DNA of 64,000 nt from a virus. The stretch lies in IMG/VR virus record IMGVR_UViG_3300020048_000085, one strand, 5' to 3'. Within the stretch, counting starts at the first letter, position 1, and each line of letters starts with the position of its first letter. Made by a program: the position numbers and the translations under genes. Positions 1 through 64,000 of this stretch are shown piece by piece. The notes below the pieces were generated by a model. That model saw only the letters and a program-made list of their open reading frames with translations, was not told where the DNA came from and ran no database searches.

Positions 1-128
1 GGTATAAATATCAGTTGATATCCAATTTCCAGTAGTGTGGTCATTATCAGATAGCGATATTGTTGCTACAGAGTTTGGTACATCAACTCTTTTTATAATT
101 GAACGGGCATATTCTTCGATTTTAGGCA
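1..128 (-). CDS. Partial CDS truncated by the window edge (start codon at 128 on the minus strand); hypothetical protein
   Basis: Reverse-complement ATG at 126-128 opens a frame that reads MPKIEEYARSIIKRVDV... through position 1. It is absent from the ORF track because it is partial. Confidence 0.3.
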
Positions 129-187
129 TAAATAAATTTATTTTATTTTTATTATATATAATTTTTTAACATTTTAAAAAATTCACA

Positions 188-2323
188 TTAAATAGAATTT
201 AATCCACTATTTATTATATTATAATAATATAATAATGGATCAGTATGTCCAGGATACACAATATTCAATCCCCCATTAGTAACACCACCAAAAGTTTCCA
301 ATGAATCATTTAATCCACCAACTAAAATATAATAACTATTTGTTCCAATAGACGACAACACAGTCAACGGAACTGGAAATCTTGATTTTCTATCTGAACC
401 AATATATATCAACTCAATAGTAGAAAAATATAAAAGTTCATCAACATTTACATTTGAACCCAAATTAAATAATTTTAAAATAAATTCATTATTTTCATTT
501 TCAAATAGAACTCCAGTTGCAAGCAACCTAATATATTCATCCATTACTAATATTTCAGCATAAGATCTACAAATATATTTTCTTTCATTATCTATTTTTT
601 TAATATACCAATCATATGTATCATTCATATAAACCTCATATAAAATATCTGATATATTTTTCAAACCATCTATGTTCTGTATTGATACTAACTGAGTTGC
701 TGGAAAAAATGGAAAAGATGACGGTTTTTCAATTATCATCTCATGTTCATTAACACTATAAATCAATGTTCTACCAGATAAAGTAACACCAGATATATTA
801 ACATATGTATATGGCTTAAAATTACTCAATAAACTTTCTGAATTATCTACTATTCTTATTCTATTATTATCAGTATACTCATATGTAAATCCTGTAAGTA
901 AATATTCATTATAAAAAGTATAACCAGAATTAAGTATTATATCATCAAGTTTATTCAAATTATCATATAATTTATAACTAATATATTGATTTTTACTAGT
1001 GAATCCACTTGTGAACCAATTATTATTATCATTAAATGAAAATATTAATGCATCATAATCAAAATATTTATCATATTCATTTATAATAGCTTTAACTATA
1101 ACCTCAATAAAATCAACATTAAAATCTCTATTAACTATACTATAATATTCAGAATATGGTGTATGATTTAATTTATAAAAAACATCATCCCAATCAGTTG
1201 CAATATTTAAATTATTTACAGAAAATGCATAAGTCTTTAAACTATTTAATATTCTATTTGGTAAAATCTCATCTAAAATTATATAATTCACACTATTAAT
1301 AACAACCAAATCTTTTATAAAAACATCAAGTGTTAATAAAACTGTTGTAGCAGAATTAAAAGTAGAACCACTATAAATATCTAATTTAATATAATCACCA
1401 TCTGAACAATTAAATGTTAATATATCATAAGGTATTAATGTAAATGTATTTAATACTTTATTTGTAATAGTAGATGTTATACCAGAAAAATAAGAGTTCT
1501 CTGTTGTTCCTGATTTTATAATATATGTTGGTTCATGTCTATAATCTATCTTTATTAATTCTGGTGAAAAATATGTTCTATCAATATCAATGTTTATATT
1601 ATCATATATTTCTGAATTTTCATTTAATTGTTTTCTAGCAACATCATAATCAGTAAATAATATTTTAGCAGCATTATTATAATTTGTATATGTACTATTT
1701 AAATCATATTTAACTAAATTTTTAAGTATAAAAGATTTACCCTCAACAAATTGTTTAGGCTCACCTGTGATTGGGAATGTATTACCAGAATTTAATAAGA
1801 AAAATTGTTTATCAAAATTATTTCCTATTTTTATACTACAACTAAATTTATCTGATTTCTCTCTATTATTTAATAAATCAGAATTTATTAAAAAATTCTT
1901 ATTTGTCACTACATAAATATCATTTTCAATATCTAAATCTTGATTTTTCAATAAAACTAAATGACCTGGTTTAAGTTTAACTCCATTTATTTGTAACCAC
2001 TGACTATATATATCAATATTAGTATCAGAAGCAACATCAACCAATGAGATATTTTTCATAACCCTATCAATAACATCATATTCATTATACATATTTATAA
2101 TAGAATAACCATCTCCAGTTAAAATATTTTTACTATAAATATCATCTAAATTATTAACATAAGTATATGTGATTCCAGTAAGATATTTATTAAATTTAAA
2201 ATAAATATCATCAACAGATATAAATCTATTAGAATCATAAGTTTCTAATCTATTTTGTTTGGTATATTTACCATCATCTTGTTTTATCCAATCAAAATTT
2301 CTTGACACTCTATTTTTATACAT
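188..2323 (-). CDS. Large N/Y/T/S-rich hypothetical protein (711 aa), possibly a virion structural or fibre-like protein
   Basis: Long uninterrupted ORF with Asn/Tyr/Thr/Ser-rich, beta-rich composition typical of phage fibres or baseplate proteins. An AT-rich TATATA-like element lies about 25 nt upstream of its start on the minus strand. No catalytic motif was recognised. Confidence 0.5.
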   Translation of the reverse strand: MYKNRVSRNFDWIKQDDGKYTKQNRLETYDSNRFISVDDIYFKFNKYLTGITYTYVNNLDDIYSKNILTGDGYSIINMYNEYDVIDRVMKNISLVDVASDTNIDIYSQWLQINGVKLKPGHLVLLKNQDLDIENDIYVVTNKNFLINSDLLNNREKSDKFSCSIKIGNNFDKQFFLLNSGNTFPITGEPKQFVEGKSFILKNLVKYDLNSTYTNYNNAAKILFTDYDVARKQLNENSEIYDNINIDIDRTYFSPELIKIDYRHEPTYIIKSGTTENSYFSGITSTITNKVLNTFTLIPYDILTFNCSDGDYIKLDIYSGSTFNSATTVLLTLDVFIKDLVVINSVNYIILDEILPNRILNSLKTYAFSVNNLNIATDWDDVFYKLNHTPYSEYYSIVNRDFNVDFIEVIVKAIINEYDKYFDYDALIFSFNDNNNWFTSGFTSKNQYISYKLYDNLNKLDDIILNSGYTFYNEYLLTGFTYEYTDNNRIRIVDNSESLLSNFKPYTYVNISGVTLSGRTLIYSVNEHEMIIEKPSSFPFFPATQLVSIQNIDGLKNISDILYEVYMNDTYDWYIKKIDNERKYICRSYAEILVMDEYIRLLATGVLFENENNEFILKLFNLGSNVNVDELLYFSTIELIYIGSDRKSRFPVPLTVLSSIGTNSYYILVGGLNDSLETFGGVTNGGLNIVYPGHTDPLLYYYNIINSGLNSI

Positions 2324-2380
2324 CTAAACTTATTCTATTTATTTGTATATATTAAATACTACATTTAAAAAACTGATTAT

Positions 2381-2635
2381 ATGATAAATTATAAAATGAA
2401 AAAAGGAGATATTGTAACACAAAGTAATAATTATTACAGAAATTGGATTGATCCTATTTTTTTCATAGAAATAGTTGATGTTAGAGGAGAAATAATAGAA
2501 TTTAAATATGAAATAACAATTACATCAAAACAAAATGTTAAAATAAATGCGAAATGTATGCATATTAGTTATTTTAAATATGACATTCAAAAAACTAGAA
2601 AGAAAAAAATAAAACAAATATATGAGCGAATTTGA
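2381..2635 (+). CDS. Small hypothetical protein with a basic K-rich C-terminal tail
   Basis: 84-aa ORF. Its stop overlaps the next gene start. The tail ...TRKKKIKQIYERI resembles the K-x-K-L-x-K-L-N tails seen on other small proteins in the window. Confidence 0.4.
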   Translation: MINYKMKKGDIVTQSNNYYRNWIDPIFFIEIVDVRGEIIEFKYEITITSKQNVKINAKCMHISYFKYDIQKTRKKKIKQIYERI

Positions 2636-2951
2636 CGAAATAGAATCTTTAAAAGATGATTCAGAAAAAAATAACAAATTAATTGAATATTATAAAGACA
2701 AAGTTAAAATTAATAGTTGGCTAAATACAACAACAAAAAACTCAATAATAGCATTCAAAGATAGAATAGAATATAAAAAAAATAACAAATATCATAGATT
2801 AAATGGACCTGCTATTGATTTTAAGAATGAAGAAAAAGATAAATATTATTATAAAGGTAAATTATATGACACAAAAAAAGAATGGGAGAAAGTAACAATA
2901 AAAGAATTAAGAAAAATTAAAATTAAAAAATTAAATAAACAAAATGAATAA
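2622..2951 (+). CDS. Small protein with a MORN/YwqK-like repeat signature
   Basis: The segment HRLNGPAIDFKNEEKDKYYYKGKLYD resembles MORN_2 (YwqK-type) repeats of the form G-P-A...Y-x-N-G-K. It ends in KELRKIKIKKLNKQNE and is followed by a hairpin terminator. Confidence 0.35.
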   Translation: MSEFDEIESLKDDSEKNNKLIEYYKDKVKINSWLNTTTKNSIIAFKDRIEYKKNNKYHRLNGPAIDFKNEEKDKYYYKGKLYDTKKEWEKVTIKELRKIKIKKLNKQNE

Positions 2952-2982
2952 AAAAGCTCAGATTTAACTCTGAGCTTTTTTC
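2951..2982. terminator. Bidirectional intrinsic terminator between convergent genes
   Basis: Stem agctcaga / tctgagct (2955-2976) with loop tttaac, flanked by an A-run upstream and a T-run downstream. Confidence 0.6.
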
Positions 2983-3253
2983 ATTTCTTATATATTATAC
3001 AATATGGAGTATTATCACACAATTCTAATACATTTTGATATTTTTTTCTAACCAAATCTGGTTCTGGATTTGGATTTAAATCTGATAACGGTATTACTTT
3101 TTTCAATACTTTATAATTAATATCATTAGGTTCTCCTTTATATATTACTTTATCTATTTTATCTGATAATATAAAATTAACAATATCTTCATTTAATTTT
3201 ACCCTCTTATCATATGTTTTAAAATATATATTATCTTTAAGATTAATTTCCAC
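2981..3253 (-). CDS. Hypothetical protein (90 aa)
   Basis: ORF only. It sits directly next to the terminator hairpin. Confidence 0.4.
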   Translation of the reverse strand: MEINLKDNIYFKTYDKRVKLNEDIVNFILSDKIDKVIYKGEPNDINYKVLKKVIPLSDLNPNPEPDLVRKKYQNVLELCDNTPYCIIYKK

Positions 3254-3312
3254 TATGTTTCTTTTTTTCTTAATATATAATCATTTAGAAAAAAAGTTTA
3301 TATTGTAAGTTA

Positions 3313-3753
3313 TTATATATTGAATTTATTAACATCATAATAATATATAATATCATCATATGTCAAATTTTCAAACATAGCAACAACTTTATCATAATCA
3401 AACAATTTAATTTTTATTGTATCATATATCACGTATTCAACACCTCTTTCATGATGTTTATGCTCAATTTTTACTATTTTTTTAATATTATCTATTATAT
3501 AATCAATAATAAATCTATGTTTTTGTGAATCACCTCCTCGATAATTAGAAAATTCTACAATTATATCATCTTTTTGTTTTTTAAAATAAATTTCTGAATA
3601 TAAAAAACTACTATCTTTATTTTTCTCAAATCTAATACTTGTGCCTTTATATGCATAATAAACTTTATATCTTTGTCTTAAAAAATTAAACATAACTGTT
3701 ATTAAATCTACACAAAAAAAAGTACTCTCAAACAATTTAAACTTTTTTATCAT
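3313..3753 (-). CDS. Member of the N-terminal FKxFE paralog family (MIKKFKLFES... ...DVNKFNI)
   Basis: It has the shared N-terminal motif M-I-K-K-F-K-L-F-E and the shared C-terminal KFNI tail. Confidence 0.55.
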   Translation of the reverse strand: MIKKFKLFESTFFCVDLITVMFNFLRQRYKVYYAYKGTSIRFEKNKDSSFLYSEIYFKKQKDDIIVEFSNYRGGDSQKHRFIIDYIIDNIKKIVKIEHKHHERGVEYVIYDTIKIKLFDYDKVVAMFENLTYDDIIYYYDVNKFNI

Positions 3754-3762
3754 TATTAATTA

Positions 3763-4548
3763 TTAATTATTAATTATTTTATCAACATGAACATCACCTT
3801 TCATAATAACTTCAGATTCTTCTCCTCCAATAAATATAGCAACATCATCAAATAACACCTCTGAAACTAAAATTGTTTGTTTAGTTGAATATATTGGTTT
3901 AAATTGTTTTCCTCCAGTAAATATATATTTTGAAAATCTTTCTGCTTCATTTAAACTAGTTGTCCAACAAGAATATTCACTTTTAATATTTGGATTATAA
4001 TCACACTTCAGACCTCGATAAATTACAATTTTTTCTGGTATATTACCATCAAACATTTCGAATGCTGTTTTATAATTCCATTTATCAATATGTCTTGTTT
4101 TTGATATTTTATCTAATATATTAGTGAGTGCTCGTTGAGAATTAAAATGATCAACAATCAAATCACTTATTCTATCAAAAGATTTATCTATATTAGGGTT
4201 CTTATAACATACAAATAAACTATATGGTATTCTACTAATTTTGTATGATTTAGTATCATATTTTCTAAGCTCATTTTGTAATTTAAAAATATCACCAAAA
4301 GTTTTTACTCCAAAAAAATCATCAATTATCTTCTTACATTCAATTGTTGAGGTTATATATTCATTTCCAATACTAACACATGGAAACTTACTAAATGATT
4401 CCATACAATCAACACCCATTCTACTATCATTTATCCAATTTTTTATTAACATTTCTCCATTATAAACATAGTATAAAAAATACAACCAAGCAACATCACA
4501 ATATAATATCTCAGCCATTTTTTCAAATTTTTTAAATTCTATTATCAT
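3763..4548 (-). CDS. Putative mono-ADP-ribosyltransferase (R-S-E class) carrying the family N-terminal motif (MIIEFKKFEK)
   Basis: Ordered motifs are present: aromatic-Arg (VIYRG), an STS-like WTTSL, and GGEESEVIM (E-x-E) about 45 aa downstream. This is the R/STS/ExE triad of C3/iota/Alt-type ARTs. The call is by motif only. Confidence 0.45.
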   Translation of the reverse strand: MIIEFKKFEKMAEILYCDVAWLYFLYYVYNGEMLIKNWINDSRMGVDCMESFSKFPCVSIGNEYITSTIECKKIIDDFFGVKTFGDIFKLQNELRKYDTKSYKISRIPYSLFVCYKNPNIDKSFDRISDLIVDHFNSQRALTNILDKISKTRHIDKWNYKTAFEMFDGNIPEKIVIYRGLKCDYNPNIKSEYSCWTTSLNEAERFSKYIFTGGKQFKPIYSTKQTILVSEVLFDDVAIFIGGEESEVIMKGDVHVDKIINN

Positions 4549-4907
4549 TTTTTATTCTCTAATTTTTCATAAATTGAAGCTCCATATTTAGTATTGAATA
4601 TATCTTGTTTAGAAACAAAATAATCACCACTTGTAAATAAATAATCCAATCTAATATATTGAGCTAAGACTATTGATTTTTTAGATCCAGTCATCAAACT
4701 ATATCTTTTAGCAACATCAAACTCTGTAGTAAAAAATGTACCACTCTTAAATTTACCAGTATAAATAATCTTGTTAAAATTGTTTTTATTTGTACCATGA
4801 TATAAATAGATATAATAATTACCATCAATAACAATTTTATCTATACCACGTTTATTTATATTATCTAATAACATATCACTAATATAATCTTCAAATATCT
4901 TAATCAC
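4545..4907 (-). CDS. FKxFE-family protein (MIKIFEDY...) with a YHGT motif
   Basis: ATGA overlap with the downstream gene. LYHGTNKNNF resembles the H-G-[ST] nicotinamide-pocket motif of H-Y-E class ARTs and Tpt1/KptA enzymes. This is weak evidence. Confidence 0.4.
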   Translation of the reverse strand: MIKIFEDYISDMLLDNINKRGIDKIVIDGNYYIYLYHGTNKNNFNKIIYTGKFKSGTFFTTEFDVAKRYSLMTGSKKSIVLAQYIRLDYLFTSGDYFVSKQDIFNTKYGASIYEKLENKK

Positions 4908-5809
4908 ATGAAACTCTTTTTTTTAATTAATATATCAACATTTGATAAATAACCACTCTTAATATGAACATTACCATTATCTTCATATAATATATCTTCA
5001 TTCTCATATTCAAAATCAAAAATATATAAGTCATAATCATCTCTTGCTGCAGGTAAATTAATAAAATTATTATTTTTGCTTAAATACAAGTTATCATAAT
5101 CATATCCAATAACTAATTTTTCAATTTCACCATTTCTATTATCAAGTGGTATTATATTATCAACTAAACCAATATTTTTTATATTATTTGATTTTTTATA
5201 TCCTCTCCAATACAAACAATAACCATGATTTATAATTTTTATCTTATAATTTATAATACTATCAATCCAAGCATCATTTTTTTCAATTTTAATACCATCT
5301 TGAACATATATTTCACCAAAAATTTCCTTTATTTTTGGTATATATTCTTTAAAAAAACTAGGTAAATTTATTCTAGAATGATTAAAATGACCACCATCAC
5401 TATCAAACCAACCACAATGTTTCAAATGTTCAACTCGTTCTTTATTTATTATAAACTTATTAGTATATTTACGTATATTTGGAATCTTATTTGTTTTGAT
5501 TTGCTCTTCAAATTCTTGTAATCTTATCTTTTTTATTGAACCATAGCCTACCTCATTTGACGGATATGTAATTGGATTTATTTTAAACTTATCACTTAAT
5601 TTATCACCATCCAATTCCAATTTAAAAATAGAAACAGGTGAATCACCAATATAATAAGACATATTCTTATTTCTAGTTGTAGAAATATTTGAGAATTTAT
5701 ATGAACTCAACGAATTAGTACTCAATATATAATCACATTTCTCCAAATCAAAAATATGATATAATTTTCCTAATTTTTTACCTTCAAATAATTTAAAATT
5801 TGTAACCAT
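4904..5809 (-). CDS. FKxFE-family protein (MVTNFKLFEG...), 301 aa, function unknown
   Basis: It has the N-terminal family motif and an ATGA overlap with 4545..4907. A TATATATA-like element lies upstream of its start. Confidence 0.5.
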   Translation of the reverse strand: MVTNFKLFEGKKLGKLYHIFDLEKCDYILSTNSLSSYKFSNISTTRNKNMSYYIGDSPVSIFKLELDGDKLSDKFKINPITYPSNEVGYGSIKKIRLQEFEEQIKTNKIPNIRKYTNKFIINKERVEHLKHCGWFDSDGGHFNHSRINLPSFFKEYIPKIKEIFGEIYVQDGIKIEKNDAWIDSIINYKIKIINHGYCLYWRGYKKSNNIKNIGLVDNIIPLDNRNGEIEKLVIGYDYDNLYLSKNNNFINLPAARDDYDLYIFDFEYENEDILYEDNGNVHIKSGYLSNVDILIKKKSFM

Positions 5810-5877
5810 AATGTTTATATATTATTTTTTACATATAAGAAAATGTTTTTTTATATATATAAGAAAAAATCATTTTT

Positions 5878-8800
5878 GTGGACAATAAAAGTTTTTTATT
5901 CTTTAATAAAGAAGGGTATCCTCACAACTTCACATACGACACCAACACAGAAAGTTGGAATGGTAAAATAATATTTGACGAAAATTCTGATCAAACATTC
6001 AAAACTCAAAGTTTATATATTTTTGAAAGTGTTGAACCGATAACTTTTGATATTGATGCAGATTTAATAGAAATGAATTATCATAATAATAGTGGAATTA
6101 CCATTGTTTCTGATACAACGTACACAAATCAAGAAATTACAAACATAATAAAAACAAACGAATCTAGTGATTTTTATTCAAAATGGGTATATGGATTAGA
6201 TTTTCATAAGAAATTTCCAATAGGAACTGTAGTATATTTATCTGGTGTAACAGGAACAACATCCACAGATTTTAATGTTGATAATTATTTTACAGTTTTA
6301 GCAGTAAAAAAGAACGCATTTCTAATAGTAACTGAAACAAGTAATGATATATTTAACTTTAGTATATTATCTGGCTACACTAGCTCTCTGAATATGATAT
6401 CAATTAATGATTATAATAGAGATTTATCAACAAATAATACATTAATACAAAACTTATACCCAAATAAAAAGTTTTCAATCATAGATTCAATATCAAATGA
6501 TTCAATAGTAACTGTTAAACAATCTGGTATAACAACATCATATTTAAATGAGATTAAAATAGATGATGAAATAGATAAAATTTTTACATTATCTCTACAA
6601 CTTTTTACTCAAAAACCTATTTTATTACAAAATAATATAATATTATATTCAGACACAATTACAACTGGAACACTTAATGTTGGCAAATATGCTTATTTAT
6701 TATCACCAGAAATAATATACACAAACACTGGTCAAGATATAAGCAAAAAAACTGTTACATTTGAAGATGAACTAGGTAATCAATTATTTGGTGGAATTGA
6801 ATTTACTATAGATTCATTAATCACAGAATCTGTATTAGGCACTAAAGATTTAATATTTAAAACTTTCTATGATGAATCTAAAGTTAAATATAGATCATAT
6901 AGTGTTATAAGTAACACAACAAAATGGAACACAATTCAATATGATAATCAATTAGATATTAAAATTGGAGATATTATATCACTAAGCGGAGTAACAACAA
7001 GCGGAAACACTGGTGCTACTTACTTAATGAATAATAGAGAATTTAGTATAATAGATGTTATTTATGATCCAATTAAAAATACAACTATGTTATTTGTATC
7101 TGGTTATATTATAGATGAAAATAATTCTGCATATATAATAACTAAAAAATTACAATCTAATCAAATAAAAAGTGTAAATTTTAGTTCAAGTGGTGATATA
7201 TCACTATTTACTGGCAATACAAATAATGCATATTGTTATTCAACTTCAAATATATTAAATTACTCACAATCTTATATTAGTGGAAATACAAATAATATAT
7301 CATATGATACTATCACAGCATTTTTAAAAAAATATAAAAATGTTTTAAATACATATGGTATAGATGCTTATTATACATCAAGAAATAATACTGATTATTT
7401 ATCTGTTGAAAGTCTATATGGTGCAAAATATAATTATTTTTCAGTATCTGGTTATACAAATGATGTTAAAATAGTAGATAATTTTGATTTAAGTGTTAAT
7501 GGAACAACAAACAAATATGATATTATAATAAATGAAAAATTAATAAATGAAAAAACAAATAAATCAGACACTGGATTATATAAACCTGATGCACATTCTG
7601 AGATTGTTTTAAATTTACAAAGTGATAATGATAGATTTGGTTTTAAATTAACATTAAATAGTATAGAATATAGTATAGATTACTCAGTTGATAGTCAAAC
7701 CACAATTAATAACTTTATAAATATATACTATGACATTATGTATAGTAATGGTTATAATATTTATAGCGGTTATACTTCTGAATATAGTGGTTACACTCTA
7801 AATATACAATCAGATATCGATATTTGGAATTTAGAAATAATAACAAATATATTATCAACATATAAAATAATTGAAAATCAAAGAAATAAATCAATATTAC
7901 TTTCAGGTAATGAATTAAAAACAACAGCAGATTTATTCAACTTAGAATTATCAACAGGTATGTTATTGAAAATAACTGGTAGTACATATAACACTAACAA
8001 CAAAGAATATAATATCATATCATTAACTGAAAATAACATAACATTATCATACCAAGGTGTATTCACAAGTGATATTAACATCATAATCACTGGAACAACA
8101 AGAGAGTTCATTAGAAAACCTAGAGGTGATTATAATAGAGATGTATATCTTAATGTTTCTTGGAAAAAACCATATGAAAATAATATAGATGAATCAATAT
8201 TTTTTTATGATATATCAGGTGATCAATTAACACCTTATAATAATATTGAAAATTTAAGATATACAGGACCAACACCATTAATAAATTTAAATGAAAATAA
8301 TATTGTTATACTAAATAACGAAGCTAATAATAAAATATCAGAGGTTAATAATCCAAAAGCACAACAAACAATATTTAATGAACTCAATTTTAAATTAGAG
8401 CAATTAGATTCATCTCTTGCTTATGATTATATACCAGAACCATTAGAAATATTTTTCGGTTACAATTCAACTGAAGAAGGCTTTAACACAAAAACAATAA
8501 ATATTAAAAAACTAATAAAATCAGAAAATAACAATAATTATTTTTCGATTAGTGGATATACAAATCCAATATCATCAATATCATTAATTAATTTTACATT
8601 AATAGATAATATTATAAATATATCAGCACCAATTAATTTTAATTTTAAAAACTATTTTGAAATAGGACAACTTATAAAATTAGAATTTATTGATCAAAAT
8701 GAATATAAACAATTAATACAAGAAAATATTAACATATATAAAATTTCAGATATATCAAGAAATAAAATATATATTGACACAGAATATACATATGAAAATG

Positions 8801-10116
8801 AAACTGGTGATTATGTATATTCTGACTCAGGTTTTACATATTTTAATACAACTGGTAATACATATTATTATAAAATCGAGGTACAACCAAAAGAAATTTT
8901 ATCTTGTGTATTATATGGACAAACAGAAATAGAAGATATTAGATTTAAAGTAAATTTAAATAATCTTGGTGTACAATTAGAAGATGATATATATGAAATA
9001 TTATATCAATCTGATATAGAAGATAAAGCAATAGATTATATATTATTAAATAAGAAAAGAAAAGAAATGCTATTAAATTATAGAGAGATTTATGATTATG
9101 TAGGTTCATATAAAGCATTAATAAATGCCATAAACTTTTTTGGATATAATGATTTATATTTATATGAATATTATAGAAATATTAATAAATCATCAGCTCT
9201 ATATGGTAAATTACATAAAATATTAATTCCTGATATGTTTGATAATAGTGTACAAGGTTGGACAGAAACAGATTTTATTAGTGCTAAATATCAAAATAAT
9301 TTATCATGGAAGAAAACCAATTTATTTAACTTATCATATTCTATAACTGATAATGATGGTGATAATATATTAATATATTCATTAGATGAAGTGCAATATA
9401 AATTAACTAAATTAAAAACATGGTTAAGAAAACATATTATACCATTATCAACAAATTTAGTGGATATAACAGGCGTAGCTAATACTGAACAAACATTATA
9501 TCAAAATTATGATGAATCAAATCAAGTTAAAAAAACAGTAGTAAATAGAAAATCTACAGTTGTTAATTTCAATTATACATCTACTTTAAATTTTGGAACA
9601 GATTATTTAGTGACAGTTAATTTTTATGTATTATCTGGTACCACTGGTACAATTTTAGACAATAATGAAATTCCAAATGAATTTTCAGTTAAAATTAAAA
9701 CTTTTTATCTTTCAGGTGAAACATTTAATAACCCAACAGAAACTTTAATTCCTGTTCAATACATAAAATTACACAAAACAGATTTAACATCATTTAGTTT
9801 CAGTTTAAATAAAAATGTGGATCCATATATTTATATTGAAACAACAACTTATGATAATGATGGTAATGGTATTGGATATATTAATAACAAATTATTCTAT
9901 TATGATGAACCAAGAAATTATTGGTTAGTTAATCACAATTTTGATTTAACAAAAATGGTATACTTACAAACAGAAAATTATATTGATAATAATAAACAAA
10001 CAGACACACAAAATATTATATATGATAATAGTACATTAATACCATCATCAGTTGAAACTATTGTAAAGGTAAATACATTAAATCAAACATATATATCACA
10101 AATATCAACAAATTAA
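5878..10116 (+). CDS. Very large (about 1400 aa) N/T/S/Y-rich hypothetical protein, probably a virion structural protein; the start is uncertain (GTG at 5878, first in-frame ATG near 6070)
   Basis: Continuous 4.2-kb frame. A TATATATA element sits about 20 nt upstream of 5878. The composition is typical of phage fibre or baseplate proteins. No motifs were recognised. Confidence 0.55.
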   Translation: MDNKSFLFFNKEGYPHNFTYDTNTESWNGKIIFDENSDQTFKTQSLYIFESVEPITFDIDADLIEMNYHNNSGITIVSDTTYTNQEITNIIKTNESSDFYSKWVYGLDFHKKFPIGTVVYLSGVTGTTSTDFNVDNYFTVLAVKKNAFLIVTETSNDIFNFSILSGYTSSLNMISINDYNRDLSTNNTLIQNLYPNKKFSIIDSISNDSIVTVKQSGITTSYLNEIKIDDEIDKIFTLSLQLFTQKPILLQNNIILYSDTITTGTLNVGKYAYLLSPEIIYTNTGQDISKKTVTFEDELGNQLFGGIEFTIDSLITESVLGTKDLIFKTFYDESKVKYRSYSVISNTTKWNTIQYDNQLDIKIGDIISLSGVTTSGNTGATYLMNNREFSIIDVIYDPIKNTTMLFVSGYIIDENNSAYIITKKLQSNQIKSVNFSSSGDISLFTGNTNNAYCYSTSNILNYSQSYISGNTNNISYDTITAFLKKYKNVLNTYGIDAYYTSRNNTDYLSVESLYGAKYNYFSVSGYTNDVKIVDNFDLSVNGTTNKYDIIINEKLINEKTNKSDTGLYKPDAHSEIVLNLQSDNDRFGFKLTLNSIEYSIDYSVDSQTTINNFINIYYDIMYSNGYNIYSGYTSEYSGYTLNIQSDIDIWNLEIITNILSTYKIIENQRNKSILLSGNELKTTADLFNLELSTGMLLKITGSTYNTNNKEYNIISLTENNITLSYQGVFTSDINIIITGTTREFIRKPRGDYNRDVYLNVSWKKPYENNIDESIFFYDISGDQLTPYNNIENLRYTGPTPLINLNENNIVILNNEANNKISEVNNPKAQQTIFNELNFKLEQLDSSLAYDYIPEPLEIFFGYNSTEEGFNTKTINIKKLIKSENNNNYFSISGYTNPISSISLINFTLIDNIINISAPINFNFKNYFEIGQLIKLEFIDQNEYKQLIQENINIYKISDISRNKIYIDTEYTYENETGDYVYSDSGFTYFNTTGNTYYYKIEVQPKEILSCVLYGQTEIEDIRFKVNLNNLGVQLEDDIYEILYQSDIEDKAIDYILLNKKRKEMLLNYREIYDYVGSYKALINAINFFGYNDLYLYEYYRNINKSSALYGKLHKILIPDMFDNSVQGWTETDFISAKYQNNLSWKKTNLFNLSYSITDNDGDNILIYSLDEVQYKLTKLKTWLRKHIIPLSTNLVDITGVANTEQTLYQNYDESNQVKKTVVNRKSTVVNFNYTSTLNFGTDYLVTVNFYVLSGTTGTILDNNEIPNEFSVKIKTFYLSGETFNNPTETLIPVQYIKLHKTDLTSFSFSLNKNVDPYIYIETTTYDNDGNGIGYINNKLFYYDEPRNYWLVNHNFDLTKMVYLQTENYIDNNKQTDTQNIIYDNSTLIPSSVETIVKVNTLNQTYISQISTN

Positions 10117-10126
10117 AAATATTAAT

Positions 10127-10444
10127 ATGACAGATTATAACACTCTTTATAATAGAAGTTTTTTTGGAGCAACAGGTAGCACAAATATTAGTAGTAACAC
10201 TATCAGTGGTACTACTAATATTTATCAATTTATTGATGATAGTGGTAATGTAACTCAAATATCAAAAATTAAAAAAAATAAATTTAAACATTATATTGAT
10301 GCACCAGAAAAAGCGATTTATCAAGGATGTATGATAGGAGTAAGTGATTCAGATAAAAACGATTTAGATCAAAACATACCATGCACATATGGTATAGCAT
10401 TAGGACTTGGAGATAATAATATGGGACTTGCTAGTTACGAGTAA
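10127..10444 (+). CDS. Hypothetical protein (105 aa)
   Basis: ORF lying immediately downstream of the large structural gene. Confidence 0.4.
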   Translation: MTDYNTLYNRSFFGATGSTNISSNTISGTTNIYQFIDDSGNVTQISKIKKNKFKHYIDAPEKAIYQGCMIGVSDSDKNDLDQNIPCTYGIALGLGDNNMGLASYE

Positions 10445-10730
10445 TTATATAATCCATATATAATCCATTCATAAATTTATCTATTGTGATACAAATCGGA
10501 AATTTTCCAAAAATATCATTTTTTTCATTATAACATCTAAAGCCAACATTTTCAATAAAATATAATCTTATTAATTTATTATCAATTAATAATCCTTGTC
10601 TTTGTGATATCATTCTAAGTTGTTCTTCATCAAATTTAATTAATAAATAATCAATAGTAGAATTTATATTCACATCATAATTTCTATATCTAAGTTTTGT
10701 TAAACTATTAACAAGTGAAAAATTACTCAT
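10431..10730 (-). CDS. Hypothetical protein (99 aa)
   Basis: ORF in a run of three minus-strand genes with 4-nt overlaps. Confidence 0.4.
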   Translation of the reverse strand: MSNFSLVNSLTKLRYRNYDVNINSTIDYLLIKFDEEQLRMISQRQGLLIDNKLIRLYFIENVGFRCYNEKNDIFGKFPICITIDKFMNGLYMDYIITRN

Positions 10731-11107
10731 CTGTTTTTAGTTTTATTTTTAGAGTCTTCTATACAAGAAACCAACAAATCATTTAAATCTCCATTTCTAT
10801 ATAATTTTGATAATACATCATCATTATCATGTTTTATTGTATAAATAGAAATATCTTTAATACTCATAAACGTATCATATGTTCCAGACATACTACTATC
10901 TATTAAATCATCCAAATTACTATCATTTATCTCTTTTGTACCATCTTTAAATATTACACTAACTACTGATAATTGACATCTCTTCATGTCTTTATAAGTA
11001 TCATGATCAGATATACTCACACCATCTCTTATTCTATTTGTTTTTGGATCAAGAATAAATAAAACCAAATTTTCAGCAATTCTAAATACAACACCATCAA
11101 ATTTCAT
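10727..11107 (-). CDS. Hypothetical protein (126 aa)
   Basis: ORF that overlaps both neighbours by 4 nt. Confidence 0.4.
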   Translation of the reverse strand: MKFDGVVFRIAENLVLFILDPKTNRIRDGVSISDHDTYKDMKRCQLSVVSVIFKDGTKEINDSNLDDLIDSSMSGTYDTFMSIKDISIYTIKHDNDDVLSKLYRNGDLNDLLVSCIEDSKNKTKNR

Positions 11108-11339
11108 ATAAGTTCTTTAATTTTAAATACCTCATTAAAGGTTTACTTTGTGCAACTAATTTATTTCTATCTATTATAACATCATTTATAGATAAAAATT
11201 CCATATCAATAACATTATAAACTATAAATTCTACTAATTCCACTCTACTTTTAAAAAAATTGTTTTTTGGAATACCATTTTTTTTAGCATAAATTATATT
11301 ATATCCTTCTATTTTTTCCTTTATTATATTATCAATCAT
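11097..11339 (-). CDS. Hypothetical protein (80 aa)
   Basis: ORF. It is divergent from 11389..12102 and shares with it a TATATATA-containing intergenic region. Confidence 0.35.
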   Translation of the reverse strand: MIDNIIKEKIEGYNIIYAKKNGIPKNNFFKSRVELVEFIVYNVIDMEFLSINDVIIDRNKLVAQSKPLMRYLKLKNLYEI

Positions 11340-11388
11340 TTAAGAGCACATTTTTATTTATATATATAAAAAAAAATCAAAACAGTTT

Positions 11389-12102
11389 ATGATATTTATT
11401 GGATTAGATGTATCTAAAATTTCAACTGCTCTATGTATTGAAAAAAATGGAATAACTAAACTATATAGTTACTCTACTCAAAAAGATAATAATATTTGGG
11501 TTAAAGAAACAACATCATTTATTACTTATAGACATATTAAATATTCATATTTAGACGAACCTGATTATAGTAAATCAGAAATATTAAAATTACAAAACTT
11601 TGATGATGTAACAGACTTAATTATAAATGATATTTATGATAACGTCGGAATACTAGATAGTATCAGAATAGGAATAGAAGGATTCTCATATAATTCAAAA
11701 GGACCAATATTTGATTTGATAGAGTTTACCACTTTACTTAAACATAAATTATTACATAAATTAAATAAATATGGAGATATACAAATATTCGCTCCAATCA
11801 CACTTAAAACTGAAGCATGTAAAATGGCTTATAATCCAAGAATAGAAAAAAAAGGGGTTAGAGTAATAAAAGAAATTATTCATATAGAAAATGAAGAAGG
11901 TAAATGTGCAAAAGATTTTGATAAATGGGACATGCTTTACGCACTACTTAAAAGTAATATAGAATTAGAACTAAAAGAATGGGTATTTAATAATAAAGAT
12001 AATATAACAAAAATAAAAAAAGTACCTAAACCAATAGACGATGAAATAGACGCAATATTTCTAAAGGAAATAGTCAAAAGAATTTATTCAAAAAATAATT
12101 AA
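11389..12102 (+). CDS. RuvC-like (RNase H fold) Holliday-junction resolvase candidate
   Basis: The N-terminal MIFIGLDVS resembles the first acidic motif of RuvC, A22 and IS110-type DEDD nucleases. There is an internal GIEGFSY (Glu) and a C-terminal DDEIDAIFL (the D-A motif at the RuvC C-terminus). Confidence 0.4.
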   Translation: MIFIGLDVSKISTALCIEKNGITKLYSYSTQKDNNIWVKETTSFITYRHIKYSYLDEPDYSKSEILKLQNFDDVTDLIINDIYDNVGILDSIRIGIEGFSYNSKGPIFDLIEFTTLLKHKLLHKLNKYGDIQIFAPITLKTEACKMAYNPRIEKKGVRVIKEIIHIENEEGKCAKDFDKWDMLYALLKSNIELELKEWVFNNKDNITKIKKVPKPIDDEIDAIFLKEIVKRIYSKNN

Positions 12103-12246
12103 TATATAATACAAATAATTACGAGAAATATAAATTATATATATAATATATCATGATCTTGCATCTTTTTTATATTTATATGAGTATTAAGTAGTTGTAA
12201 AAATGTTAAATATCAACTTTATTGAGTATAATTTATATAAGATATT

Positions 12247-12456
12247 ATGTTATTAACCAAAGAAATAAAAATAAAAGTAAATTCAACAACATTTAAACAT
12301 TATAAGGAATGCGGATATGATTTTAAATGCGGAGAAGAAATAATAATAGATGTGAATCATTTAACCAAATCATCAGAATATAAAGTTAAAGTTAAATGCG
12401 ATGTTTGTAGTAGTGAAAAACAATTATCATATGGTAAATATTTAAAAAATATATGA
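12247..12456 (+). CDS. Small Cys-containing (zinc-ribbon-like) protein
   Basis: CGYDFKCGEE ... KCDVCSSEK give two Cys pairs within 69 aa. Confidence 0.35.
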   Translation: MLLTKEIKIKVNSTTFKHYKECGYDFKCGEEIIIDVNHLTKSSEYKVKVKCDVCSSEKQLSYGKYLKNI

Positions 12457-12485
12457 TTCTGGAAAAATAAAATTTAAATTTAAAA

Positions 12486-13388
12486 ATGTTTAAAGAAGGA
12501 AAAGAATATAAAATAAATAGTAAATACATAAAAGTATTTGGTCCTAAAATCAATGAAGAACAACAAATAGATCCAAATATAATACCAAATTTTCCTATAA
12601 ATAAACCAGTTAAATTTGATGTTGAGTTGATGAAAAAAGCAATTAAATATGGTTTAGTTATACTACTCTCATATCGTGGTGAAGATGATAAATGGCGTGG
12701 TGGTAGAGAAAGAACAGTTCAACCAATGGTACTAGGTTTAAATCTTAACACTAAGAATATGTTGTTGAGGGGATTTCACCTAGAGGGTTGGTCTGTATCT
12801 CAAAGAGCAGAAACAAAAAAAGTATGGAGATTATTTAAAACAGATAATATTATATCAATGACATTCACTGGAAATTTTTTCCGTATGCCACCAGTTTCCT
12901 ACAAGATGAACGATAGAATTATGACAGAGAAGATTTTAGCAAAGGCTGATTTTAATGATATAAGAAGAAACCAGAACACTTTGTTGAAAGGTGGACAAAT
13001 TCAAGCAGAAGAAGAAACAACTATCTCAAAAGAATCCGGAGGTGTAGTTAGCATTGAGATATCTAACTCTAATAGTCAAATCGATTTGAGATATCCATCT
13101 AAGAATTTACTTATAAATAAAAATAATTATAATCCAACTAGATTTTCTAAAGATTCTAGTACGCTTTCTATGAAATTTTCAGTTATGAAAAGTATGTTTG
13201 GAAATAAATATCTTGTCATTGTTGGTGCAATTGGTACTATTAATAGACAAGTTAAAGTATACGAAGGTAAAGTATTATTAGGTAATTATAGATGCATAAA
13301 ATCATTCTTAGGTTCAGATTTAGCTAACAATAAAATTGCTGATGGTAAGAATATTTTTGATTTGTATGTATTCAATAGAAAATTATAA
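12486..13388 (+). CDS. Hypothetical protein (300 aa)
   Basis: ORF only; no motifs recognised. Confidence 0.45.
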   Translation: MFKEGKEYKINSKYIKVFGPKINEEQQIDPNIIPNFPINKPVKFDVELMKKAIKYGLVILLSYRGEDDKWRGGRERTVQPMVLGLNLNTKNMLLRGFHLEGWSVSQRAETKKVWRLFKTDNIISMTFTGNFFRMPPVSYKMNDRIMTEKILAKADFNDIRRNQNTLLKGGQIQAEEETTISKESGGVVSIEISNSNSQIDLRYPSKNLLINKNNYNPTRFSKDSSTLSMKFSVMKSMFGNKYLVIVGAIGTINRQVKVYEGKVLLGNYRCIKSFLGSDLANNKIADGKNIFDLYVFNRKL

Positions 13389-13390
13389 TT

Positions 13391-13665
13391 ATGATAAAAT
13401 TATTTGAAGAATTAATTTAATAGAAGAACCTGAAAAAGATGAAATATTAATTTGTGAAATTAAAAATAATAACAAAATTATATTTATTATTAAAATTACG
13501 TCAATACCAACAATAAGTAAAGTATATCCAAAAAGTTTTAAATTTGATACTATAGACTTAACTGAAAATTATAATGCTGAAATTTATTATAATTATATAG
13601 ATAAGTATTTATTCTCTGTAAGTGGAATACATTGTGAATTATTATTTAGAATATTTAATTTATAA
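13391..13665 (+). pseudogene. Decayed member of the FKxFE/KKFNL paralog family
   Basis: It begins ATG ATA AAA TTA TTT GAA GAA (MIKLFEELI) and then stops. The region ends ...gaatatttaatttataa (RIFNL-stop-like), which mimics the family junction. There is no long ORF in between. Confidence 0.35.
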
Positions 13666-13700
13666 AATTAATATATAAGTATACAAAAAAAAATAAAAAT

Positions 13701-14081
13701 ATGAAATATTTAAAAACTTTTGAATATAATTTATCAAACAAATCAATTTATTATAAAATAATAATTGATGGTTCATTTGATAAATTTACAATTGCTCTTG
13801 AAAAATTGGGTATGTTAGAATCTTTTTTATTTGATTGGGATATAAATGATTTTGATGATATTGAAGTAGAGAGTAAATATTTATTTTCTAATGAATATAT
13901 ATATTTAGCAATTGCTAAAAGTGAATATAGTAATAGAAGATATATTACTGATTTTACTCCAACCAATTTCATTGTCAGAAGATATATTACTGATTTTCCA
14001 GATTCTATACAAAAATTTGAATATGGTGGTGAAATAAAAATAGAAGATTATGAAATAGATTCAAAAAAATTTAATTTATGA
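13701..14081 (+). CDS. FKxFE/KKFNL family paralog (MKYLKTFEYN ... SKKFNL)
   Basis: It has both the N- and C-terminal family motifs and an ATGA overlap with the next gene. A TATATA element lies about 25 nt upstream. Confidence 0.6.
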   Translation: MKYLKTFEYNLSNKSIYYKIIIDGSFDKFTIALEKLGMLESFLFDWDINDFDDIEVESKYLFSNEYIYLAIAKSEYSNRRYITDFTPTNFIVRRYITDFPDSIQKFEYGGEIKIEDYEIDSKKFNL

Positions 14082-14422
14082 AACACATAAGATTATTTGA
14101 AGAGTTAGAATCACAATATAAAGTAGGTGATTATGTGTTAATTAAATATATACCTAAATCTAAATCATTATTAGAATTAATGAAATTTGTAAATAATTCA
14201 ATAGGTAAAATGATGTTTATTGATGAACGTAGTGTTATTTTAGAATATGTTGATATACCAGATAATATAAAGCATTATTTTAATGATAAAAATGTTGGAA
14301 ATAAAAAAATTAAAAATTCTGCTTTTTTTTGGTATCACAATAGTATAATAAATAGATTAGCTACTGAAGATGAGATAAAAGAATTTAAAGTTAAAAAAGA
14401 TTTAAATAAATTTAATTTATGA
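14078..14422 (+). CDS. FKxFE/KKFNL family paralog (MKHIRLFEEL ... LNKFNL) with a KVGDYV small-barrel motif
   Basis: Family motifs at both ends, with ATGA overlaps on both sides. Confidence 0.6.
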   Translation: MKHIRLFEELESQYKVGDYVLIKYIPKSKSLLELMKFVNNSIGKMMFIDERSVILEYVDIPDNIKHYFNDKNVGNKKIKNSAFFWYHNSIINRLATEDEIKEFKVKKDLNKFNL

Positions 14423-14820
14423 AATATATAAAAACATTTGAAAATAAAGAAAAATTTATAAAAATGACAGATAAGAATAAACTCAATAGAAACATTTATT
14501 ATTATTTGTTGTATGTGGATTCAATTGAAAAATTTGACTTCGCATTAGATAAAATAGGTATAAAAGATGATTTTTATGATGATATATGGGGTGCACAAGT
14601 TAATATTGATGAATATATTATACCTAAATTAGAAAAAGATAAAAAAATATATTTGAGTGTAGATTATTTTATTGAAAATTTTGACGTTTTTAATCATGAA
14701 CCAAGTGATGAAAAATTAGTATCACTGAGAGATGATAATGATAGAAAATGTAAAATAATATATGGTGGAGAGATATCAGTATATGATTATGAAATTATAG
14801 CAAATAAATTTAATTTATGA
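14419..14820 (+). CDS. FKxFE/KKFNL family paralog (MKYIKTFENK ... ANKFNL)
   Basis: Family motifs and ATGA overlaps. Confidence 0.6.
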   Translation: MKYIKTFENKEKFIKMTDKNKLNRNIYYYLLYVDSIEKFDFALDKIGIKDDFYDDIWGAQVNIDEYIIPKLEKDKKIYLSVDYFIENFDVFNHEPSDEKLVSLRDDNDRKCKIIYGGEISVYDYEIIANKFNL

Positions 14821-15158
14821 AACATATTAGAAAATTTAATGAGAAGAGACGACTAAAGACAGGAGATTATGTTTTAGTTAAATTAGATACTTATACACAA
14901 TCAACTGATAGAATTATACAAGCAAAAGAATATATAAACACACATATTGGTAAGTTGATTAATATAAATAATACTAGACTTGATGATGTTCGTATTGAAT
15001 ACAGAGATGTACCTGAACACATAAGAAGCTATTTTGGAACTTCTAACAAAGATGAAAATGCTTATTATAGATCAGTTGATATTGATAAAATAGTTGAATT
15101 TGGTTCAACACCAGAAGAATTAGAAGTATTTTTACAATCAAAAAAATTTAATTTATGA
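14817..15158 (+). CDS. FKxFE/KKFNL family paralog (MKHIRKFNEK ... SKKFNL)
   Basis: Family motifs and ATGA overlaps. It carries the TGDYVLVK motif. Confidence 0.6.
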   Translation: MKHIRKFNEKRRLKTGDYVLVKLDTYTQSTDRIIQAKEYINTHIGKLININNTRLDDVRIEYRDVPEHIRSYFGTSNKDENAYYRSVDIDKIVEFGSTPEELEVFLQSKKFNL

Positions 15159-15502
15159 AACACTTAATATTATTTGAAGATTTAAAAAAATCATCACCAA
15201 AATATAAAGTTGGAGATTATGTTCATATTGATATGGAACCAGATTTTGATTATGATGTTTGTTTAGCAAAAATTGTTGATGTTGATAATAATGGATTTTT
15301 AATTGAACCAGAAGATAAAGAAAGTAATGATTTTAACGATTATATTAACAAATATAATCCATTTCCATATTCAGTTAAATTTTATAAAAATGGCTGGAAT
15401 GTCGAAGAAAATTTAATAGATAGATATTTAACTGAAGATGAAATTGTATATTTTAATTTTTTAATAAAACATGGAACAGAAATAAAAAAATTTAATTTAT
15501 GA
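15155..15502 (+). CDS. FKxFE/KKFNL family paralog (MKHLILFEDL ... IKKFNL)
   Basis: Family motifs and ATGA overlaps. It carries the KYKVGDYVHID motif. Confidence 0.6.
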   Translation: MKHLILFEDLKKSSPKYKVGDYVHIDMEPDFDYDVCLAKIVDVDNNGFLIEPEDKESNDFNDYINKYNPFPYSVKFYKNGWNVEENLIDRYLTEDEIVYFNFLIKHGTEIKKFNL

Positions 15503-15765
15503 GTAAACTAAGTAATGATATTCACAAAATGTTAGGATATCTTAAAATAATACAACAATATAATTTTTTTGCACAATTAGGAAACGAAGATGATATAGAT
15601 TATTTAAAAGACAAAGTAGATAATTTATATTATATTGATGATAATGAACAACTTATTAAAGATTTTGAATGGTGTGCAAATATGGTAAATATGCTTTATG
15701 ATGAAGTAGATTCAGACTTCAAAAAGAGATTATTAATTGAAGAAAATGAAAATATAGATAATTAA
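15499..15765 (+). CDS. Hypothetical acidic small protein (88 aa), last gene of the plus-strand array
   Basis: It is translationally coupled (ATGA overlap) to the preceding gene and is followed by a hairpin terminator. Confidence 0.45.
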   Translation: MSKLSNDIHKMLGYLKIIQQYNFFAQLGNEDDIDYLKDKVDNLYYIDDNEQLIKDFEWCANMVNMLYDEVDSDFKKRLLIEENENIDN

Positions 15766-15796
15766 AAAAGTCAGATTAAATCTGACTTTCTTTTTA
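15765..15796. terminator. Bidirectional intrinsic terminator
   Basis: Stem aagtcaga / tctgactt (15767-15789) with loop ttaaa, flanked by an A-run and a T-run. It lies between convergent genes. Confidence 0.6.
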
Positions 15797-16270
15797 TTTA
15801 CCATATCTTTCACCTGGATATGTATTCTTAATTTCTTTCCACATATCAAAAGAGCGTTTGAGTAAATCAATTTTATTATTAATAAAGTCTATCACACCAT
15901 CGTCTGTAGTTACATCAATATCAAAATGATCAATAACACCTTGTGGTATAGCATTTAAATATTGTTTTACACTACCAAAATAAAAATTGTCTCTATTATC
16001 AATTCTATATTTTTCAGCAGCATTAATTAATGATTCAATAAAATGTTGATCATGATGACCATTCAATTTATCTCCCATCAAATTTATTTTTCTTTCATCG
16101 TTCTTTTCTCTTTCAATATTATATGCAGTTTGAGTGATAGATGATGATGTTGGTAATTTATCAAAATCTTCATCTTTAATAGTTTTTTTATGTTCACCAC
16201 CAATATTACCACCTTGTGGAAATTTTATATACTCTTTTATATATTCACCAAAATCTACTATTTTTCTCAT
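15794..16270 (-). CDS. Hypothetical protein (158 aa)
   Basis: ORF only. Confidence 0.45.
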   Translation of the reverse strand: MRKIVDFGEYIKEYIKFPQGGNIGGEHKKTIKDEDFDKLPTSSSITQTAYNIEREKNDERKINLMGDKLNGHHDQHFIESLINAAEKYRIDNRDNFYFGSVKQYLNAIPQGVIDHFDIDVTTDDGVIDFINNKIDLLKRSFDMWKEIKNTYPGERYGK

Positions 16271-16300
16271 AATGTTATTTTTTTAAATTATATATTAATT

Positions 16301-16621
16301 TTATAAATTGAATTTATTTGTAGCTAATAATAAATCAATATCTTCAAATTTCATTATTTTCCAATTTTCTCTATTTGTCCATTCATTATCATGGTATTTA
16401 TGAATAACAAAATCTAATCTTTTATTAGCAGCATCAATAGAGTCGAAATATGATATATTATCAATATTAATATCAATATCATTAATATTTTTTACTGTTA
16501 TAAAATCTTCTAAACCATGTCTACATAATAATAAAATTAAATAAATTTGTTCTATTGGACGATGTAAAATTAACACATATTTTTCTTTTTTCTTGAAAAT
16601 ATTAAATCTTTCTATTATCAT
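16301..16621 (-). CDS. FKxFE/KKFNL family paralog (MIIERFNIFKK ... ATNKFNL)
   Basis: Family end-motifs. Confidence 0.55.
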   Translation of the reverse strand: MIIERFNIFKKKEKYVLILHRPIEQIYLILLLCRHGLEDFITVKNINDIDINIDNISYFDSIDAANKRLDFVIHKYHDNEWTNRENWKIMKFEDIDLLLATNKFNL

Positions 16622-16624
16622 AAG

Positions 16625-17239
16625 TTATAAATTAAATTTATTTGCATCAAATAAATATGAATATTCTTTTTTTATTCTATAATGTATTTTCTCATCTTTA
16701 AATATTTTAATAAACTCAGAAGTATGCATTTCAATAAACACCTTTTGAAAATTATAATCAGTATTATAACTAAAATAATTAAAATTAGATATATCAGCAT
16801 TATTTTCTAATAAATATATAGCAACATCCCAATAATTATTTAATGCTGATGTCATTAGTGGTGATACATTACTATCATTTGATATATCTATATTTGCGCC
16901 ATTCTCAACCAACAATTTAACTATATCTAAATATCCATTATGAGCTGCTACATATAATGGAGTTGCATTAATACTATTGAAACTATTCACATTAGCATGA
17001 TATTTAATCATCAATTTAACTAATTTGATATCAGCAATATATACAGATAATGATAACATATTACCATAACAATTATTGTCATCATATATATTTGGATTAG
17101 CTCCATTTTTTAATAAATATTCAACTTTTTTTAAATTTGGTTTATTTAAACTAGCCACACTATTAATAAAATATAATAGATAGTCAATTAAATATTTAGT
17201 TTTATCTATATATTTTTCAAATTGCTTAATATATTTCAT
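16625..17239 (-). CDS. Ankyrin-repeat protein that is also a member of the FKxFE/KKFNL family (MKYIKQFEKY ... ANKFNL)
   Basis: It has at least three canonical ANK repeats, for example TPLYVAAHNGYLDIVKLLVENGANIDISNDSNVSPLMTSALNNYWDVAIYLLENNADI. Confidence 0.7.
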   Translation of the reverse strand: MKYIKQFEKYIDKTKYLIDYLLYFINSVASLNKPNLKKVEYLLKNGANPNIYDDNNCYGNMLSLSVYIADIKLVKLMIKYHANVNSFNSINATPLYVAAHNGYLDIVKLLVENGANIDISNDSNVSPLMTSALNNYWDVAIYLLENNADISNFNYFSYNTDYNFQKVFIEMHTSEFIKIFKDEKIHYRIKKEYSYLFDANKFNL

Positions 17240-17583
17240 AGATTGAATTTCTTTAAGTTTTTATTTATTTCTAATTCTTCTAATGTCTTTCCAGTTGCAA
17301 CAACATCAGAATATTTAAAACTTTTTATTCCACAATTATTTTTTTTGTCAATGAAAAACATTTTTAAATCATCTGGAATATTATCATATTTAACATAAAT
17401 TCTATACCATTGGTTTGATGGTTTTGCATAATCATCAAGTAAAAAACTATCAATTATTCCAATTGTATTATTTATAAAATTTCTCAAATCAATTAATATT
17501 TCACTCGGATAATTCGTTAATATATAATCACCAACAGAAAATTCTGGTATCATATTTTCAAATATTTTAAATTGTGTTATCAT
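17236..17583 (-). CDS. FKxFE/KKFNL family paralog (MITQFKIFEN ... LKKFNL)
   Basis: Family motifs and ATGA overlaps. Confidence 0.6.
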   Translation of the reverse strand: MITQFKIFENMIPEFSVGDYILTNYPSEILIDLRNFINNTIGIIDSFLLDDYAKPSNQWYRIYVKYDNIPDDLKMFFIDKKNNCGIKSFKYSDVVATGKTLEELEINKNLKKFNL

Positions 17584-18005
17584 ATATTAAATTTTTTTGA
17601 ATTTGTAATATATTTTGGTGTTTTATTTATAGCACGTTTAAATACATAAAATACATATTTAGTTATTGGATCACCAATATTATCTATTCTTGCATTATCT
17701 AAAATATATTTTATTTTATCATATAATAATATATCTTTTTCAAATTCTACGATTATTAATTCAATAGCATATTTTTTTACTTCATTGCGTATTCTATCGT
17801 CTATTTTATTATTTCCTTTTTTCCATGTGTTTGAACTGTAATATAAATTATATAATATAGAAAATATATAACTAAATTCTTCTGGTACCTTAAATATATT
17901 TTGAATAAATGATGTATCTTTTTTATACATTCTATCATAATAATTTAAATAATAATCAACCATAGATTGATCATATTTTTCAAATATTTTAAATTGTGTT
18001 ATCAT
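17580..18005 (-). CDS. FKxFE family paralog (MITQFKIFEK ... SKKFNI)
   Basis: Family motifs and ATGA overlaps. Confidence 0.6.
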   Translation of the reverse strand: MITQFKIFEKYDQSMVDYYLNYYDRMYKKDTSFIQNIFKVPEEFSYIFSILYNLYYSSNTWKKGNNKIDDRIRNEVKKYAIELIIVEFEKDILLYDKIKYILDNARIDNIGDPITKYVFYVFKRAINKTPKYITNSKKFNI

Positions 18006-18436
18006 AAATTAAATTTTTTAGCGTTCTCAATTAAAATCAACTTGTTTATTATATCTTTTTTTCTAGGTGGAATATAACCATAAATTGTAAATGGTGAATT
18101 AACATCAACTGAGTGAATAATATGTTCATCATTTTTTAAAATTAAATCTAATGATACAAACTCTTTTACTCTTTTTTTAGCTGTTCCTGTATAACCAATA
18201 CCACATCGTTCAACTTTACTAATAATACCATTATGTTTATTTTCATAATCAACAAGTACCTTTTTAATATTATTAAAAGAATATTTACTATAAAATTTAA
18301 CATTAGTACCAGGAATCAATAAATCAGTTAGAAATTTTTTAATTTTTGTATAACTACCATTATAATATTCTAATAATGTATTTAACATAAATGTTATTTC
18401 TTCTTGTGTATCAAATGAATCAAATTTAGTAATCAT
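18002..18436 (-). CDS. FKxFE/KKFNL family paralog (MITKFDSFDT ... AKKFNL)
   Basis: Family motifs and ATGA overlap. Confidence 0.6.
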   Translation of the reverse strand: MITKFDSFDTQEEITFMLNTLLEYYNGSYTKIKKFLTDLLIPGTNVKFYSKYSFNNIKKVLVDYENKHNGIISKVERCGIGYTGTAKKRVKEFVSLDLILKNDEHIIHSVDVNSPFTIYGYIPPRKKDIINKLILIENAKKFNL

Positions 18437-18442
18437 ATAATT

Positions 18443-18826
18443 TTATTTTTTTCTTAAATATGAAAAAACAACATCAAAAAATATTAGTTTAATACAAAAT
18501 GCTATTATAACCCATAAGAATGAAAAATTTAATACTATTATAATAGAAGCAATAATCATTAATAATTCAGATAAAAACCAAAATAAATGCCACGCATCAG
18601 TAAAAATAACAAATATAGTAGTACTACCTAAAAATTTTTCACCACTATGTGGATCATTATTTTTATATTTATTTAATGAACCTAATCCTTGCTCCCAAAA
18701 ATTTGGATTTAAATGATATTTCAAATATAATTTAGATTTATAAAATAAATTAGGAGATGATGATAAATCAGTAATTGATTTTGCAACTCCAGATAGGAAC
18801 AATAGTATTATAATTAATATTATCAT
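18443..18826 (-). CDS. Predicted small integral membrane protein (at least 3 hydrophobic helices)
   Basis: MIILIIILLFLSGVAKS... followed by a long hydrophobic C-terminal stretch. It is embedded in the paralog array. Confidence 0.4.
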   Translation of the reverse strand: MIILIIILLFLSGVAKSITDLSSSPNLFYKSKLYLKYHLNPNFWEQGLGSLNKYKNNDPHSGEKFLGSTTIFVIFTDAWHLFWFLSELLMIIASIIIVLNFSFLWVIIAFCIKLIFFDVVFSYLRKK

Positions 18827-18828
18827 AT

Positions 18829-19248
18829 TTATAAATTGAATTTTTTTGTTTCTTTATTTATATTTATTTCATCTATGATATCTTTAATATCATCAGGAAT
18901 AATACCATAAATATTCATTGGAGAATTTGTGTCTACATCATGTTTATATCTTATTCCTTTTAATTTTATTGTTAAAAAAATATAGTTAAATTCTTTATTA
19001 AAACCATAACCAAATCCCCTCACAACACCTTTATGTTGTTTATTTGAGTGCATGAAATAATTTAATCCTTTAATATCTTCTGTGCATTTTTTACATTCGA
19101 ATTTAATAACATTATTTTTAATTTCAAGTAATTTAAATATAAAATCACTTATAGATTCATTATCACCATTAAAATAACCAATAATATCATTTATTGTTAA
19201 TGTTACTTTATTTCCTGTATTTTCAAATAATTTGAATTGAGTTATCAT
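18829..19248 (-). CDS. FKxFE/KKFNL family paralog (MITQFKLFEN ... TKKFNL)
   Basis: Family motifs. The element ttatatatac lies immediately upstream of its ATG on the minus strand. Confidence 0.6.
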   Translation of the reverse strand: MITQFKLFENTGNKVTLTINDIIGYFNGDNESISDFIFKLLEIKNNVIKFECKKCTEDIKGLNYFMHSNKQHKGVVRGFGYGFNKEFNYIFLTIKLKGIRYKHDVDTNSPMNIYGIIPDDIKDIIDEININKETKKFNL

Positions 19249-19302
19249 ACAGGTATATATAATTATTTAAAATTATTTTTTAATGTTTAATTTAATGAAT
19301 AA

Positions 19303-20322
19303 TTAAAATAATTCCTTTAAAATATGTGTTCTTGATGCATAATTATATGCAACTTTTTCATTTTTTATAAAATCTTTTTTATTATTATATTTAGATGCGA
19401 CTTCTAAACATAATTCTTTATTCCAAAATAATCTACCATTTTTCATATGTGAACACACATCATCTATCCAATTACTTCTAGAACATCTTAAATATGATCC
19501 AGTTGAATTTTCATAAAAATCTTTTTTACAATTATATTTTAACGCTTCTTCTTTACATTTATTTTTTGTCCATTTTATAATACTACCACCTACACCTCCG
19601 CCTTTTATCTCATTTAATATATTATAATTGTTATTTCTATATTCTTCAATTTTCTCATCTTCCATTTTTTTAATAATATCAATATCTAAATAATCTGTCA
19701 ATTGTTTAAATATATAATTTACTTTTGTTTTGTGTTTATATTTGTATACTTGACTTTTTTTGTTGGTTTTGTGATAATAATTTCTAATATTTATATCATA
19801 TGTTAACCCTATATACACAGAATTATCATCAAATTCATAAATATATAAGCATCTTCTTTTTAAATTTCCACGATATATCATATGTTCACAAATTTCATCT
19901 ATCCATTTATTTTTGTGTGATATACTATATGCTGACATAGAATTAAATTTAAAATCGCTTTTATTATCATATTTTAATGCTTCTTCTTTACATCGTTCAA
20001 AATTCCAATAGTTTTTACATTTTTGATATTCTATCATATGCTCACAAATTTCATCCAACCAGTTATTTTTTCTTGAATATTCATAATATTTTTTGGAATT
20101 TTTTTGAAAATCAGTTCTTTTTGAATATTTATTTGCTTCATTTTTACACTCTATTTTAGAATATATTTTACAATTTTTATGCTTCATGTGTGAGCAAACA
20201 TCATCTAAAATATGATTGAAATATGCATAATTATATGCATAATTATCATTATTCATAAAATCTTGTTTAAATTTATATTTTAGTGCTATTTCTTGACATA
20301 ATTCTTTTGTGTATTTTATCAT
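19303..20322 (-). CDS. GIY-YIG endonuclease with tandem Cys/His-containing repeats of about 40 aa (W..E.C..HM / YxKCKE..LKY modules); the start is placed at the internal Met (MIKYTKELCQ), although the longest ORF extends to 20358
   Basis: GIY-YIG core YIYEFDDNSVYIGLTYDINIRNYYH, flanked by repeats such as KNKWIDEICEHM. The 20322 start is chosen because an RHH ORF occupies 20325..20498 in another frame, mirroring the paralogous cassette at 61809..63182. Confidence 0.55.
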   Translation of the reverse strand: MIKYTKELCQEIALKYKFKQDFMNNDNYAYNYAYFNHILDDVCSHMKHKNCKIYSKIECKNEANKYSKRTDFQKNSKKYYEYSRKNNWLDEICEHMIEYQKCKNYWNFERCKEEALKYDNKSDFKFNSMSAYSISHKNKWIDEICEHMIYRGNLKRRCLYIYEFDDNSVYIGLTYDINIRNYYHKTNKKSQVYKYKHKTKVNYIFKQLTDYLDIDIIKKMEDEKIEEYRNNNYNILNEIKGGGVGGSIIKWTKNKCKEEALKYNCKKDFYENSTGSYLRCSRSNWIDDVCSHMKNGRLFWNKELCLEVASKYNNKKDFIKNEKVAYNYASRTHILKELF

Positions 20323-20324
20323 AA

Positions 20325-20498
20325 TTATAATTTTATTTTTGATGTATTTATTCCACATTTATTAAAATAATCTAGCATTGCAAATTCTATATATTTTGAC
20401 TTGTTTGTAGTACTATCTAAAATCAAATCGTGTAATTCTGGAGACATAGAAATAGAAATTCTTATTTTTCTATCTTCTTCTTTTTTTAATGTTTTCAT
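20325..20498 (-). CDS. Small ribbon-helix-helix (CopG-like) protein immediately upstream of the GIY-YIG gene
   Basis: A 57-codon ORF (MKTLKKEEDRKIRISISMSPELHDLILDSTTNKSKYIEF...KIKL) with a beta-strand/helix-helix pattern. It is a paralog of the ORF at 63024..63182 and is too short for the ORF track. Confidence 0.35.
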   Translation of the reverse strand: MKTLKKEEDRKIRISISMSPELHDLILDSTTNKSKYIEFAMLDYFNKCGINTSKIKL

Positions 20499-20615
20499 AA
20501 TTTTCTTTTTATTGTATATATAAATATTTTAAAGTCAAAAGGTGTAATTATATAGTAATTTTAAAAATATTCAAACATTTTCTATAAAAAATTATATTAT
20601 ATAATAAATTATAAT

Positions 20616-20623
20616 TATCTTTG
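20616..20623 (+). promoter_or_regulatory. TATCTTTG promoter -7-like motif abutting the RHH gene start
   Basis: An exact copy of the recurring 9-mer TATCTTTGT. It matches the Bacteroidetes sigma-A -7 consensus TAnnTTTG. Confidence 0.35.
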
Positions 20624-20624
20624 T

Positions 20625-20789
20625 ATGAGGAATAGAATTAAAAATGAAGAAAAAAATGTTAAAGTTGGAATTACAATACATCCAGATTTATCTAAAATAT
20701 TAGATGAATATTCAAAAGAAAATAAAATAACCAAATCTAAAGTCATTCAAAATATTATGAATGAGCATTTTAAAAATAAAAATAAATAA
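20625..20789 (+). CDS. Small ribbon-helix-helix (CopG-like) protein, divergent from the minus-strand RHH and immediately upstream of sbcDC
   Basis: MRNRIKNEEKNVKVGITIHPDLSKILDEYSKENKITKSKVIQNIM... A paralog is at 63290..63481. It is under 60 aa and so absent from the track. Confidence 0.4.
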   Translation: MRNRIKNEEKNVKVGITIHPDLSKILDEYSKENKITKSKVIQNIMNEHFKNKNK

Positions 20790-20792
20790 ATA

Positions 20793-23700
20793 ATGAAAAT
20801 TGTACACTTGGCTGATGTTCATATCAGAAATATTGAAAGACATGATGAATACAATACTATTTTTAGTAAAATAGTAAATAAATTAAAAGAATTAAAACCA
20901 GATAGAATAGTTATAGTTGGTGATTTGTTTGAAAGTTATATTGAAATTTCAAATGAAGCACAAATTATTGCAGGATTTTTTTTGACTGAATTATCTAAAA
21001 TTGCTAAAGTTATAATTACTCGTGGTAATCATGATATTCGTAAAAAGAATATAAACAGAGTAGATAGTATAGAAACAGTTATAAAATTGCTCAATAATAA
21101 AAATATTAATTACTATGATAAAACTGGTTTTTATGATGATGAAGATGATTTTGTTTGGGTTGTATATGAACACGCAGACAAATTAAATAATCCTTGGTCA
21201 AATAAGAAAAAAGAAGATGATAAAATATATATTGGTTTATTTCATGATCCAATTTTAAACGTCACGTCTAATACAGGTAGAATATTTAATGATTCTGCTA
21301 AATATAAAAATATTAATTATTTTAAAAATAATAATTTTTTGATGATTGGTGATATCCATAAACGCCAATTTTTAAGAGAAAATAAATCTGCTGCATATTG
21401 TGGTTCAACAATTCAACAAACATTTGGAGAAACAGTTGAAAAACATGGTTTCCTATTATGGGATATAAAATCATCTACTGATTTTGATATTACTGAATGT
21501 GATATTAAAAATGAATATACATTAATAAATTTATTTGTTGATGAAAATTCTGATTATGATAACTTAAATTTATCTGCAGATAATATTGGATTATATCCTG
21601 AATTTAAAGTACATTGGAAAGATTATTCTTCTAATATTAACACAGTAAATGAAAAAAAGATACGAGATTATATTAAAGAAAAATTTAATACAACTCAAGT
21701 AATTTTTGATAAAACTTATTTATATACAGATGTTTTATCATCTAAAATGCTTTCAGAATCTATTGATTTGACAGATGCTCAAACACAAAGAGAAATATTT
21801 GAAGAATATTTAAAAGAGCAAAAATATAAAACAGATGATATTGAATCAATACTTAATATTGATGATATTATTAATAGTAGAATTCAATTAACAGAACAAT
21901 TAAAAAATAATGAATGGAGTATTGATAAATTTTGGTTCAGCAATTTTAAATCTTATGGTGATGATAATGTTGTTGATTGGAGTGATATTTCAGGTTTAGT
22001 ACAAATTCATGGAGAAAATCAAGAAGGTAAAACTACAATTCTTGATGCTCTTATGTATATACTATATGGTAAAACAACCACAACATTAAGTCCAGAAAAA
22101 TTTGGAGATAATAGATATATAAACAATAAAAGGGATTTAAATAGTGTTAGTGGTGGAGCAATAATTAGTACTAATGGTAATAAATTTGTTATTCAAAGAA
22201 GCACAGAAAGAGTTTGGAATAAAAATAAAACTGCTTTAAGTGGTTGTCCAACTGTGTTAGATTTTTATAAGAGTGATGTTATTTGTGAAGAAAATAAGAT
22301 AACTGGTGAGCTTAAAAGTACAACACAAAAAGAATTAGATATAATATTAGGTGATTTGAAAGATTTCATTAGACTATCATTCACAAATGCTGATAATTTA
22401 AATGATTTATTATCTGAAACTAGAAGTGTGTTTATGGATAGTATTATTAGAGATGCTGGATATGATATATTTGAGACTAAATTAAATGAATTTAAGGAAT
22501 ATAAGAAAGAATTAACAGAAGAAAAATTAATAATTAATATTCAAGATTCTGAATTAACAATAGCTGATTTGAAATCTGATATTGATAGTAAGAGAGAAGA
22601 TATAAAGATTAATGATATTCAAATAATAGAATTTGTTGTTGATTTAAAAACAAATAATAAAAGTAGAGATAATTTAAATAAAAATTTAAATAATATTGAT
22701 TCTTCTATGATTAATTTTGATGAGGATTTGAATTTAAATTCAATTGAAAATTACAAAGATAAAATTGAAGAAGCGAAAATACAAACAACTATTTTAAATA
22801 GAGAAATTGATAAATTACCAGATAATTTTGATCCAACTAAATTAAATGAGTATAAAATTAAGTTAAAACAAACAAACAATAAAATATCTGAAAGGAAAGA
22901 TGAAATATCAAATCTTAGAAGATCATTAACAGAATCAGACAATAAAATAGATAAGGTAGATTCTAAAATAGTAGAATTGAAACAATCTGAAATTAAAAAG
23001 ATTTCTTTGAAAATTAGTGATAATGAATTAAATATTGAAGTTATTAAGAACAAAAAAGAGAATATAATAAAAGATGAATTAAAACAATTAACATCATCTA
23101 TTCAAAAAATTGAATTGGATAAAAGTGAAATAACATCTCAAATGAAACTATTACAACGAGATGGTGTAAATTCTAAAAAGTCGAATGATGAATTAGATAA
23201 AGAAATTGAAACCTTTAGAGATTCAAAATCTTGTCCAAGTTGTGGTCGTGATTATGATAAAAATGATCCAAAATATTCAGAGCACATATTACATTTAGAA
23301 GAAAAAATTAAAAGTCTTGAAAATAAAAAAGATGCTAATGATTTAATAATTCAAAAAAGTCTAAGTGAATATAATAAATTGAAATTGTCTATATCTGATT
23401 TTGATGATAAAATATCAAAATTAAAAGATAATAAAGATGATATAATAAAAGGAGTTTACTCAGAAGATATTCTAACTAAATTGAAAGTTGTTGGTAGTAG
23501 TAACCAATTAAAACAAGATAATATTGATTTAAATATATTAATAAATAATATAGAAAATGATAAATTTGAAAATTTAGATTCATTAAAAGAAAATATTGAA
23601 AAAGGTAATAAATTAAAAGAAAATATTGAAAAAAGTAAATCAGATACATTATTAGTCATAAAAAATATTGAATCAGAATTAAAAAATTTTGATATAGATG

Positions 23701-24542
23701 GTATTGAAAATGATATATCTATTGAAGAAACAAACAGAGATAATTTTGAATTAAGAAATAAAAAAGTTTCAAAGAAAGATAATATACAATTAACTATTGA
23801 AAATTTTAATTTAAAAATTAAAGATTTAAATTCAGAAATTGATAAATATCAATCACACAAAATTAAAATAGAAGAAAATAAACTAATACAAGATGATATT
23901 GATGAAATTGATAAAAAGATAACATCTATTAATGATGAAATTAAAAAATTAGAACAAGATAATATCAACAAGGAAAAGGATATGCTTCTTAAGCAAAATG
24001 AGATTCATTTAATTGTAACTAAAATTGAAAAGTATTTAGAACAAAAGAAAAAAGAAGAATTGCTGAAAGAATATCAGAAATGTATATCAAGAGATGGTTT
24101 ACCAACATTCTTATTGAAAAAATCTATTCATCTAATCAATAAAGAAATGTCTGAATTGTTAGTTAATGTTGATTTTACTTTATTTTTTGATGAAAATTTA
24201 ATATTAAGACTTAGTGCAAATGATAGATTGGATGTTAGTCAAAATGCAATTGAGAGTTCAGGTAAAGAAAGAACATTCTGTGCATTAGCACTTAAAATTT
24301 CATTAAGACAAATAAATGTAAAATCAAAACCAACATTTATAGTATTAGATGAAATAATGGGGAAATTAATTGATGGTAAAAAAACCAAATCAATAGAGCA
24401 ATTTGCAAATTTCTTAGATGATTTAAAACACAAAGTAAATAAAATAATAATAATTGAACATGTGCATAATATAAATTATGATGCATTAATTGAAGTTGAA
24501 AAAGATGAAAATTTAATTTCACATTTGGAATTAAATTATTAA
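20793..24542 (+). CDS. sbcCD: Single-polypeptide SbcD(Mre11)-SbcC(Rad50) fusion, a DNA double-strand-break processing nuclease/ATPase
   Basis: N-terminal calcineurin-like phosphoesterase motifs (DVH, VGDLF, RGNHD). These are followed by the Rad50/SbcC Walker A GENQEGKTT, a long coiled coil with a CPSCGR zinc hook, and a C-terminal Walker B/D-loop FIVLDEIMGKL. Confidence 0.8.
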   Translation: MKIVHLADVHIRNIERHDEYNTIFSKIVNKLKELKPDRIVIVGDLFESYIEISNEAQIIAGFFLTELSKIAKVIITRGNHDIRKKNINRVDSIETVIKLLNNKNINYYDKTGFYDDEDDFVWVVYEHADKLNNPWSNKKKEDDKIYIGLFHDPILNVTSNTGRIFNDSAKYKNINYFKNNNFLMIGDIHKRQFLRENKSAAYCGSTIQQTFGETVEKHGFLLWDIKSSTDFDITECDIKNEYTLINLFVDENSDYDNLNLSADNIGLYPEFKVHWKDYSSNINTVNEKKIRDYIKEKFNTTQVIFDKTYLYTDVLSSKMLSESIDLTDAQTQREIFEEYLKEQKYKTDDIESILNIDDIINSRIQLTEQLKNNEWSIDKFWFSNFKSYGDDNVVDWSDISGLVQIHGENQEGKTTILDALMYILYGKTTTTLSPEKFGDNRYINNKRDLNSVSGGAIISTNGNKFVIQRSTERVWNKNKTALSGCPTVLDFYKSDVICEENKITGELKSTTQKELDIILGDLKDFIRLSFTNADNLNDLLSETRSVFMDSIIRDAGYDIFETKLNEFKEYKKELTEEKLIINIQDSELTIADLKSDIDSKREDIKINDIQIIEFVVDLKTNNKSRDNLNKNLNNIDSSMINFDEDLNLNSIENYKDKIEEAKIQTTILNREIDKLPDNFDPTKLNEYKIKLKQTNNKISERKDEISNLRRSLTESDNKIDKVDSKIVELKQSEIKKISLKISDNELNIEVIKNKKENIIKDELKQLTSSIQKIELDKSEITSQMKLLQRDGVNSKKSNDELDKEIETFRDSKSCPSCGRDYDKNDPKYSEHILHLEEKIKSLENKKDANDLIIQKSLSEYNKLKLSISDFDDKISKLKDNKDDIIKGVYSEDILTKLKVVGSSNQLKQDNIDLNILINNIENDKFENLDSLKENIEKGNKLKENIEKSKSDTLLVIKNIESELKNFDIDGIENDISIEETNRDNFELRNKKVSKKDNIQLTIENFNLKIKDLNSEIDKYQSHKIKIEENKLIQDDIDEIDKKITSINDEIKKLEQDNINKEKDMLLKQNEIHLIVTKIEKYLEQKKKEELLKEYQKCISRDGLPTFLLKKSIHLINKEMSELLVNVDFTLFFDENLILRLSANDRLDVSQNAIESSGKERTFCALALKISLRQINVKSKPTFIVLDEIMGKLIDGKKTKSIEQFANFLDDLKHKVNKIIIIEHVHNINYDALIEVEKDENLISHLELNY

Positions 24543-24557
24543 AAATAATTATAATGA

Positions 24558-24815
24558 ATGGGATTTATTAGAACAATTAAGGGTGAAGATAATAAACCTT
24601 TTATTTCACTAGAAGATTTAATTTCTGAAATTGAATATACTAAGAATTTTAATAATGAATATAAAAAAGAATTTTCACAGAATATAAATTATATTGATAT
24701 ATTTTTATCAACATTATATAAAATGGAAGAAGATTATTATGGTGATTTTATATTTAGATTAAATAAAGATGATGAAAATGATGATATTGAAAAAAAGAAA
24801 AAAAAGAAAAAATAA
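24558..24815 (+). CDS. Hypothetical small protein with a poly-Lys C-terminus
   Basis: ORF. The C-terminal KKKKKKK is encoded by an A-rich homopolymeric tract. Confidence 0.35.
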   Translation: MGFIRTIKGEDNKPFISLEDLISEIEYTKNFNNEYKKEFSQNINYIDIFLSTLYKMEEDYYGDFIFRLNKDDENDDIEKKKKKKK

Positions 24816-24817
24816 TT

Positions 24818-25156
24818 ATGACTGGAACTACATTAAATTTATCATATATTCAATGTCCAAATTTACTAACTATACATACACCATCAGACAATTCTAAAGA
24901 TTTGTTACAAATAACCAATAATGGCGAAGTGTATTATAGATATAATGATGAGATGTTGAAAGTTAATTGTCCAGATGATGTCACAGAAGCATTAACTTAT
25001 ACTGTATTAAATTATAACAATTCTTCAATAGAAGATATCTTATTTAATAAATATTTGAATAAAATTTCAACTGGACAAATCACCAATGAACAAACTAGTA
25101 TGCTTGAAAATGTATTTAGAAAATTAAAAATTCAAAAATTAAATGATAATAGATAA
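24818..25156 (+). CDS. Hypothetical protein (112 aa)
   Basis: ORF only. Confidence 0.4.
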   Translation: MTGTTLNLSYIQCPNLLTIHTPSDNSKDLLQITNNGEVYYRYNDEMLKVNCPDDVTEALTYTVLNYNNSSIEDILFNKYLNKISTGQITNEQTSMLENVFRKLKIQKLNDNR

Positions 25157-25700
25157 TAATTTAATACAAAAATCTATTTATAAATGGGCTCCTATTATGA
25201 TTTCATTAGGACTAAAAAATAATAGATTAGCAGGTACACTTTCTTTATTTGCTGAATTATATTCATATAACACAATATATAACCATAATAATAAACTAAT
25301 TATTAATTTAAATGATAGAATTAATGCTACTTTATTACCAATAATGCTGAGAACATTAACATCTTTAAATTTAGAACTAGTCAATTTAATTATAGATAAT
25401 GATAATAAATATGAATTAAATACATATAGCATTAAATTAAAACATATTATTGATGATATTGATGATATTGATGATAGTTTTTGTGTTGATAAATTAATAA
25501 TAGATACTATAACAAATGAAATAAACGAAAAAATTAAAAAAGAAAAATCAGATAAAATGATAATTAGATATGATTTTATCAATTGTGATGTTTCAGAAAA
25601 TTATATAAATTTAACATTAAATTATCTATTGACTAGTATAAAAAAAGAAAGAAGTGATAAAATAAATAAAATAAATAAATTATTAATAACAAATAAATAA
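25143..25700 (+). CDS. Hypothetical protein (185 aa)
   Basis: ORF. It lies directly upstream of the M16 peptidase gene with a 1-nt gap. Confidence 0.4.
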   Translation: MIIDNNLIQKSIYKWAPIMISLGLKNNRLAGTLSLFAELYSYNTIYNHNNKLIINLNDRINATLLPIMLRTLTSLNLELVNLIIDNDNKYELNTYSIKLKHIIDDIDDIDDSFCVDKLIIDTITNEINEKIKKEKSDKMIIRYDFINCDVSENYINLTLNYLLTSIKKERSDKINKINKLLITNK

Positions 25701-26855
25701 ATGGTAATAAACGTAAAGAGTGAGACTGCAATGTCTGGATTTTATATTATATTTAAAGGATCAACTATGAATGAAAAACCTGGTTGGTATGGAATTAGTC
25801 ACCTATGTGAACATATTCTTTGTAAGGCTATATTTCATTTACAAGATACATATCAACAAAAAAATATAAAATGGAATGCATATACTTCGGTAGATACTGT
25901 AGTTTTTTATATGACAGGGATTGATAGACACATAAACAAATATAAAAATGATTTTTTAAATTTATTATTAGATTTTAAACCTACACAAAAACAATTGGAT
26001 AATGAAAAGAAAATTGTTTTAGAAGAGTATAAAATGAGTTTCAATTCACAAATTGAATCTCACTATTTTAATTTACAGAGAAAGATGTTAAGTTATTATA
26101 ATCCTATTGGACTCAGATCTGATATTGAAAATATAACATTACAAGATTGTAATGATTATTTAGATTTATATTTTAAGAATCCAACAAAAATAATAAATGT
26201 ATCAAAATTTAATGATTTTGAAACAGATATAAAATTCAAAGTTGAGATAGATGTTAAACCATTTGAATTTAAAATAAATGATAATTTGTATATTATAACA
26301 TCTGACGATAATACAGATGTACCTAAAGGTATGATACCATTAGAAATTATCACAGAATTTAAAAATAAAGTTAGTATAATTGATGTCTCAACTATGCTTA
26401 CAAAAGATTTTGCATATGCATCATTTGTGTGTGAGATGTTAAGTTCAGGTTTAAATTCTCCATTATATAAAGAGGTTAGAGAAAAATTAGGATTAGTTTA
26501 TTACATAAGTTGTTCATTAGATAAATTAAATGATAAATCTTGTTCAATAAGTATTATCACTAACACATCTAAAAATAATATTGAACGTGTACAACATGAG
26601 ATAAAGAATATATTACAAAACAAAGAAATATATTTAACTCAAGAAAGATTTGATATCATAAAAGATAAGCAACTCACAAAAATTGAAGAAAATGAGATTT
26701 TAAATAATAATATTTCTAAATATATGGAAAATCCTGAATGGATGATTGAAAATATTATAAACACTATAACATTAGATGATGTGTATAGAGTGGTTGATGA
26801 ATATCTAAATTGGGATAATATGTATAAATCTGTAGATATTAATGAATTTTCTTAA
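25701..26855 (+). CDS. M16-family (insulinase/pitrilysin/MPP-like) zinc metallopeptidase
   Basis: An inverted zinc-binding motif HxxEH in the typical context GISHLCEHILCK, close to the N-terminus. The size is consistent with one M16 active unit. Confidence 0.55.
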   Translation: MVINVKSETAMSGFYIIFKGSTMNEKPGWYGISHLCEHILCKAIFHLQDTYQQKNIKWNAYTSVDTVVFYMTGIDRHINKYKNDFLNLLLDFKPTQKQLDNEKKIVLEEYKMSFNSQIESHYFNLQRKMLSYYNPIGLRSDIENITLQDCNDYLDLYFKNPTKIINVSKFNDFETDIKFKVEIDVKPFEFKINDNLYIITSDDNTDVPKGMIPLEIITEFKNKVSIIDVSTMLTKDFAYASFVCEMLSSGLNSPLYKEVREKLGLVYYISCSLDKLNDKSCSISIITNTSKNNIERVQHEIKNILQNKEIYLTQERFDIIKDKQLTKIEENEILNNNISKYMENPEWMIENIINTITLDDVYRVVDEYLNWDNMYKSVDINEFS

Positions 26856-26967
26856 TTAATATATAAATATATTTTTTTAACTATATTATAAATCACTAAT
26901 TATCAATAAGTTATAATTATTATTCAAAATATATAATAAAATGTTTTTTTATTATGATTATTATTAG

Positions 26968-26975
26968 TAAATTTG
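26968..26975 (+). promoter_or_regulatory. Weak TAAATTTG (TAnnTTTG-type) candidate promoter upstream of clpS
   Basis: It matches TAnnTTTG about 50 nt upstream of the clpS ATG. There is no clear -33 TTTG. Confidence 0.2.
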
Positions 26976-27026
26976 CACTGTCAATTAATAATTAAAAATT
27001 ATAATAAAGTTAATATATAACAAATT

Positions 27027-27323
27027 ATGGAAATAAACACAAAAACCAAGTCTTTGGAAGAAATTTTATCTGAGAATGGAATTTCTACAAACACAGAAAA
27101 AGAAAGTAAATTGATATTATGGAATGATGATGTCAACTCTTTTGAATGGGTAATAATATGTTTAATAATGTATTTAAAGTTTACACCAGAAAGAGCAGAA
27201 ACAACAGCTTATAATGTTCATCTTAAAGGAAAAGATATTATTAAAACTGGCTCAAAAGAAGATTTAGAGCCATATAAAAAATTACTAGAAGAAAGAGGAT
27301 TAAGTTTAACAATAGAAACATAA
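27027..27323 (+). CDS. clpS: ClpS, the N-degron (N-end rule) adaptor for ClpA/ClpC
   Basis: LILWNDDVNSFEWVI...AYNVHLKGK aligns with the ClpS core, including the NDD substrate-pocket residues and the conserved His. It has the size and operon position of canonical clpS-clpA. Confidence 0.8.
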   Translation: MEINTKTKSLEEILSENGISTNTEKESKLILWNDDVNSFEWVIICLIMYLKFTPERAETTAYNVHLKGKDIIKTGSKEDLEPYKKLLEERGLSLTIET

Positions 27324-27324
27324 A

Positions 27325-27555
27325 ATGAAAAAAATAATAATAAATTATATTTTATATGTTTATCACAATTATATTCAAAATGATGAATTTGATAATATAT
27401 ATAAAGAGTGGGCTAAACCTTTTATGATGGTACTTAAATATATACACAATGTATACATGTGGATATTTTGTATTATATTTTTTCCAGTTATTTTAATCTT
27501 AATGATGATTGATAGCTATATGAAAAAAAATAGAAAAAAAATAAAAAAATTATGA
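27325..27555 (+). CDS. Small hydrophobic protein between clpS and the unfoldase gene
   Basis: 76 aa with a predicted TM helix (IFCIIFFPVILILMMI). It is tightly packed with ATGA-type overlaps on both sides. Confidence 0.35.
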   Translation: MKKIIINYILYVYHNYIQNDEFDNIYKEWAKPFMMVLKYIHNVYMWIFCIIFFPVILILMMIDSYMKKNRKKIKKL

Positions 27556-30095
27556 ATTATTCAAAAGATGTAGAATTTGCGATTAAAACAAGTAAGGATA
27601 TTGCTATTAAAATTGGCTCAAATACAATTAGACCTGAGCATATTTTTTTAGCTATGATTGAGGATGAATATTCTGACGCATGTCTTATTATGAAAGAGTT
27701 AAACTTAAATGTTGACGCAATCAAACAGACTATTTATCAGTGGTCTATGGTTGAACAATCAGGTAAAGGAATAAACAATCTTAGGAAAAATGCAGCAATT
27801 CCTCTTGATATGGAAACAGAGAAAATATTAAAAAGTTCTGTTGTTTTTGCCAAATCAATGGAATCAGATGACGTAGAGATTGATCATGTTTTTTATTCAA
27901 TTTTAGATAATGAAAACAATATAGTTAATTTATTATTAAATAAATCGCCTGGTATTTTAAATAGTTTAAAACGTAGATTGAAGAATGAAGATATTGATGA
28001 TTATACAAACAACTTAAATGAAGATAGTATGGAAGAAGGTATGGAAGAAGGAGAAGTAAAAACAGATTCAAAAAATAAATCAAAAACAAAATTACTTGAT
28101 CAATTTGGTACAAATTTAACAAACTTAGCAAAAGAAGGTAAGTTAGATCCAGTGGTTGGTCGTGTAAATGAGATTAAAAGAATCTCACAAATTTTATCCA
28201 GACGTAAGAAAAATAATCCTGTTTTGATTGGTGAGCCAGGTGTTGGTAAATCAGCTATTGCTGAAGGAATTGCTCAATTAATTGCAGATGGTAAAGTACC
28301 TGAAAATTTACAAAACAAGAGAATCATCACACTTGATATGGGTTCGTTAGTTGCGGGAACTAAATATAGAGGTGAGTTTGAGCAAAGAATGAAAGGTATT
28401 GTTAAAGAAATGGAAGAGAATAGTGATATTATTCTTTTCATTGATGAGATACATACTATTATTGGCGCTGGAGCATCACAAGGATCTCTAGATGCATCTA
28501 ATATGTTAAAACCAGCTTTGGGAAAAGGTACTTTTAGATGTATTGGTGCAACAACATTAGATGAATATCGTAAATATATTGAAAAGGACCCAGCATTAGA
28601 ACGTAGATTTCAAAAAGTTATAGTTGATTCTACTACAAAATCTGAAACATTAGAAATTCTTAAAAATATAAAAGCTCAATATGAGACTCATCATAAAGTT
28701 AAATATACTGATGACGCTTTAATCGCTTGTGTAGAATTATCAGATAAATACATATCAGACAAATTTTTACCTGATAAGGCAATTGATGCACTTGATGAAG
28801 CAGGTGCTATGGTTCATGTTAATAGAACAAGTGATATTCCAGATAAATTAGTAAATCTAAATAATAAAATCAAAGAATCTACTATTTTAAAATTAGATTG
28901 TGTAAAAAATCAAAAATTTGAATTGGCTGCTGAACACAGAGACAATGAGAAACAATGGAAATTAGAAGTTGATGAAATAAGAACAAATTGGAAGCAAGAA
29001 ATATCTAATACTATATCAACTGTAACTAAAGATGATGTGGCAGCAGTTATTTCACTTATGACAAAAATTCCAATTGATAGTGTATCTACAGATGAAAATG
29101 ATAAACTTATCGGTATGCCAGAAAAAGTTAAAAAACTTGTTATTGGTCAAGATGACGCAGTAGATAAAATTGTACAATCTGTTAAAAGATCAAGAATTGG
29201 ATTAAATAGCCATAATAAGCCAGTAGGTACATTTATTTTCTTAGGACCAACAGGAGTAGGTAAAACATACTTAGCAAAAATTATGGCAAAAGAATTATTT
29301 GGTTCCGAGGATTCATTAATTAGAATAGATATGAGTGAATTTATGGAGAAATTTTCTGTATCTCGTTTAGTTGGTGCACCTCCAGGATATGTTGGATATG
29401 AAGATGGTGGAAAATTAACAGAAGCAGTTAGACGCAAACCTTATTCAATTGTTCTTTTCGATGAAATGGAAAAAGCTCATTCAGATGTTCAAAATATTTT
29501 ACTTCAAGTATTAGATGATGGTTTTTTAACTGATAGTAATGGTCGCAAAGTTGATTTTAGAAATACTATTATTATTATGACATCAAATGCTGGTTCTAGA
29601 AAAGTAAAAGATTTTGGGAATGGTATTGGATTTGGTAGTATCTCTTCAAATAATCAAGAAAAGAGAAATGATGTTATAAAAAAAGAACTCGAAAAATTAT
29701 TTAGTCCAGAGTTTTTAAATAGAATTGATGAAATTGTAAATTTCAACTCTTTAAGTAAAGAAAATATCATTTCTATTATTGATGTAGAATGTAAATATTT
29801 GATTAATAATCTTAAAGAAAAAGGTTATGATGTCACAATATCAAACTCACTTAAAGATTACTTAGTTGAAAATGGATATGATGAAAATTATGGTGCAAGA
29901 CCACTCAAGAGAGCAATACAAAAACATATTGAAGATAGACTTATAGACGCTATCATAAGTAAAGAAATTGCTGTAGGTGATACAATATCATTATTATATG
30001 ATACTGAAAGTCAATCTGTTAAAATTTCAAAATTATCACCAAACTTTTTGGTTGATAATGTATTAAAATTAAATGAAAGTACTCCTGAAGTTTAA
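27552..30095 (+). CDS. clpC: ClpA/ClpC-type Hsp100 AAA+ unfoldase (Clp_N domain, two AAA modules, IGF ClpP-docking loop)
   Basis: Clp N-domain at the N-terminus. Walker A motifs GEPGVGKSAIAEG and LGPTGVGKTYLAK. A short UVR-like linker rather than a ClpB M-domain. SNAGSRKVKDFGNGIGFGS aligns with the ClpA IGL ClpP-binding loop, which is absent from ClpB. Confidence 0.85.
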   Translation: MNYSKDVEFAIKTSKDIAIKIGSNTIRPEHIFLAMIEDEYSDACLIMKELNLNVDAIKQTIYQWSMVEQSGKGINNLRKNAAIPLDMETEKILKSSVVFAKSMESDDVEIDHVFYSILDNENNIVNLLLNKSPGILNSLKRRLKNEDIDDYTNNLNEDSMEEGMEEGEVKTDSKNKSKTKLLDQFGTNLTNLAKEGKLDPVVGRVNEIKRISQILSRRKKNNPVLIGEPGVGKSAIAEGIAQLIADGKVPENLQNKRIITLDMGSLVAGTKYRGEFEQRMKGIVKEMEENSDIILFIDEIHTIIGAGASQGSLDASNMLKPALGKGTFRCIGATTLDEYRKYIEKDPALERRFQKVIVDSTTKSETLEILKNIKAQYETHHKVKYTDDALIACVELSDKYISDKFLPDKAIDALDEAGAMVHVNRTSDIPDKLVNLNNKIKESTILKLDCVKNQKFELAAEHRDNEKQWKLEVDEIRTNWKQEISNTISTVTKDDVAAVISLMTKIPIDSVSTDENDKLIGMPEKVKKLVIGQDDAVDKIVQSVKRSRIGLNSHNKPVGTFIFLGPTGVGKTYLAKIMAKELFGSEDSLIRIDMSEFMEKFSVSRLVGAPPGYVGYEDGGKLTEAVRRKPYSIVLFDEMEKAHSDVQNILLQVLDDGFLTDSNGRKVDFRNTIIIMTSNAGSRKVKDFGNGIGFGSISSNNQEKRNDVIKKELEKLFSPEFLNRIDEIVNFNSLSKENIISIIDVECKYLINNLKEKGYDVTISNSLKDYLVENGYDENYGARPLKRAIQKHIEDRLIDAIISKEIAVGDTISLLYDTESQSVKISKLSPNFLVDNVLKLNESTPEV

Positions 30096-30110
30096 TTATA
30101 AATTGAAAAT

Positions 30111-30148
30111 AAAAAAGCTCAAAATTAAAATTTTGAGCTTTTTTTTAT
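30111..30148. terminator. Bidirectional intrinsic terminator after clpC
   Basis: Stem gctcaaaatt / aattttgagc with a T-run of 9. It lies between convergent genes. Confidence 0.6.
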
Positions 30149-30684
30149 TGTTTATTTTCCAATAATTTAATCAATCCAAATATAGAATAATTAATCATAT
30201 CGAAATAATTAGCATCTATACCTTCTGATATTAATGCTCCTTTATTATCTTCCATTTGTTTTGTTCTATATATCTTCATTAAAATTAAATCAGTATATGA
30301 CTCCATACGCATTAGTCTCCACACTTCATTATAATCATGATTTTTGTTCATCATTAAATTTTTAGCCTGATTAATATATTTATCATATAATATTAAACAT
30401 TTATCATAAGGTAAATCATCAACATCTGAAAAATTAAGTTCTAATTGAATTAATCCTATTATACCATAATTAACAATACCAATTAATTCAGAATCAATTC
30501 CTTCATTTACTTTCTTCTCTATTTTTGTTTCTATACTTCTAATTCTATTTGCTTTAATAAATATTTGATCTGTTACAGATGTTGGTCTTAATATTCTCCA
30601 TGATGCACCGTAATCTTTCATCTTATTTGAAAAAATATTTTTACAAATAGATATTATTTCATCATACTCTTCATTTGTTTCCAT
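30145..30684 (-). CDS. Protein with two tandem repeats of about 85 aa (K..DYG.SWR motif), possibly DUF1599-like
   Basis: Internal duplication: KNIFSNKMKDYGASWRILRPTSVTDQIFIKANRIRSIE versus KNLMMNKNHDYNEVWRLMRMESYTDLILMKIYRTKQME. Confidence 0.35.
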   Translation of the reverse strand: METNEEYDEIISICKNIFSNKMKDYGASWRILRPTSVTDQIFIKANRIRSIETKIEKKVNEGIDSELIGIVNYGIIGLIQLELNFSDVDDLPYDKCLILYDKYINQAKNLMMNKNHDYNEVWRLMRMESYTDLILMKIYRTKQMEDNKGALISEGIDANYFDMINYSIFGLIKLLENKQ

Positions 30685-30685
30685 T

Positions 30686-31300
30686 TTAATTATTTTTTTT
30701 AATTATTTTATTAAGTTTATCTACTCTTTTTTCTTTTATTGATAATGTATTATTCTCATATAAAATATCATCAAATTCAAAATTTACTTTCAAATTACTA
30801 AAATCACAAGTTCCATTATTAAATTTAAAATTATTTTTAATTTTTGTGAAATGAAAATTTGTGTAGCAAAGTGTTAATATATCAGATATTTTTATTTTTA
30901 CTGAAAATTTAGTTTTATTATTTATTAATTGCATAATATATTCATATGGTTGAATTCTATTACCAATAAAATCACAAGAAAAAGAAAAATAATCATCTTC
31001 AATATTAGTCAATGAATCAACTAATAACTTAGTTTTTTCTGTATCCAATAAAAAATCTACATTATATGGTAATATTGATAATTTATTCGGAGTAGTCCAA
31101 ACATAACTATTATTAGTTGTGTTAGTATATCCATATAGTGGATTATTAAAAATTGTGTTATTATCTAAAATATTATGATATACTCCTGTGCTATCTAATG
31201 ATGTATCTATTGCCATATCTGATGATATTGTTAGTGATGATTTTCCTATTGCTGGTGACCATGATGATTCAGATGTTGTACTTTGGTTTGTTGTTGACAT
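30686..31300 (-). CDS. Hypothetical protein (204 aa)
   Basis: ORF with a 2-nt gap to the downstream gene. Confidence 0.45.
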   Translation of the reverse strand: MSTTNQSTTSESSWSPAIGKSSLTISSDMAIDTSLDSTGVYHNILDNNTIFNNPLYGYTNTTNNSYVWTTPNKLSILPYNVDFLLDTEKTKLLVDSLTNIEDDYFSFSCDFIGNRIQPYEYIMQLINNKTKFSVKIKISDILTLCYTNFHFTKIKNNFKFNNGTCDFSNLKVNFEFDDILYENNTLSIKEKRVDKLNKIIKKNN

Positions 31301-31381
31301 AAAAAGTTTTTTTATTATTTATTATTTTTATATTATAAAGTTTATTTTTTTATATATAGAAAAAAAGATAATTAAGGTAAT

Positions 31382-33262
31382 ATGTCAAATAGTTCAAAAA
31401 TTATGAAGATTAATGCAAATGTTTTAATGGAATGGACATTTGATAGTGAAAATAATATAAGTGAAAATTATAAAGTTATAACCAATCTTAACGAAAAAAA
31501 GAAAAGAAGCTTTCTTTCTAATTCTACAACAAATAATATTGATAATAACTTGTTTTTATTGGATTCAGTATTGAGAAAATATACTAATATTAATACATCT
31601 AAATATAATTTTTTACAATATCAGGATTATAATACAGCTCCTATTCCATATGATAAAGTAAAATTATATTTACCAACAAATTATAATTTTGTAACAAATG
31701 GTTATGTAGGTTTATATATCAAAATTTATACATATGATTATTATAATGAAAAAGTTTTTGAGTTATCAAATATATTCTTTGATTCAACATCGAGTGTATC
31801 AGGAATTGCTCAACTATCAACACCATTTATATATGATGAACAAGAATGGGGTAAATATTATGAATTTCAAATACCATCTATAGATTATGTTTCTAATCAG
31901 AGATCAATTTCTATAACTGGTAATACAGTATGGAATAATACAATAAATGATGATTTGACTCTTGGTGTAGGATTAAGTCAAACTTCACCTATATTTGTAG
32001 ATTTTCAATATTTAGTATCAAAAGAAATTGTTCTTGGTACAACATATTATTATTCATCTGAATCTTATCGTACATCATTTCCAAAAGCTGCAGAATATAG
32101 TACATTAGCTGTAAATATAAATGAATCTACAGAAGGTGATTTTTTTGAAATATTTGGAACTTATGATGGCTCCACAGAAAATTTAGATAACTTTATACGA
32201 GAGCAAGAAAATAAAGGTCGTAGAATACGTATTGAATATGATATTTATTTATACGAAGAAAATATTCAAACAAATATGCAAACTGTGGTTGTTGCAGGCG
32301 GTGGTCCAAATGATGATTTTACAAAGAAAATTTTATATAGACCAATTTTAACTTTTTCAAATACAACTGCTTTCATAAAAGTTATTATGAGAGTTATAGA
32401 TTTAGTTGATATTAGTACAATTGAAAGAACAGCAACATTAGGATTAAGTAGTAATATTCAAAAATATGGCAAAAAATTAATAAGTTTGAATATACAAAAT
32501 ATTAACAAATTAAAAATATATAATGCAAAACCAGATGAAATAGTATTAGGTAATGATTATTTATCAGGAAATATTACAACAGAAATAGTAAAAGTAAATT
32601 CTCCACAATTAATAGAAGTTGGTAAAATTATTGTTAATAGTTCAGCATCATCATCAACAAATAGTGAATATAAATCAATGGGTTTACTAAATATAGTTAT
32701 CACACCATTTGATAATATTATTCAATTTAGATTAGCGTCACTTACATCAACTAGTAAATCAACTAATCAACTAGAAATATATAATTTATCCAATATACTA
32801 AATAATGCTGAATTAGTATTAATATTTAAATCTGATACAGAAATAATAGAAAAAACTATTTATAAAGAATCTAATAATGATTATGTAAATGGTATTGTAA
32901 ATTTTAAAATAATAGAAAATGATATAAAAGTATTAAAATCAATATATTCTAAAGGATTTACTAATTTTTATTTGACATTAGTAGCAAATAATCAATCAGC
33001 AACCAGTACAATTCAAGTTATGGGAAAAGATAAGGTTAGAACATTGTTATATTCTGGTACATATACACTATTTGAAAATATCACATTTGTTGATAATAAT
33101 ATTAATTATGTGTCAGATTTAAGTGATTCTATTCCAATATCATCAACTACAAATAATATATCAACAGATAATACTACTATATCAGAACCAGAATGGCCTA
33201 AAGCAGGTAGAACAGTTATTATATACACTAAATATAAAGATACATCTTCTACATCAAATTAA
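31382..33262 (+). CDS. Hypothetical large protein (626 aa), possibly structural
   Basis: ORF with N/T/S/Y-rich composition. A TATATATAGAAAAAAA element lies about 25 nt upstream. Confidence 0.5.
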   Translation: MSNSSKIMKINANVLMEWTFDSENNISENYKVITNLNEKKKRSFLSNSTTNNIDNNLFLLDSVLRKYTNINTSKYNFLQYQDYNTAPIPYDKVKLYLPTNYNFVTNGYVGLYIKIYTYDYYNEKVFELSNIFFDSTSSVSGIAQLSTPFIYDEQEWGKYYEFQIPSIDYVSNQRSISITGNTVWNNTINDDLTLGVGLSQTSPIFVDFQYLVSKEIVLGTTYYYSSESYRTSFPKAAEYSTLAVNINESTEGDFFEIFGTYDGSTENLDNFIREQENKGRRIRIEYDIYLYEENIQTNMQTVVVAGGGPNDDFTKKILYRPILTFSNTTAFIKVIMRVIDLVDISTIERTATLGLSSNIQKYGKKLISLNIQNINKLKIYNAKPDEIVLGNDYLSGNITTEIVKVNSPQLIEVGKIIVNSSASSSTNSEYKSMGLLNIVITPFDNIIQFRLASLTSTSKSTNQLEIYNLSNILNNAELVLIFKSDTEIIEKTIYKESNNDYVNGIVNFKIIENDIKVLKSIYSKGFTNFYLTLVANNQSATSTIQVMGKDKVRTLLYSGTYTLFENITFVDNNINYVSDLSDSIPISSTTNNISTDNTTISEPEWPKAGRTVIIYTKYKDTSSTSN

Positions 33263-33274
33263 AATATTTAATAA

Positions 33275-34528
33275 ATGATAACAACAACTACTACAACATT
33301 AAATAACAAAAATGATTTACAACAAACATTAAATATATCATCTGGTACATCGTTGAGTTATAATTCATCAATTGAGAATATTATCAACACTCAAGGTGGT
33401 ACAGTCTTATATTCGTATGATAATATAATTATTGCATCTGAAATAACTGATGCATTTTATAATGAATTATATAAAAATCCATATATTGAATATATTGAAT
33501 CTGTACCATTAAAAAAATATGGAGATTTAACTAATATACCAAATAATACAACAATTTATACTATCACTGGTATTAATACTGGTACTGATGTTAATGCTGT
33601 TACAAATACAGTCACTACTAGTGGCTATACAAATAGTTTCATAGAAGGAGTTAATATGACAGGTTACACAAATGTTATAACAGATTATATTAACACATTA
33701 AATACTTATACAACAACACTACAAGATGGTGTATCAGGAAAAACAACTCAATTAAATATAAATAAAATTTCTCCTATTATCACAAATAATATTTTTAGTT
33801 TAACTGGAGATACTCTTAATTCATTTGAATATAATATTATATCAACTGGAACAAAACCTATTAAATATGAAATAATAACACCATCTAATTATACTGGAAA
33901 ATTAATTCTAGATTTAAATAAAATTATTGGAACACCAGATAAAGGAGGTATTTATACATTTATTATTAAAGCGATTAATTATTATGGTTCTGATTCAAAA
34001 GAATTGGTATTAAGCACAACTGAATATATTAAAATATTAAATACTAATTTAACAATACTTAATACTTTAGGATCACTTGTAACATATCAAATATTAGCAA
34101 ATGGTAATCCAACATCTTACTCAGCAACATCGTTACCTAGTGGACTAAGTATAAATACAATTACTGGTGTTATTAGTGGAGTTTGTACATCAACTGGAAC
34201 AACAACAGCAACTATATCTGCATCAGGAACAACTGGAATAGATACTAAAGAATTGGTAATAATAGCAGGAAACAAACCAATTATAACAAGTTTAGGTACA
34301 GTAACAGGTAAAACATTTATACCATTTAATTATGATATAACATCAACTGTTAGCAACCCTACATATATAATAATTGGTGATTTACCTAGTGGATTAAGTT
34401 TTAAAAGAAATAATATAAGTGGATATCCTACTACACCAGGAATATCAAACATTAAAATAAAAACAACTAATGATTTTGGTGAGAGTACTAAAGATTTAGT
34501 AATAACAATAACTAATTCATCTAAATAA
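33275..34528 (+). CDS. Protein with two putative-Ig (He_PIG / cadherin-like) repeats and an N-terminal domain that is duplicated in the next gene
   Basis: LPSGLSINTITGVISGVCTSTGTTTATISASG and LPSGLSFKRNNISGYPTTPGISNIKIKTTNDFGESTKDLVITI fit the L-P-x-G-L-S...G-x-P-T Ig-like repeat. The N-terminus TQGGTVLYSYDNIIIASEITDAFYNELYKNPYIEYIESVPLKKYG is paralogous to 34548..34805. Confidence 0.5.
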   Translation: MITTTTTTLNNKNDLQQTLNISSGTSLSYNSSIENIINTQGGTVLYSYDNIIIASEITDAFYNELYKNPYIEYIESVPLKKYGDLTNIPNNTTIYTITGINTGTDVNAVTNTVTTSGYTNSFIEGVNMTGYTNVITDYINTLNTYTTTLQDGVSGKTTQLNINKISPIITNNIFSLTGDTLNSFEYNIISTGTKPIKYEIITPSNYTGKLILDLNKIIGTPDKGGIYTFIIKAINYYGSDSKELVLSTTEYIKILNTNLTILNTLGSLVTYQILANGNPTSYSATSLPSGLSINTITGVISGVCTSTGTTTATISASGTTGIDTKELVIIAGNKPIITSLGTVTGKTFIPFNYDITSTVSNPTYIIIGDLPSGLSFKRNNISGYPTTPGISNIKIKTTNDFGESTKDLVITITNSSK

Positions 34529-34547
34529 TAAACAATAAATAGAATAT

Positions 34548-34805
34548 ATGGCATCATCAACACAAAGCTCATTATTTAAAGGATTATCATATAGCAACGA
34601 AATAAAAAATGAAATTATTTCAAGTGGTGGCACAATCGTTTTCATGAGAGATAATATAATAATGGCATCTGAAGTATCAGAAGCAGAATATAGACAACTA
34701 TTAAATAATCCATATATATCTAAAATAGATGTATTACCACTAAAAAGGTATGGAAATCAAGGTATTCAATATACAATATCTACTGAAACAACAACAATAA
34801 AATGA
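34548..34805 (+). CDS. Small protein paralogous to the N-terminal domain of 33275..34528
   Basis: SSGGTIVFMRDNIIMASEVSEAEYRQLLNNPYISKIDVLPLKRYG aligns with the N-terminus of the upstream gene. Confidence 0.45.
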   Translation: MASSTQSSLFKGLSYSNEIKNEIISSGGTIVFMRDNIIMASEVSEAEYRQLLNNPYISKIDVLPLKRYGNQGIQYTISTETTTIK

Positions 34806-34810
34806 AATAT

Positions 34811-36355
34811 TTAAAAATTATTTGAATATATCATTTTTAAATTACCAGAATCATATATTCTATAATATTTTAGTTCTAACATTATTTCATGTTCTGTTTT
34901 ATTAGAATCGTATCCATTTTTAATTAATATGTTTTTCTTGAAATTGAATCTATTATACCTAATATTATCAATTATATAATAATATTCAGGATTGGTAATA
35001 CTATTCAATTCAAATCCAATTTTTTCATATTTATCTATATTGTTTTTTGTTCTATCTATATGAACTATTATTTTATCATGATTATAATTATTAATAAAAT
35101 AATTAAAAAGTGCTGATATACTATCTATTATATTAGTATTAATTTTATTACAAAATCTTAACATCTCATAATTATTATTTTTATCTTTGTTTTTTATCAT
35201 ACCAAATATCATAATACTAACTAATTCATTTTTATAAAAAAGTCCAATTTTTACTTTAGAGCCAATATATCCTTGAATATGATTAGTATTAAGAAAATAT
35301 TTAACTAATTTATCATCAAAAATTTCTTTTATTTCACAATCAGTAATATCAATATTGTTTTCTAGTAAATATAATTTGTTTAATATCAAAGATTTAATCA
35401 AATCTTGTTTATATAACCACTCATCTTCAAAAATATGAATTAATTGTACTCCTTTTTTTTCACATAAATTAGTTTTATTTAAATGATAATTATTTTCTTT
35501 ATATAATTCAGAATGCCAATGTATTCCATTAAACTCAAATGCTAATTTTAAATCAGGTAAATATATATCAATTTCATATGGTTTAGTAATATTCTTAGAA
35601 TTTAATATTATTATACCATTATAATTATCACTAATAAAATTTTTAAGTTGAATTTCAAGTCCTGATATTTGTTTTGATACAGGATTACAAGTTGTACATA
35701 ATATAGTATTACATTTTTTCCTGGCATAAAAAAGAGTATCATTAATTAAATAATTATTATCACAAATATCACAATGAGCTAAATAATTATGATCTATAAC
35801 ATCAATTATATTATTGTCTATTATCATTTGTTCTCTAATTTTTAAATTATATTTTTTTCTAAATTCTTTATGTTGAAATGTGTTTTTTACTCCATATCTT
35901 TCTATATTTGTTTTTTCTATTTTGTTTTTGAATTCATCATATTGAATAGCAAATTCAACATTATATTTTTTTAACATACTAGATTTCATAAGTTCTATAT
36001 TTTGAAGAGGAGTAGCATAACCATATCTTTCTATGTTTGTATTCTTTTGTTTTTCTTTACATTTATCTAATTTAGATGGATATTCTATTCCATATCTTTC
36101 TAAATTTGTTCGTCTCATTTTTTTTAACACATCTTTATTTTGCGTTGTAGCAACGCAACCATATCTTTCTAAATTAGTAATTTTAGCTTTTTCTGCTGAA
36201 CATTTATGACAATAGCATTTTTCTATCATTCCTTTTGTTATTTTAAAATATGTTCTATATTCCATTTCTTTCTCTCTACCACATATATCACAACTAGTAT
36301 TTATAATATAATGACTACCTTTTGTTAATTCTGTTTGTAATTCTGTTAGTATCAT
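34811..36355 (-). CDS. Putative homing-type endonuclease: N-terminal Cys cluster, at least 5 tandem N[IL]ERYG repeats, and a C-terminal Vsr/PD-(D/E)xK-like nuclease fold
   Basis: Repeats TNLERYGC..., TNLERYGIEY..., TNIERYGYAT..., TNIERYGVKN... The C-terminal EIDIYLPDLKLAFEFNGIHWHSE resembles the Vsr FxDGxFWH core. Confidence 0.45.
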   Translation of the reverse strand: MILTELQTELTKGSHYIINTSCDICGREKEMEYRTYFKITKGMIEKCYCHKCSAEKAKITNLERYGCVATTQNKDVLKKMRRTNLERYGIEYPSKLDKCKEKQKNTNIERYGYATPLQNIELMKSSMLKKYNVEFAIQYDEFKNKIEKTNIERYGVKNTFQHKEFRKKYNLKIREQMIIDNNIIDVIDHNYLAHCDICDNNYLINDTLFYARKKCNTILCTTCNPVSKQISGLEIQLKNFISDNYNGIIILNSKNITKPYEIDIYLPDLKLAFEFNGIHWHSELYKENNYHLNKTNLCEKKGVQLIHIFEDEWLYKQDLIKSLILNKLYLLENNIDITDCEIKEIFDDKLVKYFLNTNHIQGYIGSKVKIGLFYKNELVSIMIFGMIKNKDKNNNYEMLRFCNKINTNIIDSISALFNYFINNYNHDKIIVHIDRTKNNIDKYEKIGFELNSITNPEYYYIIDNIRYNRFNFKKNILIKNGYDSNKTEHEIMLELKYYRIYDSGNLKMIYSNNF

Positions 36356-36465
36356 TTGTTTTTATTATTTTTTAAAACATACCTACTATCAAAGAGTATA
36401 TTTTTACTATATATAATTTTTTATATTCTATATTTTAATATATAGATAAAAAGTAATAAAATACA

Positions 36466-37113
36466 ATGAGAATAAGTTCACAAAATAATCAATTTTTATT
36501 TAATTTTCCTAGTGACTTTATATCAAAGGAAGTTGATGATAGAATTAAAAAATATATGTATAATAATTGGATTCCATATATGGATTCTATGTCATATTTG
36601 AACAGTAGTATTAAGGAAATTGTGTTTCCAAGTATAACATATGAAGGATCTGAGCAAACACATAAATATGGTAAAAAGATTGAATATAAACCAGCAGGAA
36701 ATATTCACGATACATATAATAATACATTAGATATTACTTTTAGAAGTGTGGATTCACATTCTAATTATTTTATGATGCAACAAATTTTTAATGAATATTA
36801 TAATAATACTAAAAAATATTATATCCCTGATATTAGTTTACATATATTAGACAAAGATGGTGATTTTTTATATTCTGTTGTATTTAGATCATCATTACTT
36901 AAATCATTATCAGAAACAAGATTTATGTATCAATCAATAGATGTATCAGAGCAAACATTTACTGTAACATTCAAATTCAATTTTATAGATATATTTTGGA
37001 ATTTAAGTGATGATCCTTATTATAAGCAAGATAATATATTCTATTCTCAGACTTGGGATCACACTAACGAAGTACTTCCTATGAAAAGACCACAAAATAA
37101 TTATAATTTATAA
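36466..37113 (+). CDS. Hypothetical protein (215 aa)
   Basis: ORF with a TATATAGATAAAAAG element about 22 nt upstream. Confidence 0.45.
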   Translation: MRISSQNNQFLFNFPSDFISKEVDDRIKKYMYNNWIPYMDSMSYLNSSIKEIVFPSITYEGSEQTHKYGKKIEYKPAGNIHDTYNNTLDITFRSVDSHSNYFMMQQIFNEYYNNTKKYYIPDISLHILDKDGDFLYSVVFRSSLLKSLSETRFMYQSIDVSEQTFTVTFKFNFIDIFWNLSDDPYYKQDNIFYSQTWDHTNEVLPMKRPQNNYNL

Positions 37114-37154
37114 ACTTTTTATTTATTATTCTATATATTATTTCTAATTTTAGA

Positions 37155-37397
37155 GTGATGATTATAGATAAAAAATATGGTGACTGGAATTTATTAAATC
37201 CCACTGAAAACGATGATTTTGCATATTACTTATATTTGATAGAAACTAAAAACAAATATAATAATAATATACTTTTTTTATCTCAACAAGAGTTTACATT
37301 TATGTTTTATGATTATGATTATACACATAATTCTTATTATATAAAAGCCACAAAAGAAATAAGAAAAATAAAATTGAAAAAATTGAATTTAAAATAA
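37155..37397 (+). CDS. Small protein (MMIIDKKYGDWNLLNPTENDDFAYYLYL...) paralogous to 53758..54078, with an RKIKLKKLN tail
   Basis: Shared N-terminal IIDKxYGxWxLxNP...DxAYYL and a C-terminal K-x-K-L-x-K-L-N tail. Confidence 0.45.
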   Translation: MMIIDKKYGDWNLLNPTENDDFAYYLYLIETKNKYNNNILFLSQQEFTFMFYDYDYTHNSYYIKATKEIRKIKLKKLNLK

Positions 37398-37477
37398 AAC
37401 TTTTTTATTTTTATGTCATATAATCTCTAAATACAAAAAAAAATAAATAAATTATTAACTTTTTAAAAAAAACAAAC

Positions 37478-38638
37478 ATGAACAAAGAATTAATTGAAGG
37501 AGTAAATATTGGAAATTTACCTGATCCATTTCCATACTTAAACAACAATAAAATTAGAAAAATCAAAAGTTCTGGTGATCTTAATGAAGAATACAGGGCA
37601 ATGTACGAAAAAATGGAATTATCTTTATCGACAACTAAAGAAGTTAGAGTAAATGAGGTAGTTACAGGTACAATAAAATCAATAAACCAAAAAGAAATTT
37701 TAATTGATTTTGGATTTAAAGATTTTATATATGTTGAAAAACCAAAATTAAATACAGTAATTACAGAATTAGTAACAGGTGAGATTATTGATGTATTAAT
37801 CACTAGTGTATCAGAAAAACCATATTTAATAAAGGGTTCTATAACTGAACTTATCAAGCAGAATGTTCATAATAAAATGAAATCTTATTATGACGGTAAT
37901 TTAACACTTATTGCAGAAGTTAAATCAATTATTCCAGCAGGATATAATATGAATATTATTATGGATAATGTTAAGATAGAAGCATTTATGCCAAATACAC
38001 TAGCAGATGTAAACAAATTAACAGACTCTGAATCTATCTTAGGTTCAACATTTGAAGTTATGTTAGAAACATTACAACAAGAAAAAGGAGTATATGTTGT
38101 ATCAAGAAGAAAGTATTTACAATCATTAATACCAGAAGAAATAACTAAATTAAAACATGATATTGTTTATCAAGGTTATATTACAGGCACAACACCATTT
38201 GGAATATTTGTTCAATTTAAAGCAACAGAAGATGGTCCTAATTGCTTAACTGGTATGGTTCATAAAGCTAATATTGCAGAAAATTGGCAAAGTAAATGGG
38301 ATAGTATACTTCCTGGTATGACAATCGAATTTTATGTTAAAGAAGTAATAAAAGGAAATAAAATAATCTTAACACAAATATTAAAAGAATCCTTATGGGA
38401 TAGTATTAAAGTTGGCAAAATATTAACTGGTAAAATAAGAGTAATTAAAAATTTTGGTGCACTTATAGCATTAGATGATGAAACTACTGGTTTAATTCAA
38501 ACGTCATATATTAATAGATATGATAAAAAATTAAATGTTGGTGATGAAGTTAAAGTTAAAGTAATATCTTTAATAAAAGATGATAGAAAAATTTATCTAA
38601 ATTTCGCTGATGCAAAATACAAAAGAGATGATGTATAA
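37478..38638 (+). CDS. Ribosomal protein S1-like protein with four S1 (OB-fold) domains
   Basis: Repeated S1 signatures, for example YQGYITGTTPFGIFVQFKATEDGPNCLTGMVHKANI and LTGKIRVIKNFGALIALDDETTGLIQTSYI...VGDEVKVKVISLIKDDRKIYL. Confidence 0.6.
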   Translation: MNKELIEGVNIGNLPDPFPYLNNNKIRKIKSSGDLNEEYRAMYEKMELSLSTTKEVRVNEVVTGTIKSINQKEILIDFGFKDFIYVEKPKLNTVITELVTGEIIDVLITSVSEKPYLIKGSITELIKQNVHNKMKSYYDGNLTLIAEVKSIIPAGYNMNIIMDNVKIEAFMPNTLADVNKLTDSESILGSTFEVMLETLQQEKGVYVVSRRKYLQSLIPEEITKLKHDIVYQGYITGTTPFGIFVQFKATEDGPNCLTGMVHKANIAENWQSKWDSILPGMTIEFYVKEVIKGNKIILTQILKESLWDSIKVGKILTGKIRVIKNFGALIALDDETTGLIQTSYINRYDKKLNVGDEVKVKVISLIKDDRKIYLNFADAKYKRDDV

Positions 38639-38640
38639 AA

Positions 38641-38672
38641 AAAGAGAGAATCAAATGATTCTCTCTTTTTTG
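38641..38672 (+). terminator. Intrinsic terminator after the S1-like gene
   Basis: Stem gagagaatc / gattctctc (38644-38665) with loop aaat and a T-run of 6. Confidence 0.65.
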
Positions 38673-38721
38673 TTTATATTGTTTCTGTATATTATATCAA
38701 TAATATAATCTTTTTTATTTT

Positions 38722-38757
38722 TAATAAAAAAAACACCACAAATTGTGGTGTTTTTTA
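38722..38757. terminator. Bidirectional intrinsic terminator (serves nusG on the minus strand)
   Basis: Stem acaccaca / tgtggtgt with a 3-nt loop, an A7 run upstream and a T5 run downstream. Confidence 0.6.
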
Positions 38758-38764
38758 ATGATAA

Positions 38765-39283
38765 CTAATCTAAATCTTTAATAAATTGTGTTCCAATTAA
38801 ATCTAATATAACTTCTCTGTCGAATACATTAACTGCAACTTTATATTTTTGTTTTTGTTTATTAATATCAATATTCTTTATAACACCTTTGAATGTATTA
38901 AATGGACCATCAATTATTCTTACTTTTTCTTTAATATAAAAAACATCTATATCACTAACAACATCATTAGATGGTGTTTTATCTAATAATCTATTAACTT
39001 CAGATTCTCTTAATGGTTTAGTCAATAATGATTGAACACCATCTATATATTTAACAAATCCAGCAACCTCATTTACCAAATCACATTCAACAAAAATATA
39101 ACCTGGAATAATAATTTTTTCTACATTTATTTTTTTACCATTTCTTAATTGTTGAGCTTTATTTGAAGGTACTAATATATTTATTATTAAATTATTTAGT
39201 TCTTTTCTTTTTAATTCAGCTTCAATTAATTCTTTTACTTTTTTTTCTTTACCATTTGCAACTTTTATAACATACCATTTCAT
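38765..39283 (-). CDS. nusG: NusG-like transcription antitermination/elongation factor (NGN + KOW domains); the start is at the internal Met (MKWYVIKV), not the 39337 start of the longest ORF
   Basis: NGN domain WYVIKVANGKEKKVKELIE... and KOW motif VRIIDGPFNTFKGVIKNIDI...KVAVNVFDREV. The 18-codon upstream extension is rejected because it runs into a 16-bp perfect terminator hairpin. Confidence 0.7.
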   Translation of the reverse strand: MKWYVIKVANGKEKKVKELIEAELKRKELNNLIINILVPSNKAQQLRNGKKINVEKIIIPGYIFVECDLVNEVAGFVKYIDGVQSLLTKPLRESEVNRLLDKTPSNDVVSDIDVFYIKEKVRIIDGPFNTFKGVIKNIDINKQKQKYKVAVNVFDREVILDLIGTQFIKDLD

Positions 39284-39327
39284 GTTTTTTATTTTATTTT
39301 TATAATTATTATATAAACATTTAAAAT

Positions 39328-39362
39328 AAAAGTTCAAAAAATATTATATTTTTTGAACTTTT
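39328..39362 (-). terminator. Strong intrinsic terminator (16-bp perfect stem) between two minus-strand genes
   Basis: aaaagttcaaaaaata - tta - tattttttgaactttt. On the minus strand it is followed by a U-rich tract. It lies between 39367..39837 and nusG. Confidence 0.65.
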
Positions 39363-39366
39363 ATTT

Positions 39367-39837
39367 TTAATATCTTCTTATAATAGTTTTATATTTTGGT
39401 GGTTCTACTGAAGGTATATAATTAGGCTCACCATTAGCTTTATCATTATACTCATCTCTGAATATATTATTTTTTTCTATGTTTTGATTTCTAGGTATTG
39501 ATATAGAATCATCATTTTTTTTTCTATCTCTTTTTTCATCTTTTTTTAATCTTTGATTAATAAATTCTCTAATATAATTATGGGCAGATTTTAAATCATT
39601 CTTCTTTTTATTTCTTAACCTGATGTTTTCACCTTCTGATGTTTTTTTAAAAATCTTACAAATAAAAAAACTACCAGATTTTTCTATTTTAGCAAAATAA
39701 TAGGGAGTACTATTTCCAGATTTATATTTTATCTCACCAGCATATACTTTAGGATTATATTTGGCTTTACCACTAGTAAATAAATTATCATCTATGATAT
39801 TATTTTTCCAAGTTTCGAATGTTTTAATATTTTTCAT
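39367..39837 (-). CDS. Basic protein starting MKNIKTFETW (dispersed FKxFE-family N-terminus), function unknown
   Basis: It has the N-terminal family motif. The C-terminal half is Lys/Arg-rich. Confidence 0.45.
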   Translation of the reverse strand: MKNIKTFETWKNNIIDDNLFTSGKAKYNPKVYAGEIKYKSGNSTPYYFAKIEKSGSFFICKIFKKTSEGENIRLRNKKKNDLKSAHNYIREFINQRLKKDEKRDRKKNDDSISIPRNQNIEKNNIFRDEYNDKANGEPNYIPSVEPPKYKTIIRRY

Positions 39838-39895
39838 ATCATCTATATATAAAACTTTTCATTTTATTTTTTCTATATAAAAATAAATTCAACAA

Positions 39896-40018
39896 ATGGG
39901 TAAGTCAAGAAAAGTAAAAGTTAGTAAAATTAAGAAAAATAGTAAGAATTATACTAAGAATCAGAAGAGAATGCAAGATAATATGAAAATAATTAATGAA
40001 TTAAAAAACAATAAATAA
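39896..40018 (+). CDS. Tiny, highly basic ORF (40 aa, MGKSRKVKVSKIKKNSKNYTKNQKR...)
   Basis: In-frame ATG to TAA with a TATATAAAAATAAA element 22 nt upstream. It is under 60 aa and so absent from the ORF track. The call is speculative. Confidence 0.25.
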   Translation: MGKSRKVKVSKIKKNSKNYTKNQKRMQDNMKIINELKNNK

Positions 40019-40024
40019 ATTAGA

Positions 40025-40300
40025 ATGAAAAATTCTTTCCTAAAAATGAGAATAGATGATGATGAATATCAAAAATTTCAAGAATCATGTGAAAATAAAG
40101 GCAAAACTATGAGCGAAGTTATGAGAGCCTTTATTAACTCATATAATAACGGTAAAAATATAATTCTATTAGATATTGATAATGACACATTTGATCAAAG
40201 TCTAAACTTATGTAAAGAGAAAAAAATTAAACTTAATGATGTTGTGAAATATTTATTGCACAAAGCAATTAAAAATAAAGACAAATTAAATTTTAAATAA
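40025..40300 (+). CDS. Small RHH/CopG-like DNA-binding protein candidate
   Basis: LKMRIDDDEYQKFQESCENKGKTMSEVMRAFINSY is a strand-helix-helix pattern, with a second similar segment downstream. Confidence 0.35.
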   Translation: MKNSFLKMRIDDDEYQKFQESCENKGKTMSEVMRAFINSYNNGKNIILLDIDNDTFDQSLNLCKEKKIKLNDVVKYLLHKAIKNKDKLNFK

Positions 40301-40350
40301 AAACAAATAGTGTCTCTATTTAATTAATAATAGTTATAATAAAAAATAAG

Positions 40351-40385
40351 TCTTGAATAATTTTGTTTGTTCAAGATTTTTTTTT
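40351..40385 (+). terminator. Intrinsic terminator hairpin plus T9, forming part of a repeated terminator-promoter cassette
   Basis: tcttgaataa - ttttgt - ttgttcaaga (one G-U pair) followed by TTTTTTTTT. It is nearly identical to the cassette at 59838. Confidence 0.6.
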
Positions 40386-40392
40386 ATCTTTG
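40385..40392 (+). promoter_or_regulatory. TATCTTTG -7-like promoter element with TTTG 19 nt upstream
   Basis: A copy of the recurring 9-mer TATCTTTGT, about 33 nt upstream of the ATG at 40426. Confidence 0.4.
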
Positions 40393-40425
40393 TATTTCAA
40401 TTTAAAATTAAAAAAATGGAACACA

Positions 40426-41630
40426 AATTTGAAGATTACAATAAAAAAGAACAAAGAGATATAATTTTTGAAATTATCAGACAAAAATATATAAATGATC
40501 CAGATATGAATGGATTTGGTAAAAACACAAAATATATGATTAAAGTCTTAAAAGATTTTGAATCTGATAATATATCACAAGAATCAGCAAAACAAAAAAT
40601 AGTAGATTTTTATGATTATTTTAATACAGAAATAGCATCAGAAGTATTATTTTATTTCTATCATATTGCAGAAGGAGTAGCAGAAGATTCAACTGGAATA
40701 AAATCTGAAAAGTATAGAAAAGTATGTGAAATAATAAGTAATATTATCAATATTGATGATTTGAAAAAAAGAGTACAACCACCAGAAGACAAACTCACAA
40801 ATACAGACAAATCAAATGGTGGATTTGTAGTACAAACTTACAGTAGATATCCAGATCCAAAATCATATGTAGCTCCAACTAAACCTCCAAAAGTACACAA
40901 TTTTCCTAATCCATATATCAATAAAGATTTCAAATCAATTTGTGATTATGTAAGATATAAATTTTTCGAATTAATGGAAGAATCACACATTGAAAATTTT
41001 CAAAATTTAGATGCTGAAATAAGTGTTTCATATTTAGTACCAGATTCAGATGAATTTATTAATTTTCCTCAAGTTGAATATGATGGAGAAGAAGAAGACT
41101 TAGATTTTGAAAATACAGGAGATTTTATTATAAATGATGAAAATAGTATTACCTTTGGTGGTGGTGGAGATTGGCAAGAACCAAAAACATTTAGTTTTAA
41201 ACTTGAAAAGAATGGAAAGGTAAAAGCATTTGATATAGTTGATGATTACGATGATAGTAATTGGACAAGTAATCCTGAAATGATATTGAAAGTAATTTGT
41301 AAATTATTTGGACTTAATATTAAAAATTATAATCCAGACAGTGTAAATCCTGATGATGTAAAACTATTATATGATGATATGGTTGCAAATAAAGATTATA
41401 AGTTGACTGTACCATCAAATATTACAACTGATGATTGTGTTAAAGCAATATGTAAATACTTTAGAAAAAATGATAAATATCTTGATGATATGACAGAACC
41501 AAAAAATTGGAAAAGATTATCAAAAAAAGGTACACACATATGTATTAGAATATTCGAAAATAAAGTAACAAAAAGTCAAGTCAAAGTTACTTCAACTAAC
41601 ACAAAAATTATAAAGGTAGAACAAATTTAA
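40426..41630 (+). CDS. Hypothetical protein (about 400 aa); the start is at MEHKFEDY rather than the upstream extension at 40353
   Basis: The longest ORF (from 40353) runs through the terminator hairpin and promoter motif. The first ATG after the promoter is at 40426. Confidence 0.5.
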
Positions 41631-41672
41631 TTTTATTAACATAATATAATTTGGATATTCAAATAATTAAAT

Positions 41673-41680
41673 TATCTTTG
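41673..41680 (+). promoter_or_regulatory. TATCTTTG -7-like promoter element upstream of nfeD-flotillin
   Basis: TATCTTTGT lies 35 nt upstream of the ATG at 41715. Confidence 0.35.
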
Positions 41681-41714
41681 TTAAGTATTTAATAATAATT
41701 TAAAAATAAAAAGT

Positions 41715-42281
41715 ATGATAGAATTTTTTAACTCTCTAGATATGTTTAGTAAAACATTATTTTTTATGGCTTTTGGAACAGGTGTATTATTTATTATCCA
41801 AAATTTAATTGTGTTTTTAGGAATGGATCATGATAGTGATATTGATACTGATTCAGATATTGATTCAGAACACAACTCTGGTAAATCATTTGGTTGGTTT
41901 TCATTTAAAAACGTTGTTAATTTTATTCTAATTTTTTCATTAGTAGGATTAATAACAGTAGGTTCTGGAATATCAAAACCAGTATCATTATTAATAGCAT
42001 CAATAGCAGGTATTATATTTGTTTATGTGATGATATTATTATTCAATCTAATGAAAAAACTCTCTCAAGATAATACACCAACATTAACTGATTTAGTTGG
42101 AGAAACTGGTGTAGTATATTTAAAAATACCTGCAGTAGGAAATGGAAAAATAAAAATAATGCATGGCGGAGCAATTCAAATATTAGATGCGTGTTCAGAA
42201 GGTATAGTAATCACAAGAGATTCAAATGTTAAGGTGTCTAAAATTGTAGGACATACTATAATAGTAGAAGAAATAAAATAA
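41715..42281 (+). CDS. NfeD-like membrane protein (short form, YuaF/YqiJ-like) partnered with flotillin
   Basis: N-terminal transmembrane helices plus a C-terminal beta-rich OB-like segment (GVVYLKIPAVGNGKIKIMHGGAIQILDA). It sits immediately upstream of an SPFH protein, as in bacterial nfeD-floT operons. Confidence 0.55.
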   Translation: MIEFFNSLDMFSKTLFFMAFGTGVLFIIQNLIVFLGMDHDSDIDTDSDIDSEHNSGKSFGWFSFKNVVNFILIFSLVGLITVGSGISKPVSLLIASIAGIIFVYVMILLFNLMKKLSQDNTPTLTDLVGETGVVYLKIPAVGNGKIKIMHGGAIQILDACSEGIVITRDSNVKVSKIVGHTIIVEEIK

Positions 42282-42328
42282 TCAATAAAAATAATTTATA
42301 AATAAAAACAATTTAATTTAAAAAAAAC

Positions 42329-43831
42329 ATGAGTAGTACATTAACGTTAATTTTAATCGTAGTAGTTGCGATTTCAGTATTTTCAATTATTGTTGCCTTA
42401 GTAAAAAGGTACAAACGTTGCCCATCAGATAAACTTTTAGTTATTTATGGTAAAACAGGCAAAACTGATGGTAAAGCATCAGCAGCAAAAGTAATTCATG
42501 GTGGTGGTGCATTTGTTTGGCCAGTCATTCAGGATTATACTTTCTTAGATTTGAAACCAATTTCAATTGATATTAATTTGAAAGGTGCATTATCTAAACA
42601 AAACATACGTATTGATGTTCCATCAGTATTTACAGTTGCAATATCAGGTGGAGATGGAATACGTGAGAATGCTGCTGAGAAATTACTTGGACTTCAAAAA
42701 CAAGAAATAGCACAATTAGCACAAGATATTATTCTTGGTCAAATGCGTTTAGTTATCGCAATGATGAACATTGAAGAAATAAATGCTGACCGTGACAAAT
42801 TTCTTGAAAATATTCAAAAAAATCTTGAAGATGAGCTTCAAAAAATTGGTCTAAGACTTATTAATGTAAATATCACAGATATTAGTGATGAATCAAACTA
42901 CATTAAATCATTAGGACAGAATGCAGCATCAGGAGCTATTAATGAAGCTGCAATTCAAGTTGCACAGAAGAATAAAGATGGTGCTATTGGTGTTGCAACA
43001 GCAGATAGAGAAAAACGTGTGAGTGTTGCTGCTGCGCAAGCAGAAGCACAAATTGGTGAAGCTGATGCAAGTCAAAAAATGAGAGCAGAAACTGCTGCAT
43101 TAAATGCAAAGGCTATTGCTGGTGAAAATAGTGCATTTGTTGAAATAGCAAAAACTAATGCTAGTAGACAAATTGCAGAAGCTGATGCAAAGAAAGACTC
43201 AGTTACTGCTGAAAATGTAAAAGCAGCAGAAGCAAAACAAGCATCATATGATGCTGAAAAATTAGCAGAAACAAAACGTGCTGAAAGAGATAAAGCAACT
43301 CAATATGCAAATATTGTTGTACCTGCTGAAATAGCAAAAGAAAAACTTATTGTTGAAGCTGCTGCAAATGCAGAATCAACTAGAGTAATTGCAAAAGGTG
43401 ATGCTGATGCAATGTTTGCTAAAATGGAAGCAGAAGCAAGAGGTATAAATGAAATACTAACAAAGCAAGCTGAAGGTTTTGCAAAGTTAGTTCAAGCTGC
43501 TGGTGGAGATGCTGCAAAAGCTGTTCAATTGATGATTGCTGATAAATTACCAGAACTTACAAGAATTCAAGTTGATGCTATCAAAAATATCAAATTTGAT
43601 AAGATTACAGTTTGGGATAATGGTGGAAATGGCTCAGGAAATTCTACTGCAAATTTTGCAAAAAATTTATTTTCAATGATTCCACCACTTACTGACATTT
43701 TCAAACAAGTTGGTGCTGAATTACCAGCATTTATGCAAGGTGCAGGAGAACAAAAAACAAATGAACTTGAAGCAGAAAACTCTGTCACTAAAGTAATAAA
43801 AGACGAAACAACTGATAATAGTAAATCATAA
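42329..43831 (+). CDS. Flotillin-like SPFH/band-7 protein (FloT/YqiK type) with Ala/Glu-rich coiled-coil repeats
   Basis: N-terminal TM anchor and an SPFH core (VIHGGGAFVWPVIQDYTFLDLKP...). There is a long EA-repeat region (AAQAEAQIGEADASQKMRAETAALNAKA...). GC is visibly higher than in the surrounding sequence. Confidence 0.75.
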   Translation: MSSTLTLILIVVVAISVFSIIVALVKRYKRCPSDKLLVIYGKTGKTDGKASAAKVIHGGGAFVWPVIQDYTFLDLKPISIDINLKGALSKQNIRIDVPSVFTVAISGGDGIRENAAEKLLGLQKQEIAQLAQDIILGQMRLVIAMMNIEEINADRDKFLENIQKNLEDELQKIGLRLINVNITDISDESNYIKSLGQNAASGAINEAAIQVAQKNKDGAIGVATADREKRVSVAAAQAEAQIGEADASQKMRAETAALNAKAIAGENSAFVEIAKTNASRQIAEADAKKDSVTAENVKAAEAKQASYDAEKLAETKRAERDKATQYANIVVPAEIAKEKLIVEAAANAESTRVIAKGDADAMFAKMEAEARGINEILTKQAEGFAKLVQAAGGDAAKAVQLMIADKLPELTRIQVDAIKNIKFDKITVWDNGGNGSGNSTANFAKNLFSMIPPLTDIFKQVGAELPAFMQGAGEQKTNELEAENSVTKVIKDETTDNSKS

Positions 43832-43839
43832 AATTAAAT

Positions 43840-43870
43840 AAAAAGTCCTGTTTTTTGCAGGACTTTTTAT
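43840..43870. terminator. Bidirectional intrinsic terminator after the flotillin gene
   Basis: Stem aaagtcctg / caggacttt with a T-rich loop and a T-run. Confidence 0.6.
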
Positions 43871-44079
43871 GTTGTTATAATAAAATTTGCCAATTCTTTA
43901 CAATCAGATTCAATATAATCAATATAATTTACTTTTATTTGATCACCAACTGGGAAATTCATTAAATTATCAAATAGTATAACATAAGAACTATCTTCTT
44001 CTATATTATTGTTTAATAACATAATATATAAACCTTTATTTGATGTACTATTTATGTGCTTATAAATTGTTCCTTGCAT
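43867..44079 (-). CDS. Hypothetical small protein (70 aa)
   Basis: ORF only. Confidence 0.35.
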   Translation of the reverse strand: MQGTIYKHINSTSNKGLYIMLLNNNIEEDSSYVILFDNLMNFPVGDQIKVNYIDYIESDCKELANFIITT

Positions 44080-44102
44080 AATTAATTTTTTAACTATATA
44101 TT

Positions 44103-44135
44103 AAAAAAAAATCCTGCTTTCGCAGGATTTTTTTA
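44103..44135. terminator. Intrinsic terminator (A-run, stem atcctgc / gcaggat, T-run)
   Basis: Perfect 7-bp GC-containing stem with tetraloop tttc, flanked by an A8 run and a T7 run. Confidence 0.6.
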
Positions 44136-44339
44136 TACCCATTCCTCTTCTTCGAGATATTCTGGATTATATATTAAACCAAGTTCATTAATTTTTTTAT
44201 AAATATCATTTTTGTTTCTTGTTTCGAAAAGTTCATTCATAGTCTCTAATTCACATTCAATGTTTTTTAGTAATAAAACATCTTTTGTTTCTGCATCCCA
44301 AATCAATTTCCATACACTACCATTTTCAAGTTTTTTCAT
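44133..44339 (-). CDS. Hypothetical small acidic protein (68 aa)
   Basis: ORF only. Confidence 0.35.
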   Translation of the reverse strand: MKKLENGSVWKLIWDAETKDVLLLKNIECELETMNELFETRNKNDIYKKINELGLIYNPEYLEEEEWV

Positions 44340-44483
44340 AAAAAATTATTTTTTTTTTGTAAATGTTGTTGAAAAATTCAACTTTTTTGTTTTTATTTTA
44401 TACTACATTTTATAGTATTTCAACTCAAGTATATATTAATATTAATAAATTCAAAAAAAGTCAATCATACTAATATATTGATA

Positions 44484-44507
44484 ATCAAGTATATATAATC
44501 ACTTGAT
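44484..44507 (+). promoter_or_regulatory. Inverted repeat ATCAAGT-N10-ACTTGAT enclosing a TATATATA box upstream of tk; candidate operator/promoter
   Basis: Perfect 7-bp arms with a 10-nt spacer. A direct repeat of TCAAGTATATAT also occurs at 44424-44436. Confidence 0.35.
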
Positions 44508-44535
44508 ATTCAACAATAAAAAAAATAATTAAAAA

Positions 44536-45141
44536 ATGGCTAAACTTTTTTATAGATATTCAACTATGAATGCTGGTAAAAGTATTGATTTAATTAGAAT
44601 AAATCATAATTATATAGAAAACGGTAAAAGAACAATGTGCTTTACTTCTAGTAAAGATGATAGATATGGAGTAGGTAAAATAACATCAAGAATAGGTGTT
44701 TCAGTTGATGCAATACCTGTCAATATTGATACAAATATATTTGATATAGTTAATAATTATTTTAGCGTAGATGGTGAAGATGAAATTGCTTGTGTATTTG
44801 TAGATGAAGTTCAGTTCTTAACTAAGAAACATATATTTCAATTATTAGATATTGTTGATGAATTAGATATACCAGTGATGTGTTATGGACTTAGAACTAA
44901 TTATATGTTAGAAATTTTTGAGGGTTCAAAATATTTAATGTCATTATCAGATAATATTGAGGAGATCAAAACTATTTGCGCTCATTGTAAATCAAAAAAA
45001 GCAATCATAAACACAAAAATGAGTGATGGTATAATAATAACAGAGGGTGAGGAGATTCAAATTGGTGGTAATGATAGTTATCAGCCTCTATGTAGAAAAT
45101 GCTATAAGAAACTATTAAAACAACAAATTAATACATTATGA
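44536..45141 (+). CDS. tdk: Thymidine kinase (TK1 family)
   Basis: P-loop STMNAGKS near the N-terminus. The fold order is TK1-like. The C-terminal zinc ribbon is CAHCKSKKA...CRKCY. Confidence 0.85.
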   Translation: MAKLFYRYSTMNAGKSIDLIRINHNYIENGKRTMCFTSSKDDRYGVGKITSRIGVSVDAIPVNIDTNIFDIVNNYFSVDGEDEIACVFVDEVQFLTKKHIFQLLDIVDELDIPVMCYGLRTNYMLEIFEGSKYLMSLSDNIEEIKTICAHCKSKKAIINTKMSDGIIITEGEEIQIGGNDSYQPLCRKCYKKLLKQQINTL

Positions 45142-45368
45142 AAGAAGATTTAGAAAAAAAAGAAGATTTAGAAAAAATTCAAAAGTTAATAGATGAAGGT
45201 AATAAAAGACTTGCAATAGTATCAACAATTTGGGCTGCATCAACAACACCAATAGTTTTTTTATTTCCTGAAAAATATATTCCAGTATTTGTTATCTGTT
45301 GGATGATTTGGGCTATTATTGGAGTTTTTTTATCACCTAAAATTATAAATAAAATATGGCAAAAGTAG
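45138..45368 (+). CDS. Small membrane protein (2 predicted TM helices)
   Basis: IVSTIWAASTTPIVFLFP and VFVICWMIWAIIGVFL hydrophobic segments. It overlaps its neighbours by a few nt. Confidence 0.4.
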   Translation: MKEDLEKKEDLEKIQKLIDEGNKRLAIVSTIWAASTTPIVFLFPEKYIPVFVICWMIWAIIGVFLSPKIINKIWQK

Positions 45369-45769
45369 ATTTTATAACACTAGCAAATATCATCTTTAAA
45401 GATAAAGATAAATATAAATTTGTTTCTGATGAAGAAAAAGAAGATACATTTTTTATGCTTAATAGAAAATTTGCATATAAGTATATAAAGAAAGCTCAAT
45501 TCTTTAATAATAAAAACACAAATAAAGCATCATCTATTGATATTTGGTATAAAATATTCTATAATACAACAAATGGTACTCCTCAATGGTGGTGGCAAAC
45601 AAAACAACCTTCAAAAAATAAAGTTAAATCTGAATTTAATAATAATGATTTGAAATTTATAAAGGATTATTATGATATTAAAGATAGAGATATTGAGTTT
45701 TTGATAAAATATTATAATCAAGAACTAAAAGATGATATTAAAAGACTGAAAAAATTTAGTAAAGAATAA
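45356..45769 (+). CDS. Hypothetical protein (137 aa)
   Basis: ORF followed by a hairpin terminator. Confidence 0.4.
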   Translation: MAKVDFITLANIIFKDKDKYKFVSDEEKEDTFFMLNRKFAYKYIKKAQFFNNKNTNKASSIDIWYKIFYNTTNGTPQWWWQTKQPSKNKVKSEFNNNDLKFIKDYYDIKDRDIEFLIKYYNQELKDDIKRLKKFSKE

Positions 45770-45803
45770 AAAAGTGGATTACAATGTAATCCACTTTTTT
45801 TAT
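45769..45803. terminator. Bidirectional intrinsic terminator
   Basis: aagtggattaca / tgtaatccactt inverted repeat followed by T7. Confidence 0.6.
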
Positions 45804-46561
45804 ATTGTAATGTTTAATGCGACATGACGTTGATTTGTTATATAATATGATTTTGTTGTTTTTATTTTATCTAAATATTTCCCATTTCTTAATATTATTA
45901 TATCATATAAATTACCTCTATTACTCTTTATTTCTCTATATAAACCCAAATAATTAGTATTAAAACTTAATGAACCATCTGATTCAATTTTTATGTTATC
46001 TTCTACTCTACATTGATTAAGAAATGGTTTTACTTGAAGAGTAAATTTTTCATTATTGTATATAAATGAGCCATCAATACCAGAAATATCTTCAGCGACA
46101 GTTGGATTTGTTATTTTACCACCAATAAGTTTTTCAAAAGCTTTTTTCACTTCAATTTCTCCTCTAGAACCTTTGTTTGATGTGCGTGTTATAATAGTAT
46201 ATGAGTTATCAAAAAAAACTCCATCGTAATGAAATAACTGAAATAAATTATTTTTTATATATTTGAAAAAAGTCTCTTTATCTCTTATTTCATTTCTTTT
46301 AATTATACTATTGTAGTTTTTAAAATTATGAATAAATTTACCAATATATTCTGTTTTATATTTTTTATCATTTATTTCAATAATTTTATTTACTCCATAT
46401 ACAAATCCAAATTTAGAATAAACACTATCAAGATATTTATGAATATAATCATCTATTTCATTTAAATCATGTTTCGTTAATTCTATTTCTACATATTCTT
46501 TATTCATATTAATATAAGATAACTTTTTTATTTCAGGTATCTTCTGCGTATTATCTATCAT
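45800..46561 (-). CDS. Hypothetical protein (253 aa)
   Basis: ORF. It is preceded on the minus strand by the terminator of the candidate small RNA. Confidence 0.45.
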   Translation of the reverse strand: MIDNTQKIPEIKKLSYINMNKEYVEIELTKHDLNEIDDYIHKYLDSVYSKFGFVYGVNKIIEINDKKYKTEYIGKFIHNFKNYNSIIKRNEIRDKETFFKYIKNNLFQLFHYDGVFFDNSYTIITRTSNKGSRGEIEVKKAFEKLIGGKITNPTVAEDISGIDGSFIYNNEKFTLQVKPFLNQCRVEDNIKIESDGSLSFNTNYLGLYREIKSNRGNLYDIIILRNGKYLDKIKTTKSYYITNQRHVALNITI

Positions 46562-46599
46562 ATTTATTTAATTAGTTATTAATCAATACAAATATAACG

Positions 46600-46780
46600 A
46601 AAAAAAGTGAAACAACCTAATGTTTCACCTTTTAATTTAAAAAATAAATAAGAGAGATAGCTTACACACACCTAAAAATTATTTAATTCGCCAGGACCTT
46701 ACCCTGAATCTCTCCGTTTGTATAAATACAAAAACCTAGAAAACTTTAAAAAAGTTTCACTAGGTTTGTCATATTTAATA
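46600..46780 (-). ncRNA. Candidate structured small RNA (about 180 nt) with its own intrinsic terminator; function unknown
   Basis: A 330-bp ORF-free island with clearly higher GC. Minus-strand reading gives a long imperfect hairpin (aaacctagtgaaac...gtttcactaggttt on the plus strand at 46732-46767), a closing stem gagagat/atctctc (46652-58 with 46708-14), and a terminal hairpin gtgaaaca-N6-tgtttcac (46607-28) followed by U7. No tRNA-like T-arm was found. Confidence 0.35.
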
Positions 46781-46891
46781 TTATAATAACAGATGTTTTA
46801 TTCATAAATTGTATATTATATATAAATCATTTTATTTGATTTTTTTCTAATAAATATAACTTAATTATTTATTATTTAAATTCTAAATTGA

Positions 46892-47440
46892 TTATAATTT
46901 ACATATTCTATCACCAGCACTAGATGCTCCATATGCAAAAGGCTTACCCATAACTTTATATTTTTCTCCACATAACCAACCCATTACATCATTATATATT
47001 TTGTTTGATTTATTATTAGACATTCTTGCTCCATTTCTTGTGGATTTTGTTGAATTTAAATCTACATGTATCTCAACTAATTTTTCTGGTATTGAATTAT
47101 CATAATAATTTCTATCAAATTTATAGTAGTAATTACCCCTTAAAGAATCATCCAATGATTCAGCAATTTTGTGAGCTGCAACTGCTTCATCCCATAATTT
47201 TGTTATCATATCTTTCTTAGGTACATTATATTTAGTATAAACTACATGAGCACCATTTCTTTTAAATTCATTATAAAATACAACTGTAATAGCATAACTA
47301 GTTTGTCTTGATCGAGTATTAGAATCACAACCAACAATAATTTTACTTTTATTATCTATATTTTTAACATAATTTAATACATATTCATTTATGTTTGAAA
47401 TTTTTTCACCGTTTGCTTTTTTCCATACTAAGTTTGTCAT
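46892..47440 (-). CDS. Hypothetical protein (182 aa)
   Basis: ORF only; no motif recognised. Confidence 0.45.
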   Translation of the reverse strand: MTNLVWKKANGEKISNINEYVLNYVKNIDNKSKIIVGCDSNTRSRQTSYAITVVFYNEFKRNGAHVVYTKYNVPKKDMITKLWDEAVAAHKIAESLDDSLRGNYYYKFDRNYYDNSIPEKLVEIHVDLNSTKSTRNGARMSNNKSNKIYNDVMGWLCGEKYKVMGKPFAYGASSAGDRICKL

Positions 47441-47710
47441 AAGTCTTATTTATTTTTATTAAAAACAATATATTTGTTATTTTCATATAAGTTTATCATT
47501 TAATTGATATTTATTGTTTTTTTATTATAATATAATCTATATAAATAAAATATTATAACAATTACAATAATTATAGAACAATACAATATATTTAGTATCT
47601 TTGATAGTGGTTTATAATAATACTTATATCGTTTTTATAACATTTTTTAATTCAAAAAATATAAACTTATTTGATAATTGTATGTATATATTTCAAAAAT
47701 AATATAAATA

Positions 47711-47947
47711 ATGAAACATTTCAGAATATTACAAATAAAAAATAAGAATAAATATTATATTATTCAATATAATGTTAGTTTATTTATTGGTTTAAACTAT
47801 TGGACTAATTATAATAACATTAAATACAACAAATACGAAGATGCTATTAATATAGTAAAAGAAAATATAAATAAATCAGATTACGAAACAAATTCAATAG
47901 TGTATCATTATATTGACGCTTATAAATTATATAAGATTAAAAAATAA
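47711..47947 (+). CDS. Hypothetical small protein (78 aa)
   Basis: ORF only. Confidence 0.35.
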   Translation: MKHFRILQIKNKNKYYIIQYNVSLFIGLNYWTNYNNIKYNKYEDAINIVKENINKSDYETNSIVYHYIDAYKLYKIKK

Positions 47948-47979
47948 TGACTCAGTATTATTAACTAAAAAAGATTATA

Positions 47980-48708
47980 ATGTCAAAAATTAAAACAAAT
48001 AAAGAATATACTATTAAAATAGAACATCCAACATTAGGTATTTATTACTATTCATATTGTGGATTTAATGATAAATTTAGACCATTTGTATTTACAAAGA
48101 ATTTATCAAAAGTACAAACATGGAAAACAACAAAATTTGTTGAGAAACATATAGAGTCAATTCTATCAAAAATAAATCAAAAGTCTGGTAAAATTTATTT
48201 ATCACTTGGAACTGAACCAGATGAAAATTTATCCAGAGAATTAAAAGAAAATTCTATTATATCAAGAAAAATGAATTATTATATAATAGAAAAAACAGAT
48301 AATATTAGATCAAAGATAGGTTTGATAACAGCAGAAGAAAATATAAAAGAATTAGATGTTACTCTAATACAAGATTCTGATATGATTGCAAATGAATATA
48401 TTAATATTAAAAATAATTTTTATATTAACAAAATAAATAAAATTTCTAATGATAATATAAACGTAAGCGAAATTATAACAAATATTGATAATACATTACT
48501 ATCTATGAATAGTTTTGATTGTATACAAAAAAAATTTTATGATAAAGTAAATAAATATAATAAAGATATATTTTGTTATAAAGAATCTTGTAAAATTATT
48601 AAAGAAGAAAAAAACTATAATGGATTATATTTAGAAATATATGATGCATCTAATAAATTTAGAAAATTAAAGATACAAACATTAAGACAACTACAATCAA
48701 ATGAATAA
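47980..48708 (+). CDS. Hypothetical protein (242 aa)
   Basis: ORF only. Confidence 0.45.
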   Translation: MSKIKTNKEYTIKIEHPTLGIYYYSYCGFNDKFRPFVFTKNLSKVQTWKTTKFVEKHIESILSKINQKSGKIYLSLGTEPDENLSRELKENSIISRKMNYYIIEKTDNIRSKIGLITAEENIKELDVTLIQDSDMIANEYINIKNNFYINKINKISNDNINVSEIITNIDNTLLSMNSFDCIQKKFYDKVNKYNKDIFCYKESCKIIKEEKNYNGLYLEIYDASNKFRKLKIQTLRQLQSNE

Positions 48709-48738
48709 AAATTTGCAATTTGCAAATTGCAAATTTTT
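48707..48738. repeat. Triple TTGCAA palindromic repeat (aaatTTGCAAtTTGCAAaTTGCAAattt) between convergent genes; a terminator and/or operator-like site
   Basis: Three copies of the self-complementary hexamer TTGCAA at 7-8 nt spacing, within an A-run / T-run context. Confidence 0.45.
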
Positions 48739-49348
48739 ATATTAATTCTTTAACCAAGTCAATTTTACTATTAGAACATATCCAACCAACTCTTTTTTGT
48801 CCTGTTTTTGGATCAGTTAAAAATTTATTATACCTGCAACCAATAGACAACAAATCATCTTTAATTTTTCTAGTATCTTCACCAAATATTGCATATGCTT
48901 TATCTGAATATTTAATTATTTCAATATTATCCTTTTTGTCAAATGTGTTTATTGATTTAATGTGTTTTAATTTAGATACTTTTGGAGCTTTTGTAATTTC
49001 AGTTTTTTCAGGTGAATACATCAAGAAAACTTCAGTTAATGACATTAGATTACCTTCTTTATCTTCCCAATGTTGAGAAAAATTGTGTTGAGAAATTTTG
49101 TGTTTTTTTAGTAACGTTCTAACCAAAGCAGTATCAATCTTTGTATTTAAATTTCCAATTTTAACTAATTCTAATGGTGTTGTCCAACTACCCTTACCTA
49201 ATCCACTTTTAACTTTATGAGATTTCATTTCAAGATATACAGAATTATCTTCTTTATCTAATAATATTTCTGCTGTAACATCATTGTAGTCATATTCCCA
49301 TTGATAGTAGCTTTTATTCTTTACTAACACTTCAAGATTATCAATCAT
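48737..49348 (-). CDS. Hypothetical protein (203 aa)
   Basis: ORF. The plus-strand ORF 48720..49076 overlapping it is treated as spurious. Confidence 0.45.
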   Translation of the reverse strand: MIDNLEVLVKNKSYYQWEYDYNDVTAEILLDKEDNSVYLEMKSHKVKSGLGKGSWTTPLELVKIGNLNTKIDTALVRTLLKKHKISQHNFSQHWEDKEGNLMSLTEVFLMYSPEKTEITKAPKVSKLKHIKSINTFDKKDNIEIIKYSDKAYAIFGEDTRKIKDDLLSIGCRYNKFLTDPKTGQKRVGWICSNSKIDLVKELI

Positions 49349-49419
49349 ATTTATAAATTAATTTTATGTTCTATATATAAAAAAATAAACTTTTTTATTT
49401 TTATAATATAAAAACAAAC

Positions 49420-49725
49420 ATGAAAACAATATATTTGACTATTAATAATAATTTAGAATTTAGTTTTGATTTAGAATCAGAGAAAGCTTTTTATAGACAC
49501 AGAAGAGAAATTGAAGAAATGTGTGAAACATATTTATTTGAGTTTAATTCAGAGCAAACTATGACAGAAATAAAAAATAAAATATTACAAATATTAAGTA
49601 CTGATATACAAAATATTAGAAAAAATAAACTCAAAAAAATTGATGAGTCATGTGGAATAAAAAGTGAACAAAAAATGAGATGGTTTGATATAAAATTTGA
49701 AATTACATCAAATAAATTAAATTAA
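49420..49725 (+). CDS. Hypothetical protein (101 aa)
   Basis: ORF only. Confidence 0.4.
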   Translation: MKTIYLTINNNLEFSFDLESEKAFYRHRREIEEMCETYLFEFNSEQTMTEIKNKILQILSTDIQNIRKNKLKKIDESCGIKSEQKMRWFDIKFEITSNKLN

Positions 49726-49735
49726 ATTTAAAAAT

Positions 49736-50185
49736 ATGTCGTTACCTCATTTTACTAAACAAAATTATAATCAAATGTATTCAAATACAATTCATCAAAG
49801 TCAATATGAAGTTATGTTTGAAAATGAATATTTATCGGAGTCTTGCTATGCCATTGAAAATAATATCATGAAATTTAATTTGAATATAATATATGGTAAT
49901 TTACAACCATTTGAATATATTAATTATATGATTATAAATAATAAAAATATAAGATATTTAAAAATAAACAATTATAACAAAGAAGGTGATGTTGTATATA
50001 GTATTTTTCTGAAAAACTTTAAATTTAGTAAAACTAATATATTAGATTTTAATTGGAAAGATAATGATATTAAGGAATTATATGTCAATTTCGAATATGA
50101 AAATATTAAATTGATAACAGCAAAAAATATTAATTCTTTTTTAAGAAAGATTAAGTTGGAGTACTTAAAAGAAAAAGAGTCATAA
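49736..50185 (+). CDS. Hypothetical protein (149 aa)
   Basis: ORF followed by a hairpin terminator. Confidence 0.4.
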   Translation: MSLPHFTKQNYNQMYSNTIHQSQYEVMFENEYLSESCYAIENNIMKFNLNIIYGNLQPFEYINYMIINNKNIRYLKINNYNKEGDVVYSIFLKNFKFSKTNILDFNWKDNDIKELYVNFEYENIKLITAKNINSFLRKIKLEYLKEKES

Positions 50186-50199
50186 TTGACTCTTTTTTA
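50172..50199. terminator. Bidirectional intrinsic terminator
   Basis: Stem aagagtca / tgactctt with loop taat and a T-run of 6. It lies between convergent genes. Confidence 0.6.
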
Positions 50200-50200
50200 T

Positions 50201-50617
50201 TTAATCTTCTTCTTGAATATCATACTGAACATCATCCTGAACATCATCTTCATCTAGAAATTCGATTTCGTCATCATCATCAATATTAATTAATTTAATA
50301 TCATCTGAATAAACAACATATTCTTTAAGTTTTTCTAATTCATCATAGAATTCTATCTCAGATAAATTATCTAGTATATCAGCCAATTCACCTTTAGATA
50401 GCTCATAATTTTCTTCATCTTTATATTCATCTAAAGATATTTCACCTTGAGTATCTAATATTTCTAATATTTGATCAATAGCATCATGCTTATATTCCCA
50501 AAATGATTCTGTTTCTCCATTTATTCTAACTTCCCATTTGTTGTCATTTTCATCTTGTGTATCATCAAGTATATTTTCTTTAACATAGTTAAATTCTGCA
50601 AATTTTTTAAGACTCAT
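50201..50617 (-). CDS. Highly acidic small protein (138 aa), candidate DNA-mimic / anti-restriction-like protein
   Basis: Asp/Glu make up about 35% of residues, with C-terminal DDDDEIEFLDEDDVQDDVQYDIQEED. There are no hydrophobic segments. Confidence 0.45.
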   Translation of the reverse strand: MSLKKFAEFNYVKENILDDTQDENDNKWEVRINGETESFWEYKHDAIDQILEILDTQGEISLDEYKDEENYELSKGELADILDNLSEIEFYDELEKLKEYVVYSDDIKLINIDDDDEIEFLDEDDVQDDVQYDIQEED

Positions 50618-50652
50618 AATAGTTTTCTTTTTTTTGTATATATAAAAAATGC

Positions 50653-51780
50653 TTATTTCAGTTTATCAATAATATCAATTATTTGTTCTAATGATAATCC
50701 TTGTTTCATATATTTATAAACATCAAATCTATCAACATCAAGGCTAGATTTATAATGTTTATATAATTCATTATTTAGTATATTATATTTATTTATATCA
50801 TCCATATTTTTAAACTCATTACCTTCATATCTTATTGATTCAATATTAATTGTTTCTTTTGGGTTGAAAATTGCATATGTATTATGATTATCTTCTTTTG
50901 CTACATATCCACTAAAACCAAGTGCTTTAATTGAACTAGAAACAGAATCATTTTCATAATATCTCCAAGTATTAGATAATTTTATATTTTTTGGTTTTTT
51001 ATTCCATGGTTTTTCTACAGTTTTTGAATAATCTTCCATCATATCTTTTTTACCAATTTCAAATAATTCAACACCTTTATTATATTCTTCATCTGTTAAT
51101 TCAAATCCACCATATGCCTTTTGATGTTTTCTACTAAGAAATAAACCTGTCAAATGATCAGATATATTATATATTGATACTCCTTTATTTTTAACTACAT
51201 CTTTAACATAATCAATAAATTCTTTAAAGTGTTTACGATACTCATATCCAAAGTGATGATTACCATATGATACTGATGATGCTCCTTCTAAATAATAATT
51301 AAAGTTTTTTTTGTCTATTGTATAAACATTATCATCATCTATTCTAACTACAATAAATTTATCAACAGGATATGATGGATCAGGAATTTCATCTCCAATT
51401 TTAGCAGTTAAAATATCAGGATTTGGCTCTATAATATCATCACCTTTTAATAATTCTAATATATCATCTTTTGTAAAATCATGCGGAAAACAAAAATTTG
51501 TCATATAACAAGTCACCTTATCAGGTAATTTATTTTTTAATTTTTGTAAATGTTCTCCATTGTTAGCATCAAATATTTCACCATTTAATTTACATATATA
51601 AACAATAGGCTCAGCATCCATTTCATTATCCATTGATTTTTCACTAGCATATTCCCAAGCAAATTTTGGATTATCTGAAAAAAATGTTATTCTATTTTTA
51701 AACTCACTAAATAAATACGGAGATCCATGATATAATACAAAATTTGACATCATTTTCTCAAAGGTTTTTAAATATTTCAT
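50653..51780 (-). CDS. Protein starting MKYLKTFEKM (FKxFE-family N-terminus) with a VLYHGSPYLF (H-G-S) motif; possible H-Y-E class ADP-ribosyltransferase or Tpt1-like enzyme
   Basis: It has the family N-terminus. The H-G-S motif immediately follows it, as in the PARP/DT-type nicotinamide pocket. The assignment is weak. Confidence 0.4.
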   Translation of the reverse strand: MKYLKTFEKMMSNFVLYHGSPYLFSEFKNRITFFSDNPKFAWEYASEKSMDNEMDAEPIVYICKLNGEIFDANNGEHLQKLKNKLPDKVTCYMTNFCFPHDFTKDDILELLKGDDIIEPNPDILTAKIGDEIPDPSYPVDKFIVVRIDDDNVYTIDKKNFNYYLEGASSVSYGNHHFGYEYRKHFKEFIDYVKDVVKNKGVSIYNISDHLTGLFLSRKHQKAYGGFELTDEEYNKGVELFEIGKKDMMEDYSKTVEKPWNKKPKNIKLSNTWRYYENDSVSSSIKALGFSGYVAKEDNHNTYAIFNPKETINIESIRYEGNEFKNMDDINKYNILNNELYKHYKSSLDVDRFDVYKYMKQGLSLEQIIDIIDKLK

Positions 51781-51831
51781 ATATTATTAATTTTTATTAC
51801 TACTATATATTATTATTTCAAATCTTTTTTG

Positions 51832-51839
51832 TATCTTTG
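51832..51839 (+). promoter_or_regulatory. TATCTTTG -7-like promoter element heading the long plus-strand gene run 51868-61787
   Basis: TATCTTTGT lies 28 nt upstream of the ATG at 51868. Confidence 0.35.
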
Positions 51840-51867
51840 TCTCTTAAATATATTAAATAGTAAAAAT

Positions 51868-52380
51868 ATGGATAATTTTGAGACATTTTTTAAATTCTGG
51901 ATAAATAAGAAAGTAAGAAAACAACTTAATGTGATAGATGAAATTTCAAAAGAAACTGGAATTGATGCTAAGAATTGGTTTATTAATGATTTTTTAGTTA
52001 GAAATATTAATAACCATGCTGGTGATGAATTTTTAGATGTTTTACTTGAAAATTTTCTATTAGAATTGTCAAATAAATTTGAGTATCTATTTAAGGATTA
52101 TATAGAACCAGAAAGGTATAATATTTACAAAGAACCAATCTTTGATATTAATATTAGTCTTGACTATGATTATAAAAACAATTGTATTATTATTGATGAA
52201 TATACTACAGATGATGACAAAGAACATATCATAAAAATAATAAAATCTTTGACTTTGGAACAAAAATTAGAATTGATGAATAATAAAATTTTTTCATATG
52301 TTATAAATAAAACAAAATTAGAAGTTTTTTCAATTAAAGATATAAGGGCTTTAAAATTAAAAAGTCTAAATGGATTATAA
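51868..52380 (+). CDS. Hypothetical protein; the start is moved to MDNFETFF (the track ORF begins at 51829 inside the promoter)
   Basis: It is the first ATG downstream of the TATCTTTGT element. Confidence 0.45.
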   Translation: MDNFETFFKFWINKKVRKQLNVIDEISKETGIDAKNWFINDFLVRNINNHAGDEFLDVLLENFLLELSNKFEYLFKDYIEPERYNIYKEPIFDINISLDYDYKNNCIIIDEYTTDDDKEHIIKIIKSLTLEQKLELMNNKIFSYVINKTKLEVFSIKDIRALKLKSLNGL

Positions 52381-52591
52381 TTTCAAATATAAAGTTGGAG
52401 ATGTTATAGATAAAAATCATTTTATATGTACTATTAAACATTTAGATTATCATTATTATGATATAGAATATTATGATTCGAATAATATTAAAAAATATAC
52501 ATTTGTTGATGCAATATATTTAGACGCAGCATCAAAATTAGAGTTAAAATATAGTAGAAAAGAAAAATTGAAAATAATAAATGAGTCATAA
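52370..52591 (+). CDS. Small protein with a KYKVGD small-barrel motif and an ELKYSRKEKLK tail
   Basis: It is paralogous to 52581..52814 and has an overlapping start/stop. Confidence 0.45.
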   Translation: MDYNFKYKVGDVIDKNHFICTIKHLDYHYYDIEYYDSNNIKKYTFVDAIYLDAASKLELKYSRKEKLKIINES

Positions 52592-52814
52592 GTGTAAATA
52601 TAAAGCAGGTGATATTGTAGTTTATTTTGGAGTATTAATTAATATTAAATTGGTTGATTTTCCTAAATATGGTATTGAATATATTAATCACATTAATACA
52701 CAGTATTCTGCAATTGATTCAAATTTTTTAGATTTAAATTCAGAATTAGAGTTAAAATATAGTAGAAAAGAAAAAATAAAAAAATTAAATGAAACTTCAA
52801 CAATGGTTAAATAG
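52581..52814 (+). CDS. Paralog of 52370..52591 (KYKAGDIV ... ELKYSRKEKIKKLN)
   Basis: It shares the N-terminal G-D-hydrophobic motif and the C-terminal tail. Confidence 0.45.
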   Translation: MSHKCKYKAGDIVVYFGVLINIKLVDFPKYGIEYINHINTQYSAIDSNFLDLNSELELKYSRKEKIKKLNETSTMVK

Positions 52815-53364
52815 TGCATATTTTTTAGAAAAAAATCAATTTGAAAAACGTGAATTATTAAAAGGTAGTATACTCACTGATAATTATTGTAATATCGGTA
52901 ATAATGTTACATGTTTTGATACTGAACCATATTGTTCTAAGATGAATGAGAGATTTTATTCTAAATCATCAAATAAATCTTGTGATTTAACTATTGGTAA
53001 ATCATATGAAATATTAGATCATAGAAAAGGAAAAATAAAAATATCTAATGATAGTAATAAGATAGTGTATGTCACAATTCATAGATTTATGTATTCTATC
53101 AAATATGAAAGAAAAGAAAAATTAATTAATATAAATAACTCAGAAGAAAATATTTTAAATGATACAACAAATAAAAAATTAATTTGTGTGTTGTGTGGTC
53201 AAGAATGGGGTAACATAAATAAATTCACAAATACTTGTGAAAATGAAAATTGTAGAGGATTTTGTACATGGGGATACGAGCCAATGAAACCTGAAAGTTT
53301 TGATATTAACGAAAATAATTTTTGGATTTTAAAAACAATACCTAAAAATATCAATGATTTATAA
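52789..53364 (+). CDS. Cys-rich hypothetical protein (191 aa) with an internal YERKEKLININ motif
   Basis: CVLCGQEW...CENENCRGFC cysteine cluster. Confidence 0.4.
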   Translation: MKLQQWLNSAYFLEKNQFEKRELLKGSILTDNYCNIGNNVTCFDTEPYCSKMNERFYSKSSNKSCDLTIGKSYEILDHRKGKIKISNDSNKIVYVTIHRFMYSIKYERKEKLININNSEENILNDTTNKKLICVLCGQEWGNINKFTNTCENENCRGFCTWGYEPMKPESFDINENNFWILKTIPKNINDL

Positions 53365-53378
53365 TAATTTTTAATAAT

Positions 53379-53768
53379 ATGCTAGATAATATTTCAACTA
53401 AAAAAATAAAAGAACATGTAATTAATACTGGTAAATTAATTGATGTCAAAAGTGGTAGATGTAGATATAACTACAAATGCCATATGAATGCTGTAAGTGA
53501 TGCATTAAGTAGTAAACAGAATAGTATTGGGATGTGTGTTTGTATAAATGATAATAATTGTTTTATTCATTTTGTCAACATATCAAAAAATAATACATAT
53601 ATTGATAATACACTAGGACAATGGTCTATTAATTATGATTATTATTTAATTGATATTATAGACAAAAAAGATTTTTTTAGTGTAAATGAAATATTTACTA
53701 AATATAGAAAGAAATTACACCAAAAATTACCACTATTATTAAGAATGGTAAATACTGTTGAGTTTTAA
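53379..53768 (+). CDS. Hypothetical protein (129 aa)
   Basis: ORF only. Confidence 0.4.
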   Translation: MLDNISTKKIKEHVINTGKLIDVKSGRCRYNYKCHMNAVSDALSSKQNSIGMCVCINDNNCFIHFVNISKNNTYIDNTLGQWSINYDYYLIDIIDKKDFFSVNEIFTKYRKKLHQKLPLLLRMVNTVEF

Positions 53769-54078
53769 TATTATGATTATAGATAAAACATATGGAATTT
53801 GGGATTTAATAAATCCTCCAATAATTGATGATATTGCATATTATTTATGTATGAAAGATTATATTTTTTATTGTAATCATTGTATTTATTTAAATGATTT
53901 TAATGTTATAACAAAATATGATCCACCATGTCAAAGTTGGGTTAAAGTTGTAAGATGTTATAAATGGTGTGATAACATTGTTAATTATTATGAAAAAGCA
54001 ACACACATAGTAGAGAAAAAAATTAGAAAAGAAAAATTAACAAAATTATATAATGAAGAAAAAAGTGGTTGTTTTTAG
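53758..54078 (+). CDS. Small protein paralogous to 37155..37397 (IIDKTYGIWDLINP...DIAYYL ... RKEKLTKLYN)
   Basis: Shared N-terminal and tail motifs. Confidence 0.45.
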   Translation: MSFNIMIIDKTYGIWDLINPPIIDDIAYYLCMKDYIFYCNHCIYLNDFNVITKYDPPCQSWVKVVRCYKWCDNIVNYYEKATHIVEKKIRKEKLTKLYNEEKSGCF

Positions 54079-54718
54079 TGGAGCCGGATTAGATGCTGAA
54101 AGTGGAGTTTCAACTTTCAGAACAGATAACGGATTGTGGGAAAATTATGATGTAAAAGATGTTGCAAATATTGATGGATGGAGAAATAATAGACAATTAG
54201 TATTAAACTTTTATAATGAAAGACATAAACAATTAGATGCAGTAGAACCGAATTCTGCACATTATTATCTTGCTGAATTAGAAAAAAAACATGATGTTTT
54301 TCACATAACTCAAAATATTACAGATTTACTTGAACGAGCTGGTTGTACAAATGTGTTACACCTCCATGGAGAATTAACAAAAATGAGAGGATTTAATAGT
54401 GGAACAATTTATGATTGGGATAAAGACTTTGATATTCAAACTCATAGTGTAGATGAAAATGGTGATACACTTCGTCCACATGTAGTTTGGTTTGGAGAAG
54501 ATGTTCCAAACATGGTAAAAGCTGAGAAATTAGTTAGAGATGCTGATGTGTTAATTATTATTGGCACGTCTTTATTAGTTTATCCTGCAGCAAACTTAGT
54601 ATATAAAGTTAAATTTAGAACTCCTATATATTATATTGATCCATCAAATTCAGATATTGATGATGTTATACACATCAAAGATGTTGCAACAGATGGTGTT
54701 AAAAAATTAAATTTATAA
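54053..54718 (+). CDS. Sir2-family NAD-dependent deacylase / ADP-ribosyltransferase (sirtuin), apparently lacking the zinc-binding cysteines
   Basis: GAGLDAESGVSTFR, TQNITDLLERAG and LHLHGEL are present in the canonical order. No CxxC pairs are visible in the small-domain region. Confidence 0.75.
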   Translation: MKKKVVVFSGAGLDAESGVSTFRTDNGLWENYDVKDVANIDGWRNNRQLVLNFYNERHKQLDAVEPNSAHYYLAELEKKHDVFHITQNITDLLERAGCTNVLHLHGELTKMRGFNSGTIYDWDKDFDIQTHSVDENGDTLRPHVVWFGEDVPNMVKAEKLVRDADVLIIIGTSLLVYPAANLVYKVKFRTPIYYIDPSNSDIDDVIHIKDVATDGVKKLNL

Positions 54719-54722
54719 AAAT

Positions 54723-55142
54723 ATGATAGATTTAGAAAAATTAAAAGAATTATTAAATGATCCTGAAACTCAGTTGAAATGGCAACAAAAAATTCAACTT
54801 GAAGAGAATCAAAAGAATAATAATATTGAAAGAGTCAAAAAAATGTTTAATGATCAAAAAACATTTGATGATTTGATGTTTAAAATATTAAGTAAAAATG
54901 GAGATGAACGTAAAGATATGTGTTATAAGAAAGGATATATGCCATATCCATCTACCTTATTATCTGTTATTTTTGATTTAGCTGAACAAGAAGGTGTAGA
55001 GATAGTTGAGTCAATCGATGATTTGACTGAACATTTTCCTAGTGCTATTTATAATTATAACGATTGGACATTTTCTTTGACTTTTGGACAAGGTACAAGT
55101 AGTAGCATATACTATAATAAAAAATTAATGTATAGTGATTGA
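54723..55142 (+). CDS. Hypothetical protein (139 aa)
   Basis: ORF only. Confidence 0.4.
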   Translation: MIDLEKLKELLNDPETQLKWQQKIQLEENQKNNNIERVKKMFNDQKTFDDLMFKILSKNGDERKDMCYKKGYMPYPSTLLSVIFDLAEQEGVEIVESIDDLTEHFPSAIYNYNDWTFSLTFGQGTSSSIYYNKKLMYSD

Positions 55143-55381
55143 AAACAATAAAATCAAGATATAGTTTAACAACAATTAATTCTAATAATTTTGGAACGTT
55201 ACAGATAAGTGGAACATCACAATATCCAATGTTAACAACTTTAAGTGGTGGTAACCTTACTCAAGGTTATGTTTTTGTTCCATATATAATATCTAATGTA
55301 TTAGAAGATATAATAATGAAAAGAAAATTATTAAGAGAAGAAAGAATACAGAAACTCAATAAAGTAGCAAAAAATGAATAA
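55139..55381 (+). CDS. Small protein with an RKLLREERIQKLNK tail
   Basis: ORF with an ATGA-type overlap. Confidence 0.4.
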   Translation: MKTIKSRYSLTTINSNNFGTLQISGTSQYPMLTTLSGGNLTQGYVFVPYIISNVLEDIIMKRKLLREERIQKLNKVAKNE

Positions 55382-55595
55382 TTCTAAAATAATAGAAGAA
55401 GAAATTTATAAACGAGCGTTTGTAATATTTGTTACATTTATTTCTGTTGAAACTAATATTAGTTATGAAAAAACACTTGATATGATTAGTTATGATGTTT
55501 TTATTTCTGATACGAATAAAATTTGTAATTTTTTAGAATTAGCTAAAAAACAATTAAGAAAAGAAAAACTCACTAAAATCAATAGATATGTGTGA
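55374..55595 (+). CDS. Small protein with a KKQLRKEKLTKIN tail
   Basis: ORF with the tail motif. Confidence 0.4.
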   Translation: MNNSKIIEEEIYKRAFVIFVTFISVETNISYEKTLDMISYDVFISDTNKICNFLELAKKQLRKEKLTKINRYV

Positions 55596-55866
55596 ATTTA
55601 AAATTGGAGATGATGTGATATTTTTTGATAATGATGATCATGATTATGACAATATTTTAATTGTTGGACAAGCATATAAAATAACTCGTGTTTATAGTGG
55701 AAAAATAACAAAAATACAACATATTACTGTCGAAACTCAACTAATATATCCAAAATATACTAGTGGATTTTCAAGTAGATTTTTATCTAAAAAAGATTAC
55801 AATATAAAACAACGAGCACAGAAACTCAATAAACTCACATCAAATGAACAAGTTCAAAAAATATGA
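55588..55866 (+). CDS. Small protein (FKIGDDVIFF ... KKDYNIKQRAQKLNK)
   Basis: It is paralogous to the next gene. Confidence 0.4.
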   Translation: MCEFKIGDDVIFFDNDDHDYDNILIVGQAYKITRVYSGKITKIQHITVETQLIYPKYTSGFSSRFLSKKDYNIKQRAQKLNKLTSNEQVQKI

Positions 55867-56083
55867 ACATGTAGTTTGTATTGAAAATATGTTTTTCAGT
55901 TATAGCTTATGTATAGGTAAAGTATATGTTGTTGTTAAAATCTTATTACCAGATTTTATGATAGTTGAAGATATTAATAAAACTATTGTAACCGTTTCTG
56001 TTCCAATCGAATACTTTATGAGTCAAAAAGATTTCAACATAAAACAAAGAAAAGAAAAACTAATTAAAATAAATTTATTATAA
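55844..56083 (+). CDS. Paralog of 55588..55866 (... QKDFNIKQRKEKLIKIN)
   Basis: Shared tail and an overlapping start. Confidence 0.4.
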   Translation: MNKFKKYEHVVCIENMFFSYSLCIGKVYVVVKILLPDFMIVEDINKTIVTVSVPIEYFMSQKDFNIKQRKEKLIKINLL

Positions 56084-56087
56084 TAAT

Positions 56088-56402
56088 ATGACAAAGATAT
56101 ATTTTAAAGGTGGAAGTGGAATTGAAAATCCAGTTGATTTTTATGGTAATAAAATTAAAGAAGGAGATATATTAACATTTGATTGGTTTATAAAAGATGA
56201 AAATTATTATGAACACTTTCATGAACATTATCCTCAATTATCAGATGAAGAAATAGAAAAAAGAGTTCATGAACCTAGAGTTATAGTAAAATGGAACGAA
56301 AATGGATACTTCTATGGCGAAGGTTTTGATGACAATGAAAGACATAGACTATATATGCATGACTTTTGTTTTAAACACACAAAAAAAATAAATAATAAAT
56401 AA
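56088..56402 (+). CDS. Hypothetical protein (104 aa)
   Basis: ORF whose stop lies inside an AAT microsatellite. Confidence 0.4.
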   Translation: MTKIYFKGGSGIENPVDFYGNKIKEGDILTFDWFIKDENYYEHFHEHYPQLSDEEIEKRVHEPRVIVKWNENGYFYGEGFDDNERHRLYMHDFCFKHTKKINNK

Positions 56403-56431
56403 TAATAATAATAATAATAATAAATAATAAA
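56389..56431. repeat. (AAT)n microsatellite spanning a stop codon and the following intergenic spacer
   Basis: taaataataaataataataataataataataaataataa with about 7 perfect AAT units. The next ATG is at 56437. Confidence 0.7.
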
Positions 56432-56436
56432 AACAT

Positions 56437-56673
56437 ATGAAGATTTTAAGAAAAAATGACATTTTTAAAAAAGTACCTGATAGTAGTATTGTTGATGCTG
56501 TCGCAATTAAAGGTTTTATTGAACAAGGTTGGAAATATTGCTCAAGAAAAGAATATAAAGAATTTTTCGGTGGTGTAAAAGATTTACAACAAAAAGATTT
56601 AAAATCTGAAAATATTAAACCAGAAGATAATATTCAACCAACAAAAAAGAAAAAACACGGTAAAAATAAATGA
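56437..56673 (+). CDS. Hypothetical small basic protein (78 aa)
   Basis: ORF with an ATGA overlap with def. Confidence 0.4.
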   Translation: MKILRKNDIFKKVPDSSIVDAVAIKGFIEQGWKYCSRKEYKEFFGGVKDLQQKDLKSENIKPEDNIQPTKKKKHGKNK

Positions 56674-57107
56674 TTTTAGATATAATTAAGTATACTGATA
56701 CATATTATGGAAAATTGAGAAAACCTAATGTTGATGTTAAAAAAGAAAATCCTTTTTTAAATCAATTAATTAAAGATATGTTTGAAACTCTTAATTATTA
56801 TAAATTTGAATTTGGATTATCTGCACCACAAGTTGGACACAATTTAAATTTATTTGTTATCAATACTCCTGATTTAAAAGAAGTTTTTATTAATCCAGAA
56901 ATACATCTTGAAGGCTTAATTATACAAAATAAAGAAGAATGCCTGAGTTTTCCTGGTATGCAATTTGCAGCAAATAGAAGAAGTAATATCGAAATTAAAT
57001 ATTATGATAGTGATTGGAATCTTAGAATATGTAAATATAAAGATTTAAATTCAATCGCAATACAACATGAATATGATCACTTAAAAGGTAGATTAATAAT
57101 TGACTAA
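56670..57107 (+). CDS. def: Peptide deformylase
   Basis: All three PDF motifs are present: GLSAPQVG (GxGxAAxQ-like), EECLSFPG (EGCLS) and IQHEYDHLKG (QHExDH). Confidence 0.85.
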   Translation: MILDIIKYTDTYYGKLRKPNVDVKKENPFLNQLIKDMFETLNYYKFEFGLSAPQVGHNLNLFVINTPDLKEVFINPEIHLEGLIIQNKEECLSFPGMQFAANRRSNIEIKYYDSDWNLRICKYKDLNSIAIQHEYDHLKGRLIID

Positions 57108-57124
57108 AAAATAATGAATAATGA

Positions 57125-57382
57125 ATGTTAGGTAAAGAATTATTGGATAGTATCTTAGATAATTATCCAGATGAAGAAATTTTATCCGCTGATGGTTTAG
57201 ACGATGCTATAATTGGACTTGAAATGAATTCAATGAAATTGATATACTCAGTTTCAAAATGTCTTGAAAAATTTGTAGAAGATGGTATGACAGAAGATGA
57301 AGCAATTGAATATTTTGAATATAATGTTTTTTGTGCATATGTTGGTGATCACACACCAATATGGTGCTATGATGATTTTTAA
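57125..57382 (+). CDS. Hypothetical acidic small protein (85 aa)
   Basis: ORF only. Confidence 0.4.
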   Translation: MLGKELLDSILDNYPDEEILSADGLDDAIIGLEMNSMKLIYSVSKCLEKFVEDGMTEDEAIEYFEYNVFCAYVGDHTPIWCYDDF

Positions 57383-57396
57383 AAATAATAACTAAT

Positions 57397-57729
57397 ATGA
57401 AAAAATTTTTAGATAATGAATATAGAAAATTTATTTGGAATAGATCTAAAAAATTAATTGATAAAATATCAACAGTCATTGATATTGATAGAGTTATTGT
57501 TCTTGGTAGTTTCACCACAAAGAAAGATAGACCAGCAGACGTTGATTTTATTATTATGATTAAAACGAAGGATAATGACGATGGTTGGTCAACAGATATT
57601 CAATTTGTACCGTCTACAAAATTTGGGCAAGATATCATCATTGATGCTGAAAATTGGATGAAAGAGAAATATGGTAAGGATAATTATCAAACATTTGATT
57701 TTAGTATTGAAGAATTTAAATCTGATTAA
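57397..57729 (+). CDS. Minimal nucleotidyltransferase (Pol-beta superfamily, MNT-like)
   Basis: RVIVLGSFTTKKDRPADVDFIIM matches the G-S-x(9-13)-D-x-D NTase signature. The size is about 110 aa. Confidence 0.5.
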   Translation: MKKFLDNEYRKFIWNRSKKLIDKISTVIDIDRVIVLGSFTTKKDRPADVDFIIMIKTKDNDDGWSTDIQFVPSTKFGQDIIIDAENWMKEKYGKDNYQTFDFSIEEFKSD

Positions 57730-57755
57730 TAATATAATATAATATAATATAATAT
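57730..57755. repeat. (AATAT)5 pentanucleotide repeat filling the intergenic spacer and ending in the ATG of the next gene
   Basis: aatataatataatataatataatATG, lying between the stop at 57729 and the start at 57754. Confidence 0.7.
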
Positions 57756-57960
57756 GATAGAAGATAAAAATGAAGTAGAACAAATATATTTTAATTGGGT
57801 TAAAGAATCTGGAATTAGTAATTTGACTGGAAATCAAGTTAAAGTAATAAAAACACTAATTGAGAATAGAAAAGAATTAATAAATATTGGTGGCTTTTTT
57901 GGTGTAACTAAAAGTATTATTAAATATTTAAAGAATAATCGTGAAAAAATAAAATATTAA
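57754..57960 (+). CDS. Hypothetical small protein (68 aa), possibly DNA-binding
   Basis: ORF only; a helix-turn-helix-like segment cannot be confirmed. Confidence 0.35.
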   Translation: MIEDKNEVEQIYFNWVKESGISNLTGNQVKVIKTLIENRKELINIGGFFGVTKSIIKYLKNNREKIKY

Positions 57961-57967
57961 AAAAATT

Positions 57968-58822
57968 ATGAGTTTAAAAGCATATGATGGTATGATGACT
58001 AGAAATGGTTTAGCATATATACAAGAAGAAATATTAAAAAGATTTGATAGGTTTGAATTAGCATCACAAAACGCATTAGCTAAAACATACGCTAATATGA
58101 TTGTTTCTCATATTGATAAAAAATATGACATAATTGAACAAATATCATTTATGGCAATAAATGAAAGTCAATCAGTAAAATATGAAATTAAAAATATTGA
58201 AATAAAAGACACAACAACATTAATATCATATTTATTTAAAGCAGGAAATATTTTATCAAAAGGACAATATCAAAATGATTTTATGGTAGATTTAAAATTA
58301 TATATTGATTGTATAGATGATAAAATATTAATAAATCCAGGTATTAATGTACAAGAACACAAAAAAATATTATTAGAGTTTCTTACTGATTGGTATTGCC
58401 AAAATCAGTCTGATACTGTCGAAGATGTACCAGAGGATGAATGGAACGAAAGAACAAAAGATTGGTATGCGTTTAATGAGCATAAAGGACTTTCAATGAA
58501 TATTATGATATATGATCCTAAACACTATTGGAATAATTTTAATGAATTTTTTAGAGGAGATATTTTATTTCAGAAAATATTTGAAAATATTCCATCAGAT
58601 GAAAAAAGAAAACGAAAAATTGCAACTAACCTTTTAATTGAGGAAAAATCTAAACAATCAAAAGAAGAAGATTCATATTCAAGAGTATGGAATATAATGA
58701 ACGAATTATCAAAAGATGGTAACACAGAAATAGATGATTATATTAGTTCACATGACATAGAGTTAGTTAAAATAGATTATAATTTTTTAGAAACACAATT
58801 ATTAAAAAACACATCAATTTAA
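57968..58822 (+). CDS. Hypothetical protein (284 aa)
   Basis: ORF followed by a hairpin terminator. Confidence 0.45.
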   Translation: MSLKAYDGMMTRNGLAYIQEEILKRFDRFELASQNALAKTYANMIVSHIDKKYDIIEQISFMAINESQSVKYEIKNIEIKDTTTLISYLFKAGNILSKGQYQNDFMVDLKLYIDCIDDKILINPGINVQEHKKILLEFLTDWYCQNQSDTVEDVPEDEWNERTKDWYAFNEHKGLSMNIMIYDPKHYWNNFNEFFRGDILFQKIFENIPSDEKRKRKIATNLLIEEKSKQSKEEDSYSRVWNIMNELSKDGNTEIDDYISSHDIELVKIDYNFLETQLLKNTSI

Positions 58823-58838
58823 GATGTGTTTTTTATTT
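58806..58838 (+). terminator. Intrinsic terminator overlapping the stop of 57968..58822
   Basis: Stem aacacatc / gatgtgtt with loop aatttaa and a T-run. Confidence 0.55.
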
Positions 58839-58988
58839 TTATATATACATAAAATATAATAACGTAGATGGAAATTTATAATTTTAAAGAATATAACGAA
58901 TATGTTCCAAATGAATTTTATATAACCAACACAGAATATAGAGATATATTAAAATATATGGAAAATTCAGAATTATATAAATTGAATA

Positions 58989-59816
58989 TTGATGCTAATA
59001 AATTTAACTTATAATATGAATAAAAAAATTAAAAATTGGATTTCTTTCATTTTAGAACAACAAAATAATAGTATTAATTTTTCAATATTTGATTGGGATG
59101 ATAATATTTTAATTATGAACACACCTTTGCATTTACAACATTTTGAAAATGGTAGATGGATAAATAAAGATGTATCAATTCAAGAGTTTTCCAATATTCG
59201 TTTAAAATATCCAGATAATTATGTTGATAATTCAGAATGGAAAGCTGATAAAAATTCTTTCATTGAGTTTACTGATTGTGGAACAAGAGTAGAAAATGTT
59301 TTTTTAGATGATGTAAAGGTTGCAATAAAAAATAAAGAATTTGGTCCATCTTGGACAGAATTTATTGACACTTTAAAAAATGGTAACTTATTTGCAATAA
59401 TAACAATTAGAGGACATGAATCAAATTCAATAAGAAAAGCAATTAGACATATTATTGACTATGTTTTAGAACCTAATATAAAAGAACAATTAATTGAAAA
59501 TATTCAAAGATATAATAATCTATTTAAAAACAAATCAATTGATTTAATTGAACAATATTTAGATTGTTGTTATTTTATCGGATTGATGTCACAAGAATTT
59601 AAAGATGAATATAGTTATTCTCCTGTTGGAAATAAACTAAATGAAGGTAGACAAGACGCAATTAATAAATTTAGTAACTATGTTAAATCTATTTATCCAA
59701 ATGCTACAAAAGAAGTATTTGTGAACATGGAGAAATCATTGAATTTTCCTGAAATACAATACACTAGAAGTACTTCTGATAATAAGATTCCTATCGGAGT
59801 AAGAGTAAAAATATAA
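58989..59816 (+). CDS. Hypothetical protein (275 aa), weak HAD-phosphatase-like N-terminal motif
   Basis: SIFDWDDNIL resembles HAD motif I (hhhDxDx[TV]L), but with N in place of T/V. A later IITIRGHE segment follows. The assignment is weak. Confidence 0.35.
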   Translation: MMLINLTYNMNKKIKNWISFILEQQNNSINFSIFDWDDNILIMNTPLHLQHFENGRWINKDVSIQEFSNIRLKYPDNYVDNSEWKADKNSFIEFTDCGTRVENVFLDDVKVAIKNKEFGPSWTEFIDTLKNGNLFAIITIRGHESNSIRKAIRHIIDYVLEPNIKEQLIENIQRYNNLFKNKSIDLIEQYLDCCYFIGLMSQEFKDEYSYSPVGNKLNEGRQDAINKFSNYVKSIYPNATKEVFVNMEKSLNFPEIQYTRSTSDNKIPIGVRVKI

Positions 59817-59837
59817 AAATATAATTTTAAAAATATA

Positions 59838-59872
59838 TCTTGAATAATTTGGTTTATTCAAGATTTTTTTTT
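59838..59872 (+). terminator. Intrinsic terminator hairpin plus T9; the second copy of the terminator-promoter cassette
   Basis: tcttgaataa - tttggt - ttattcaaga is a perfect 10-bp stem, followed by TTTTTTTTT. Confidence 0.65.
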
Positions 59873-59879
59873 ATCTTTG
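59872..59879 (+). promoter_or_regulatory. TATCTTTG -7-like promoter element with TTTG 20 nt upstream, driving ligA
   Basis: TATCTTTGT lies about 40 nt upstream of the ATG at 59916. It is embedded in the repeated cassette. Confidence 0.4.
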
Positions 59880-59915
59880 TTTTTCAAAATATAAACAATA
59901 AAAATAATAATTATT

Positions 59916-61787
59916 ATGAGTGTGTCAGAAATATATAAATTACTAGAAAACGATTTGTTTTCAGAAGCTTCTATTGAAATTAAGAAACTAAATCAGAAAT
60001 ATCGTGATGGTGATCCTCAAATTAGTGATATAGATTATGATAAATTGATTGAATTGTTTCAAAGATTAGATCCAGATAATGAATTTTTTAAATCATCTGT
60101 TGTTGATGATGTTAATCCTGATAGAAAAGAAGCTTTGAAATTTCCAATGTTCTCTTTGGATAAATATCATTCTATTGAAGATATTCATAAGTGGTTAAAT
60201 AATAAAGGAATATCACTAGATGTAGAATTAGTTTGTACATCAAAGTATGATGGTATATCTATTCTTAAAGATGAATTTAATCAACTTGCATGGTCAAGAG
60301 GTGATGGTTTAGTAGGTGAGACTATGCATGAACATTGTAAAAAATTAAAATCTGATAATAAGAAAATCGATTTATTTACTATTGGAGAGATGCTTTTTTC
60401 AAAACCTTTTTTTAATAGTAAAATATTTTATAGAGATAATGGTGAACCATTTAAAAATGCTCGTAATATGATTGCAGGACTTAAAAATTCTGATACAGTA
60501 TCAGAATATTTAGTTGATGCTAAACATATTCGTTATGGATATGCTAATGAAGATTTTTCATTGAATAAATCTGAACAATTAGATTTTATTAATGAAAATT
60601 TCTCTACTGTACCATACAAAATAATTAAAGCAAAAGAATTGAATATTGATATGTTAAATGAGCTTTTTGTTAAGTGGGGCGAAGAGTATGATATTGATGG
60701 ATTAGTCTTTGATATTGATGATAAAAATATCAGAAAAAATCTAGGTCGTGAAAGGAACAACAATCCAGCATATGCCAGAGCGTTTAAAAATCCTCAATGG
60801 TCAGAAGCAAAAGAAACTATAATTCTTGATATAGAATGGAATATCAGTAAGAACGGATTACTTAAGCCAGTTGGAATATTACAACCTATTGATTTAGAAG
60901 GTGTTATAGTTTCAAGGGTGACATTGAACAATGCGAAGTTCGTCAAGGACTTCTGCATTGGAAAGAACACAATTTTGAAAATTTTGAGATCTGGTTTTGT
61001 CATACCAAAAGTGCAGAGTATTATAAAATCTACTGGATATGTTGAACCTGTTGTTGGAAACTCAAAAGTTTTCTGGAACGAAAATGGTGTAGAATTGATG
61101 GTTGAAGGTACGGAAGAACAGGAAATCAAAAAACTCATTTCTTTTTTTGAAATTCTTGGTGCAGAAAACGTGTCAGAAGGTATTATTAATCAATTGTATA
61201 ATTCTGGTTATAAAACTATTAAACAAATTTTAGATTTGACAACTGATGATTTAGAAAAACTTGAACGCTTTGGTGAACGGAAATCACAAATCGTTTTTCA
61301 ATCCATACATAATGCGGTTACAGACTTAAAATTATCTAAACTTATGCATGCAACAAATATTTTTAAAAATCTAGGATCGAAGAAACTTGATTTGTTGATG
61401 CATTTTGAAGGTAAACCAACATTTGAAGAAATACTTAAAGTCGATGGGTTTTCTGATATCTCAGCAAAAGCATATCTTGATGGATATGATGAATTTTATA
61501 ATTGGTTAAGTGATATGACAAAAATAACTATAGAAACTAAAAAAGAAAAAAACATTATGGAAAAAAATGATTTAGAAGGAACAGTATGGGTGTTTACTGG
61601 AATTCGATTAAAAACTGCTGAAGAATTGTTAATTGATAGAGGTGCAAAAATTACAACCTCTGTAAGTAAGAATACCACTCACTTGGTGTGTAAAGATCCA
61701 AATAGCGGATCAAGTAAATTGCTGAAAGCTATTGAGTTAGGTGTAGAAATTATGAGTGTAGAAGACTTTGAAGATTTTTTAAGTTGA
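59916..61787 (+). CDS. ligA: NAD-dependent DNA ligase (LigA type) with a C-terminal BRCT domain; no tetracysteine zinc-finger module is visible
   Basis: N-terminal Ia-like helical domain. Adenylation motif I TSKYDGISI (KxDG). OB and HhH regions. A C-terminal BRCT (WVFTGIRLKTAEELLIDRGAKITTSVSKNTTHLV). No Cys4 cluster lies between the OB and HhH regions. Confidence 0.88.
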   Translation: MSVSEIYKLLENDLFSEASIEIKKLNQKYRDGDPQISDIDYDKLIELFQRLDPDNEFFKSSVVDDVNPDRKEALKFPMFSLDKYHSIEDIHKWLNNKGISLDVELVCTSKYDGISILKDEFNQLAWSRGDGLVGETMHEHCKKLKSDNKKIDLFTIGEMLFSKPFFNSKIFYRDNGEPFKNARNMIAGLKNSDTVSEYLVDAKHIRYGYANEDFSLNKSEQLDFINENFSTVPYKIIKAKELNIDMLNELFVKWGEEYDIDGLVFDIDDKNIRKNLGRERNNNPAYARAFKNPQWSEAKETIILDIEWNISKNGLLKPVGILQPIDLEGVIVSRVTLNNAKFVKDFCIGKNTILKILRSGFVIPKVQSIIKSTGYVEPVVGNSKVFWNENGVELMVEGTEEQEIKKLISFFEILGAENVSEGIINQLYNSGYKTIKQILDLTTDDLEKLERFGERKSQIVFQSIHNAVTDLKLSKLMHATNIFKNLGSKKLDLLMHFEGKPTFEEILKVDGFSDISAKAYLDGYDEFYNWLSDMTKITIETKKEKNIMEKNDLEGTVWVFTGIRLKTAEELLIDRGAKITTSVSKNTTHLVCKDPNSGSSKLLKAIELGVEIMSVEDFEDFLS

Positions 61788-61794
61788 TGAATTA

Positions 61795-61828
61795 AAAAAC
61801 GTGGTGTATTATGCACCACGTTTTTTAT
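61795..61828. terminator. Bidirectional intrinsic terminator between ligA and the convergent GIY-YIG gene
   Basis: Stem aacgtggtg / caccacgtt followed by T6. Confidence 0.6.
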
Positions 61829-63020
61829 ATTTTGGAAAAAATTCATCTAACCAACCATTAATAGAAGAATAATTATATGCACTCCAAACACTTTTTCGAA
61901 ACTCACATCTAGAATTATATTTTTTAGATTCTTTTTCACACAATTCTTTATTATTCCAATATCTAAATATTGTTTTTGTTCTTATTGGATCAAGTAAATG
62001 TTGCCAATCTTTTTTTAGAATTGTAGTATATGCTCCTCCTGAATATTTAATAAAATCTGATAATTTTTCATATTTTTCGACTTCAATTTTACAAGATTCT
62101 ATTGTCCATTTTAAATCATGTGAACCAATTCCACCAGTTTTAACTTCATTTAATAATATCCATCCATTATTTTTATAATCATTAAGAGTTTCACCTTCTA
62201 ATAAAATTGCCAAATCAACATCTATGTAATCTGATTTTATTTTCAAAATAGGTTTCAGATTTGTTTCGTTCATATATTTTTTTACTGAACTTTTATCTTT
62301 TCCTATAATGTGCTGATTATTTCTTCTTTTTATATTTCCAGTTAACCCTACATAACAATGATTATCAGAAAATTCATAAGTATATATTAAACGTTTATAT
62401 TTATTTCCAATTTTCTTCAAATGTGATAATAATTCTAACCAATTTTCTTTATAAATTTTATTGTGTGCTGATACATATTTACTTTTCAACTCCTTTTTTG
62501 TCTCACATTTTAATGCAACTTCTTTACATTTTTCATAAGTCCAATAATTGTTACATTTTACTATCTTCATAGTTTTTGGCATCAATTCACTCCAATTATT
62601 TTTTAATATTTTTTCATATGCTGAACTACACTTACACTTTAATTCTGTGTTAGTTTTACAACTAGATGATATTTCTTTACACTTTTCATATGTCCAATAA
62701 TTTTTAGGTTTTTTATTTTCAAAAAAGTGTGAAAACAATTCTATCCAATTATTTTTCAAAATATTTCTATATGCGGAGCCATACAATAACATAAATTTGG
62801 TTATGCTCTCACATTCTAAAGCGGCATATTTACAATTTTCGTAATCCCAATATCCTTTTGGTTTTTTTCTCGCTATAATATGTGATATTAATTCATTCCA
62901 TTCATTCTTATTAATTGTATAATATGCGGTATAATATTTATTTTTTAATTCATTTTTGCTGGTGCATTACAACGCAGCTTCTTTACATTTCTCATATGTC
63001 CAATAATTTTTAGGTTTCAT
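61809..63020 (-). pseudogene. GIY-YIG endonuclease with tandem YEKCKE..LKC..ELK repeats, interrupted by a single in-frame TAA (plus-strand 62967..62969); the intact ORF is 61809..62792
   Basis: GIY-YIG core LIYTYEFSDNHCYVGLTGNIKRRNNQH. Reading the minus strand from the ATG at 63020 gives MKPKNYWTYEKCKEAAL, then a stop, then CTSKNELKNKYY...; this is in frame with and continuous into the 61809..62792 ORF. The repeat consensus shows a Lys codon at the stop position (AAA changed to TAA). Confidence 0.45.
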
Positions 63021-63023
63021 ATT

Positions 63024-63182
63024 TTACAATTTTATTTTTTTAATTCTATCATCTGCATATTTTTCATTTAAGTCATTATATATCAGCCATTCAATATATT
63101 TTGATTTATTTGAAATTAATTCTATCATTAAGTTATCTAATTCTTTGTTTATAGATATTCTAATATTTGATTTTTTTACCAT
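63024..63182 (-). CDS. Small ribbon-helix-helix protein immediately upstream of the GIY-YIG gene (paralog of 20325..20498)
   Basis: MVKKSNIRISINKELDNLMIELISNKSKYIEWLIYNDL...KIKL. Its stop lies 3 nt before the GIY-YIG start. It is 52 aa and so absent from the ORF track. Confidence 0.35.
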   Translation of the reverse strand: MVKKSNIRISINKELDNLMIELISNKSKYIEWLIYNDLNEKYADDRIKKIKL

Positions 63183-63289
63183 TACCTTTTTTATTGTATA
63201 TATAAATATATAAAAGTTATAAAGTGATTTTTTGGTGATTTTTTATAAACTTTTTTAAAATAAATTTATAATATAAATAAAAATATTAT

Positions 63290-63481
63290 ATGTCAAGACA
63301 TAAACTATCAGATGAAAACAAAAAGCCTAAAATAAGCATAACATTAAATAAAGATTTGGATATTATTTTACAGAATTATATAAAAAATAATGATTTAAAC
63401 CGTTCAAAATATATTGAAAATCTCATAAAGAGTGATATGGAAAAAAGAGGATATAAAATAAAAGAAGATTTTGAGAAATAA
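63290..63481 (+). CDS. Small ribbon-helix-helix (CopG-like) protein, divergent partner of 63024..63182 (paralog of 20625..20789)
   Basis: KISITLNKDLDIILQNYIKNNDLNRSKYIENLI aligns with KVGITIHPDLSKILDEYSKENKITKSKVIQNIM. Confidence 0.4.
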   Translation: MSRHKLSDENKKPKISITLNKDLDIILQNYIKNNDLNRSKYIENLIKSDMEKRGYKIKEDFEK

Positions 63482-63506
63482 GTTTGGTAGATTAAAATAA
63501 TTTTAT

Positions 63507-63514
63507 TATCTTTG
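63507..63514 (+). promoter_or_regulatory. TATCTTTG -7-like promoter element
   Basis: TATCTTTGT lies 22 nt upstream of the ATG at 63538. Confidence 0.35.
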
Positions 63515-63537
63515 TTATACAAAAATAAAGCACAAAT

Positions 63538-63858
63538 ATGGGATGGGGAACAAACTTTAATATGAACTTATATCTTAGTCATATGACATTTGATAGTATT
63601 CAAGATGTAAGAGATAAAATAACTGAAAATGATAATTATATAAATGATGCAAAGCAAAAAATAAAAATGTTTGCATCATCTACTCCTAGTAGTATTGTAC
63701 CAGAAGATTGGAAAGATGAACCAATCAATTGGCTTAATGCTGAAATTGAATCATTAATTGATGAGATGACTGAATCAATCAAAGAAAATGTTTTATTGGA
63801 TCAATACTTTCAATTTTTAGAAAATAAAGAAATTGACAATAATTTAAAAACAGAATAA
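63538..63858 (+). CDS. Hypothetical acidic protein (106 aa)
   Basis: ORF downstream of the promoter motif. Confidence 0.45.
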   Translation: MGWGTNFNMNLYLSHMTFDSIQDVRDKITENDNYINDAKQKIKMFASSTPSSIVPEDWKDEPINWLNAEIESLIDEMTESIKENVLLDQYFQFLENKEIDNNLKTE

Positions 63859-63861
63859 TTA

Positions 63862-64000
63862 ATGACTATAATTGATTTTTTTGACATATTAAAAAATGAT
63901 AATTGTTTTTTAGAATATAATTTTAATTTTAATTCTATAGCACCACATAATGGTTCTAATTTTGATCCTAATATGTTATGTTTTAATATAAAAAATAGAA
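63862..64000 (+). CDS. Partial CDS running off the window end (MTIIDFFDILKNDNCF...)
   Basis: The ATG at 63862 is 3 nt after the previous stop. The frame is open to the window end. Confidence 0.3.
   Translation, partial: MTIIDFFDILKNDNCFLEYNFNFNSIAPHNGSNFDPNMLCFNIKNR

Follow-up and report, generated by a model that had tools for sequence, protein, structure and literature searches.

Bacteriophage T4 has internal proteins that are diverse and share a single part, the capsid-targeting sequence (CTS) (PMC3012670, PMC9026906). Targeting is driven by residues 4 and 7 of the CTS, and cleavage follows a Glu residue (PMC9026906). The T4 protein Alt has a 7-residue N-terminal propeptide that is removed (PMC9026906), and phage ADP-ribosyltransferases (ARTs) are often packaged in the head (PMC9503650). 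We analysed a 64,000-nt stretch of viral DNA (IMG/VR record IMGVR_UViG_3300020048_000085; hereafter the window) and describe a locus in which a similar N-terminal peptide, here called the tag, precedes several predicted ARTs. In the explanation that we prefer, positions 2950–5877 would form a single operon inside a variable cassette locus and encode four proteins with a common short N-terminal tag. Among these would be three NAD+-binding enzymes with an ART fold, each from a family unrelated to the others. The tag, an amphipathic 8–9-residue peptide with a terminal Glu, would act as the CTS of T4 does and dock the proteins onto the prohead core, and a gp21-type protease would cut it after the Glu. 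The mature enzymes would leave the capsid with the DNA and ADP-ribosylate host proteins, nucleic acids or both as infection starts. Taken whole, as an operon of tagged ART cassettes that is packaged, injected and host-modifying, this explanation strikes us as slightly better than an even call.

The window comes from a huge phage of about 22% G+C that is related to the Mahaphage/Lak group. The 1412-aa protein encoded beside the locus is 38% identical over 97% of its length to a protein of the 735-kb phage LR756501 and has weaker matches in Lak phages and Tenacibaculum phage PTm1. It is through this protein that the window is connected to the Mahaphage, Lak and Tenacibaculum jumbo phages. Lak and PTm1 have been assigned to a group of jumbo phages whose capsid is of the gp23 type (PMC7824862). 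A megablast search of the region against phage genomes returned no match. Among relatives the cassette content of the locus varies, while the flanking genes stay conserved.

The coordinates of all features are collected in Table 1. Positions 3313–5809 hold four tightly packed minus-strand ORFs of 301, 120, 261 and 146 aa, with 4-nt overlaps or 10-nt gaps between them. An earlier sequence-only reading had described four consecutive minus-strand genes with a family N-terminus; an independent gene caller applied to the ENA copy finds the same four genes, and all four begin with the tag. The untagged 90-aa protein of the last gene is 72–86% identical in relatives, where its gene bounds the variable locus on the distal side. 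At the other end, the divergent intergenic region is presumed to be the promoter region of the cassette operon. It contains TATATA[AT] motifs, which are enriched upstream of genes (26 of 92) with no specificity for tagged ones. A scan for sigma-70 promoters gave 46 sites against 36 expected and is uninformative in DNA this AT-rich.

Table 1. Features of the cassette locus and its flanks, in window coordinates.
Feature	Position	Strand	Residues	Remarks
Terminator-like hairpin (intrinsic type, bidirectional), operon end	2950..2981	.		13-bp stem, A/T runs either side
Untagged 90-aa gene, last of operon	2981..3253	-
146-aa tagged protein	3313..3753	-		Starts MIKKFKLFES; tag at 3727-3753
146-aa protein, C-terminal NKFNI motif	3316-3330	-
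261-aa tagged protein	3763..4548	-		Starts MIIEFKKFEK; tag (residues 1-9) at 4522-4548
261-aa protein, predicted minimal ART domain (C-terminal), R-S-E type	3766-4047	-	168-261
261-aa protein, GGEESEVIM	3802-3828	-	241-249	Includes E244/E246
261-aa protein, WTTSL	3952-3966	-	195-199	Includes T196
261-aa protein, VIYRG	4012-4026	-	175-179	Includes R178
261-aa protein, helical N-terminal domain	4054-4515	-	12-165	Winged-helix-like matches
120-aa putative minimal ART, H-Y-E type (ART-PolyVal-like)	4545..4907	-		GTG start; starts MIKIFEDYIS
120-aa protein, short tag M-IKIFE	4890-4907	-
301-aa tagged protein	4904..5809	-		Starts MVTNFKLFEG; tag MVTNFKLFE (residues 1-9) at 5783-5809
301-aa protein, C-terminal beta-rich domain	4907-5434	-
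301-aa protein, predicted N-terminal ART-fold domain	5435-5776	-	about 12-125	LYH (16-18), ISTTR (42-46), E-F-E-E (99-102)
Divergent intergenic region, 68 nt	5810..5877	.		Separates cassette operon (minus) from 1412-aa gene (plus)
Conserved 1412-aa flanking gene, anchor of locus	5878..10116	+

The tag has the core K-x-F-E. A loose rule for it is satisfied by 18 of the 92 N-termini in the window, about 16 of them clearly, and the same rule applied to internal positions predicts about one, so the tag is not a product of chance. In tags of the MK type, position 4 is L or I, position 7 is F and position 8 is E; in those of the MI type, positions 5 and 8 are F and position 9 is E. The proteins behind the tag have unrelated folds and include ARTs, ankyrin repeats, a protein with kinase-like motifs (recognized by eye only) and proteins of no known function. 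Orthologues exchange tag variants, the 301-aa protein beginning MVTNFKLFE here and, in the relative L001, MKYLKYFE, and near-identical tags (MKNYNNFILE and MKNYNNFLLE) occur in both of two ART families. The tag thus behaves as a module. A C-terminal KFN[LI] motif is common to twelve tagged proteins, and the junctions within tandem arrays, where one gene ends and the next begins, form a conserved element of about 40 nt (aaaaaatttaatttATGAAA...). Some of the conservation could therefore reflect a role of the DNA or of the cassette.

These junction elements and C-terminal motifs, together with the differences in cassette order and content among relatives and a window in which we found no gene for a capsid, scaffold or prohead-protease protein, would also fit ARTs that are real enzymes but are made and act, unpackaged, inside the infected cell, as do T4 ModA/ModB and AcrF11-type anti-defence ARTs. 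The shared N-terminus would then be no capsid signal. It could instead belong to translation initiation or to the mRNA in an AT-rich system of the Bacteroidota type, or be a cassette-recombination footprint at conserved gene junctions. We regard such an in-cell role without packaging as rather unlikely. In relatives with 31–33% G+C the tag is kept as amino acids through other codons, and where its sequence varies, the hydrophobic/aromatic spacing and terminal Glu are kept. Genes that stand first in their operons with no cassette upstream (4904-5809, 39367-39837 and 50653-51780) carry it too. The tag is also structurally apart from the folded domains and agrees with the experimentally defined positions of the T4 CTS (PMC9026906).

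Because the tag resembles the T4 packaging signal, the three ARTs are probably, under the packaging explanation, injected weapons against the host. The narrower claim that the ART proteins are packaged through the tag is, in our estimate, nearly an even call. A greatly expanded form of T4-like targeting can also be envisaged, in which the N-terminal peptide, often with a C-terminal K-K-F-N-L as well, would mark about one fifth of the genes for capsid loading, and dozens of effectors, at least three unrelated ARTs per genome among them, would be injected from rapidly shuffled cassette loci. Processing of both termini of T4 Alt is a partial precedent for a two-ended signal, but we hold this expanded scheme to be doubtful.

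In the 261-aa protein the sequence-only reading had picked out VIYRG, WTTSL and GGEESEVIM as an ordered catalytic triad, and the three motifs are present in that order (Table 1). Across 24 homologues with 41–63% identity, Y177, R178, G179, W195 and T196 never vary, and T197, E244 and E246 hardly do; given this conservation, the R/S-T/E triad is not a chance match. The triad motifs are also kept in family members reached solely by profile search, with [YF]RG in distant ones. YRG, SW[TS]xS and ExEV[IL]V are conserved over the 77 representative clusters of the family at 50% identity, members at E of about 1e-4 included. Every full-length member inspected has E-x-E-[VI]-[VIL], and the sole exception in the alignment (P0019) is a truncated sequence. 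The second motif is a variant, [S/C]-W-T-[TSL]-[SD], and not the canonical S-T-S, but it lies where expected. One match (P0124) from the profile search of 1.8 billion proteins was rejected as spurious, being a cadherin-repeat protein.

AlphaFold models the 261-aa protein with high confidence (pLDDT 90.3, against 90.2 for the 301-aa protein), and in both models the tag residues are the sole disordered stretch. R178 lies within strand 173-180, the first of the C-terminal domain. At the end of the second strand (192-196) comes the S/T motif, with helix 199-207 after it, and the ExE motif opens a later strand that starts at residue 246. The ART fold anticipated from the sequence is therefore seen in the model, with the Arg, S/T and ExE motifs at the expected secondary-structure positions, and we consider the fold assignment supported at the level of a predicted structure. 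Winged-helix structures are interleaved with ARTs among the structural matches, and a Foldseek search of BFVD returned MuF ("head morphogenesis") polyvalent proteins and a protein of Tenacibaculum phage PTm1. Neither the 24 family members nor 10 distant relatives from the large profile search matched Pfam, and hhalign comparisons of the family with T4 ModA, ModB and Alt gave probabilities below 1% each. Searches of PHROGs, PADLOC, NCBIfam and PDB sequences and profiles assigned neither this family nor that of the 301-aa protein to an ART family. The proposed C3/iota/VIP2/T4-Alt type therefore holds for motif and fold and fails for sequence profiles, which show no relation to C3, iota, VIP2, Alt or Mod; "Alt-type" is to be read in that limited sense. 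On the analogy of ExE toxins and T4 Alt/Mod, we predict arginine as the acceptor.

The absence of profile-level homology to any ART family, the very small domain (about 90 residues) and the replacement of S-T-S by [S/C]-W-T might instead point to an ART-fold relic or a non-transferase, such as an NAD+ glycohydrolase or a binding module, with a convergent R/S/E arrangement and hence a cluster that is no ADP-ribosylation arsenal. This seems improbable. In a family that has diverged to less than 30% identity, little or no variation is seen at the Arg, the S/T motif and the two Glu residues of ExE, which argues for retained catalysis, and similarly small ARTs that are active (TreX, TreTu, AcrF11 and Tne2) occur among the structural matches.

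The 301-aa protein belongs to a family of at least 35 clusters at 90% identity, with Y17, H18, S43-T44-T45-R46, E99, E101 and E102 conserved. The best structural matches of its N-terminal domain are Tpt1/KptA and DarT, which are nucleic-acid-directed H-type ARTs, and the likeness extends to a His in the first strand. From its model we describe the protein as a candidate H-type ART whose fold is nearest to those of Tpt1 and DarT, with an added beta-rich domain. It differs from both in its conserved motifs, its domain order and the absence of a profile match. Tpt1 has an Arg-His-Arg-Arg tetrad. KptA is known in jumbo phages (PMC9503650), yet we find it highly improbable that the 301-aa protein is an RNA-repair 2'-phosphotransferase orthologous to Tpt1/KptA and no offensive effector, since its 32-member family matches no Pfam or NCBIfam family and hence none of their Tpt1/KptA models, LYH, ISTTR and ExEE are not that tetrad, the ART domain is N-terminal and precedes a beta-rich domain with no winged helix ahead of it, and the gene is tagged and surrounded by other tagged ARTs. 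A DarT (DUF4433) toxin was likewise rejected on motifs, domain order and context, with profile membership absent and no DarG-like antitoxin gene adjoining.

The 120-aa protein matches the Pfam ART-PolyVal model PF18760 with an E-value of 4.3e-5 and 24.7 bits, which is under the gathering threshold of 31.2. All four members of its family match this model (E of about 4e-5), and three weakly match PARP. Conserved in the four are YHGT (36-39), GT[FW]F (56-59) and G[DE]YF[VI] (94-98), the protein itself reading GTFFT at 56-60 and GDYFV at 94-98, so that the motifs of the H-Y-E type (H-G-[ST], G-x-aromatic-F and a [DE]-aromatic-hydrophobic strand) are present. The motif region aligned with the H...Y region of PARP16, though not significantly. 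Homologues of this protein begin MIIEFKIYEDYI or MIKNFKIYEDYL.

We consider it very probable that the 261-, 120- and 301-aa proteins are ART-fold enzymes. The three families gave no significant hhalign matches to one another, nor did the 120-aa protein to a 375-aa protein that also matches ART-PolyVal, so none of these are recent paralogues. The sequence-only reading, which named a single ART candidate, was thus an understatement: the Tpt1/DarT-like 301-aa and ART-PolyVal-like 120-aa proteins also have ART folds, of other clades. Its description of the cluster as toxin-like enzymes does not extend to the 146-aa protein, for which nothing points to an enzyme or toxin. That protein has no match in Pfam, PHROGs, PADLOC, NCBIfam, the phage collection or IMG/VR, and a single homologue of 29% identity lies at the same locus of L010.

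If the preferred explanation is true, at least two ART families have been missed by current profile libraries, and the largest known phages stack several chemically different ARTs, directed at proteins and possibly nucleic acids, in one operon. With the tag as a simple sequence rule, the proteins that uncultured megaphages probably inject could then be listed, and host takeover by megaphages would become testable without cultivation. Engineering would also gain a portable tag for packaging and ART domains of a compact size, about 90 residues. The ART families would be new, and their delivery would resemble that of T4 Alt and the internal proteins, a kind of scheme already known.

The parallel with T4 that the sequence-only reading drew, a tag plus an effector as in Alt and the internal proteins, seems reasonable. 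T4 IPII and IPIII begin MKTYQEFIAE and IPI begins MKTFKEFTS, compared with MKYLKTFE in the window and MKTFNEFINE in L001, and the tag agrees with the CTS in length, hydrophobic/aromatic positions and terminal Glu. As with IPI, IPII and IPIII, unrelated proteins have only an 8–10-residue N-terminal peptide in common, with the layout M-K-x-hydrophobic-K/Q-x-F...E, and the loci vary in gene content, here as shifting cassettes between conserved flanks. In contrast to T4, where a handful of proteins carry the CTS, the tag stands on about one fifth of the genes in the window, two length variants (MK-type and MI-type) occur side by side, many tagged proteins also end in KFN[LI], and the cargo comprises several enzyme classes. 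The L/I-x-E cleavage rule of T4 fits only about half of the tags.

ART-PolyVal and MuF proteins offer a second comparison. The 120- and 375-aa proteins match the ART-PolyVal profile over the H-G-[ST] ... G-T-[FW]-F region, with Pfam scores under the gathering threshold, and a role as injected effectors is predicted for both groups, MuF proteins being among the BFVD matches of the 261-aa model. Here, however, each effector has a small gene and a tag to itself and is not a domain of a giant MuF-fused polypeptide. The closest counterpart of the 261-aa protein is T4 Alt, a head-packaged R-S-E mono-ADP-ribosyltransferase with the same motif order of an aromatic-R, an S/T-rich strand and E-x-E-V-I (LYRS, VSTSL and EMEVIL in Alt; IYRG, WTTSL and ESEVIM here). 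In both, a short N-terminal peptide lies ahead of the folded part, and MELITELFDE of Alt (F8-D9) resembles MITQFKIFE. The two differ in size (682 against 261 aa), in their N-terminal domains and in sequence, for which hhalign detects no homology (below 1%). The catalytic domain of the 261-aa protein, whose packaging is predicted, is also far more compact than that of Alt, its motifs being separated by 19 and 48 residues, compared with about 24 and 73.

Four minus-strand genes, each opening with a recurrent N-terminal peptide of core K-x-F-E (the tag), form an operon with an untagged 90-aa gene. The sequence-only reading had placed four ORFs here, and both ORF analysis and an independent gene call on the contig's ENA copy recovered the same four. 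Neighbouring cluster genes either share 4 nt or are separated by 10-nt gaps, and this tight spacing, together with the divergent intergenic region and the terminator-like hairpin, indicates a single operon. The operon encodes three unrelated predicted enzymes (301, 120 and 261 aa) with an ADP-ribosyltransferase (ART) fold, each bearing a tag similar to the T4 capsid-targeting sequence (CTS). No relationship is detectable among the three families, and two of them are invisible to current profiles. The earlier observation holds, and the cluster contains more predicted ARTs than the single candidate noted; for the 146-aa protein, searches of Pfam, PHROGs, PADLOC and NCBIfam gave no hit.

Coordinates of the operon and of other features in the window and in the related contigs L001 and L003
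Feature	Position	Strand	Details
301-aa gene	4904-5809	-	N-terminus MVTNFKLFEG
120-aa gene	4545-4907	-	GTG start; N-terminus MIKIFEDYIS
261-aa gene	3763-4548	-	N-terminus MIIEFKKFEK
146-aa gene	3313-3753	-	N-terminus MIKKFKLFES
90-aa gene	2981-3253		untagged; in operon with the four tagged genes
Terminator-like hairpin	2950-2981		bidirectional; operon end
Divergent intergenic region	5810-5877		68 nt; precedes cluster genes
Anchor gene	5878-10116	+	1412 aa
C-terminal [KN]KFN[LI]	3316-3330		also C-termini of genes in both tagged arrays
TATATA[AT] examples	5821-5827, 5857-5867
Tagged array	13701-15502	+	5 small genes
Tagged array	16301-19248	-	6 small genes
Ankyrin-repeat gene	16625-17239		Ank_2, E 5e-27
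SbcCD-like fusion	20793-24542	+	1249-aa single ORF; PHROG 35725, E 6e-51
M16 peptidase	25701-26855	+	insulinase/processing-peptidase family
ClpB-like unfoldase	27552-30095	+	double AAA+
375-aa tagged gene	50653-51780	-	MKYLKTFEK...VLYHGSPYLF
SIR2-family gene	54053-54718	+	E 3e-40
NAD-dependent DNA ligase	59916-61787	+
TnpB/OrfB-like ORF, L001	4206-5420		404 aa
170-aa tagged protein, L001	10822-11334		between two ART genes
gp55-like ORF, L003	4658-5029		123 aa

The ordered motif triad claimed for the 261-aa protein is present in full: VIYRG (residues 175-179), WTTSL (195-199) and GGEESEVIM (241-249). Within the close family, R178, W195-T196 and E244-x-E246 of this triad show little or no variation. 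Searching 1.84 billion representatives with a profile yielded 77 clusters of this type, and all full-length distant members inspected keep [YF]RG, SW[TS]xS and ExE[VI][VIL], the remainder having diverged. None of the profile libraries searched recognised the protein or its 24 homologues, and PDB sequence searches with the protein gave no match. An AlphaFold model built from the 24-sequence alignment (pLDDT 90.3, pTM 0.82) divides into the tag, a helical region (12-165) and a C-terminal domain (~168-261) of seven strands and one helix. Only residues 1-11 fall below a pLDDT of 50. R178 lies within the first strand (173-180), W195-T196 close the second strand ahead of a helix, and E244-x-E246 runs into strand 246-250, so the structure-prediction check proposed for this protein places the conserved residues at secondary-structure positions typical of R-S-E ARTs. 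Among viral models, Foldseek matched polyvalent proteins of the MuF 'head morphogenesis' type as well as one protein of Tenacibaculum phage PTm1 (E 2.7e-5). We conclude that the protein represents a predicted new, compact family of R-S-E-type ARTs. Its earlier description as T4-Alt-type holds for motifs and fold; by eye T4 Alt carries the same three motifs (LYRS, VSTSL, EMEVIL), the S/T motif of this family being a non-canonical variant ([S/C]-W-T), but hhalign of the family against T4 Alt, ModA and ModB detected no homology. Among ART toxins, the distinction between ExE and QxE bears on the acceptor residue; because ExE is strict here, the acceptor would probably be arginine. In the metagenomic proteins P0077 and P0082 (496 or 1027 aa), a region that appears kinase-like by eye is fused to the helical domain and ART of this type.

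The 120-aa protein and three homologues match Pfam ART-PolyVal, all at E ~4e-5 and under the curated threshold. This family also has a weak PARP match, and its motifs HGT, GT[FW]F and [DE]YF[VI] align with the H...Y region of PARP16. A 375-aa protein distant from the cluster, with a weak ART-PolyVal match (E 0.0045), is by its sequence a predicted fourth tagged ART-like gene product. Other NAD+-using functions in the genome are the SIR2-family protein and the DNA ligase.

The shared N-terminus on all four cluster genes is real: by a loose rule the tag occurs on 18 of 92 genes (~16 of them clear) against ~1 predicted from internal positions. Tags come in two lengths, MK[YH][IL][KR]xFE and MI[TIK]xFKxFE, with L/I at 4, F at 7 and E at 8, or this pattern shifted by one. 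The variants switch between orthologues: the window's 301-aa protein has an MI-type tag, whereas its counterpart in L001 (a 501-kb contig) has MKYLKYFE. In other genomes, the two unrelated ART families share near-identical tags (for example MKNYNNFILE and MKNYNNFLLE), and in both the spacing between the tag's final Glu and the start of the folded part is nearly constant. The two further tagged arrays in the window include an ankyrin-repeat protein, and several array proteins have a K-V-G-D-Y-V motif right behind the tag; the remaining array proteins have no Pfam match. The tag also occurs in a 735-kb phage and in a 33%-G+C relative. L003, a 92-kb viral contig of 33% G+C, encodes a 261-type ART together with several tagged proteins and a 123-aa ORF that by eye looks like gp55, the late sigma factor of T4; this hints that the tag extends to T4-like lineages beyond huge phages.

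T4 internal proteins begin similarly (IPII/IPIII MKTYQEFIAE, IPI MKTFKEFTS), and an L001 ORF starts MKTFNEFINE. In T4, the first 10 residues are enough for encapsidation, with positions 4 and 7 directing targeting, 8 and 10 processing, and cleavage after Glu (PMC9026906); the CTS is the sole common part of the diverse internal proteins (PMC3012670). Lak and PTm1 phages fall in the gp23-type capsid group (PMC7824862), and head packaging is frequent among phage ARTs (PMC9503650). On these grounds we favour a T4-like capsid-targeting propeptide, although packaging itself, argued by analogy, has at best an even chance of being correct. The M16 peptidase, encoded a few kb from the ClpB-like unfoldase, could in principle be an alternative enzyme for tag removal.

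Cassette recombination or expression signals could account for part of the tag conservation. Twelve tagged small proteins of unrelated interiors, the 146-aa protein included, end in [KN]KFN[LI]-stop, and in tandem arrays this motif overlaps the next gene's ATG (aaaaaatttaatttATGAaa), giving a conserved DNA junction of ~40 nt with the next tag. A purely DNA-level cause is nevertheless opposed by tags on operon-first genes, by their persistence through compositional change, and by conservation of amino-acid properties rather than nucleotides. The C-terminal motif is also seen ahead of an untagged next gene and is absent from all three cluster ARTs. It could be a cassette-junction repeat. Alternatively, it could serve as a signal or propeptide at the C-terminus, by analogy with T4 Alt, where 7 residues are removed from the N-terminus and the C-terminus is trimmed as well (PMC9026906). 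TATATA[AT] lies within 60 nt upstream of the start codon in 26 of 92 window genes (~12 expected from its density) and precedes the first gene of every tagged array; it is a candidate promoter element that is not specific to tagged genes.

The huge phage carrying the operon is related to Mahaphages, and the locus that holds it has a variable set of cassettes. The 1412-aa and 90-aa genes hold position in relatives (62-86% identity) and the intervening cassettes vary: 301-120-261-146 in the window, 120-146-301 plus an untagged 353-aa gene in L010 (235 kb), and 261, a 170-aa tagged protein and 301 in L001. The 170-aa protein has kinase-like motifs (D-L-x-x-x-N ... D-L-G) by eye, and a TnpB/OrfB-like ORF whose C-terminus shows a zinc-finger motif, also by eye, is inserted beside the 1401-aa anchor gene of L001 and is missing from the window. 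In L012, L013 and L014, 301-type genes lie within other tagged-gene arrays, in L014 beside a 120-type gene. Contigs with homologues of cluster genes reach 501 kb and 678 kb. Across 97% of its length, the anchor protein shares 38% identity with that of the 735-kb uncultured phage LR756501, with weaker matches in 634-642-kb phages, Prevotella Lak phages and Tenacibaculum jumbo phages; these relatives are the Mahaphage clade, whose predicted hosts are Bacteroidetes (PMC7162821). The window (G+C ~22%) also encodes SPFH and S1-domain proteins, a homing endonuclease, and a Mre11/SbcD-like phosphoesterase fused to an SbcC/Rad50-like ATPase.

The idea of a phage ART that bears a tag and is probably injected is already known from T4. 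What is new here is the ART families, their stacking and the scale of tagging.

Follow-up and report, generated by a model that had tools for sequence, protein, structure and literature searches.

The window analyzed here, a 64,000-nucleotide stretch of viral DNA (IMG/VR record IMGVR_UViG_3300020048_000085), carries many small genes whose products begin with closely similar residues and then diverge. This raises the question of what a short peptide shared by otherwise dissimilar proteins is for. The family so defined is real, previously undescribed and more extensive than the initial annotation had it. Our best reading, to which we assign a probability of about 40%, is that the proteins are tagged at both ends with address labels that load them into the virus head.

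Two terminal peptides define a protein family

The N-terminal motif (M)-Φ-x-x-Φ-K-x-[FY]-E was found in 16 of the 94 non-nested ORF products of the window, against 0.3 expected from how often this pattern occurs within proteins, the pattern having been defined post hoc. Once a variant N-terminus (MIIERFNIFKK, 16301-16621) and a remnant with a frameshift (13391-13665) are counted as well, this bears out the estimate of about 18 genes with a common N-terminus. The motif occurs in two registers, A (M-I-T-x-F-K-x-F-E) and B (M-K-Y-[IL]-K-x-F-E), which yield the common pattern Φ-x-x-Φ-K-x-[FY]-E when aligned on F-E. A C-terminal motif of equal strength, [NK]-K-F-N-[LI]-stop, was missed by the initial annotation. 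It matches 13 of the 94 products (0.29 expected); 12 of these are family members and the thirteenth (36466-37113) is probably a chance match. The N-tag starts at Met1, and the C-tag, [ATS]-[NK]-K-[FY]-N-[LI], finishes at the last residue.

Two convergent tandem arrays, recognized previously, extend from 13701 to 15502 on the plus strand and from 19248 to 16301 on the minus strand, meeting at a hairpin terminator (Table 1); two terminator-like sites were found, compared with 0.4 expected in shuffles. Array genes are tightly packed and most of their junctions are ATGA stop/start overlaps. The predicted membrane protein at 18443-18826 has neither motif and is removed from the family. GEYIKE, in the untagged protein at 15794-16270, is similar, as judged by eye only, to EYIAE, a repeat in the scaffold of related phages.

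The bodies had been described as unrelated. This holds in that many unlike folds are present, but three small subfamilies share bodies (13701/14419, 14078/14817/15155/17236 and 18002/18829). The ankyrin-repeat member was confirmed by a Pfam match; the label “ART-like” given to another was based on a Pfam match below threshold. This second body, encoded at 50653-51780, contains invariant His, Tyr and Glu residues; 52 homologues were found, of which some lie on contigs as long as 780 kb. A related locus, L004, encodes a 274-aa protein with MITQFKIFE at the position matching 3763-4548. At the position syntenic to 4904-5809 (MVTNFKLFE), it has a 302-aa gene starting MKYLKYFE, and the two registers therefore appear interchangeable. 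They also alternate within one body family, as they do at matching positions of syntenic loci.

Table 1. Tagged genes and associated elements of the window.
Feature	Position	Strand	Details
Tagged protein, 146 aa	3313..3753	-	MIKKFKLFE...NKFNI
N-tag-only protein, 261 aa	3763..4548	-	MIIEFKKFE
N-tag-only protein, 301 aa	4904..5809	-	MVTNFKLFE
Decayed family member	13391..13665	+	MIKLFEELI, two stops, then other frame to ...LLFRIFNL-stop (three-frame translation)
Tagged protein, 126 aa	13701..14081	+	MKYLKTFE...SKKFNL; heads plus-strand array; body paralogous to 14419-14820
Tagged protein, 114 aa	14078..14422	+	MKHIRLFE...NKFNL; SH3-like “KVGDYV” body
Tagged protein, 133 aa	14419..14820	+	MKYIKTFE...NKFNL
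Tagged protein, 113 aa	14817..15158	+	MKHIRKFN...KKFNL; SH3-like body
Tagged protein, 115 aa	15155..15502	+	MKHLILFE...KKFNL; SH3-like body
Untagged protein, 88 aa	15499..15765	+	Last of plus-strand array; start overlaps preceding KKFNL stop (ATGA)
Bidirectional hairpin terminator	15764..15792	.	Separates the two convergent gene sets
Protein with neither tag, 158 aa	15794..16270	-	Starts MRKIVDFGEYIKEY; last gene of minus-strand set
Variant member, 106 aa	16301..16621	-	N-terminus MIIERFNIFKK; C-tag NKFNL
Tagged ankyrin-repeat protein, 204 aa	16625..17239	-	MKYIKQFE...NKFNL; Pfam Ank_2 E=4.8e-27
Tagged SH3-like protein, 115 aa	17236..17583	-	MITQFKIFE...KKFNL; chosen for structure modelling
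Tagged protein, 141 aa	17580..18005	-	MITQFKIFE...KKFNI
Tagged protein, 144 aa	18002..18436	-	MITKFDSFD...KKFNL; body paralogous to 18829-19248
Hydrophobic protein with neither tag, 127 aa	18443..18826	-	Within array
Tagged protein, 139 aa	18829..19248	-	MITQFKLFE...KKFNL; heads minus-strand array
N-tag-only protein, 156 aa	39367..39837	-	MKNIKTFE; stand-alone gene
N-tag-only protein, 375 aa	50653..51780	-	MKYLKTFE; weakly ART-PolyVal-like body

Scale and diversity of the family in related phages

Related metagenomic phage DNA totalling about 680 kb contains 264 ORFs with both motifs and 70 with the N-tag only. The doubly tagged ORFs correspond to 180 unique and 159 non-redundant proteins in 79 body clusters, and comprise at least 79 unrelated bodies. 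Members range from 62 to 456 aa and the largest cluster holds 54 of them. Among cluster representatives and the larger N-tag-only proteins, Pfam matches were restricted to ankyrin and LRR repeats; one tagged body is an SH3-like barrel. Conservation is concentrated in four residues, namely Asn(-2), Lys(-4), Glu9 and Lys6 (159, 156, 149 and 148 of the 159 non-redundant members, respectively), and a weakly conserved acidic helix lies just before the C-tag. The phages carrying the family are very AT-rich, T4-related jumbo or mega-phages. No relative was found in the GenBank phage collection searched.

Ordinary paralogy could in principle produce such a set, if one small ancestor diverged in its middle and kept its ends for folding or stability. 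The recognizable subfamilies within tandem arrays, the 54-member cluster and the acidic helix agree with shared descent. We nevertheless consider this very unlikely: the ankyrin, LRR, SH3-like and 375-aa enzyme-like bodies differ in fold and in size, and the N-tag falls outside the fold in the model described below. Likewise, some homologues of the 375-aa body lack the tag or have other leaders.

Selection acts on the peptides

The initial annotation had named conservation at the nucleotide level as the alternative to a peptide tag. Synonymous variation at the invariant residues equals or exceeds background. For example, the aromatic tag residue is encoded by TTT, TTC, TAT and TAC, the Glu by GAA (145) and GAG (25), and the Asn of the C-tag by AAT (129) and AAC (52), the background for AAC being 11%. 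Because synonymous codons are free at these positions, selection acts on the peptides and not on a DNA junction. In addition, tags are kept where a gene stands alone between unrelated flanks and where the stop is a TAA that overlaps no start. As judged from these comparisons, both terminal peptides are under protein-level selection, and the N-motif is a modular protein tag on differing folds, as had been claimed. The choice of F or Y in the C-tag is uniform within most loci, though synonymous codons differ, which fits one shared reader per genome. Some nucleotide-level pressure is also indicated, since the third base is A in 81% of cases at one variable tag position.

It is accordingly improbable that the conserved element is mainly a DNA or RNA junction of about 45 nt (...AAAAAATTTAATTTATGAAA...) for termination-reinitiation coupling that also supplies micro-homology for cassette shuffling, with the peptides as by-products. 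The ATGA overlap in 112 of 181 members and the tight packing would suit such a junction, as would the third-base A and a preference for ATA over ATT at Ile positions. As a sole cause, it is largely refuted by the synonymous variation. Furthermore, exchange of F and Y is conservative in the protein yet requires a second-position change, and registers A and B differ in nucleotides but converge on one peptide pattern. The N-tag also follows unrelated upstream DNA in stand-alone genes, and the C-tag persists in terminal genes, where TAA is followed by no coupled start. Modular shuffling is documented for the PeSL cassettes of T4-type hyperplastic regions (PMC2839356), which are likewise short conserved elements, one at each gene boundary of the variable regions; the tag element could supply homology in the same manner. 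In contrast to PeSL, a non-coding promoter and stem-loop conserved as DNA, the tags are coding, conserved as peptide and without intergenic spacer. No promoter or stem-loop was found between array genes in the window.

Predicted structure of the tags

The protein encoded at 17236-17583 was modelled with AlphaFold from a 54-sequence alignment. Its body is predicted with pLDDT above 90, residues 1-10 form a coil (pLDDT ~51) and the C-tag is the end of a helix. The N-tag is thus placed by the model outside the folded domain. These termini are unpaired, which argues against a proposal that the N- and C-peptides bind each other, as a clasp within one protein or in a head-to-tail chain. We give this proposal a slim chance. 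A Lys-Asn isopeptide aided by Glu is one conceivable form, given the invariant Lys and Glu of the N-tag and Lys and Asn of the C-tag, all flanked by aromatic residues. While co-occurrence of the tags (264 ORFs versus 70 with the N-tag only) favors a partnership, F and Y do not covary between them (counts 82, 68, 31, 19) and many members carry the N-tag alone. The ends of ankyrin and LRR solenoids are, moreover, far apart.

Resemblance to T4 capsid-targeting sequences

If the proteins are loaded into the head, the N-tag would be this clade's version of the capsid-targeting sequences of T4 internal proteins, reportedly described by Mullaney and Black in 1996. It would dock cargo on the scaffolding core during prohead assembly, its terminal Glu being a candidate cut site of a gp21-type protease. 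The likeness to T4 leaders had been noted before and can be extended. Like the leaders of IPI (MKTFKEF) and IPII/III (MKTYQEFIAE) in NC_000866, the tag combines M-K with a hydrophobic side chain at position 4 and an aromatic one (Phe/Tyr) at position 7; targeting is reported to rest on residues 4 and 7 (PMC9026906). One clade protein starts MKTYKEFNE. The clade also has T4-type head genes: T4 gp20 matches locus L010 (E=6e-21), and a portal gene is followed by gp21-like protease and gp23-like capsid genes in 53 loci. Tag arrays and the head module share two contigs (L064/L074 and L051/L107). The presence of these genes on contigs with tag arrays and the M-K-x-Φ-K-x-F match support capsid targeting, as does the scattering of tagged genes through the head-gene module. 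No head genes were found on the window's own contig, which is connected to the T4-type clade only through relatedness.

The comparison extends to IPI, IPII, IPIII and Alt as a group (reviewed in PMC9026906 and PMC3012670). In both systems, unrelated, non-essential, fast-evolving small proteins encoded in variable clusters share an extreme N-terminal leader of about 10 residues, M-K-x-Φ-[KQ]-x-F, with Glu just behind it. One tagged member is weakly ADP-ribosyltransferase-like, and the packaged ADP-ribosyltransferase Alt is processed at both termini (PMC9026906), a precedent for two ends. There are differences: the tags end in x-[FY]-E rather than in [LI]-x-E then Ala, the clade has dozens of members per genome rather than about four, these are mostly acidic rather than basic, and they carry a second, invariant tag at the C-terminus that is not known from T4. 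Paralogous head-internal proteins with conserved N-termini also occur in phiKZ, 201phi2-1 and SPN3US, where a gp21-type protease cleaves after Glu, including at a TFE site in 201phi2-1 (PMC5694885). Those phages belong to another jumbo group without the C-tag, and their propeptides are mostly 80-130 residues long with the motif [ASG]-x-E (PMC5694885).

Several observations count against capsid loading. The [LI]-x-E cleavage rule proposed earlier fits about a third of tags, with Leu or Ile three residues before the putative cut in 54 of 159. In the clade itself, IAE, INE and LNE are the candidate sites that scaffold repeats, protease junction and capsid protein offer; LFE is present at the protease/scaffold junction but not conserved. 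The family is acidic (median pI 5.4, 62% below 6; median 7.6 for other small proteins of the same loci), which is counted against loading because the pI of the mature internal proteins of T4 is 9.0-9.7. About 16 members in the window alone compare with a handful of capsid-targeted proteins in T4. A TATATA box lies upstream of 75% of array heads but also of about 90% of head genes and of 44% of the remaining genes, replication-type ones among them, and hence says nothing about timing.

The T4 model leaves the invariant C-terminal K-[FY]-N-[LI] unexplained, and we know of no role for such a tag in T4 head assembly and no established precedent. It may be a second docking element, possibly imitating the scaffold's own end. 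In encapsulin cargo peptides and at phage and herpesvirus scaffold ends, a short C-terminal peptide suffices to attach a protein to the inner surface of an HK97-fold shell. In the clade, the fusion of protease and scaffold has FDKLNS, ERFKNL or EKFNRI as its last residues, which resemble the C-tag. The analogy involves no sequence relationship to the known systems, and the likeness spans three residues, K-[FLY]-N, found near the end of 3.4% of unrelated ORFs.

Alternatively, the termini could be read by a cytoplasmic machine, as docking sites or degrons, with the proteins acting in the infected cell and their shared ends controlling how long they last or what becomes of the host targets they bind. 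Candidate readers are a Clp-type unfoldase of phage or host origin together with a protease, or a PDZ-like protein that recognizes free C-termini. The motifs sit exactly at free termini, like terminal degrons, and F-N-[LI]-COOH follows the hydrophobic-x-hydrophobic scheme of class II PDZ ligands. Candidate components of such a machine are present in the window: a ClpC/ClpA-like ATPase, whose middle domain is short and which has an IGF loop, is encoded next to an M16 peptidase with an HLCEH zinc motif. Binding modules (ankyrin, LRR, SH3-like) as bodies and acidic pI, common for cytoplasmic takeover proteins, fit as well. We regard this explanation as unlikely, as the tags, to our knowledge, match none of the recognition motifs described for Clp or PDZ proteins, and the T4 resemblance and T4-type head genes would be left unexplained.

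Capsid loading remains our preferred reading. The earlier proposal of injected effectors is partly supported, the N-tag being modular and unstructured in the models and the clade T4-related; its cleavage rule fits poorly, and it accounts for neither the acidic charge nor the C-tag. The set represents a lineage-specific, greatly expanded group of small accessory proteins, defined by two terminal linear peptides and not by fold. Binding modules and one or more putative enzymes make up the cargo, which would be carried inside the head and delivered to the host together with the DNA, where it may serve as an arsenal for takeover or anti-defence.

Two short peptides mark the ends of many proteins in the window

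The N-terminal tag begins 16 of the 94 non-nested ORF products of the window, whereas 0.3 would be expected from the rate of the motif inside proteins. Its two registers, A (M-I-T-x-F-K-x-F-E) and B (M-K-Y-[IL]-K-x-F-E), collapse to the single pattern Φ-x-x-Φ-K-x-[FY]-E when lined up on F-E. The count of about 18 motif genes in the initial annotation is recovered once the variant gene at 16301-16621 and one frameshifted remnant (table) are included. A second motif had been overlooked: [NK]-K-F-N-[LI] ends 12 of the tagged proteins. In total, 13 products in the window match this C-terminal pattern, against 0.29 expected. Across all loci, the C-terminal tag takes the form [ATS]-[NK]-K-[FY]-N-[LI] at the last residue.

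The two convergent arrays reported earlier were confirmed, and they meet at a hairpin terminator. Within them, the stop of one gene and the start of the following gene overlap as ATGA. The last gene of the plus-strand array (15499-15765) is untagged. The membrane protein at 18443-18826 is also untagged and had been counted as a member in error. The bodies between the tags are mostly unrelated, as proposed, but three small body subfamilies emerge from all-against-all BLAST of the family members. The ankyrin assignment is secure (Ank_2, 94.8 bits, E=4.8e-27, above the Pfam threshold). At 52370-52814 and 55588-56083 lie four small proteins of 73-92 aa that lack the tags. They have K-x-G-D near the start, like the tagged SH3-like bodies, to which they may be related, and C-termini such as KLKIINES and KLIKINLL occur among them.

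Coordinates of features in the window and, where marked L067, in a related metagenomic phage locus
Position	Feature	Remarks
13391-13665	Decayed family member	Directly upstream of the plus-strand array; MIKLFEELI, stops, then other-frame body ending RIFNL
13701-15502 (+)	Tagged gene array	
15764-15792	Hairpin terminator	Meeting point of the two arrays
19248-16301 (-)	Tagged gene array	
16625-17239	Tagged ankyrin protein	
17236-17583	Tagged SH3-like protein	115 aa
20793-24542	Mre11/SbcD-type phosphoesterase (N-terminus) and Rad50/SbcC-type ATPase	Single 1249-aa protein
25701-26855	M16 (insulinase-type) peptidase	Intact HLCEH zinc motif
27552-30095	Clp ATPase	847 aa; short middle domain, IGF loop
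34811-36355	HNH/DUF7487-type homing-endonuclease-like gene	One in the window
50653-51780	Protein with N-terminal tag only	375 aa
L067:12615-15877	HNH/DUF7487-type homing-endonuclease-like genes	Two, between portal and protease genes
L067:16066-18450	gp21-like prohead protease fused to long scaffold-like region	25 homologues in L068-L119

Conservation acts on the peptide

The initial annotation had left room for a purely nucleotide-level explanation, under which synonymous sites would be as conserved as the residues. Codon counts over 181 distinct genes rule this out as the sole cause. The invariant Asn is encoded by AAT in 129 genes and AAC in 52 (background 11% AAC), Glu by GAA in 145 and GAG in 25 (background 12% GAG), and the aromatic residue of the C-terminal tag by TTT in 100, TAT in 53, TAC in 16 and TTC in 12. 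Synonymous codons therefore vary at conserved tag residues, and the conservation is on the peptide. The N-terminal tag is also found on stand-alone genes whose upstream DNA is unrelated (4904, 13701, 18829, 39367, 50653), and the C-terminal tag on genes that end in TAA without a coupled start (3313, 16301).

Some nucleotide-level pressure remains. Ile codons are nearly always ATA, and at the variable position that precedes the aromatic residue the third base is A in 81% of cases, in all loci and independently of the aromatic codon that follows. The residues used there are Thr, Ile, Lys, Leu and Arg, with ACA far above ACT and Ile always ATA. This bias forms a nucleotide-level layer over the peptide constraint, and may reflect selection for codons rich in A early in the gene.

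Two other accounts of the junctions were rejected. PeSL-type mobile regulatory cassettes consist of a non-coding promoter and stem-loop between genes and are conserved as DNA, whereas the family junctions are coding ATGA overlaps with variable synonymous sites and the terminator is the sole hairpin. Translational read-through into a polyprotein is precluded by the junction sequences, which place a TAA two codons ahead of the ATG in the downstream frame.

A large and diverse family

A junction scan of IMG/VR yielded 59 stretches on contigs of 4.6-330 kb with about 23% G+C. In the roughly 680 kb of these loci, 264 ORFs encode both tags, 70 the N-terminal tag only and 96 the C-terminal tag only. 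The doubly tagged set contains 180 unique proteins, 159 of them non-redundant, with lengths of 62-456 aa (median 115 aa); they fall into at least 79 body clusters (E below 1e-4). Among the 159, Asn at -2 is present in all, Lys at -4 in 156, Glu at 9 in 149 and Lys at 6 in 148; a weak acidic helix (E-E-L-E) precedes the C-terminal end by 11-14 residues. Both tags are kept in metagenomic homologues of the SH3-like protein, and the gene order SH3-like, ankyrin, SH3-like recurs on a 5-kb contig with MITQFKIFE starts and K-Y-N-L ends.

Databases offer little annotation for these proteins. Pfam matched the 79 cluster representatives only to ankyrin (two) and LRR (one), an LRR body being found also among proteins with the N-terminal tag alone, and PHROGs returned only function-unknown matches to the ankyrin member. 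Together with sequence searches of solved structures, these gave no family label beyond ankyrin and LRR. GenBank phages gave no match by DNA search or by tblastn of two family members, and no cultured relative was found; a contig search for protein P0004 also gave no match. A profile of 12 mixed window members recovered only 32 hits among 1.8 billion representatives, a result that is no gauge of family size because a pair of short tags is too little to be significant against so large a set. The literature provided nothing usable on a prior description of the family or on virion proteomes of related Bacteroidota jumbo phages. We conclude that the two-tag family is real, much larger than first reported and apparently undescribed.

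The choice of Phe or Tyr in the C-terminal tag is uniform in most loci (16/16 Tyr in locus L063; 11/11 Phe in the window; 9/9 Phe in each of loci L009 and L033), while synonymous codons differ inside such loci. This pattern fits either co-evolution with one reader per genome or local ancestry. The N-terminal tag is the more widespread of the two: in a 44-kb stretch of the 735-kb phage LR756501 (232496-276287, locus L007), none of the leader-bearing proteins has a K-F-N-L ending. Many proteins of 120-470 aa in this stretch start with T4-like leaders such as MKKFSQYINE, MKNFTRFINE, MIKTFKIFE and MIKKFGLFE.

AlphaFold models of the SH3-like protein, built with 8 and then 54 homologues, show a confident small barrel (pLDDT above 90). 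Residues 1-10 are modelled as coil with pLDDT 39-51, though they are the best-conserved part of the alignment, and the C-terminal tag closes a terminal helix. Registers A and B alternate freely within this body family, and they differ between genes at matching positions in the window and in L004, a 501-kb IMG/VR contig. Since the N-terminal tag lies outside the barrel and its registers alternate, the tags behave as linear motifs read by another component. A clasp between the two tags of one protein was unsupported by both AlphaFold runs, and Phe/Tyr choice does not covary between them.

For the 375-aa protein, 52 homologues were found, and some of them lie on contigs of 630-780 kb. Amphipathic leaders of various kinds occur in these homologues; others lack a leader or have a leader-like helix placed between two domains. 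Assignment of the 375-aa protein as an ADP-ribosyltransferase falls below threshold: its match to PF18760 (ART-PolyVal) scores 18.2 bits against a gathering cut-off of 31.2, and just 4 of 40 homologues reach an E value below 0.01. ART-PolyVal enzymes have a catalytic His-Tyr-Glu triad; in this protein His18, Tyr61, Glu276 and Glu296 are invariant. Solved structures gave no sequence match.

Genomic setting

The window has 20-31% G+C in 2-kb windows, mostly about 22%, and contains no tRNA genes. Its phage-type functions include an Mre11/Rad50-like fusion, a RuvC-like resolvase, an NAD-dependent ligase, thymidine kinase, Sir2, a NusG-like factor, a Clp ATPase, an M16 peptidase and homing endonucleases. 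In T4, the counterparts of the fusion, gp47 and gp46, are separate products. An 83-kb metagenomic contig includes the same sequence as the window, and L004 is syntenic with the left end of the window. The uncultured 735-kb phages LR756501 and LR756503 match the 1347-aa protein of the window across 96% of its length; Lak, Tenacibaculum and Chryseobacterium jumbo phages match a shorter region. Two GIY-YIG-like paralogues (19303-20789 and 61809-63481) share 37% identity and repeated ...W[IL]DE[IV]C.HM modules. Both are flanked by paralogous small-gene pairs, and the whole looks like a duplicated mobile cassette.

Related phages carry a T4-type head module

T4 gp20 matches the portal gene of locus L010 at E=6e-21. 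The analysis covered 53 portal loci. In those reaching beyond the portal gene, it is followed by genes for a protein of about 790 aa, gp21-like over its first 190 residues, and a capsid protein, about 610 aa long, with a start like that of T4 gp23 (KWKPxLE). A conserved gene of 150-200 aa likewise comes after the portal gene (L067). Behind the protease domain of the 790-aa protein (L067 and its homologues), a scaffold-like region contains about 12 tandem 14-residue units (Y-S-E-Y-I-A-E-N-L-D-K-N-I-D; EYIAENLDKNID repeats), each with IAE, a T4-type [LI]-x-E site. Tag array and head module lie together on two contigs (L064/L074 and L051/L107), and Lak and Tenacibaculum jumbo phages have been placed in a T4-derived group 2.2 with gp21-type proteases (Iyer et al., PMC7824862). 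Judged by relatedness, the genome of the window probably has such a module as well. Portal proteins in L067-L119 end in a long Gly/Gln/Ala-rich low-complexity tail that closes with a conserved acidic residue and Phe (TEF, AEF, FEF).

The N-terminal tag resembles the T4 capsid-targeting sequence

In T4 (NC_000866), the leader is MKTYQEFIAE in IPII and IPIII and MKTFKEFTSTTTPVSTITE in IPI, in each case cut before Ala. Residues 4 and 7 carry capsid targeting and residues 8 and 10 processing; Alt is trimmed at both ends (PMC9026906). Both systems place a short leader on otherwise unrelated proteins: 10-20 aa in T4, and 8-9 aa here on ankyrin, LRR, SH3-like and other bodies. Register B is like the T4 leader in M1, K2, hydrophobic 4 (I or L), K5 and aromatic 7 (F or Y), and register A has the same spacing shifted by one residue, to positions 5 and 8. 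One clade protein starts with MKTYKEFNE. In LR756501, N-termini such as MKKFSQYINE and MKNFTRFINE closely match the IPIII pattern and stand beside MIKTFKIFE.

The likeness proposed in the initial annotation holds at the hydrophobic and aromatic positions 4 and 7; the [LI]-x-E ending fits about a third of the tags. The closing Glu is present in 149 of 159 proteins, but I or L occupies the position three residues ahead of the presumed cut in only 54, the others having T, K, E or R. Candidate cleavage sites in the scaffold repeats, protease junction and capsid protein of the clade are IAE, INE and LNE. LFE was rejected as a self-cleavage site of the protease: the Glu at the L067 protease/scaffold junction is not conserved in 26 homologues, whereas the adjacent upstream INE is. 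Further differences lie in charge and number. Mature T4 IPI-III are basic and DNA-associated, a property not required of Alt, with pI 9.0-9.7, whereas the family is acidic, with a median pI of 5.4 and pI above 8 in 18% of members (median 7.6 for other small ORFs). No known set of internal proteins is this large.

T4 has no known counterpart of the C-terminal tag, which may be an encapsulin-type or scaffold-type peptide that would bind the inner face of the HK97-fold capsid protein. The protease-scaffold fusions end in FDKLNS, ERFKNL or EKFNRI, which are suggestive as a counterpart; the likeness spans only three residues, and K-[FLY]-N occurs in the last six residues of 3.4% of unrelated ORFs.

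Capsid loading and its main rival

Capsid loading is the best available reading of the tags, with a probability of roughly 0.4. The T4-type head genes lend it real support, as does the agreement in position between the tag and the T4 leader. Cleavage and packaging are inferences, as is any role given to the C-terminal tag. Chief among the rival readings is one in which both termini are read in the cytoplasm. It draws on the ClpC-like unfoldase with an IGF loop encoded close to the M16 peptidase in the window. The short middle domain and IGF loop identify this ATPase as ClpC/ClpA-like, of the ClpP-docking type, rather than a ClpB disaggregase, and the ATPase and peptidase are candidates for reading or processing the terminal tags. 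Promoter sequence does not separate early from late genes, since a TATATA box lies upstream of head genes and tag arrays and of many other genes as well.

A more specific version of capsid loading, which we consider unlikely at present, is a two-part code packing dozens of effectors per genome. The N-terminal peptide would have descended from the T4 capsid-targeting sequence, and the C-terminal K-[FY]-N-[LI] would imitate the shell-binding end of the scaffold. Together they would allow almost any small domain to be packed into the head, and ankyrin, LRR, SH3-like and orphan effectors would be exchanged as cassettes at the tag-encoding junctions. If this holds, the clade has the largest known arsenal of injected proteins, dozens per genome.

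Neither Pfam and PHROGs nor the sequenced genomes of cultured phages contain the family, and annotation pipelines at present label all of its members 'hypothetical'. Should the tags serve another role, an invariant terminal pair on at least 79 unrelated bodies would still imply an unknown reader machine. If capsid loading is correct, the few internal proteins of T4 would be the small end of a far larger strategy, in which some giant phages deliver dozens of ready-made proteins alongside their DNA. Such delivery would bear on how large phages get through the first minutes of infection, and the family would provide a big, easily spotted catalogue of candidate anti-defence effectors. Both peptides could be developed into portable tags that load foreign proteins into phage heads.

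Follow-up and report, generated by a model that had tools for sequence, protein, structure and literature searches.

Repeated stop/start junctions in a viral gene array probably mark where two terminal peptide tags of a large phage protein family meet

The internal proteins of phage T4 are a diverse set that share just a capsid-targeting sequence, MKTYQEFIAE (PMC3012670; PMC8442874), and are highly basic (PMC8442874). The hyperplastic regions of T4-type phages also harbour PeSLs, which are mobile regulatory cassettes (Arbiol et al. 2010, PMC2839356; Comeau et al. 2014, PMC4122927). A PeSL is composed of an intergenic promoter and a stem-loop and is conserved as DNA; these short repeats flank non-essential ORFs of unknown function, which are inserted, deleted and replaced between them. 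In encapsulins, short flexible terminal cargo-loading peptides direct unrelated cargo into an HK97-fold shell. The ankyrin/PRANC (F-box-like) families of poxviruses combine variable repeats with a short terminal motif that leads to a common machine.

Here we analysed a 64,000-nucleotide stretch of viral DNA (IMG/VR record IMGVR_UViG_3300020048_000085; hereafter the window), in which arrays of small genes are joined by repeated junctions. Thirteen ORFs in the window end in K-F-N-[L/I], bearing out the conserved C-termini that a sequence-only reading of this DNA had described for the array genes. In eight of the thirteen, the stop codon overlaps the next start codon as ATGA, and the remaining five end in TAA without an overlap. 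Since the last codon (NNA) and the TGA stop form the ATG of the following gene, the DNA of the tail and of the next head recurs as a junction of ~25 nt. One junction thus encodes both the tail of the upstream protein and the head of the downstream protein, as had been proposed. The 15-mer AAATTTAATTTATGA within it has six exact copies in the window, against 0.03 expected from shuffles, at positions 14067, 14408, 14806, 15144 and 15488 on the plus strand and 18002 on the minus strand, confirming that the junction occurs on both strands. With up to two mismatches, there are 21 matches as compared to 11.6 expected. The downstream genes were said to start with MKH or MKY; this is true of the plus-strand array, whereas the minus-strand array shows MITQF as well as MKY. 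Likewise, the interval 14060-15520 assigned to the junctions describes the plus-strand half of the array and leaves out the minus-strand half.

The proteins concerned carry an N-terminal head with the consensus M-K-Y/H-I/L-K-x-F/Y-E, or M-I-T-x-F-K-I/L-F/Y-E in an alternative register, and a C-terminal tail with the consensus [A/T/S]-[N/K]-K-F/Y-N-L/I. The window contains at least 12 intact family members, with isoelectric points from 4.5 to 9.3, and one pseudogene, the degraded copy that had already been suspected at 13391-13665. Three ORFs within the array region (15499-15765, 15794-16270 and 18443-18826) have no head or tail motifs. The features are as follows, with homologues in the related genomes L127, L129 and L130.

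3313..3753, minus strand: 146-aa member MIKKFKLFE...NKFNI, off the main array, ending in TAA without a downstream gene
3763-4548, minus strand: larger head-only protein MIIEFKKFE
4904-5809, minus strand: larger head-only protein MVTNFKLFE; like 3763-4548, without a Pfam or PHROG match
13391..13665, plus strand: frameshifted family pseudogene in two frames, the head MIKLFEELI being followed by two stops and an 85-codon body in the other frame ending RIFNL-stop; three intact family genes stand at this place in L129
13701..15765, plus strand: array of five head/tail genes and a trailing 88-aa gene, ATGA-joined throughout (ORF map)
13701..14081, plus strand: 126-aa member MKYLKTFE...SKKFNL, first in the plus-strand array and preceded by non-coding DNA; body related to that of 14419-14820; 55% identical to its homologue in L129
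14067..14081, plus strand: junction 15-mer AAATTTAATTTATGA, comprising the K-F-N-L codons, the stop and the overlapping ATG
14408-14422, 14806-14820, 15144-15158 and 15488-15502, plus strand: identical junction 15-mers
14078..14422, plus strand: 114-aa member MKHIRLFE...NKFNL of the GDYV subfamily, predicted as an SH3-like barrel plus helices (AlphaFold2)
14419..14820, plus strand: 133-aa member MKYIKTFE...NKFNL, missing at the matching place in L127 and L129/L130
14817..15158, plus strand: 113-aa member MKHIRKFN...KKFNL of the GDYV subfamily; in L129/L130, one unrelated 107-aa member stands instead of this gene and 14419-14820
15155..15502, plus strand: 115-aa member MKHLILFE...KKFNL of the GDYV subfamily; it shares 68% identity with its homologue in L127 and 60% with that in L130
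15499..15765, plus strand: trailing 88-aa gene without head or tail, joined by an ATGA overlap to the last array gene; no Pfam, NCBIfam or PHROG match
15764..15792, unstranded: bidirectional hairpin terminator-like site at the end of the plus-strand array (hairpin scan)
16301..16621, minus strand: 106-aa member MIIERFNIF...NKFNL, last in the minus-strand array, ending in TAA without a downstream overlap
16625..17239, minus strand: 204-aa ankyrin-repeat member MKYIKQFE...ANKFNL (Pfam Ank_2, 4.8e-27)
17236..17583, minus strand: 115-aa member MITQFKIFE...KKFNL of the GDYV subfamily, with the tail codons AAA TTC AAT CTA
17580..18005, minus strand: 141-aa member MITQFKIFE...KKFNI
18002..18436, minus strand: 144-aa member MITKFDSFD...KKFNL, with a body related to that of 18829-19248
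18443..18826, minus strand: hydrophobic 127-aa ORF within the minus-strand array, a non-member without head or tail
18829..19248, minus strand: 139-aa member MITQFKLFE...KKFNL, first in the minus-strand array, ending in TAA
39367-39837 and 50653-51780, minus strand: further head-only proteins
58868..59014, plus strand: 48-aa ORF ending in ANKFNL (Asn encoded by AAC), far from the arrays and with an atypical head

The hairpin terminator scan returned two sites as compared to 0.4 expected, both of them at 15764-15792. The plus-strand array, 13701..15765, is probably one transcription unit.

The two terminal peptides recur far beyond the window. Among 352 non-redundant members, the main head register is found in 280 and the alternative one in 35; K5 and E8 of the head are conserved in 96% and 97%, and the K and N of the tail in 96% and 100%, respectively. 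The tail substitutions are F/Y (59/40) and L/I (65/32). The members have a median length of ~115 aa, and their cores are mostly acidic (median pI 5.04, 76% below 6). When 71 long members were searched against Pfam, 19 had ankyrin cores and about eight had LRR cores, besides others, and no PRANC or F-box domain was hit. A profile of the GDYV subfamily matched 63 unnamed proteins from metagenomes, almost all of which carry this head and tail, and 2,915 cluster representatives (50% identity) at E <= 1e-3, or 1,415 at E <= 1e-10. Ten window members compared with Pfam and PHROGs gave a match for the ankyrin protein alone, and no Pfam or PHROG model exists for the family. Neither megablast of 12000-20000 nor tblastn of 17236-17583 (E <= 1) matched any of 50,697 phage records, a literature search with the tail strings and related descriptions found no paper on the family, and Foldseek of the SH3-like member against the PDB gave weak eL21-like matches only, with no functional lead. 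As judged by sequence comparison, the small phage proteins whose ends meet at the junctions belong to a very large family that is undescribed and whose members share the terminal tags.

The cores between these tags are unrelated and fast-evolving, and include the SH3-like barrel, ankyrin repeats, LRRs and many orphan types. The head and tail of the ankyrin member (16625-17239) are shared only with a 65%-identical relative, P0200, and not with cellular ankyrin proteins. The head is found both on the first genes of arrays and on tail-less proteins. In two relatives composed of several fused units, decay has affected the internal tails (KQYGL and KKYGL), and the terminal tail is retained. The tags are portable between unrelated cores. 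In the AlphaFold2 models, the member at 14078-14422 has a pLDDT of 81.5, which falls below 50 at residues 1-11 and to ~51 in the last block, and the ankyrin member has a core above 90, with residues 1-5 below 50 and the last residues at ~52; low pLDDT is common at chain ends and is weak evidence of disorder. Recent tandem copying, which would leave gene ends alike merely because the genes are young, is suggested by clear paralogues among neighbours (13701 and 14419, 18002 and 18829, and the four GDYV genes). However, the cores have diverged past recognition or adopt different folds (ankyrin, SH3-like), while the termini are fixed over the 352 non-redundant members and over thousands of clusters on many contigs. 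This contrast between core and terminus refutes the tandem-copy reading, to which we give hardly any credence.

The sequence-only reading had taken the junction for a DNA module kept for recombination, and had named in advance free synonymous variation beneath a conserved peptide as the observation that would speak against it. In the window, seven of the 11 KFNL tails are encoded as AAA TTT AAT TTA, in line with the fraction of 0.47-0.64 that codon bias alone predicts; among all 13 tails, TTC occurs in four, AAC in one and CTA in one. In 255 non-redundant relatives, the minor codons are as frequent in the tail as in the background or more so (AAC, 37% versus 11%; TTC, 21% versus 11%; TAC, 16% versus 8%), while Asn is kept in 100%. 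The synonymous sites of the head have the same freedom. What was found is thus the very variation that had been named, and the DNA-module interpretation is not supported. Purifying selection acts on the peptides, leaving synonymous sites free. A limited footprint at the level of the DNA is nonetheless present, in the A-ending last codons, in one nearly identical 43-nt junction pair and in the fit of the tail's Lys and Asn codons to the leaders, all described below.

A portable recombination site, a junction of ~25 nt conserved as DNA that shuffles gene bodies in the manner of PeSL cassettes, nevertheless deserves a hearing, since genes are present, absent or replaced exactly between junctions in related genomes, and recombination at short-repeat cassettes is documented in T4-type phages (PMC2839356). 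The five plus-strand junctions share an identical 15-mer, but codon bias predicts this identity, and by our arithmetic all five would be identical with a chance of ~0.10. One 43-nt junction pair (17555-17597 and 17977-18019) is 98% identical, synonymous sites included, for which we calculated a chance of ~0.06 from codon bias and an assumed Thr codon frequency. In the nucleotide comparison of the junctions, however, the high-identity core spans only ~20-32 nt, and the F/Y and L/I exchanges are conservative at the protein level. Moreover, among head-bearing members, 84% keep the tail where no gene follows and 93% where one does, and the head is also found where no gene precedes. Together with the synonymous variation, these observations largely refute a DNA cassette as the cause of the conservation, and we regard it as unlikely. 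As a side effect, the short stretches of identity at the junctions may favour illegitimate or short-homology recombination, which is not what conserves them.

The exchange of genes itself is well supported. The presence/absence comparison with related genomes that had been called for showed that whole genes are gained, lost and replaced at the junctions: between the window and L127 or L129/L130, array genes differ by insertion, absence or replacement. The flanking gene 12486-13388 and its homologue in L129 share 94% identity, whereas the array homologues are 55-68% identical. The arrays are hypervariable between related genomes. In this, they resemble the ORFs between PeSL repeats, which also undergo insertion, deletion and replacement. 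The repeats themselves differ: a PeSL has a sigma-70-like promoter and a stem-loop terminator and is conserved between copies as DNA, whereas the junctions here are hairpin-free coding overlaps conserved as peptide. The earlier comparison with moron arrays does not hold either, as the genes lack promoter/terminator units of their own between them and are joined by 4-nt overlaps, with a single hairpin terminator closing the plus-strand array.

The 4-nt overlaps are strongly enriched in the family. They occur at eight of 14 family genes as compared to five of 80 other genes in the window (Fisher p = 2.5e-5), and at 476 of 732 tails across family loci. No Shine-Dalgarno-like motif precedes any of the 94 window genes, whose leaders are A-rich (53-72% A at positions -20 to -4). 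The enrichment of overlaps and the lack of Shine-Dalgarno motifs make translational coupling in the arrays plausible; the ATGA overlaps would allow re-initiation to couple translation where Shine-Dalgarno sites are lacking. Coupled operons of phages and bacteria have the same co-directional 4-nt ATGA overlap, which is enriched in the arrays here. The overlap is ordinary in itself; what differs here is its fixed flanking codons, which are fixed because both gene ends encode conserved peptides.

These leaders also bear on a reading in which the peptide is incidental and the tail DNA serves as an A/U-rich, G-free leader for Shine-Dalgarno-independent initiation or re-initiation. The A-rich Lys and Asn codons of the tail would fit the genome-wide A-rich leader, nearly all tails have an A-ending last codon (100 of 110 even where the stop is TAA), and the tail is somewhat commoner when a gene follows. 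On the other hand, it persists in most members that lack a downstream gene, the leaders of the genes that open an array look quite different, and the TTT at -8 to -6 departs from the genome-wide preference for A. Variation falls mostly at wobble positions, where C is tolerated, while the amino acids are fixed, with N at 100%. An RNA element is therefore improbable as the origin of the tail, more so than the recombination site. A fusion of neighbouring proteins by -1 frameshifting at the AAAAAAT run was also considered and rejected, because the downstream frame has a TAA two codons before the ATG.

Taken together, the repeated junctions are probably the places where two peptide tags meet, and not a DNA element. 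A protein-family origin with terminal tags offers the best explanation of them, and we consider it likely.

The family is confined to AT-rich uncultivated viral contigs: a scan for the junction pattern found it in at least 120 stretches of viral contigs from IMG/VR and in only five GTDB genome contigs, just one of which was family-like. On related contigs, Portal_T4 (3.7e-63) and UvsW_N adjoin family genes, and in L167 and L177 family genes are interspersed with a gp23-like N-terminus and a protease-scaffold fusion. In the window's own contig, PDB sequence, NCBIfam and PHROG searches of the large and neighbouring ORFs found no T4 hallmark, nor any other structural hallmark or partner of the tags; the T4-likeness rests on the other family-bearing contigs. 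The T4 late-promoter motif TATAAATA was found 49 times as compared to 46 expected, a count that is uninformative because the DNA has 21% GC. A sigma-70 promoter scan did not exceed the shuffle expectation, and a tRNA scan of the window found none. A giant eukaryotic virus is ruled out by the T4-like portal and capsid genes, UvsW, NusG and the dense gene overlaps.

The flexible terminal peptides could act as short linear recognition tags, through which a varied set of binder or effector domains would be delivered to a single shared partner. The near-invariant residues K5 and E8 of the head and K and N of the tail would also suit a clasp within one chain, possibly a Glu-catalysed Lys-Asn isopeptide that staples or cyclises the protein. 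Lys-Asn isopeptide chemistry, as in pilins and HK97, uses the same set of residues. However, AlphaFold2 leaves the termini apart, at low confidence, in two different folds, and the N- and C-terminal ends of an ankyrin solenoid lie at opposite ends of the molecule. In addition, many head-bearing proteins have no tail, and the L003 lineage has one or two extra residues after it. A clasp is accordingly very unlikely. The same extended tails weaken a PDZ-type or strict C-terminal degron reading.

For the recognition tags, the function that we tentatively prefer, by analogy with the T4 capsid-targeting sequence, is that they might sort the members into the prohead for co-injection. The T4 internal proteins and this family are both diverse, fast-evolving small accessory proteins of T4-type phages encoded in hypervariable loci, and a peptide of ~10 aa at the N-terminus, common to otherwise unrelated small proteins, is present here as well. 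In both, it starts with M-K, and its first 10 residues include an aromatic one and a Glu. The head shares only M1, K2, F7 and a nearby Glu with the T4 sequence, which is too short and too different a match for us to claim homology. The family also differs in its mostly acidic, not basic, cores, in a conserved C-terminal tag that T4 does not have, and in being orders of magnitude larger, with genes in overlapping arrays. Tens of members per 64 kb would be many for virion cargo. The T4 prohead protease cuts after Glu in an [L/I]-x-E context. This [I/L]-x-E context is found only in the minor register (35 of 352), in which residue P3 is I or L in 76% of the 35 members. The major register has T, K, L or R at this position.

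In second place, and somewhat more doubtful, the tags might tie the members to one shared machine of the host or the phage, for instance a protease or unfoldase. Candidates for a common partner among the conserved proteins of the lineage are the protease-scaffold fusion (790-812 aa), the gp23-like capsid protein, the portal, a Clp/Hsp100 ATPase at 27552-30095 and an M16 peptidase at 25701-26855. Poxvirus ankyrin/PRANC proteins offer a parallel, as they too are ankyrin binders with a conserved terminal motif in large, variable viral gene families; the tags here differ in comprising 5-8 residues, in lying at both ends and in belonging to a bacteriophage lineage. With encapsulin cargo, the family shares short flexible terminal peptides on unrelated proteins, here with a putative targeting role, whereas the peptide sequences differ and no encapsulin is found here. 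We advance only as a possibility that head and tail together serve as an address in two parts, by which large T4-related phages send a huge, fast-turnover library of binders and effectors along one common route. On this route, the proteins would either be loaded into the prohead and co-injected or be held at one particular protease, chaperone or other machine. An effector library of such scale with a bipartite terminal signal has not been described previously.

Here, a DNA repeat resolves cleanly into a signal at the level of the protein, and the case illustrates that the appearance of a DNA module can arise from stop/start overlap combined with strong codon bias. Should the tags serve for sorting or docking, sequence alone would single out thousands of phage proteins as candidates for injection or for action on the host. 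The pair of 5-8-residue peptides would then be candidates for loading foreign proteins, a use in which the T4 capsid-targeting sequence has been tested, and the family would amount to a catalogue of anti-defence or host-takeover effectors in uncultivated large phages.

Genes are densely packed in the window, which has a GC content of about 21%, and the 15-mer AAATTTAATTTATGA occurs in it in six exact copies, as compared to 0.03 expected from shuffles. When up to two mismatches were allowed, 21 sites were found versus 11.6 expected. Thirteen ORFs carry the C-terminal K-F-N-[L/I] peptide (the tail; K-F/Y-N-L/I in general), of which eight overlap the next start through ATGA; the other five stop with TAA and lack the overlap. 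The following gene opens with the N-terminal head (M-K-Y/H-I/L-K-x-F/Y-E, or in a minor register M-I-T-x-F-K-I/L-F/Y-E), starting MKH/MKY in the + array and MITQF/MKY in the - array.

14067, 14408, 14806, 15144 and 15488, +: AAATTTAATTTATGA at junctions of the + array
18002, -: AAATTTAATTTATGA, exact match
13701-15502, +: five consecutive K-F-N-[L/I] ORFs
16301-19248, -: six K-F-N-[L/I] ORFs
3313-3753, -: K-F-N-[L/I] ORF away from the arrays
58868-59014, +: K-F-N-[L/I] ORF away from the arrays

The repeated tail/head junctions described in the sequence-only reading are thus real; they do lie at 14060-15520, where it had placed them, but the array reaches well past these limits. The degraded copy that it had reported at 13391..13665 proved to be a pseudogene in which a frameshift has put head and tail into different reading frames. 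Four larger proteins (3763-4548, 4904-5809, 39367-39837 and 50653-51780) bear a head with no tail. A bidirectional hairpin terminator-like site lies at 15764-15792, between the convergent + array and the gene 15794-16270(-).

The further proposal, that each junction is a DNA-level recombination module, did not hold. Given the codon usage of the window (AAA 0.90, TTT 0.89, AAT 0.88, TTA 0.67), 47% of K-F-N-L tails would be spelled AAA TTT AAT TTA, or about 64% when a final A is required of the last codon to make the ATG; the spelling is seen in 7 of 11 KFNL tails, while TTC occurs in 4 of the 13 window tails and AAC and CTA in one each. The same calculation gives a chance of about 0.1 that all five + strand junctions are identical, so that their identity requires no DNA-level explanation. 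In 255 non-redundant relatives, chosen independently of the junction search pattern, minor synonymous codons in the tails are at or above background: AAC for the tail Asn reaches 37% versus 11% (p = 1e-26), TTC 21% versus 11% and TAC 16% versus 8%. The tail residues themselves are conserved (K 96%, N 100%, F/Y 59/40, L/I 65/32), and the head shows the same synonymous freedom with fixed amino acids. Synonymous sites therefore vary freely while the peptides stay fixed, exactly the pattern that the sequence-only reading had named as arguing against its own proposal. The tail is kept in 93% of small head-bearing ORFs with a co-directional gene starting at -4 to +15 nt, and in 84% of those with no such downstream gene. 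The overlap arrangement leaves a small footprint in the DNA: the last codon ends in A even before TAA stops (100/110). Across all loci, the rare AAC at the invariant Asn is about threefold above background, with the same trend for Phe and Tyr codons; the AAC excess could serve to translate a critical residue accurately or to avoid long runs of A/T.

The two terminal motifs are portable among unrelated cores and conserved at the peptide level. The window bodies fall into several unrelated groups, and 16625-17239 encodes an ankyrin-repeat protein (Pfam 4.8e-27), whose cellular homologues lack the tags; only P0200, a relative 65% identical to it, has them. A profile of the GDYV subfamily, which has an SH3-like core, matched 63 unnamed proteins from metagenomes, and almost all of them have the same head and tail. 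For this subfamily alone, an exhaustive HMMER search matched 2,915 representatives of 50%-identity clusters at E <= 1e-3, and 1,415 of these at E <= 1e-10. Among 71 long members, 19 have ankyrin and about 8 LRR cores, and single ones have a methyltransferase domain, a DnaJ zinc-finger domain or others. Neither Pfam, PHROG nor NCBIfam has a model covering the head/tail family, the phage record collection gave no match to it, and a literature search found no paper on it.

AlphaFold2 models of two unrelated members gave confident cores, an SH3-like barrel (pLDDT 81.5) and an ankyrin solenoid (82.6), whereas the first 5-11 residues scored below 50 and the last about 51-52. In the natural fusions P0064 and P0192, with two and three family units per polypeptide, tails inside the chain have degenerated (SKLQVN, KQYGL, KKYGL) and the internal heads lack Met or are truncated, while the terminal tail is retained. 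One lineage, L003, carries one or two residues beyond the tail, KKYNI(G/A)L, in the forms KKYNIGL, KKYNIAL and KKYNIL. At 5704-10336 of this 501-kb JGI contig, the ATGA or GTGA overlap persists despite the extension, and one member has an ART-PolyVal/DUF3990 domain and another ankyrin repeats.

Very small proteins of 73-92 aa form a second family, with neither head nor tail; K-(V/I)-G-D-x-V near the N-terminus resembles the GDYV core, and the C-terminus is of the K-L-x-K-(I/L)-N type. These may be an untagged version of the SH3-like domain.

2381-2635, 52370-52591, 52581-52814, 55588-55866 and 55844-56083: K-(V/I)-G-D-x-V small proteins in the window
4080-4624 of the related locus L177: K-(V/I)-G-D-x-V small proteins

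The arrays are hypervariable, and the cassette-like turnover anticipated in the sequence-only reading is evident between related genomes. In one related genome (L129/L130), the homologue of the flanking gene 12486-13388 retains 94% protein and 90% DNA identity. Three intact members occupy the position of the window pseudogene, followed by a 13701 homologue (55% identical) and an extra gene; the 14078 and 15155 homologues are 68% and 60% identical, and 14419 and 14817 are replaced by one unrelated 107-aa member. In L127, the 15155 homologue directly follows the 14078 homologue. These differences show that gene-level turnover at the junctions is real. High-identity repeat cores span only about 20-32 nt, with one 43-nt exception in the - array (17555-17597 / 17977-18019, 98% identical), which covers tail and head of two members whose bodies are unrelated. 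The pair is identical at all synonymous sites of the head and may point to a recent duplication or conversion of the junction.

Stop/start overlaps are enriched in family genes (8/14 versus 5/80 others, p = 2.5e-5), SD-like motifs were found in 0 of 94 window genes, and leaders are A-rich. The enrichment agrees with the translational coupling proposed earlier; re-initiation at the overlaps would couple translation of the array genes.

The junction pattern matched at least 120 stretches of IMG/VR viral contigs, several of 160-330 kb, and only five places in species-representative bacterial/archaeal genomes (GTDB). The sole family-like GTDB match, L131 (CAYVSY010000054.1), lies on a contig of 5.7 kb and 25% GC in the bin of a Muribaculaceae MAG; this contig is a phage sequence binned in error or else hints weakly at the host. 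The fetched loci (1.13 Mb, 2,033 ORFs) hold 784 tails, 811 heads and 640 ORFs with both, counts enriched because the loci were picked for containing a junction. About 40 consecutive members lie on one 531-kb contig. A T4-like portal (3.7e-63) and a UvsW-like helicase occur on other family-bearing contigs, and in L167 and L177 family genes are interspersed among phage-head genes, which encode a capsid protein with a T4 gp23-like N-terminus and a putative protease-scaffold fusion; no T4 hallmarks were found in the window itself. Directly downstream of the portal (L167 12394-14832, L177 12320-14692), a 790-812-aa protein appears, judged by sequence, to combine a prohead protease with a coiled-coil scaffold that has about 14 repeats of Y-S-E-Y-(L/I)-A-E-N-L-D.

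The window also encodes a RuvC-like resolvase and the following genes, of which the M16 peptidase, S1, NusG-like, SPFH/Band 7 and ligase genes are cell-like genes in a viral context, and the last three listed are likely mobile endonuclease-type genes.

20793-24542, +: fused SbcD-SbcC, 1249 aa
25701-26855: M16 peptidase
27552-30095, +: Clp/Hsp100 two-ring ATPase, local GC 29%, richer than its surroundings
37478-38638: S1-domain protein
38765-39283, -: NusG-like factor
42329-43831: SPFH/Band 7 protein, local GC 31%
59916-61787: NAD-dependent DNA ligase
34811-36355, -: DUF7487 protein (homing-endonuclease phrog_3339, 1e-98)
61809-62792, -: GIY-YIG protein
19303-20358, -: 351-aa protein with internal W-I/L-D-E-I/V-C-x-H-M repeats (phrog_20046), adjoining the - array

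The fused gene joins an SbcD/Mre11-type phosphoesterase (residues 1-189) to an SbcC/Rad50-type ATPase in a single ORF; in the syntenic locus L048, its homologue is 62% and that of the M16 peptidase 69% identical. The Clp/Hsp100 protein aligns to the ClpB model in two pieces, skipping part of the middle domain, and to the ClpA model in one, all scores being below the curated cut-offs; among its best matches in the phage collection are two records of uncultured phages, 635-642 kb long.

By analogy, the closest precedent for the tagged family is the T4 internal proteins, whose targeting sequence, MKTYQEFIAE, is cleaved off after loading (PMC8442874). However, the head sequence differs, the [I/L]-x-E context appears only in the minor head register, the cores are mostly acidic, and there is a second, C-terminal tag. 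Head and tail may act as short linear signals that one common partner recognizes; tethering to a common machine, by analogy to viral ankyrin/F-box families, would suit the ankyrin and LRR cores just as well as T4-style targeting. The recombination idea has a real analogue in T4-type phages, the PeSL cassettes (PMC2839356; PMC4122927), which are promoter/stem-loop units lying between genes and conserved at the DNA level; the window junctions are neither such units nor DNA-conserved. The known part of the finding is best filed as hypervariable accessory-gene arrays of T4-related phages, with products sharing a terminal peptide, and the new part as a bipartite head-plus-tail signal on an unusually large, undescribed family.
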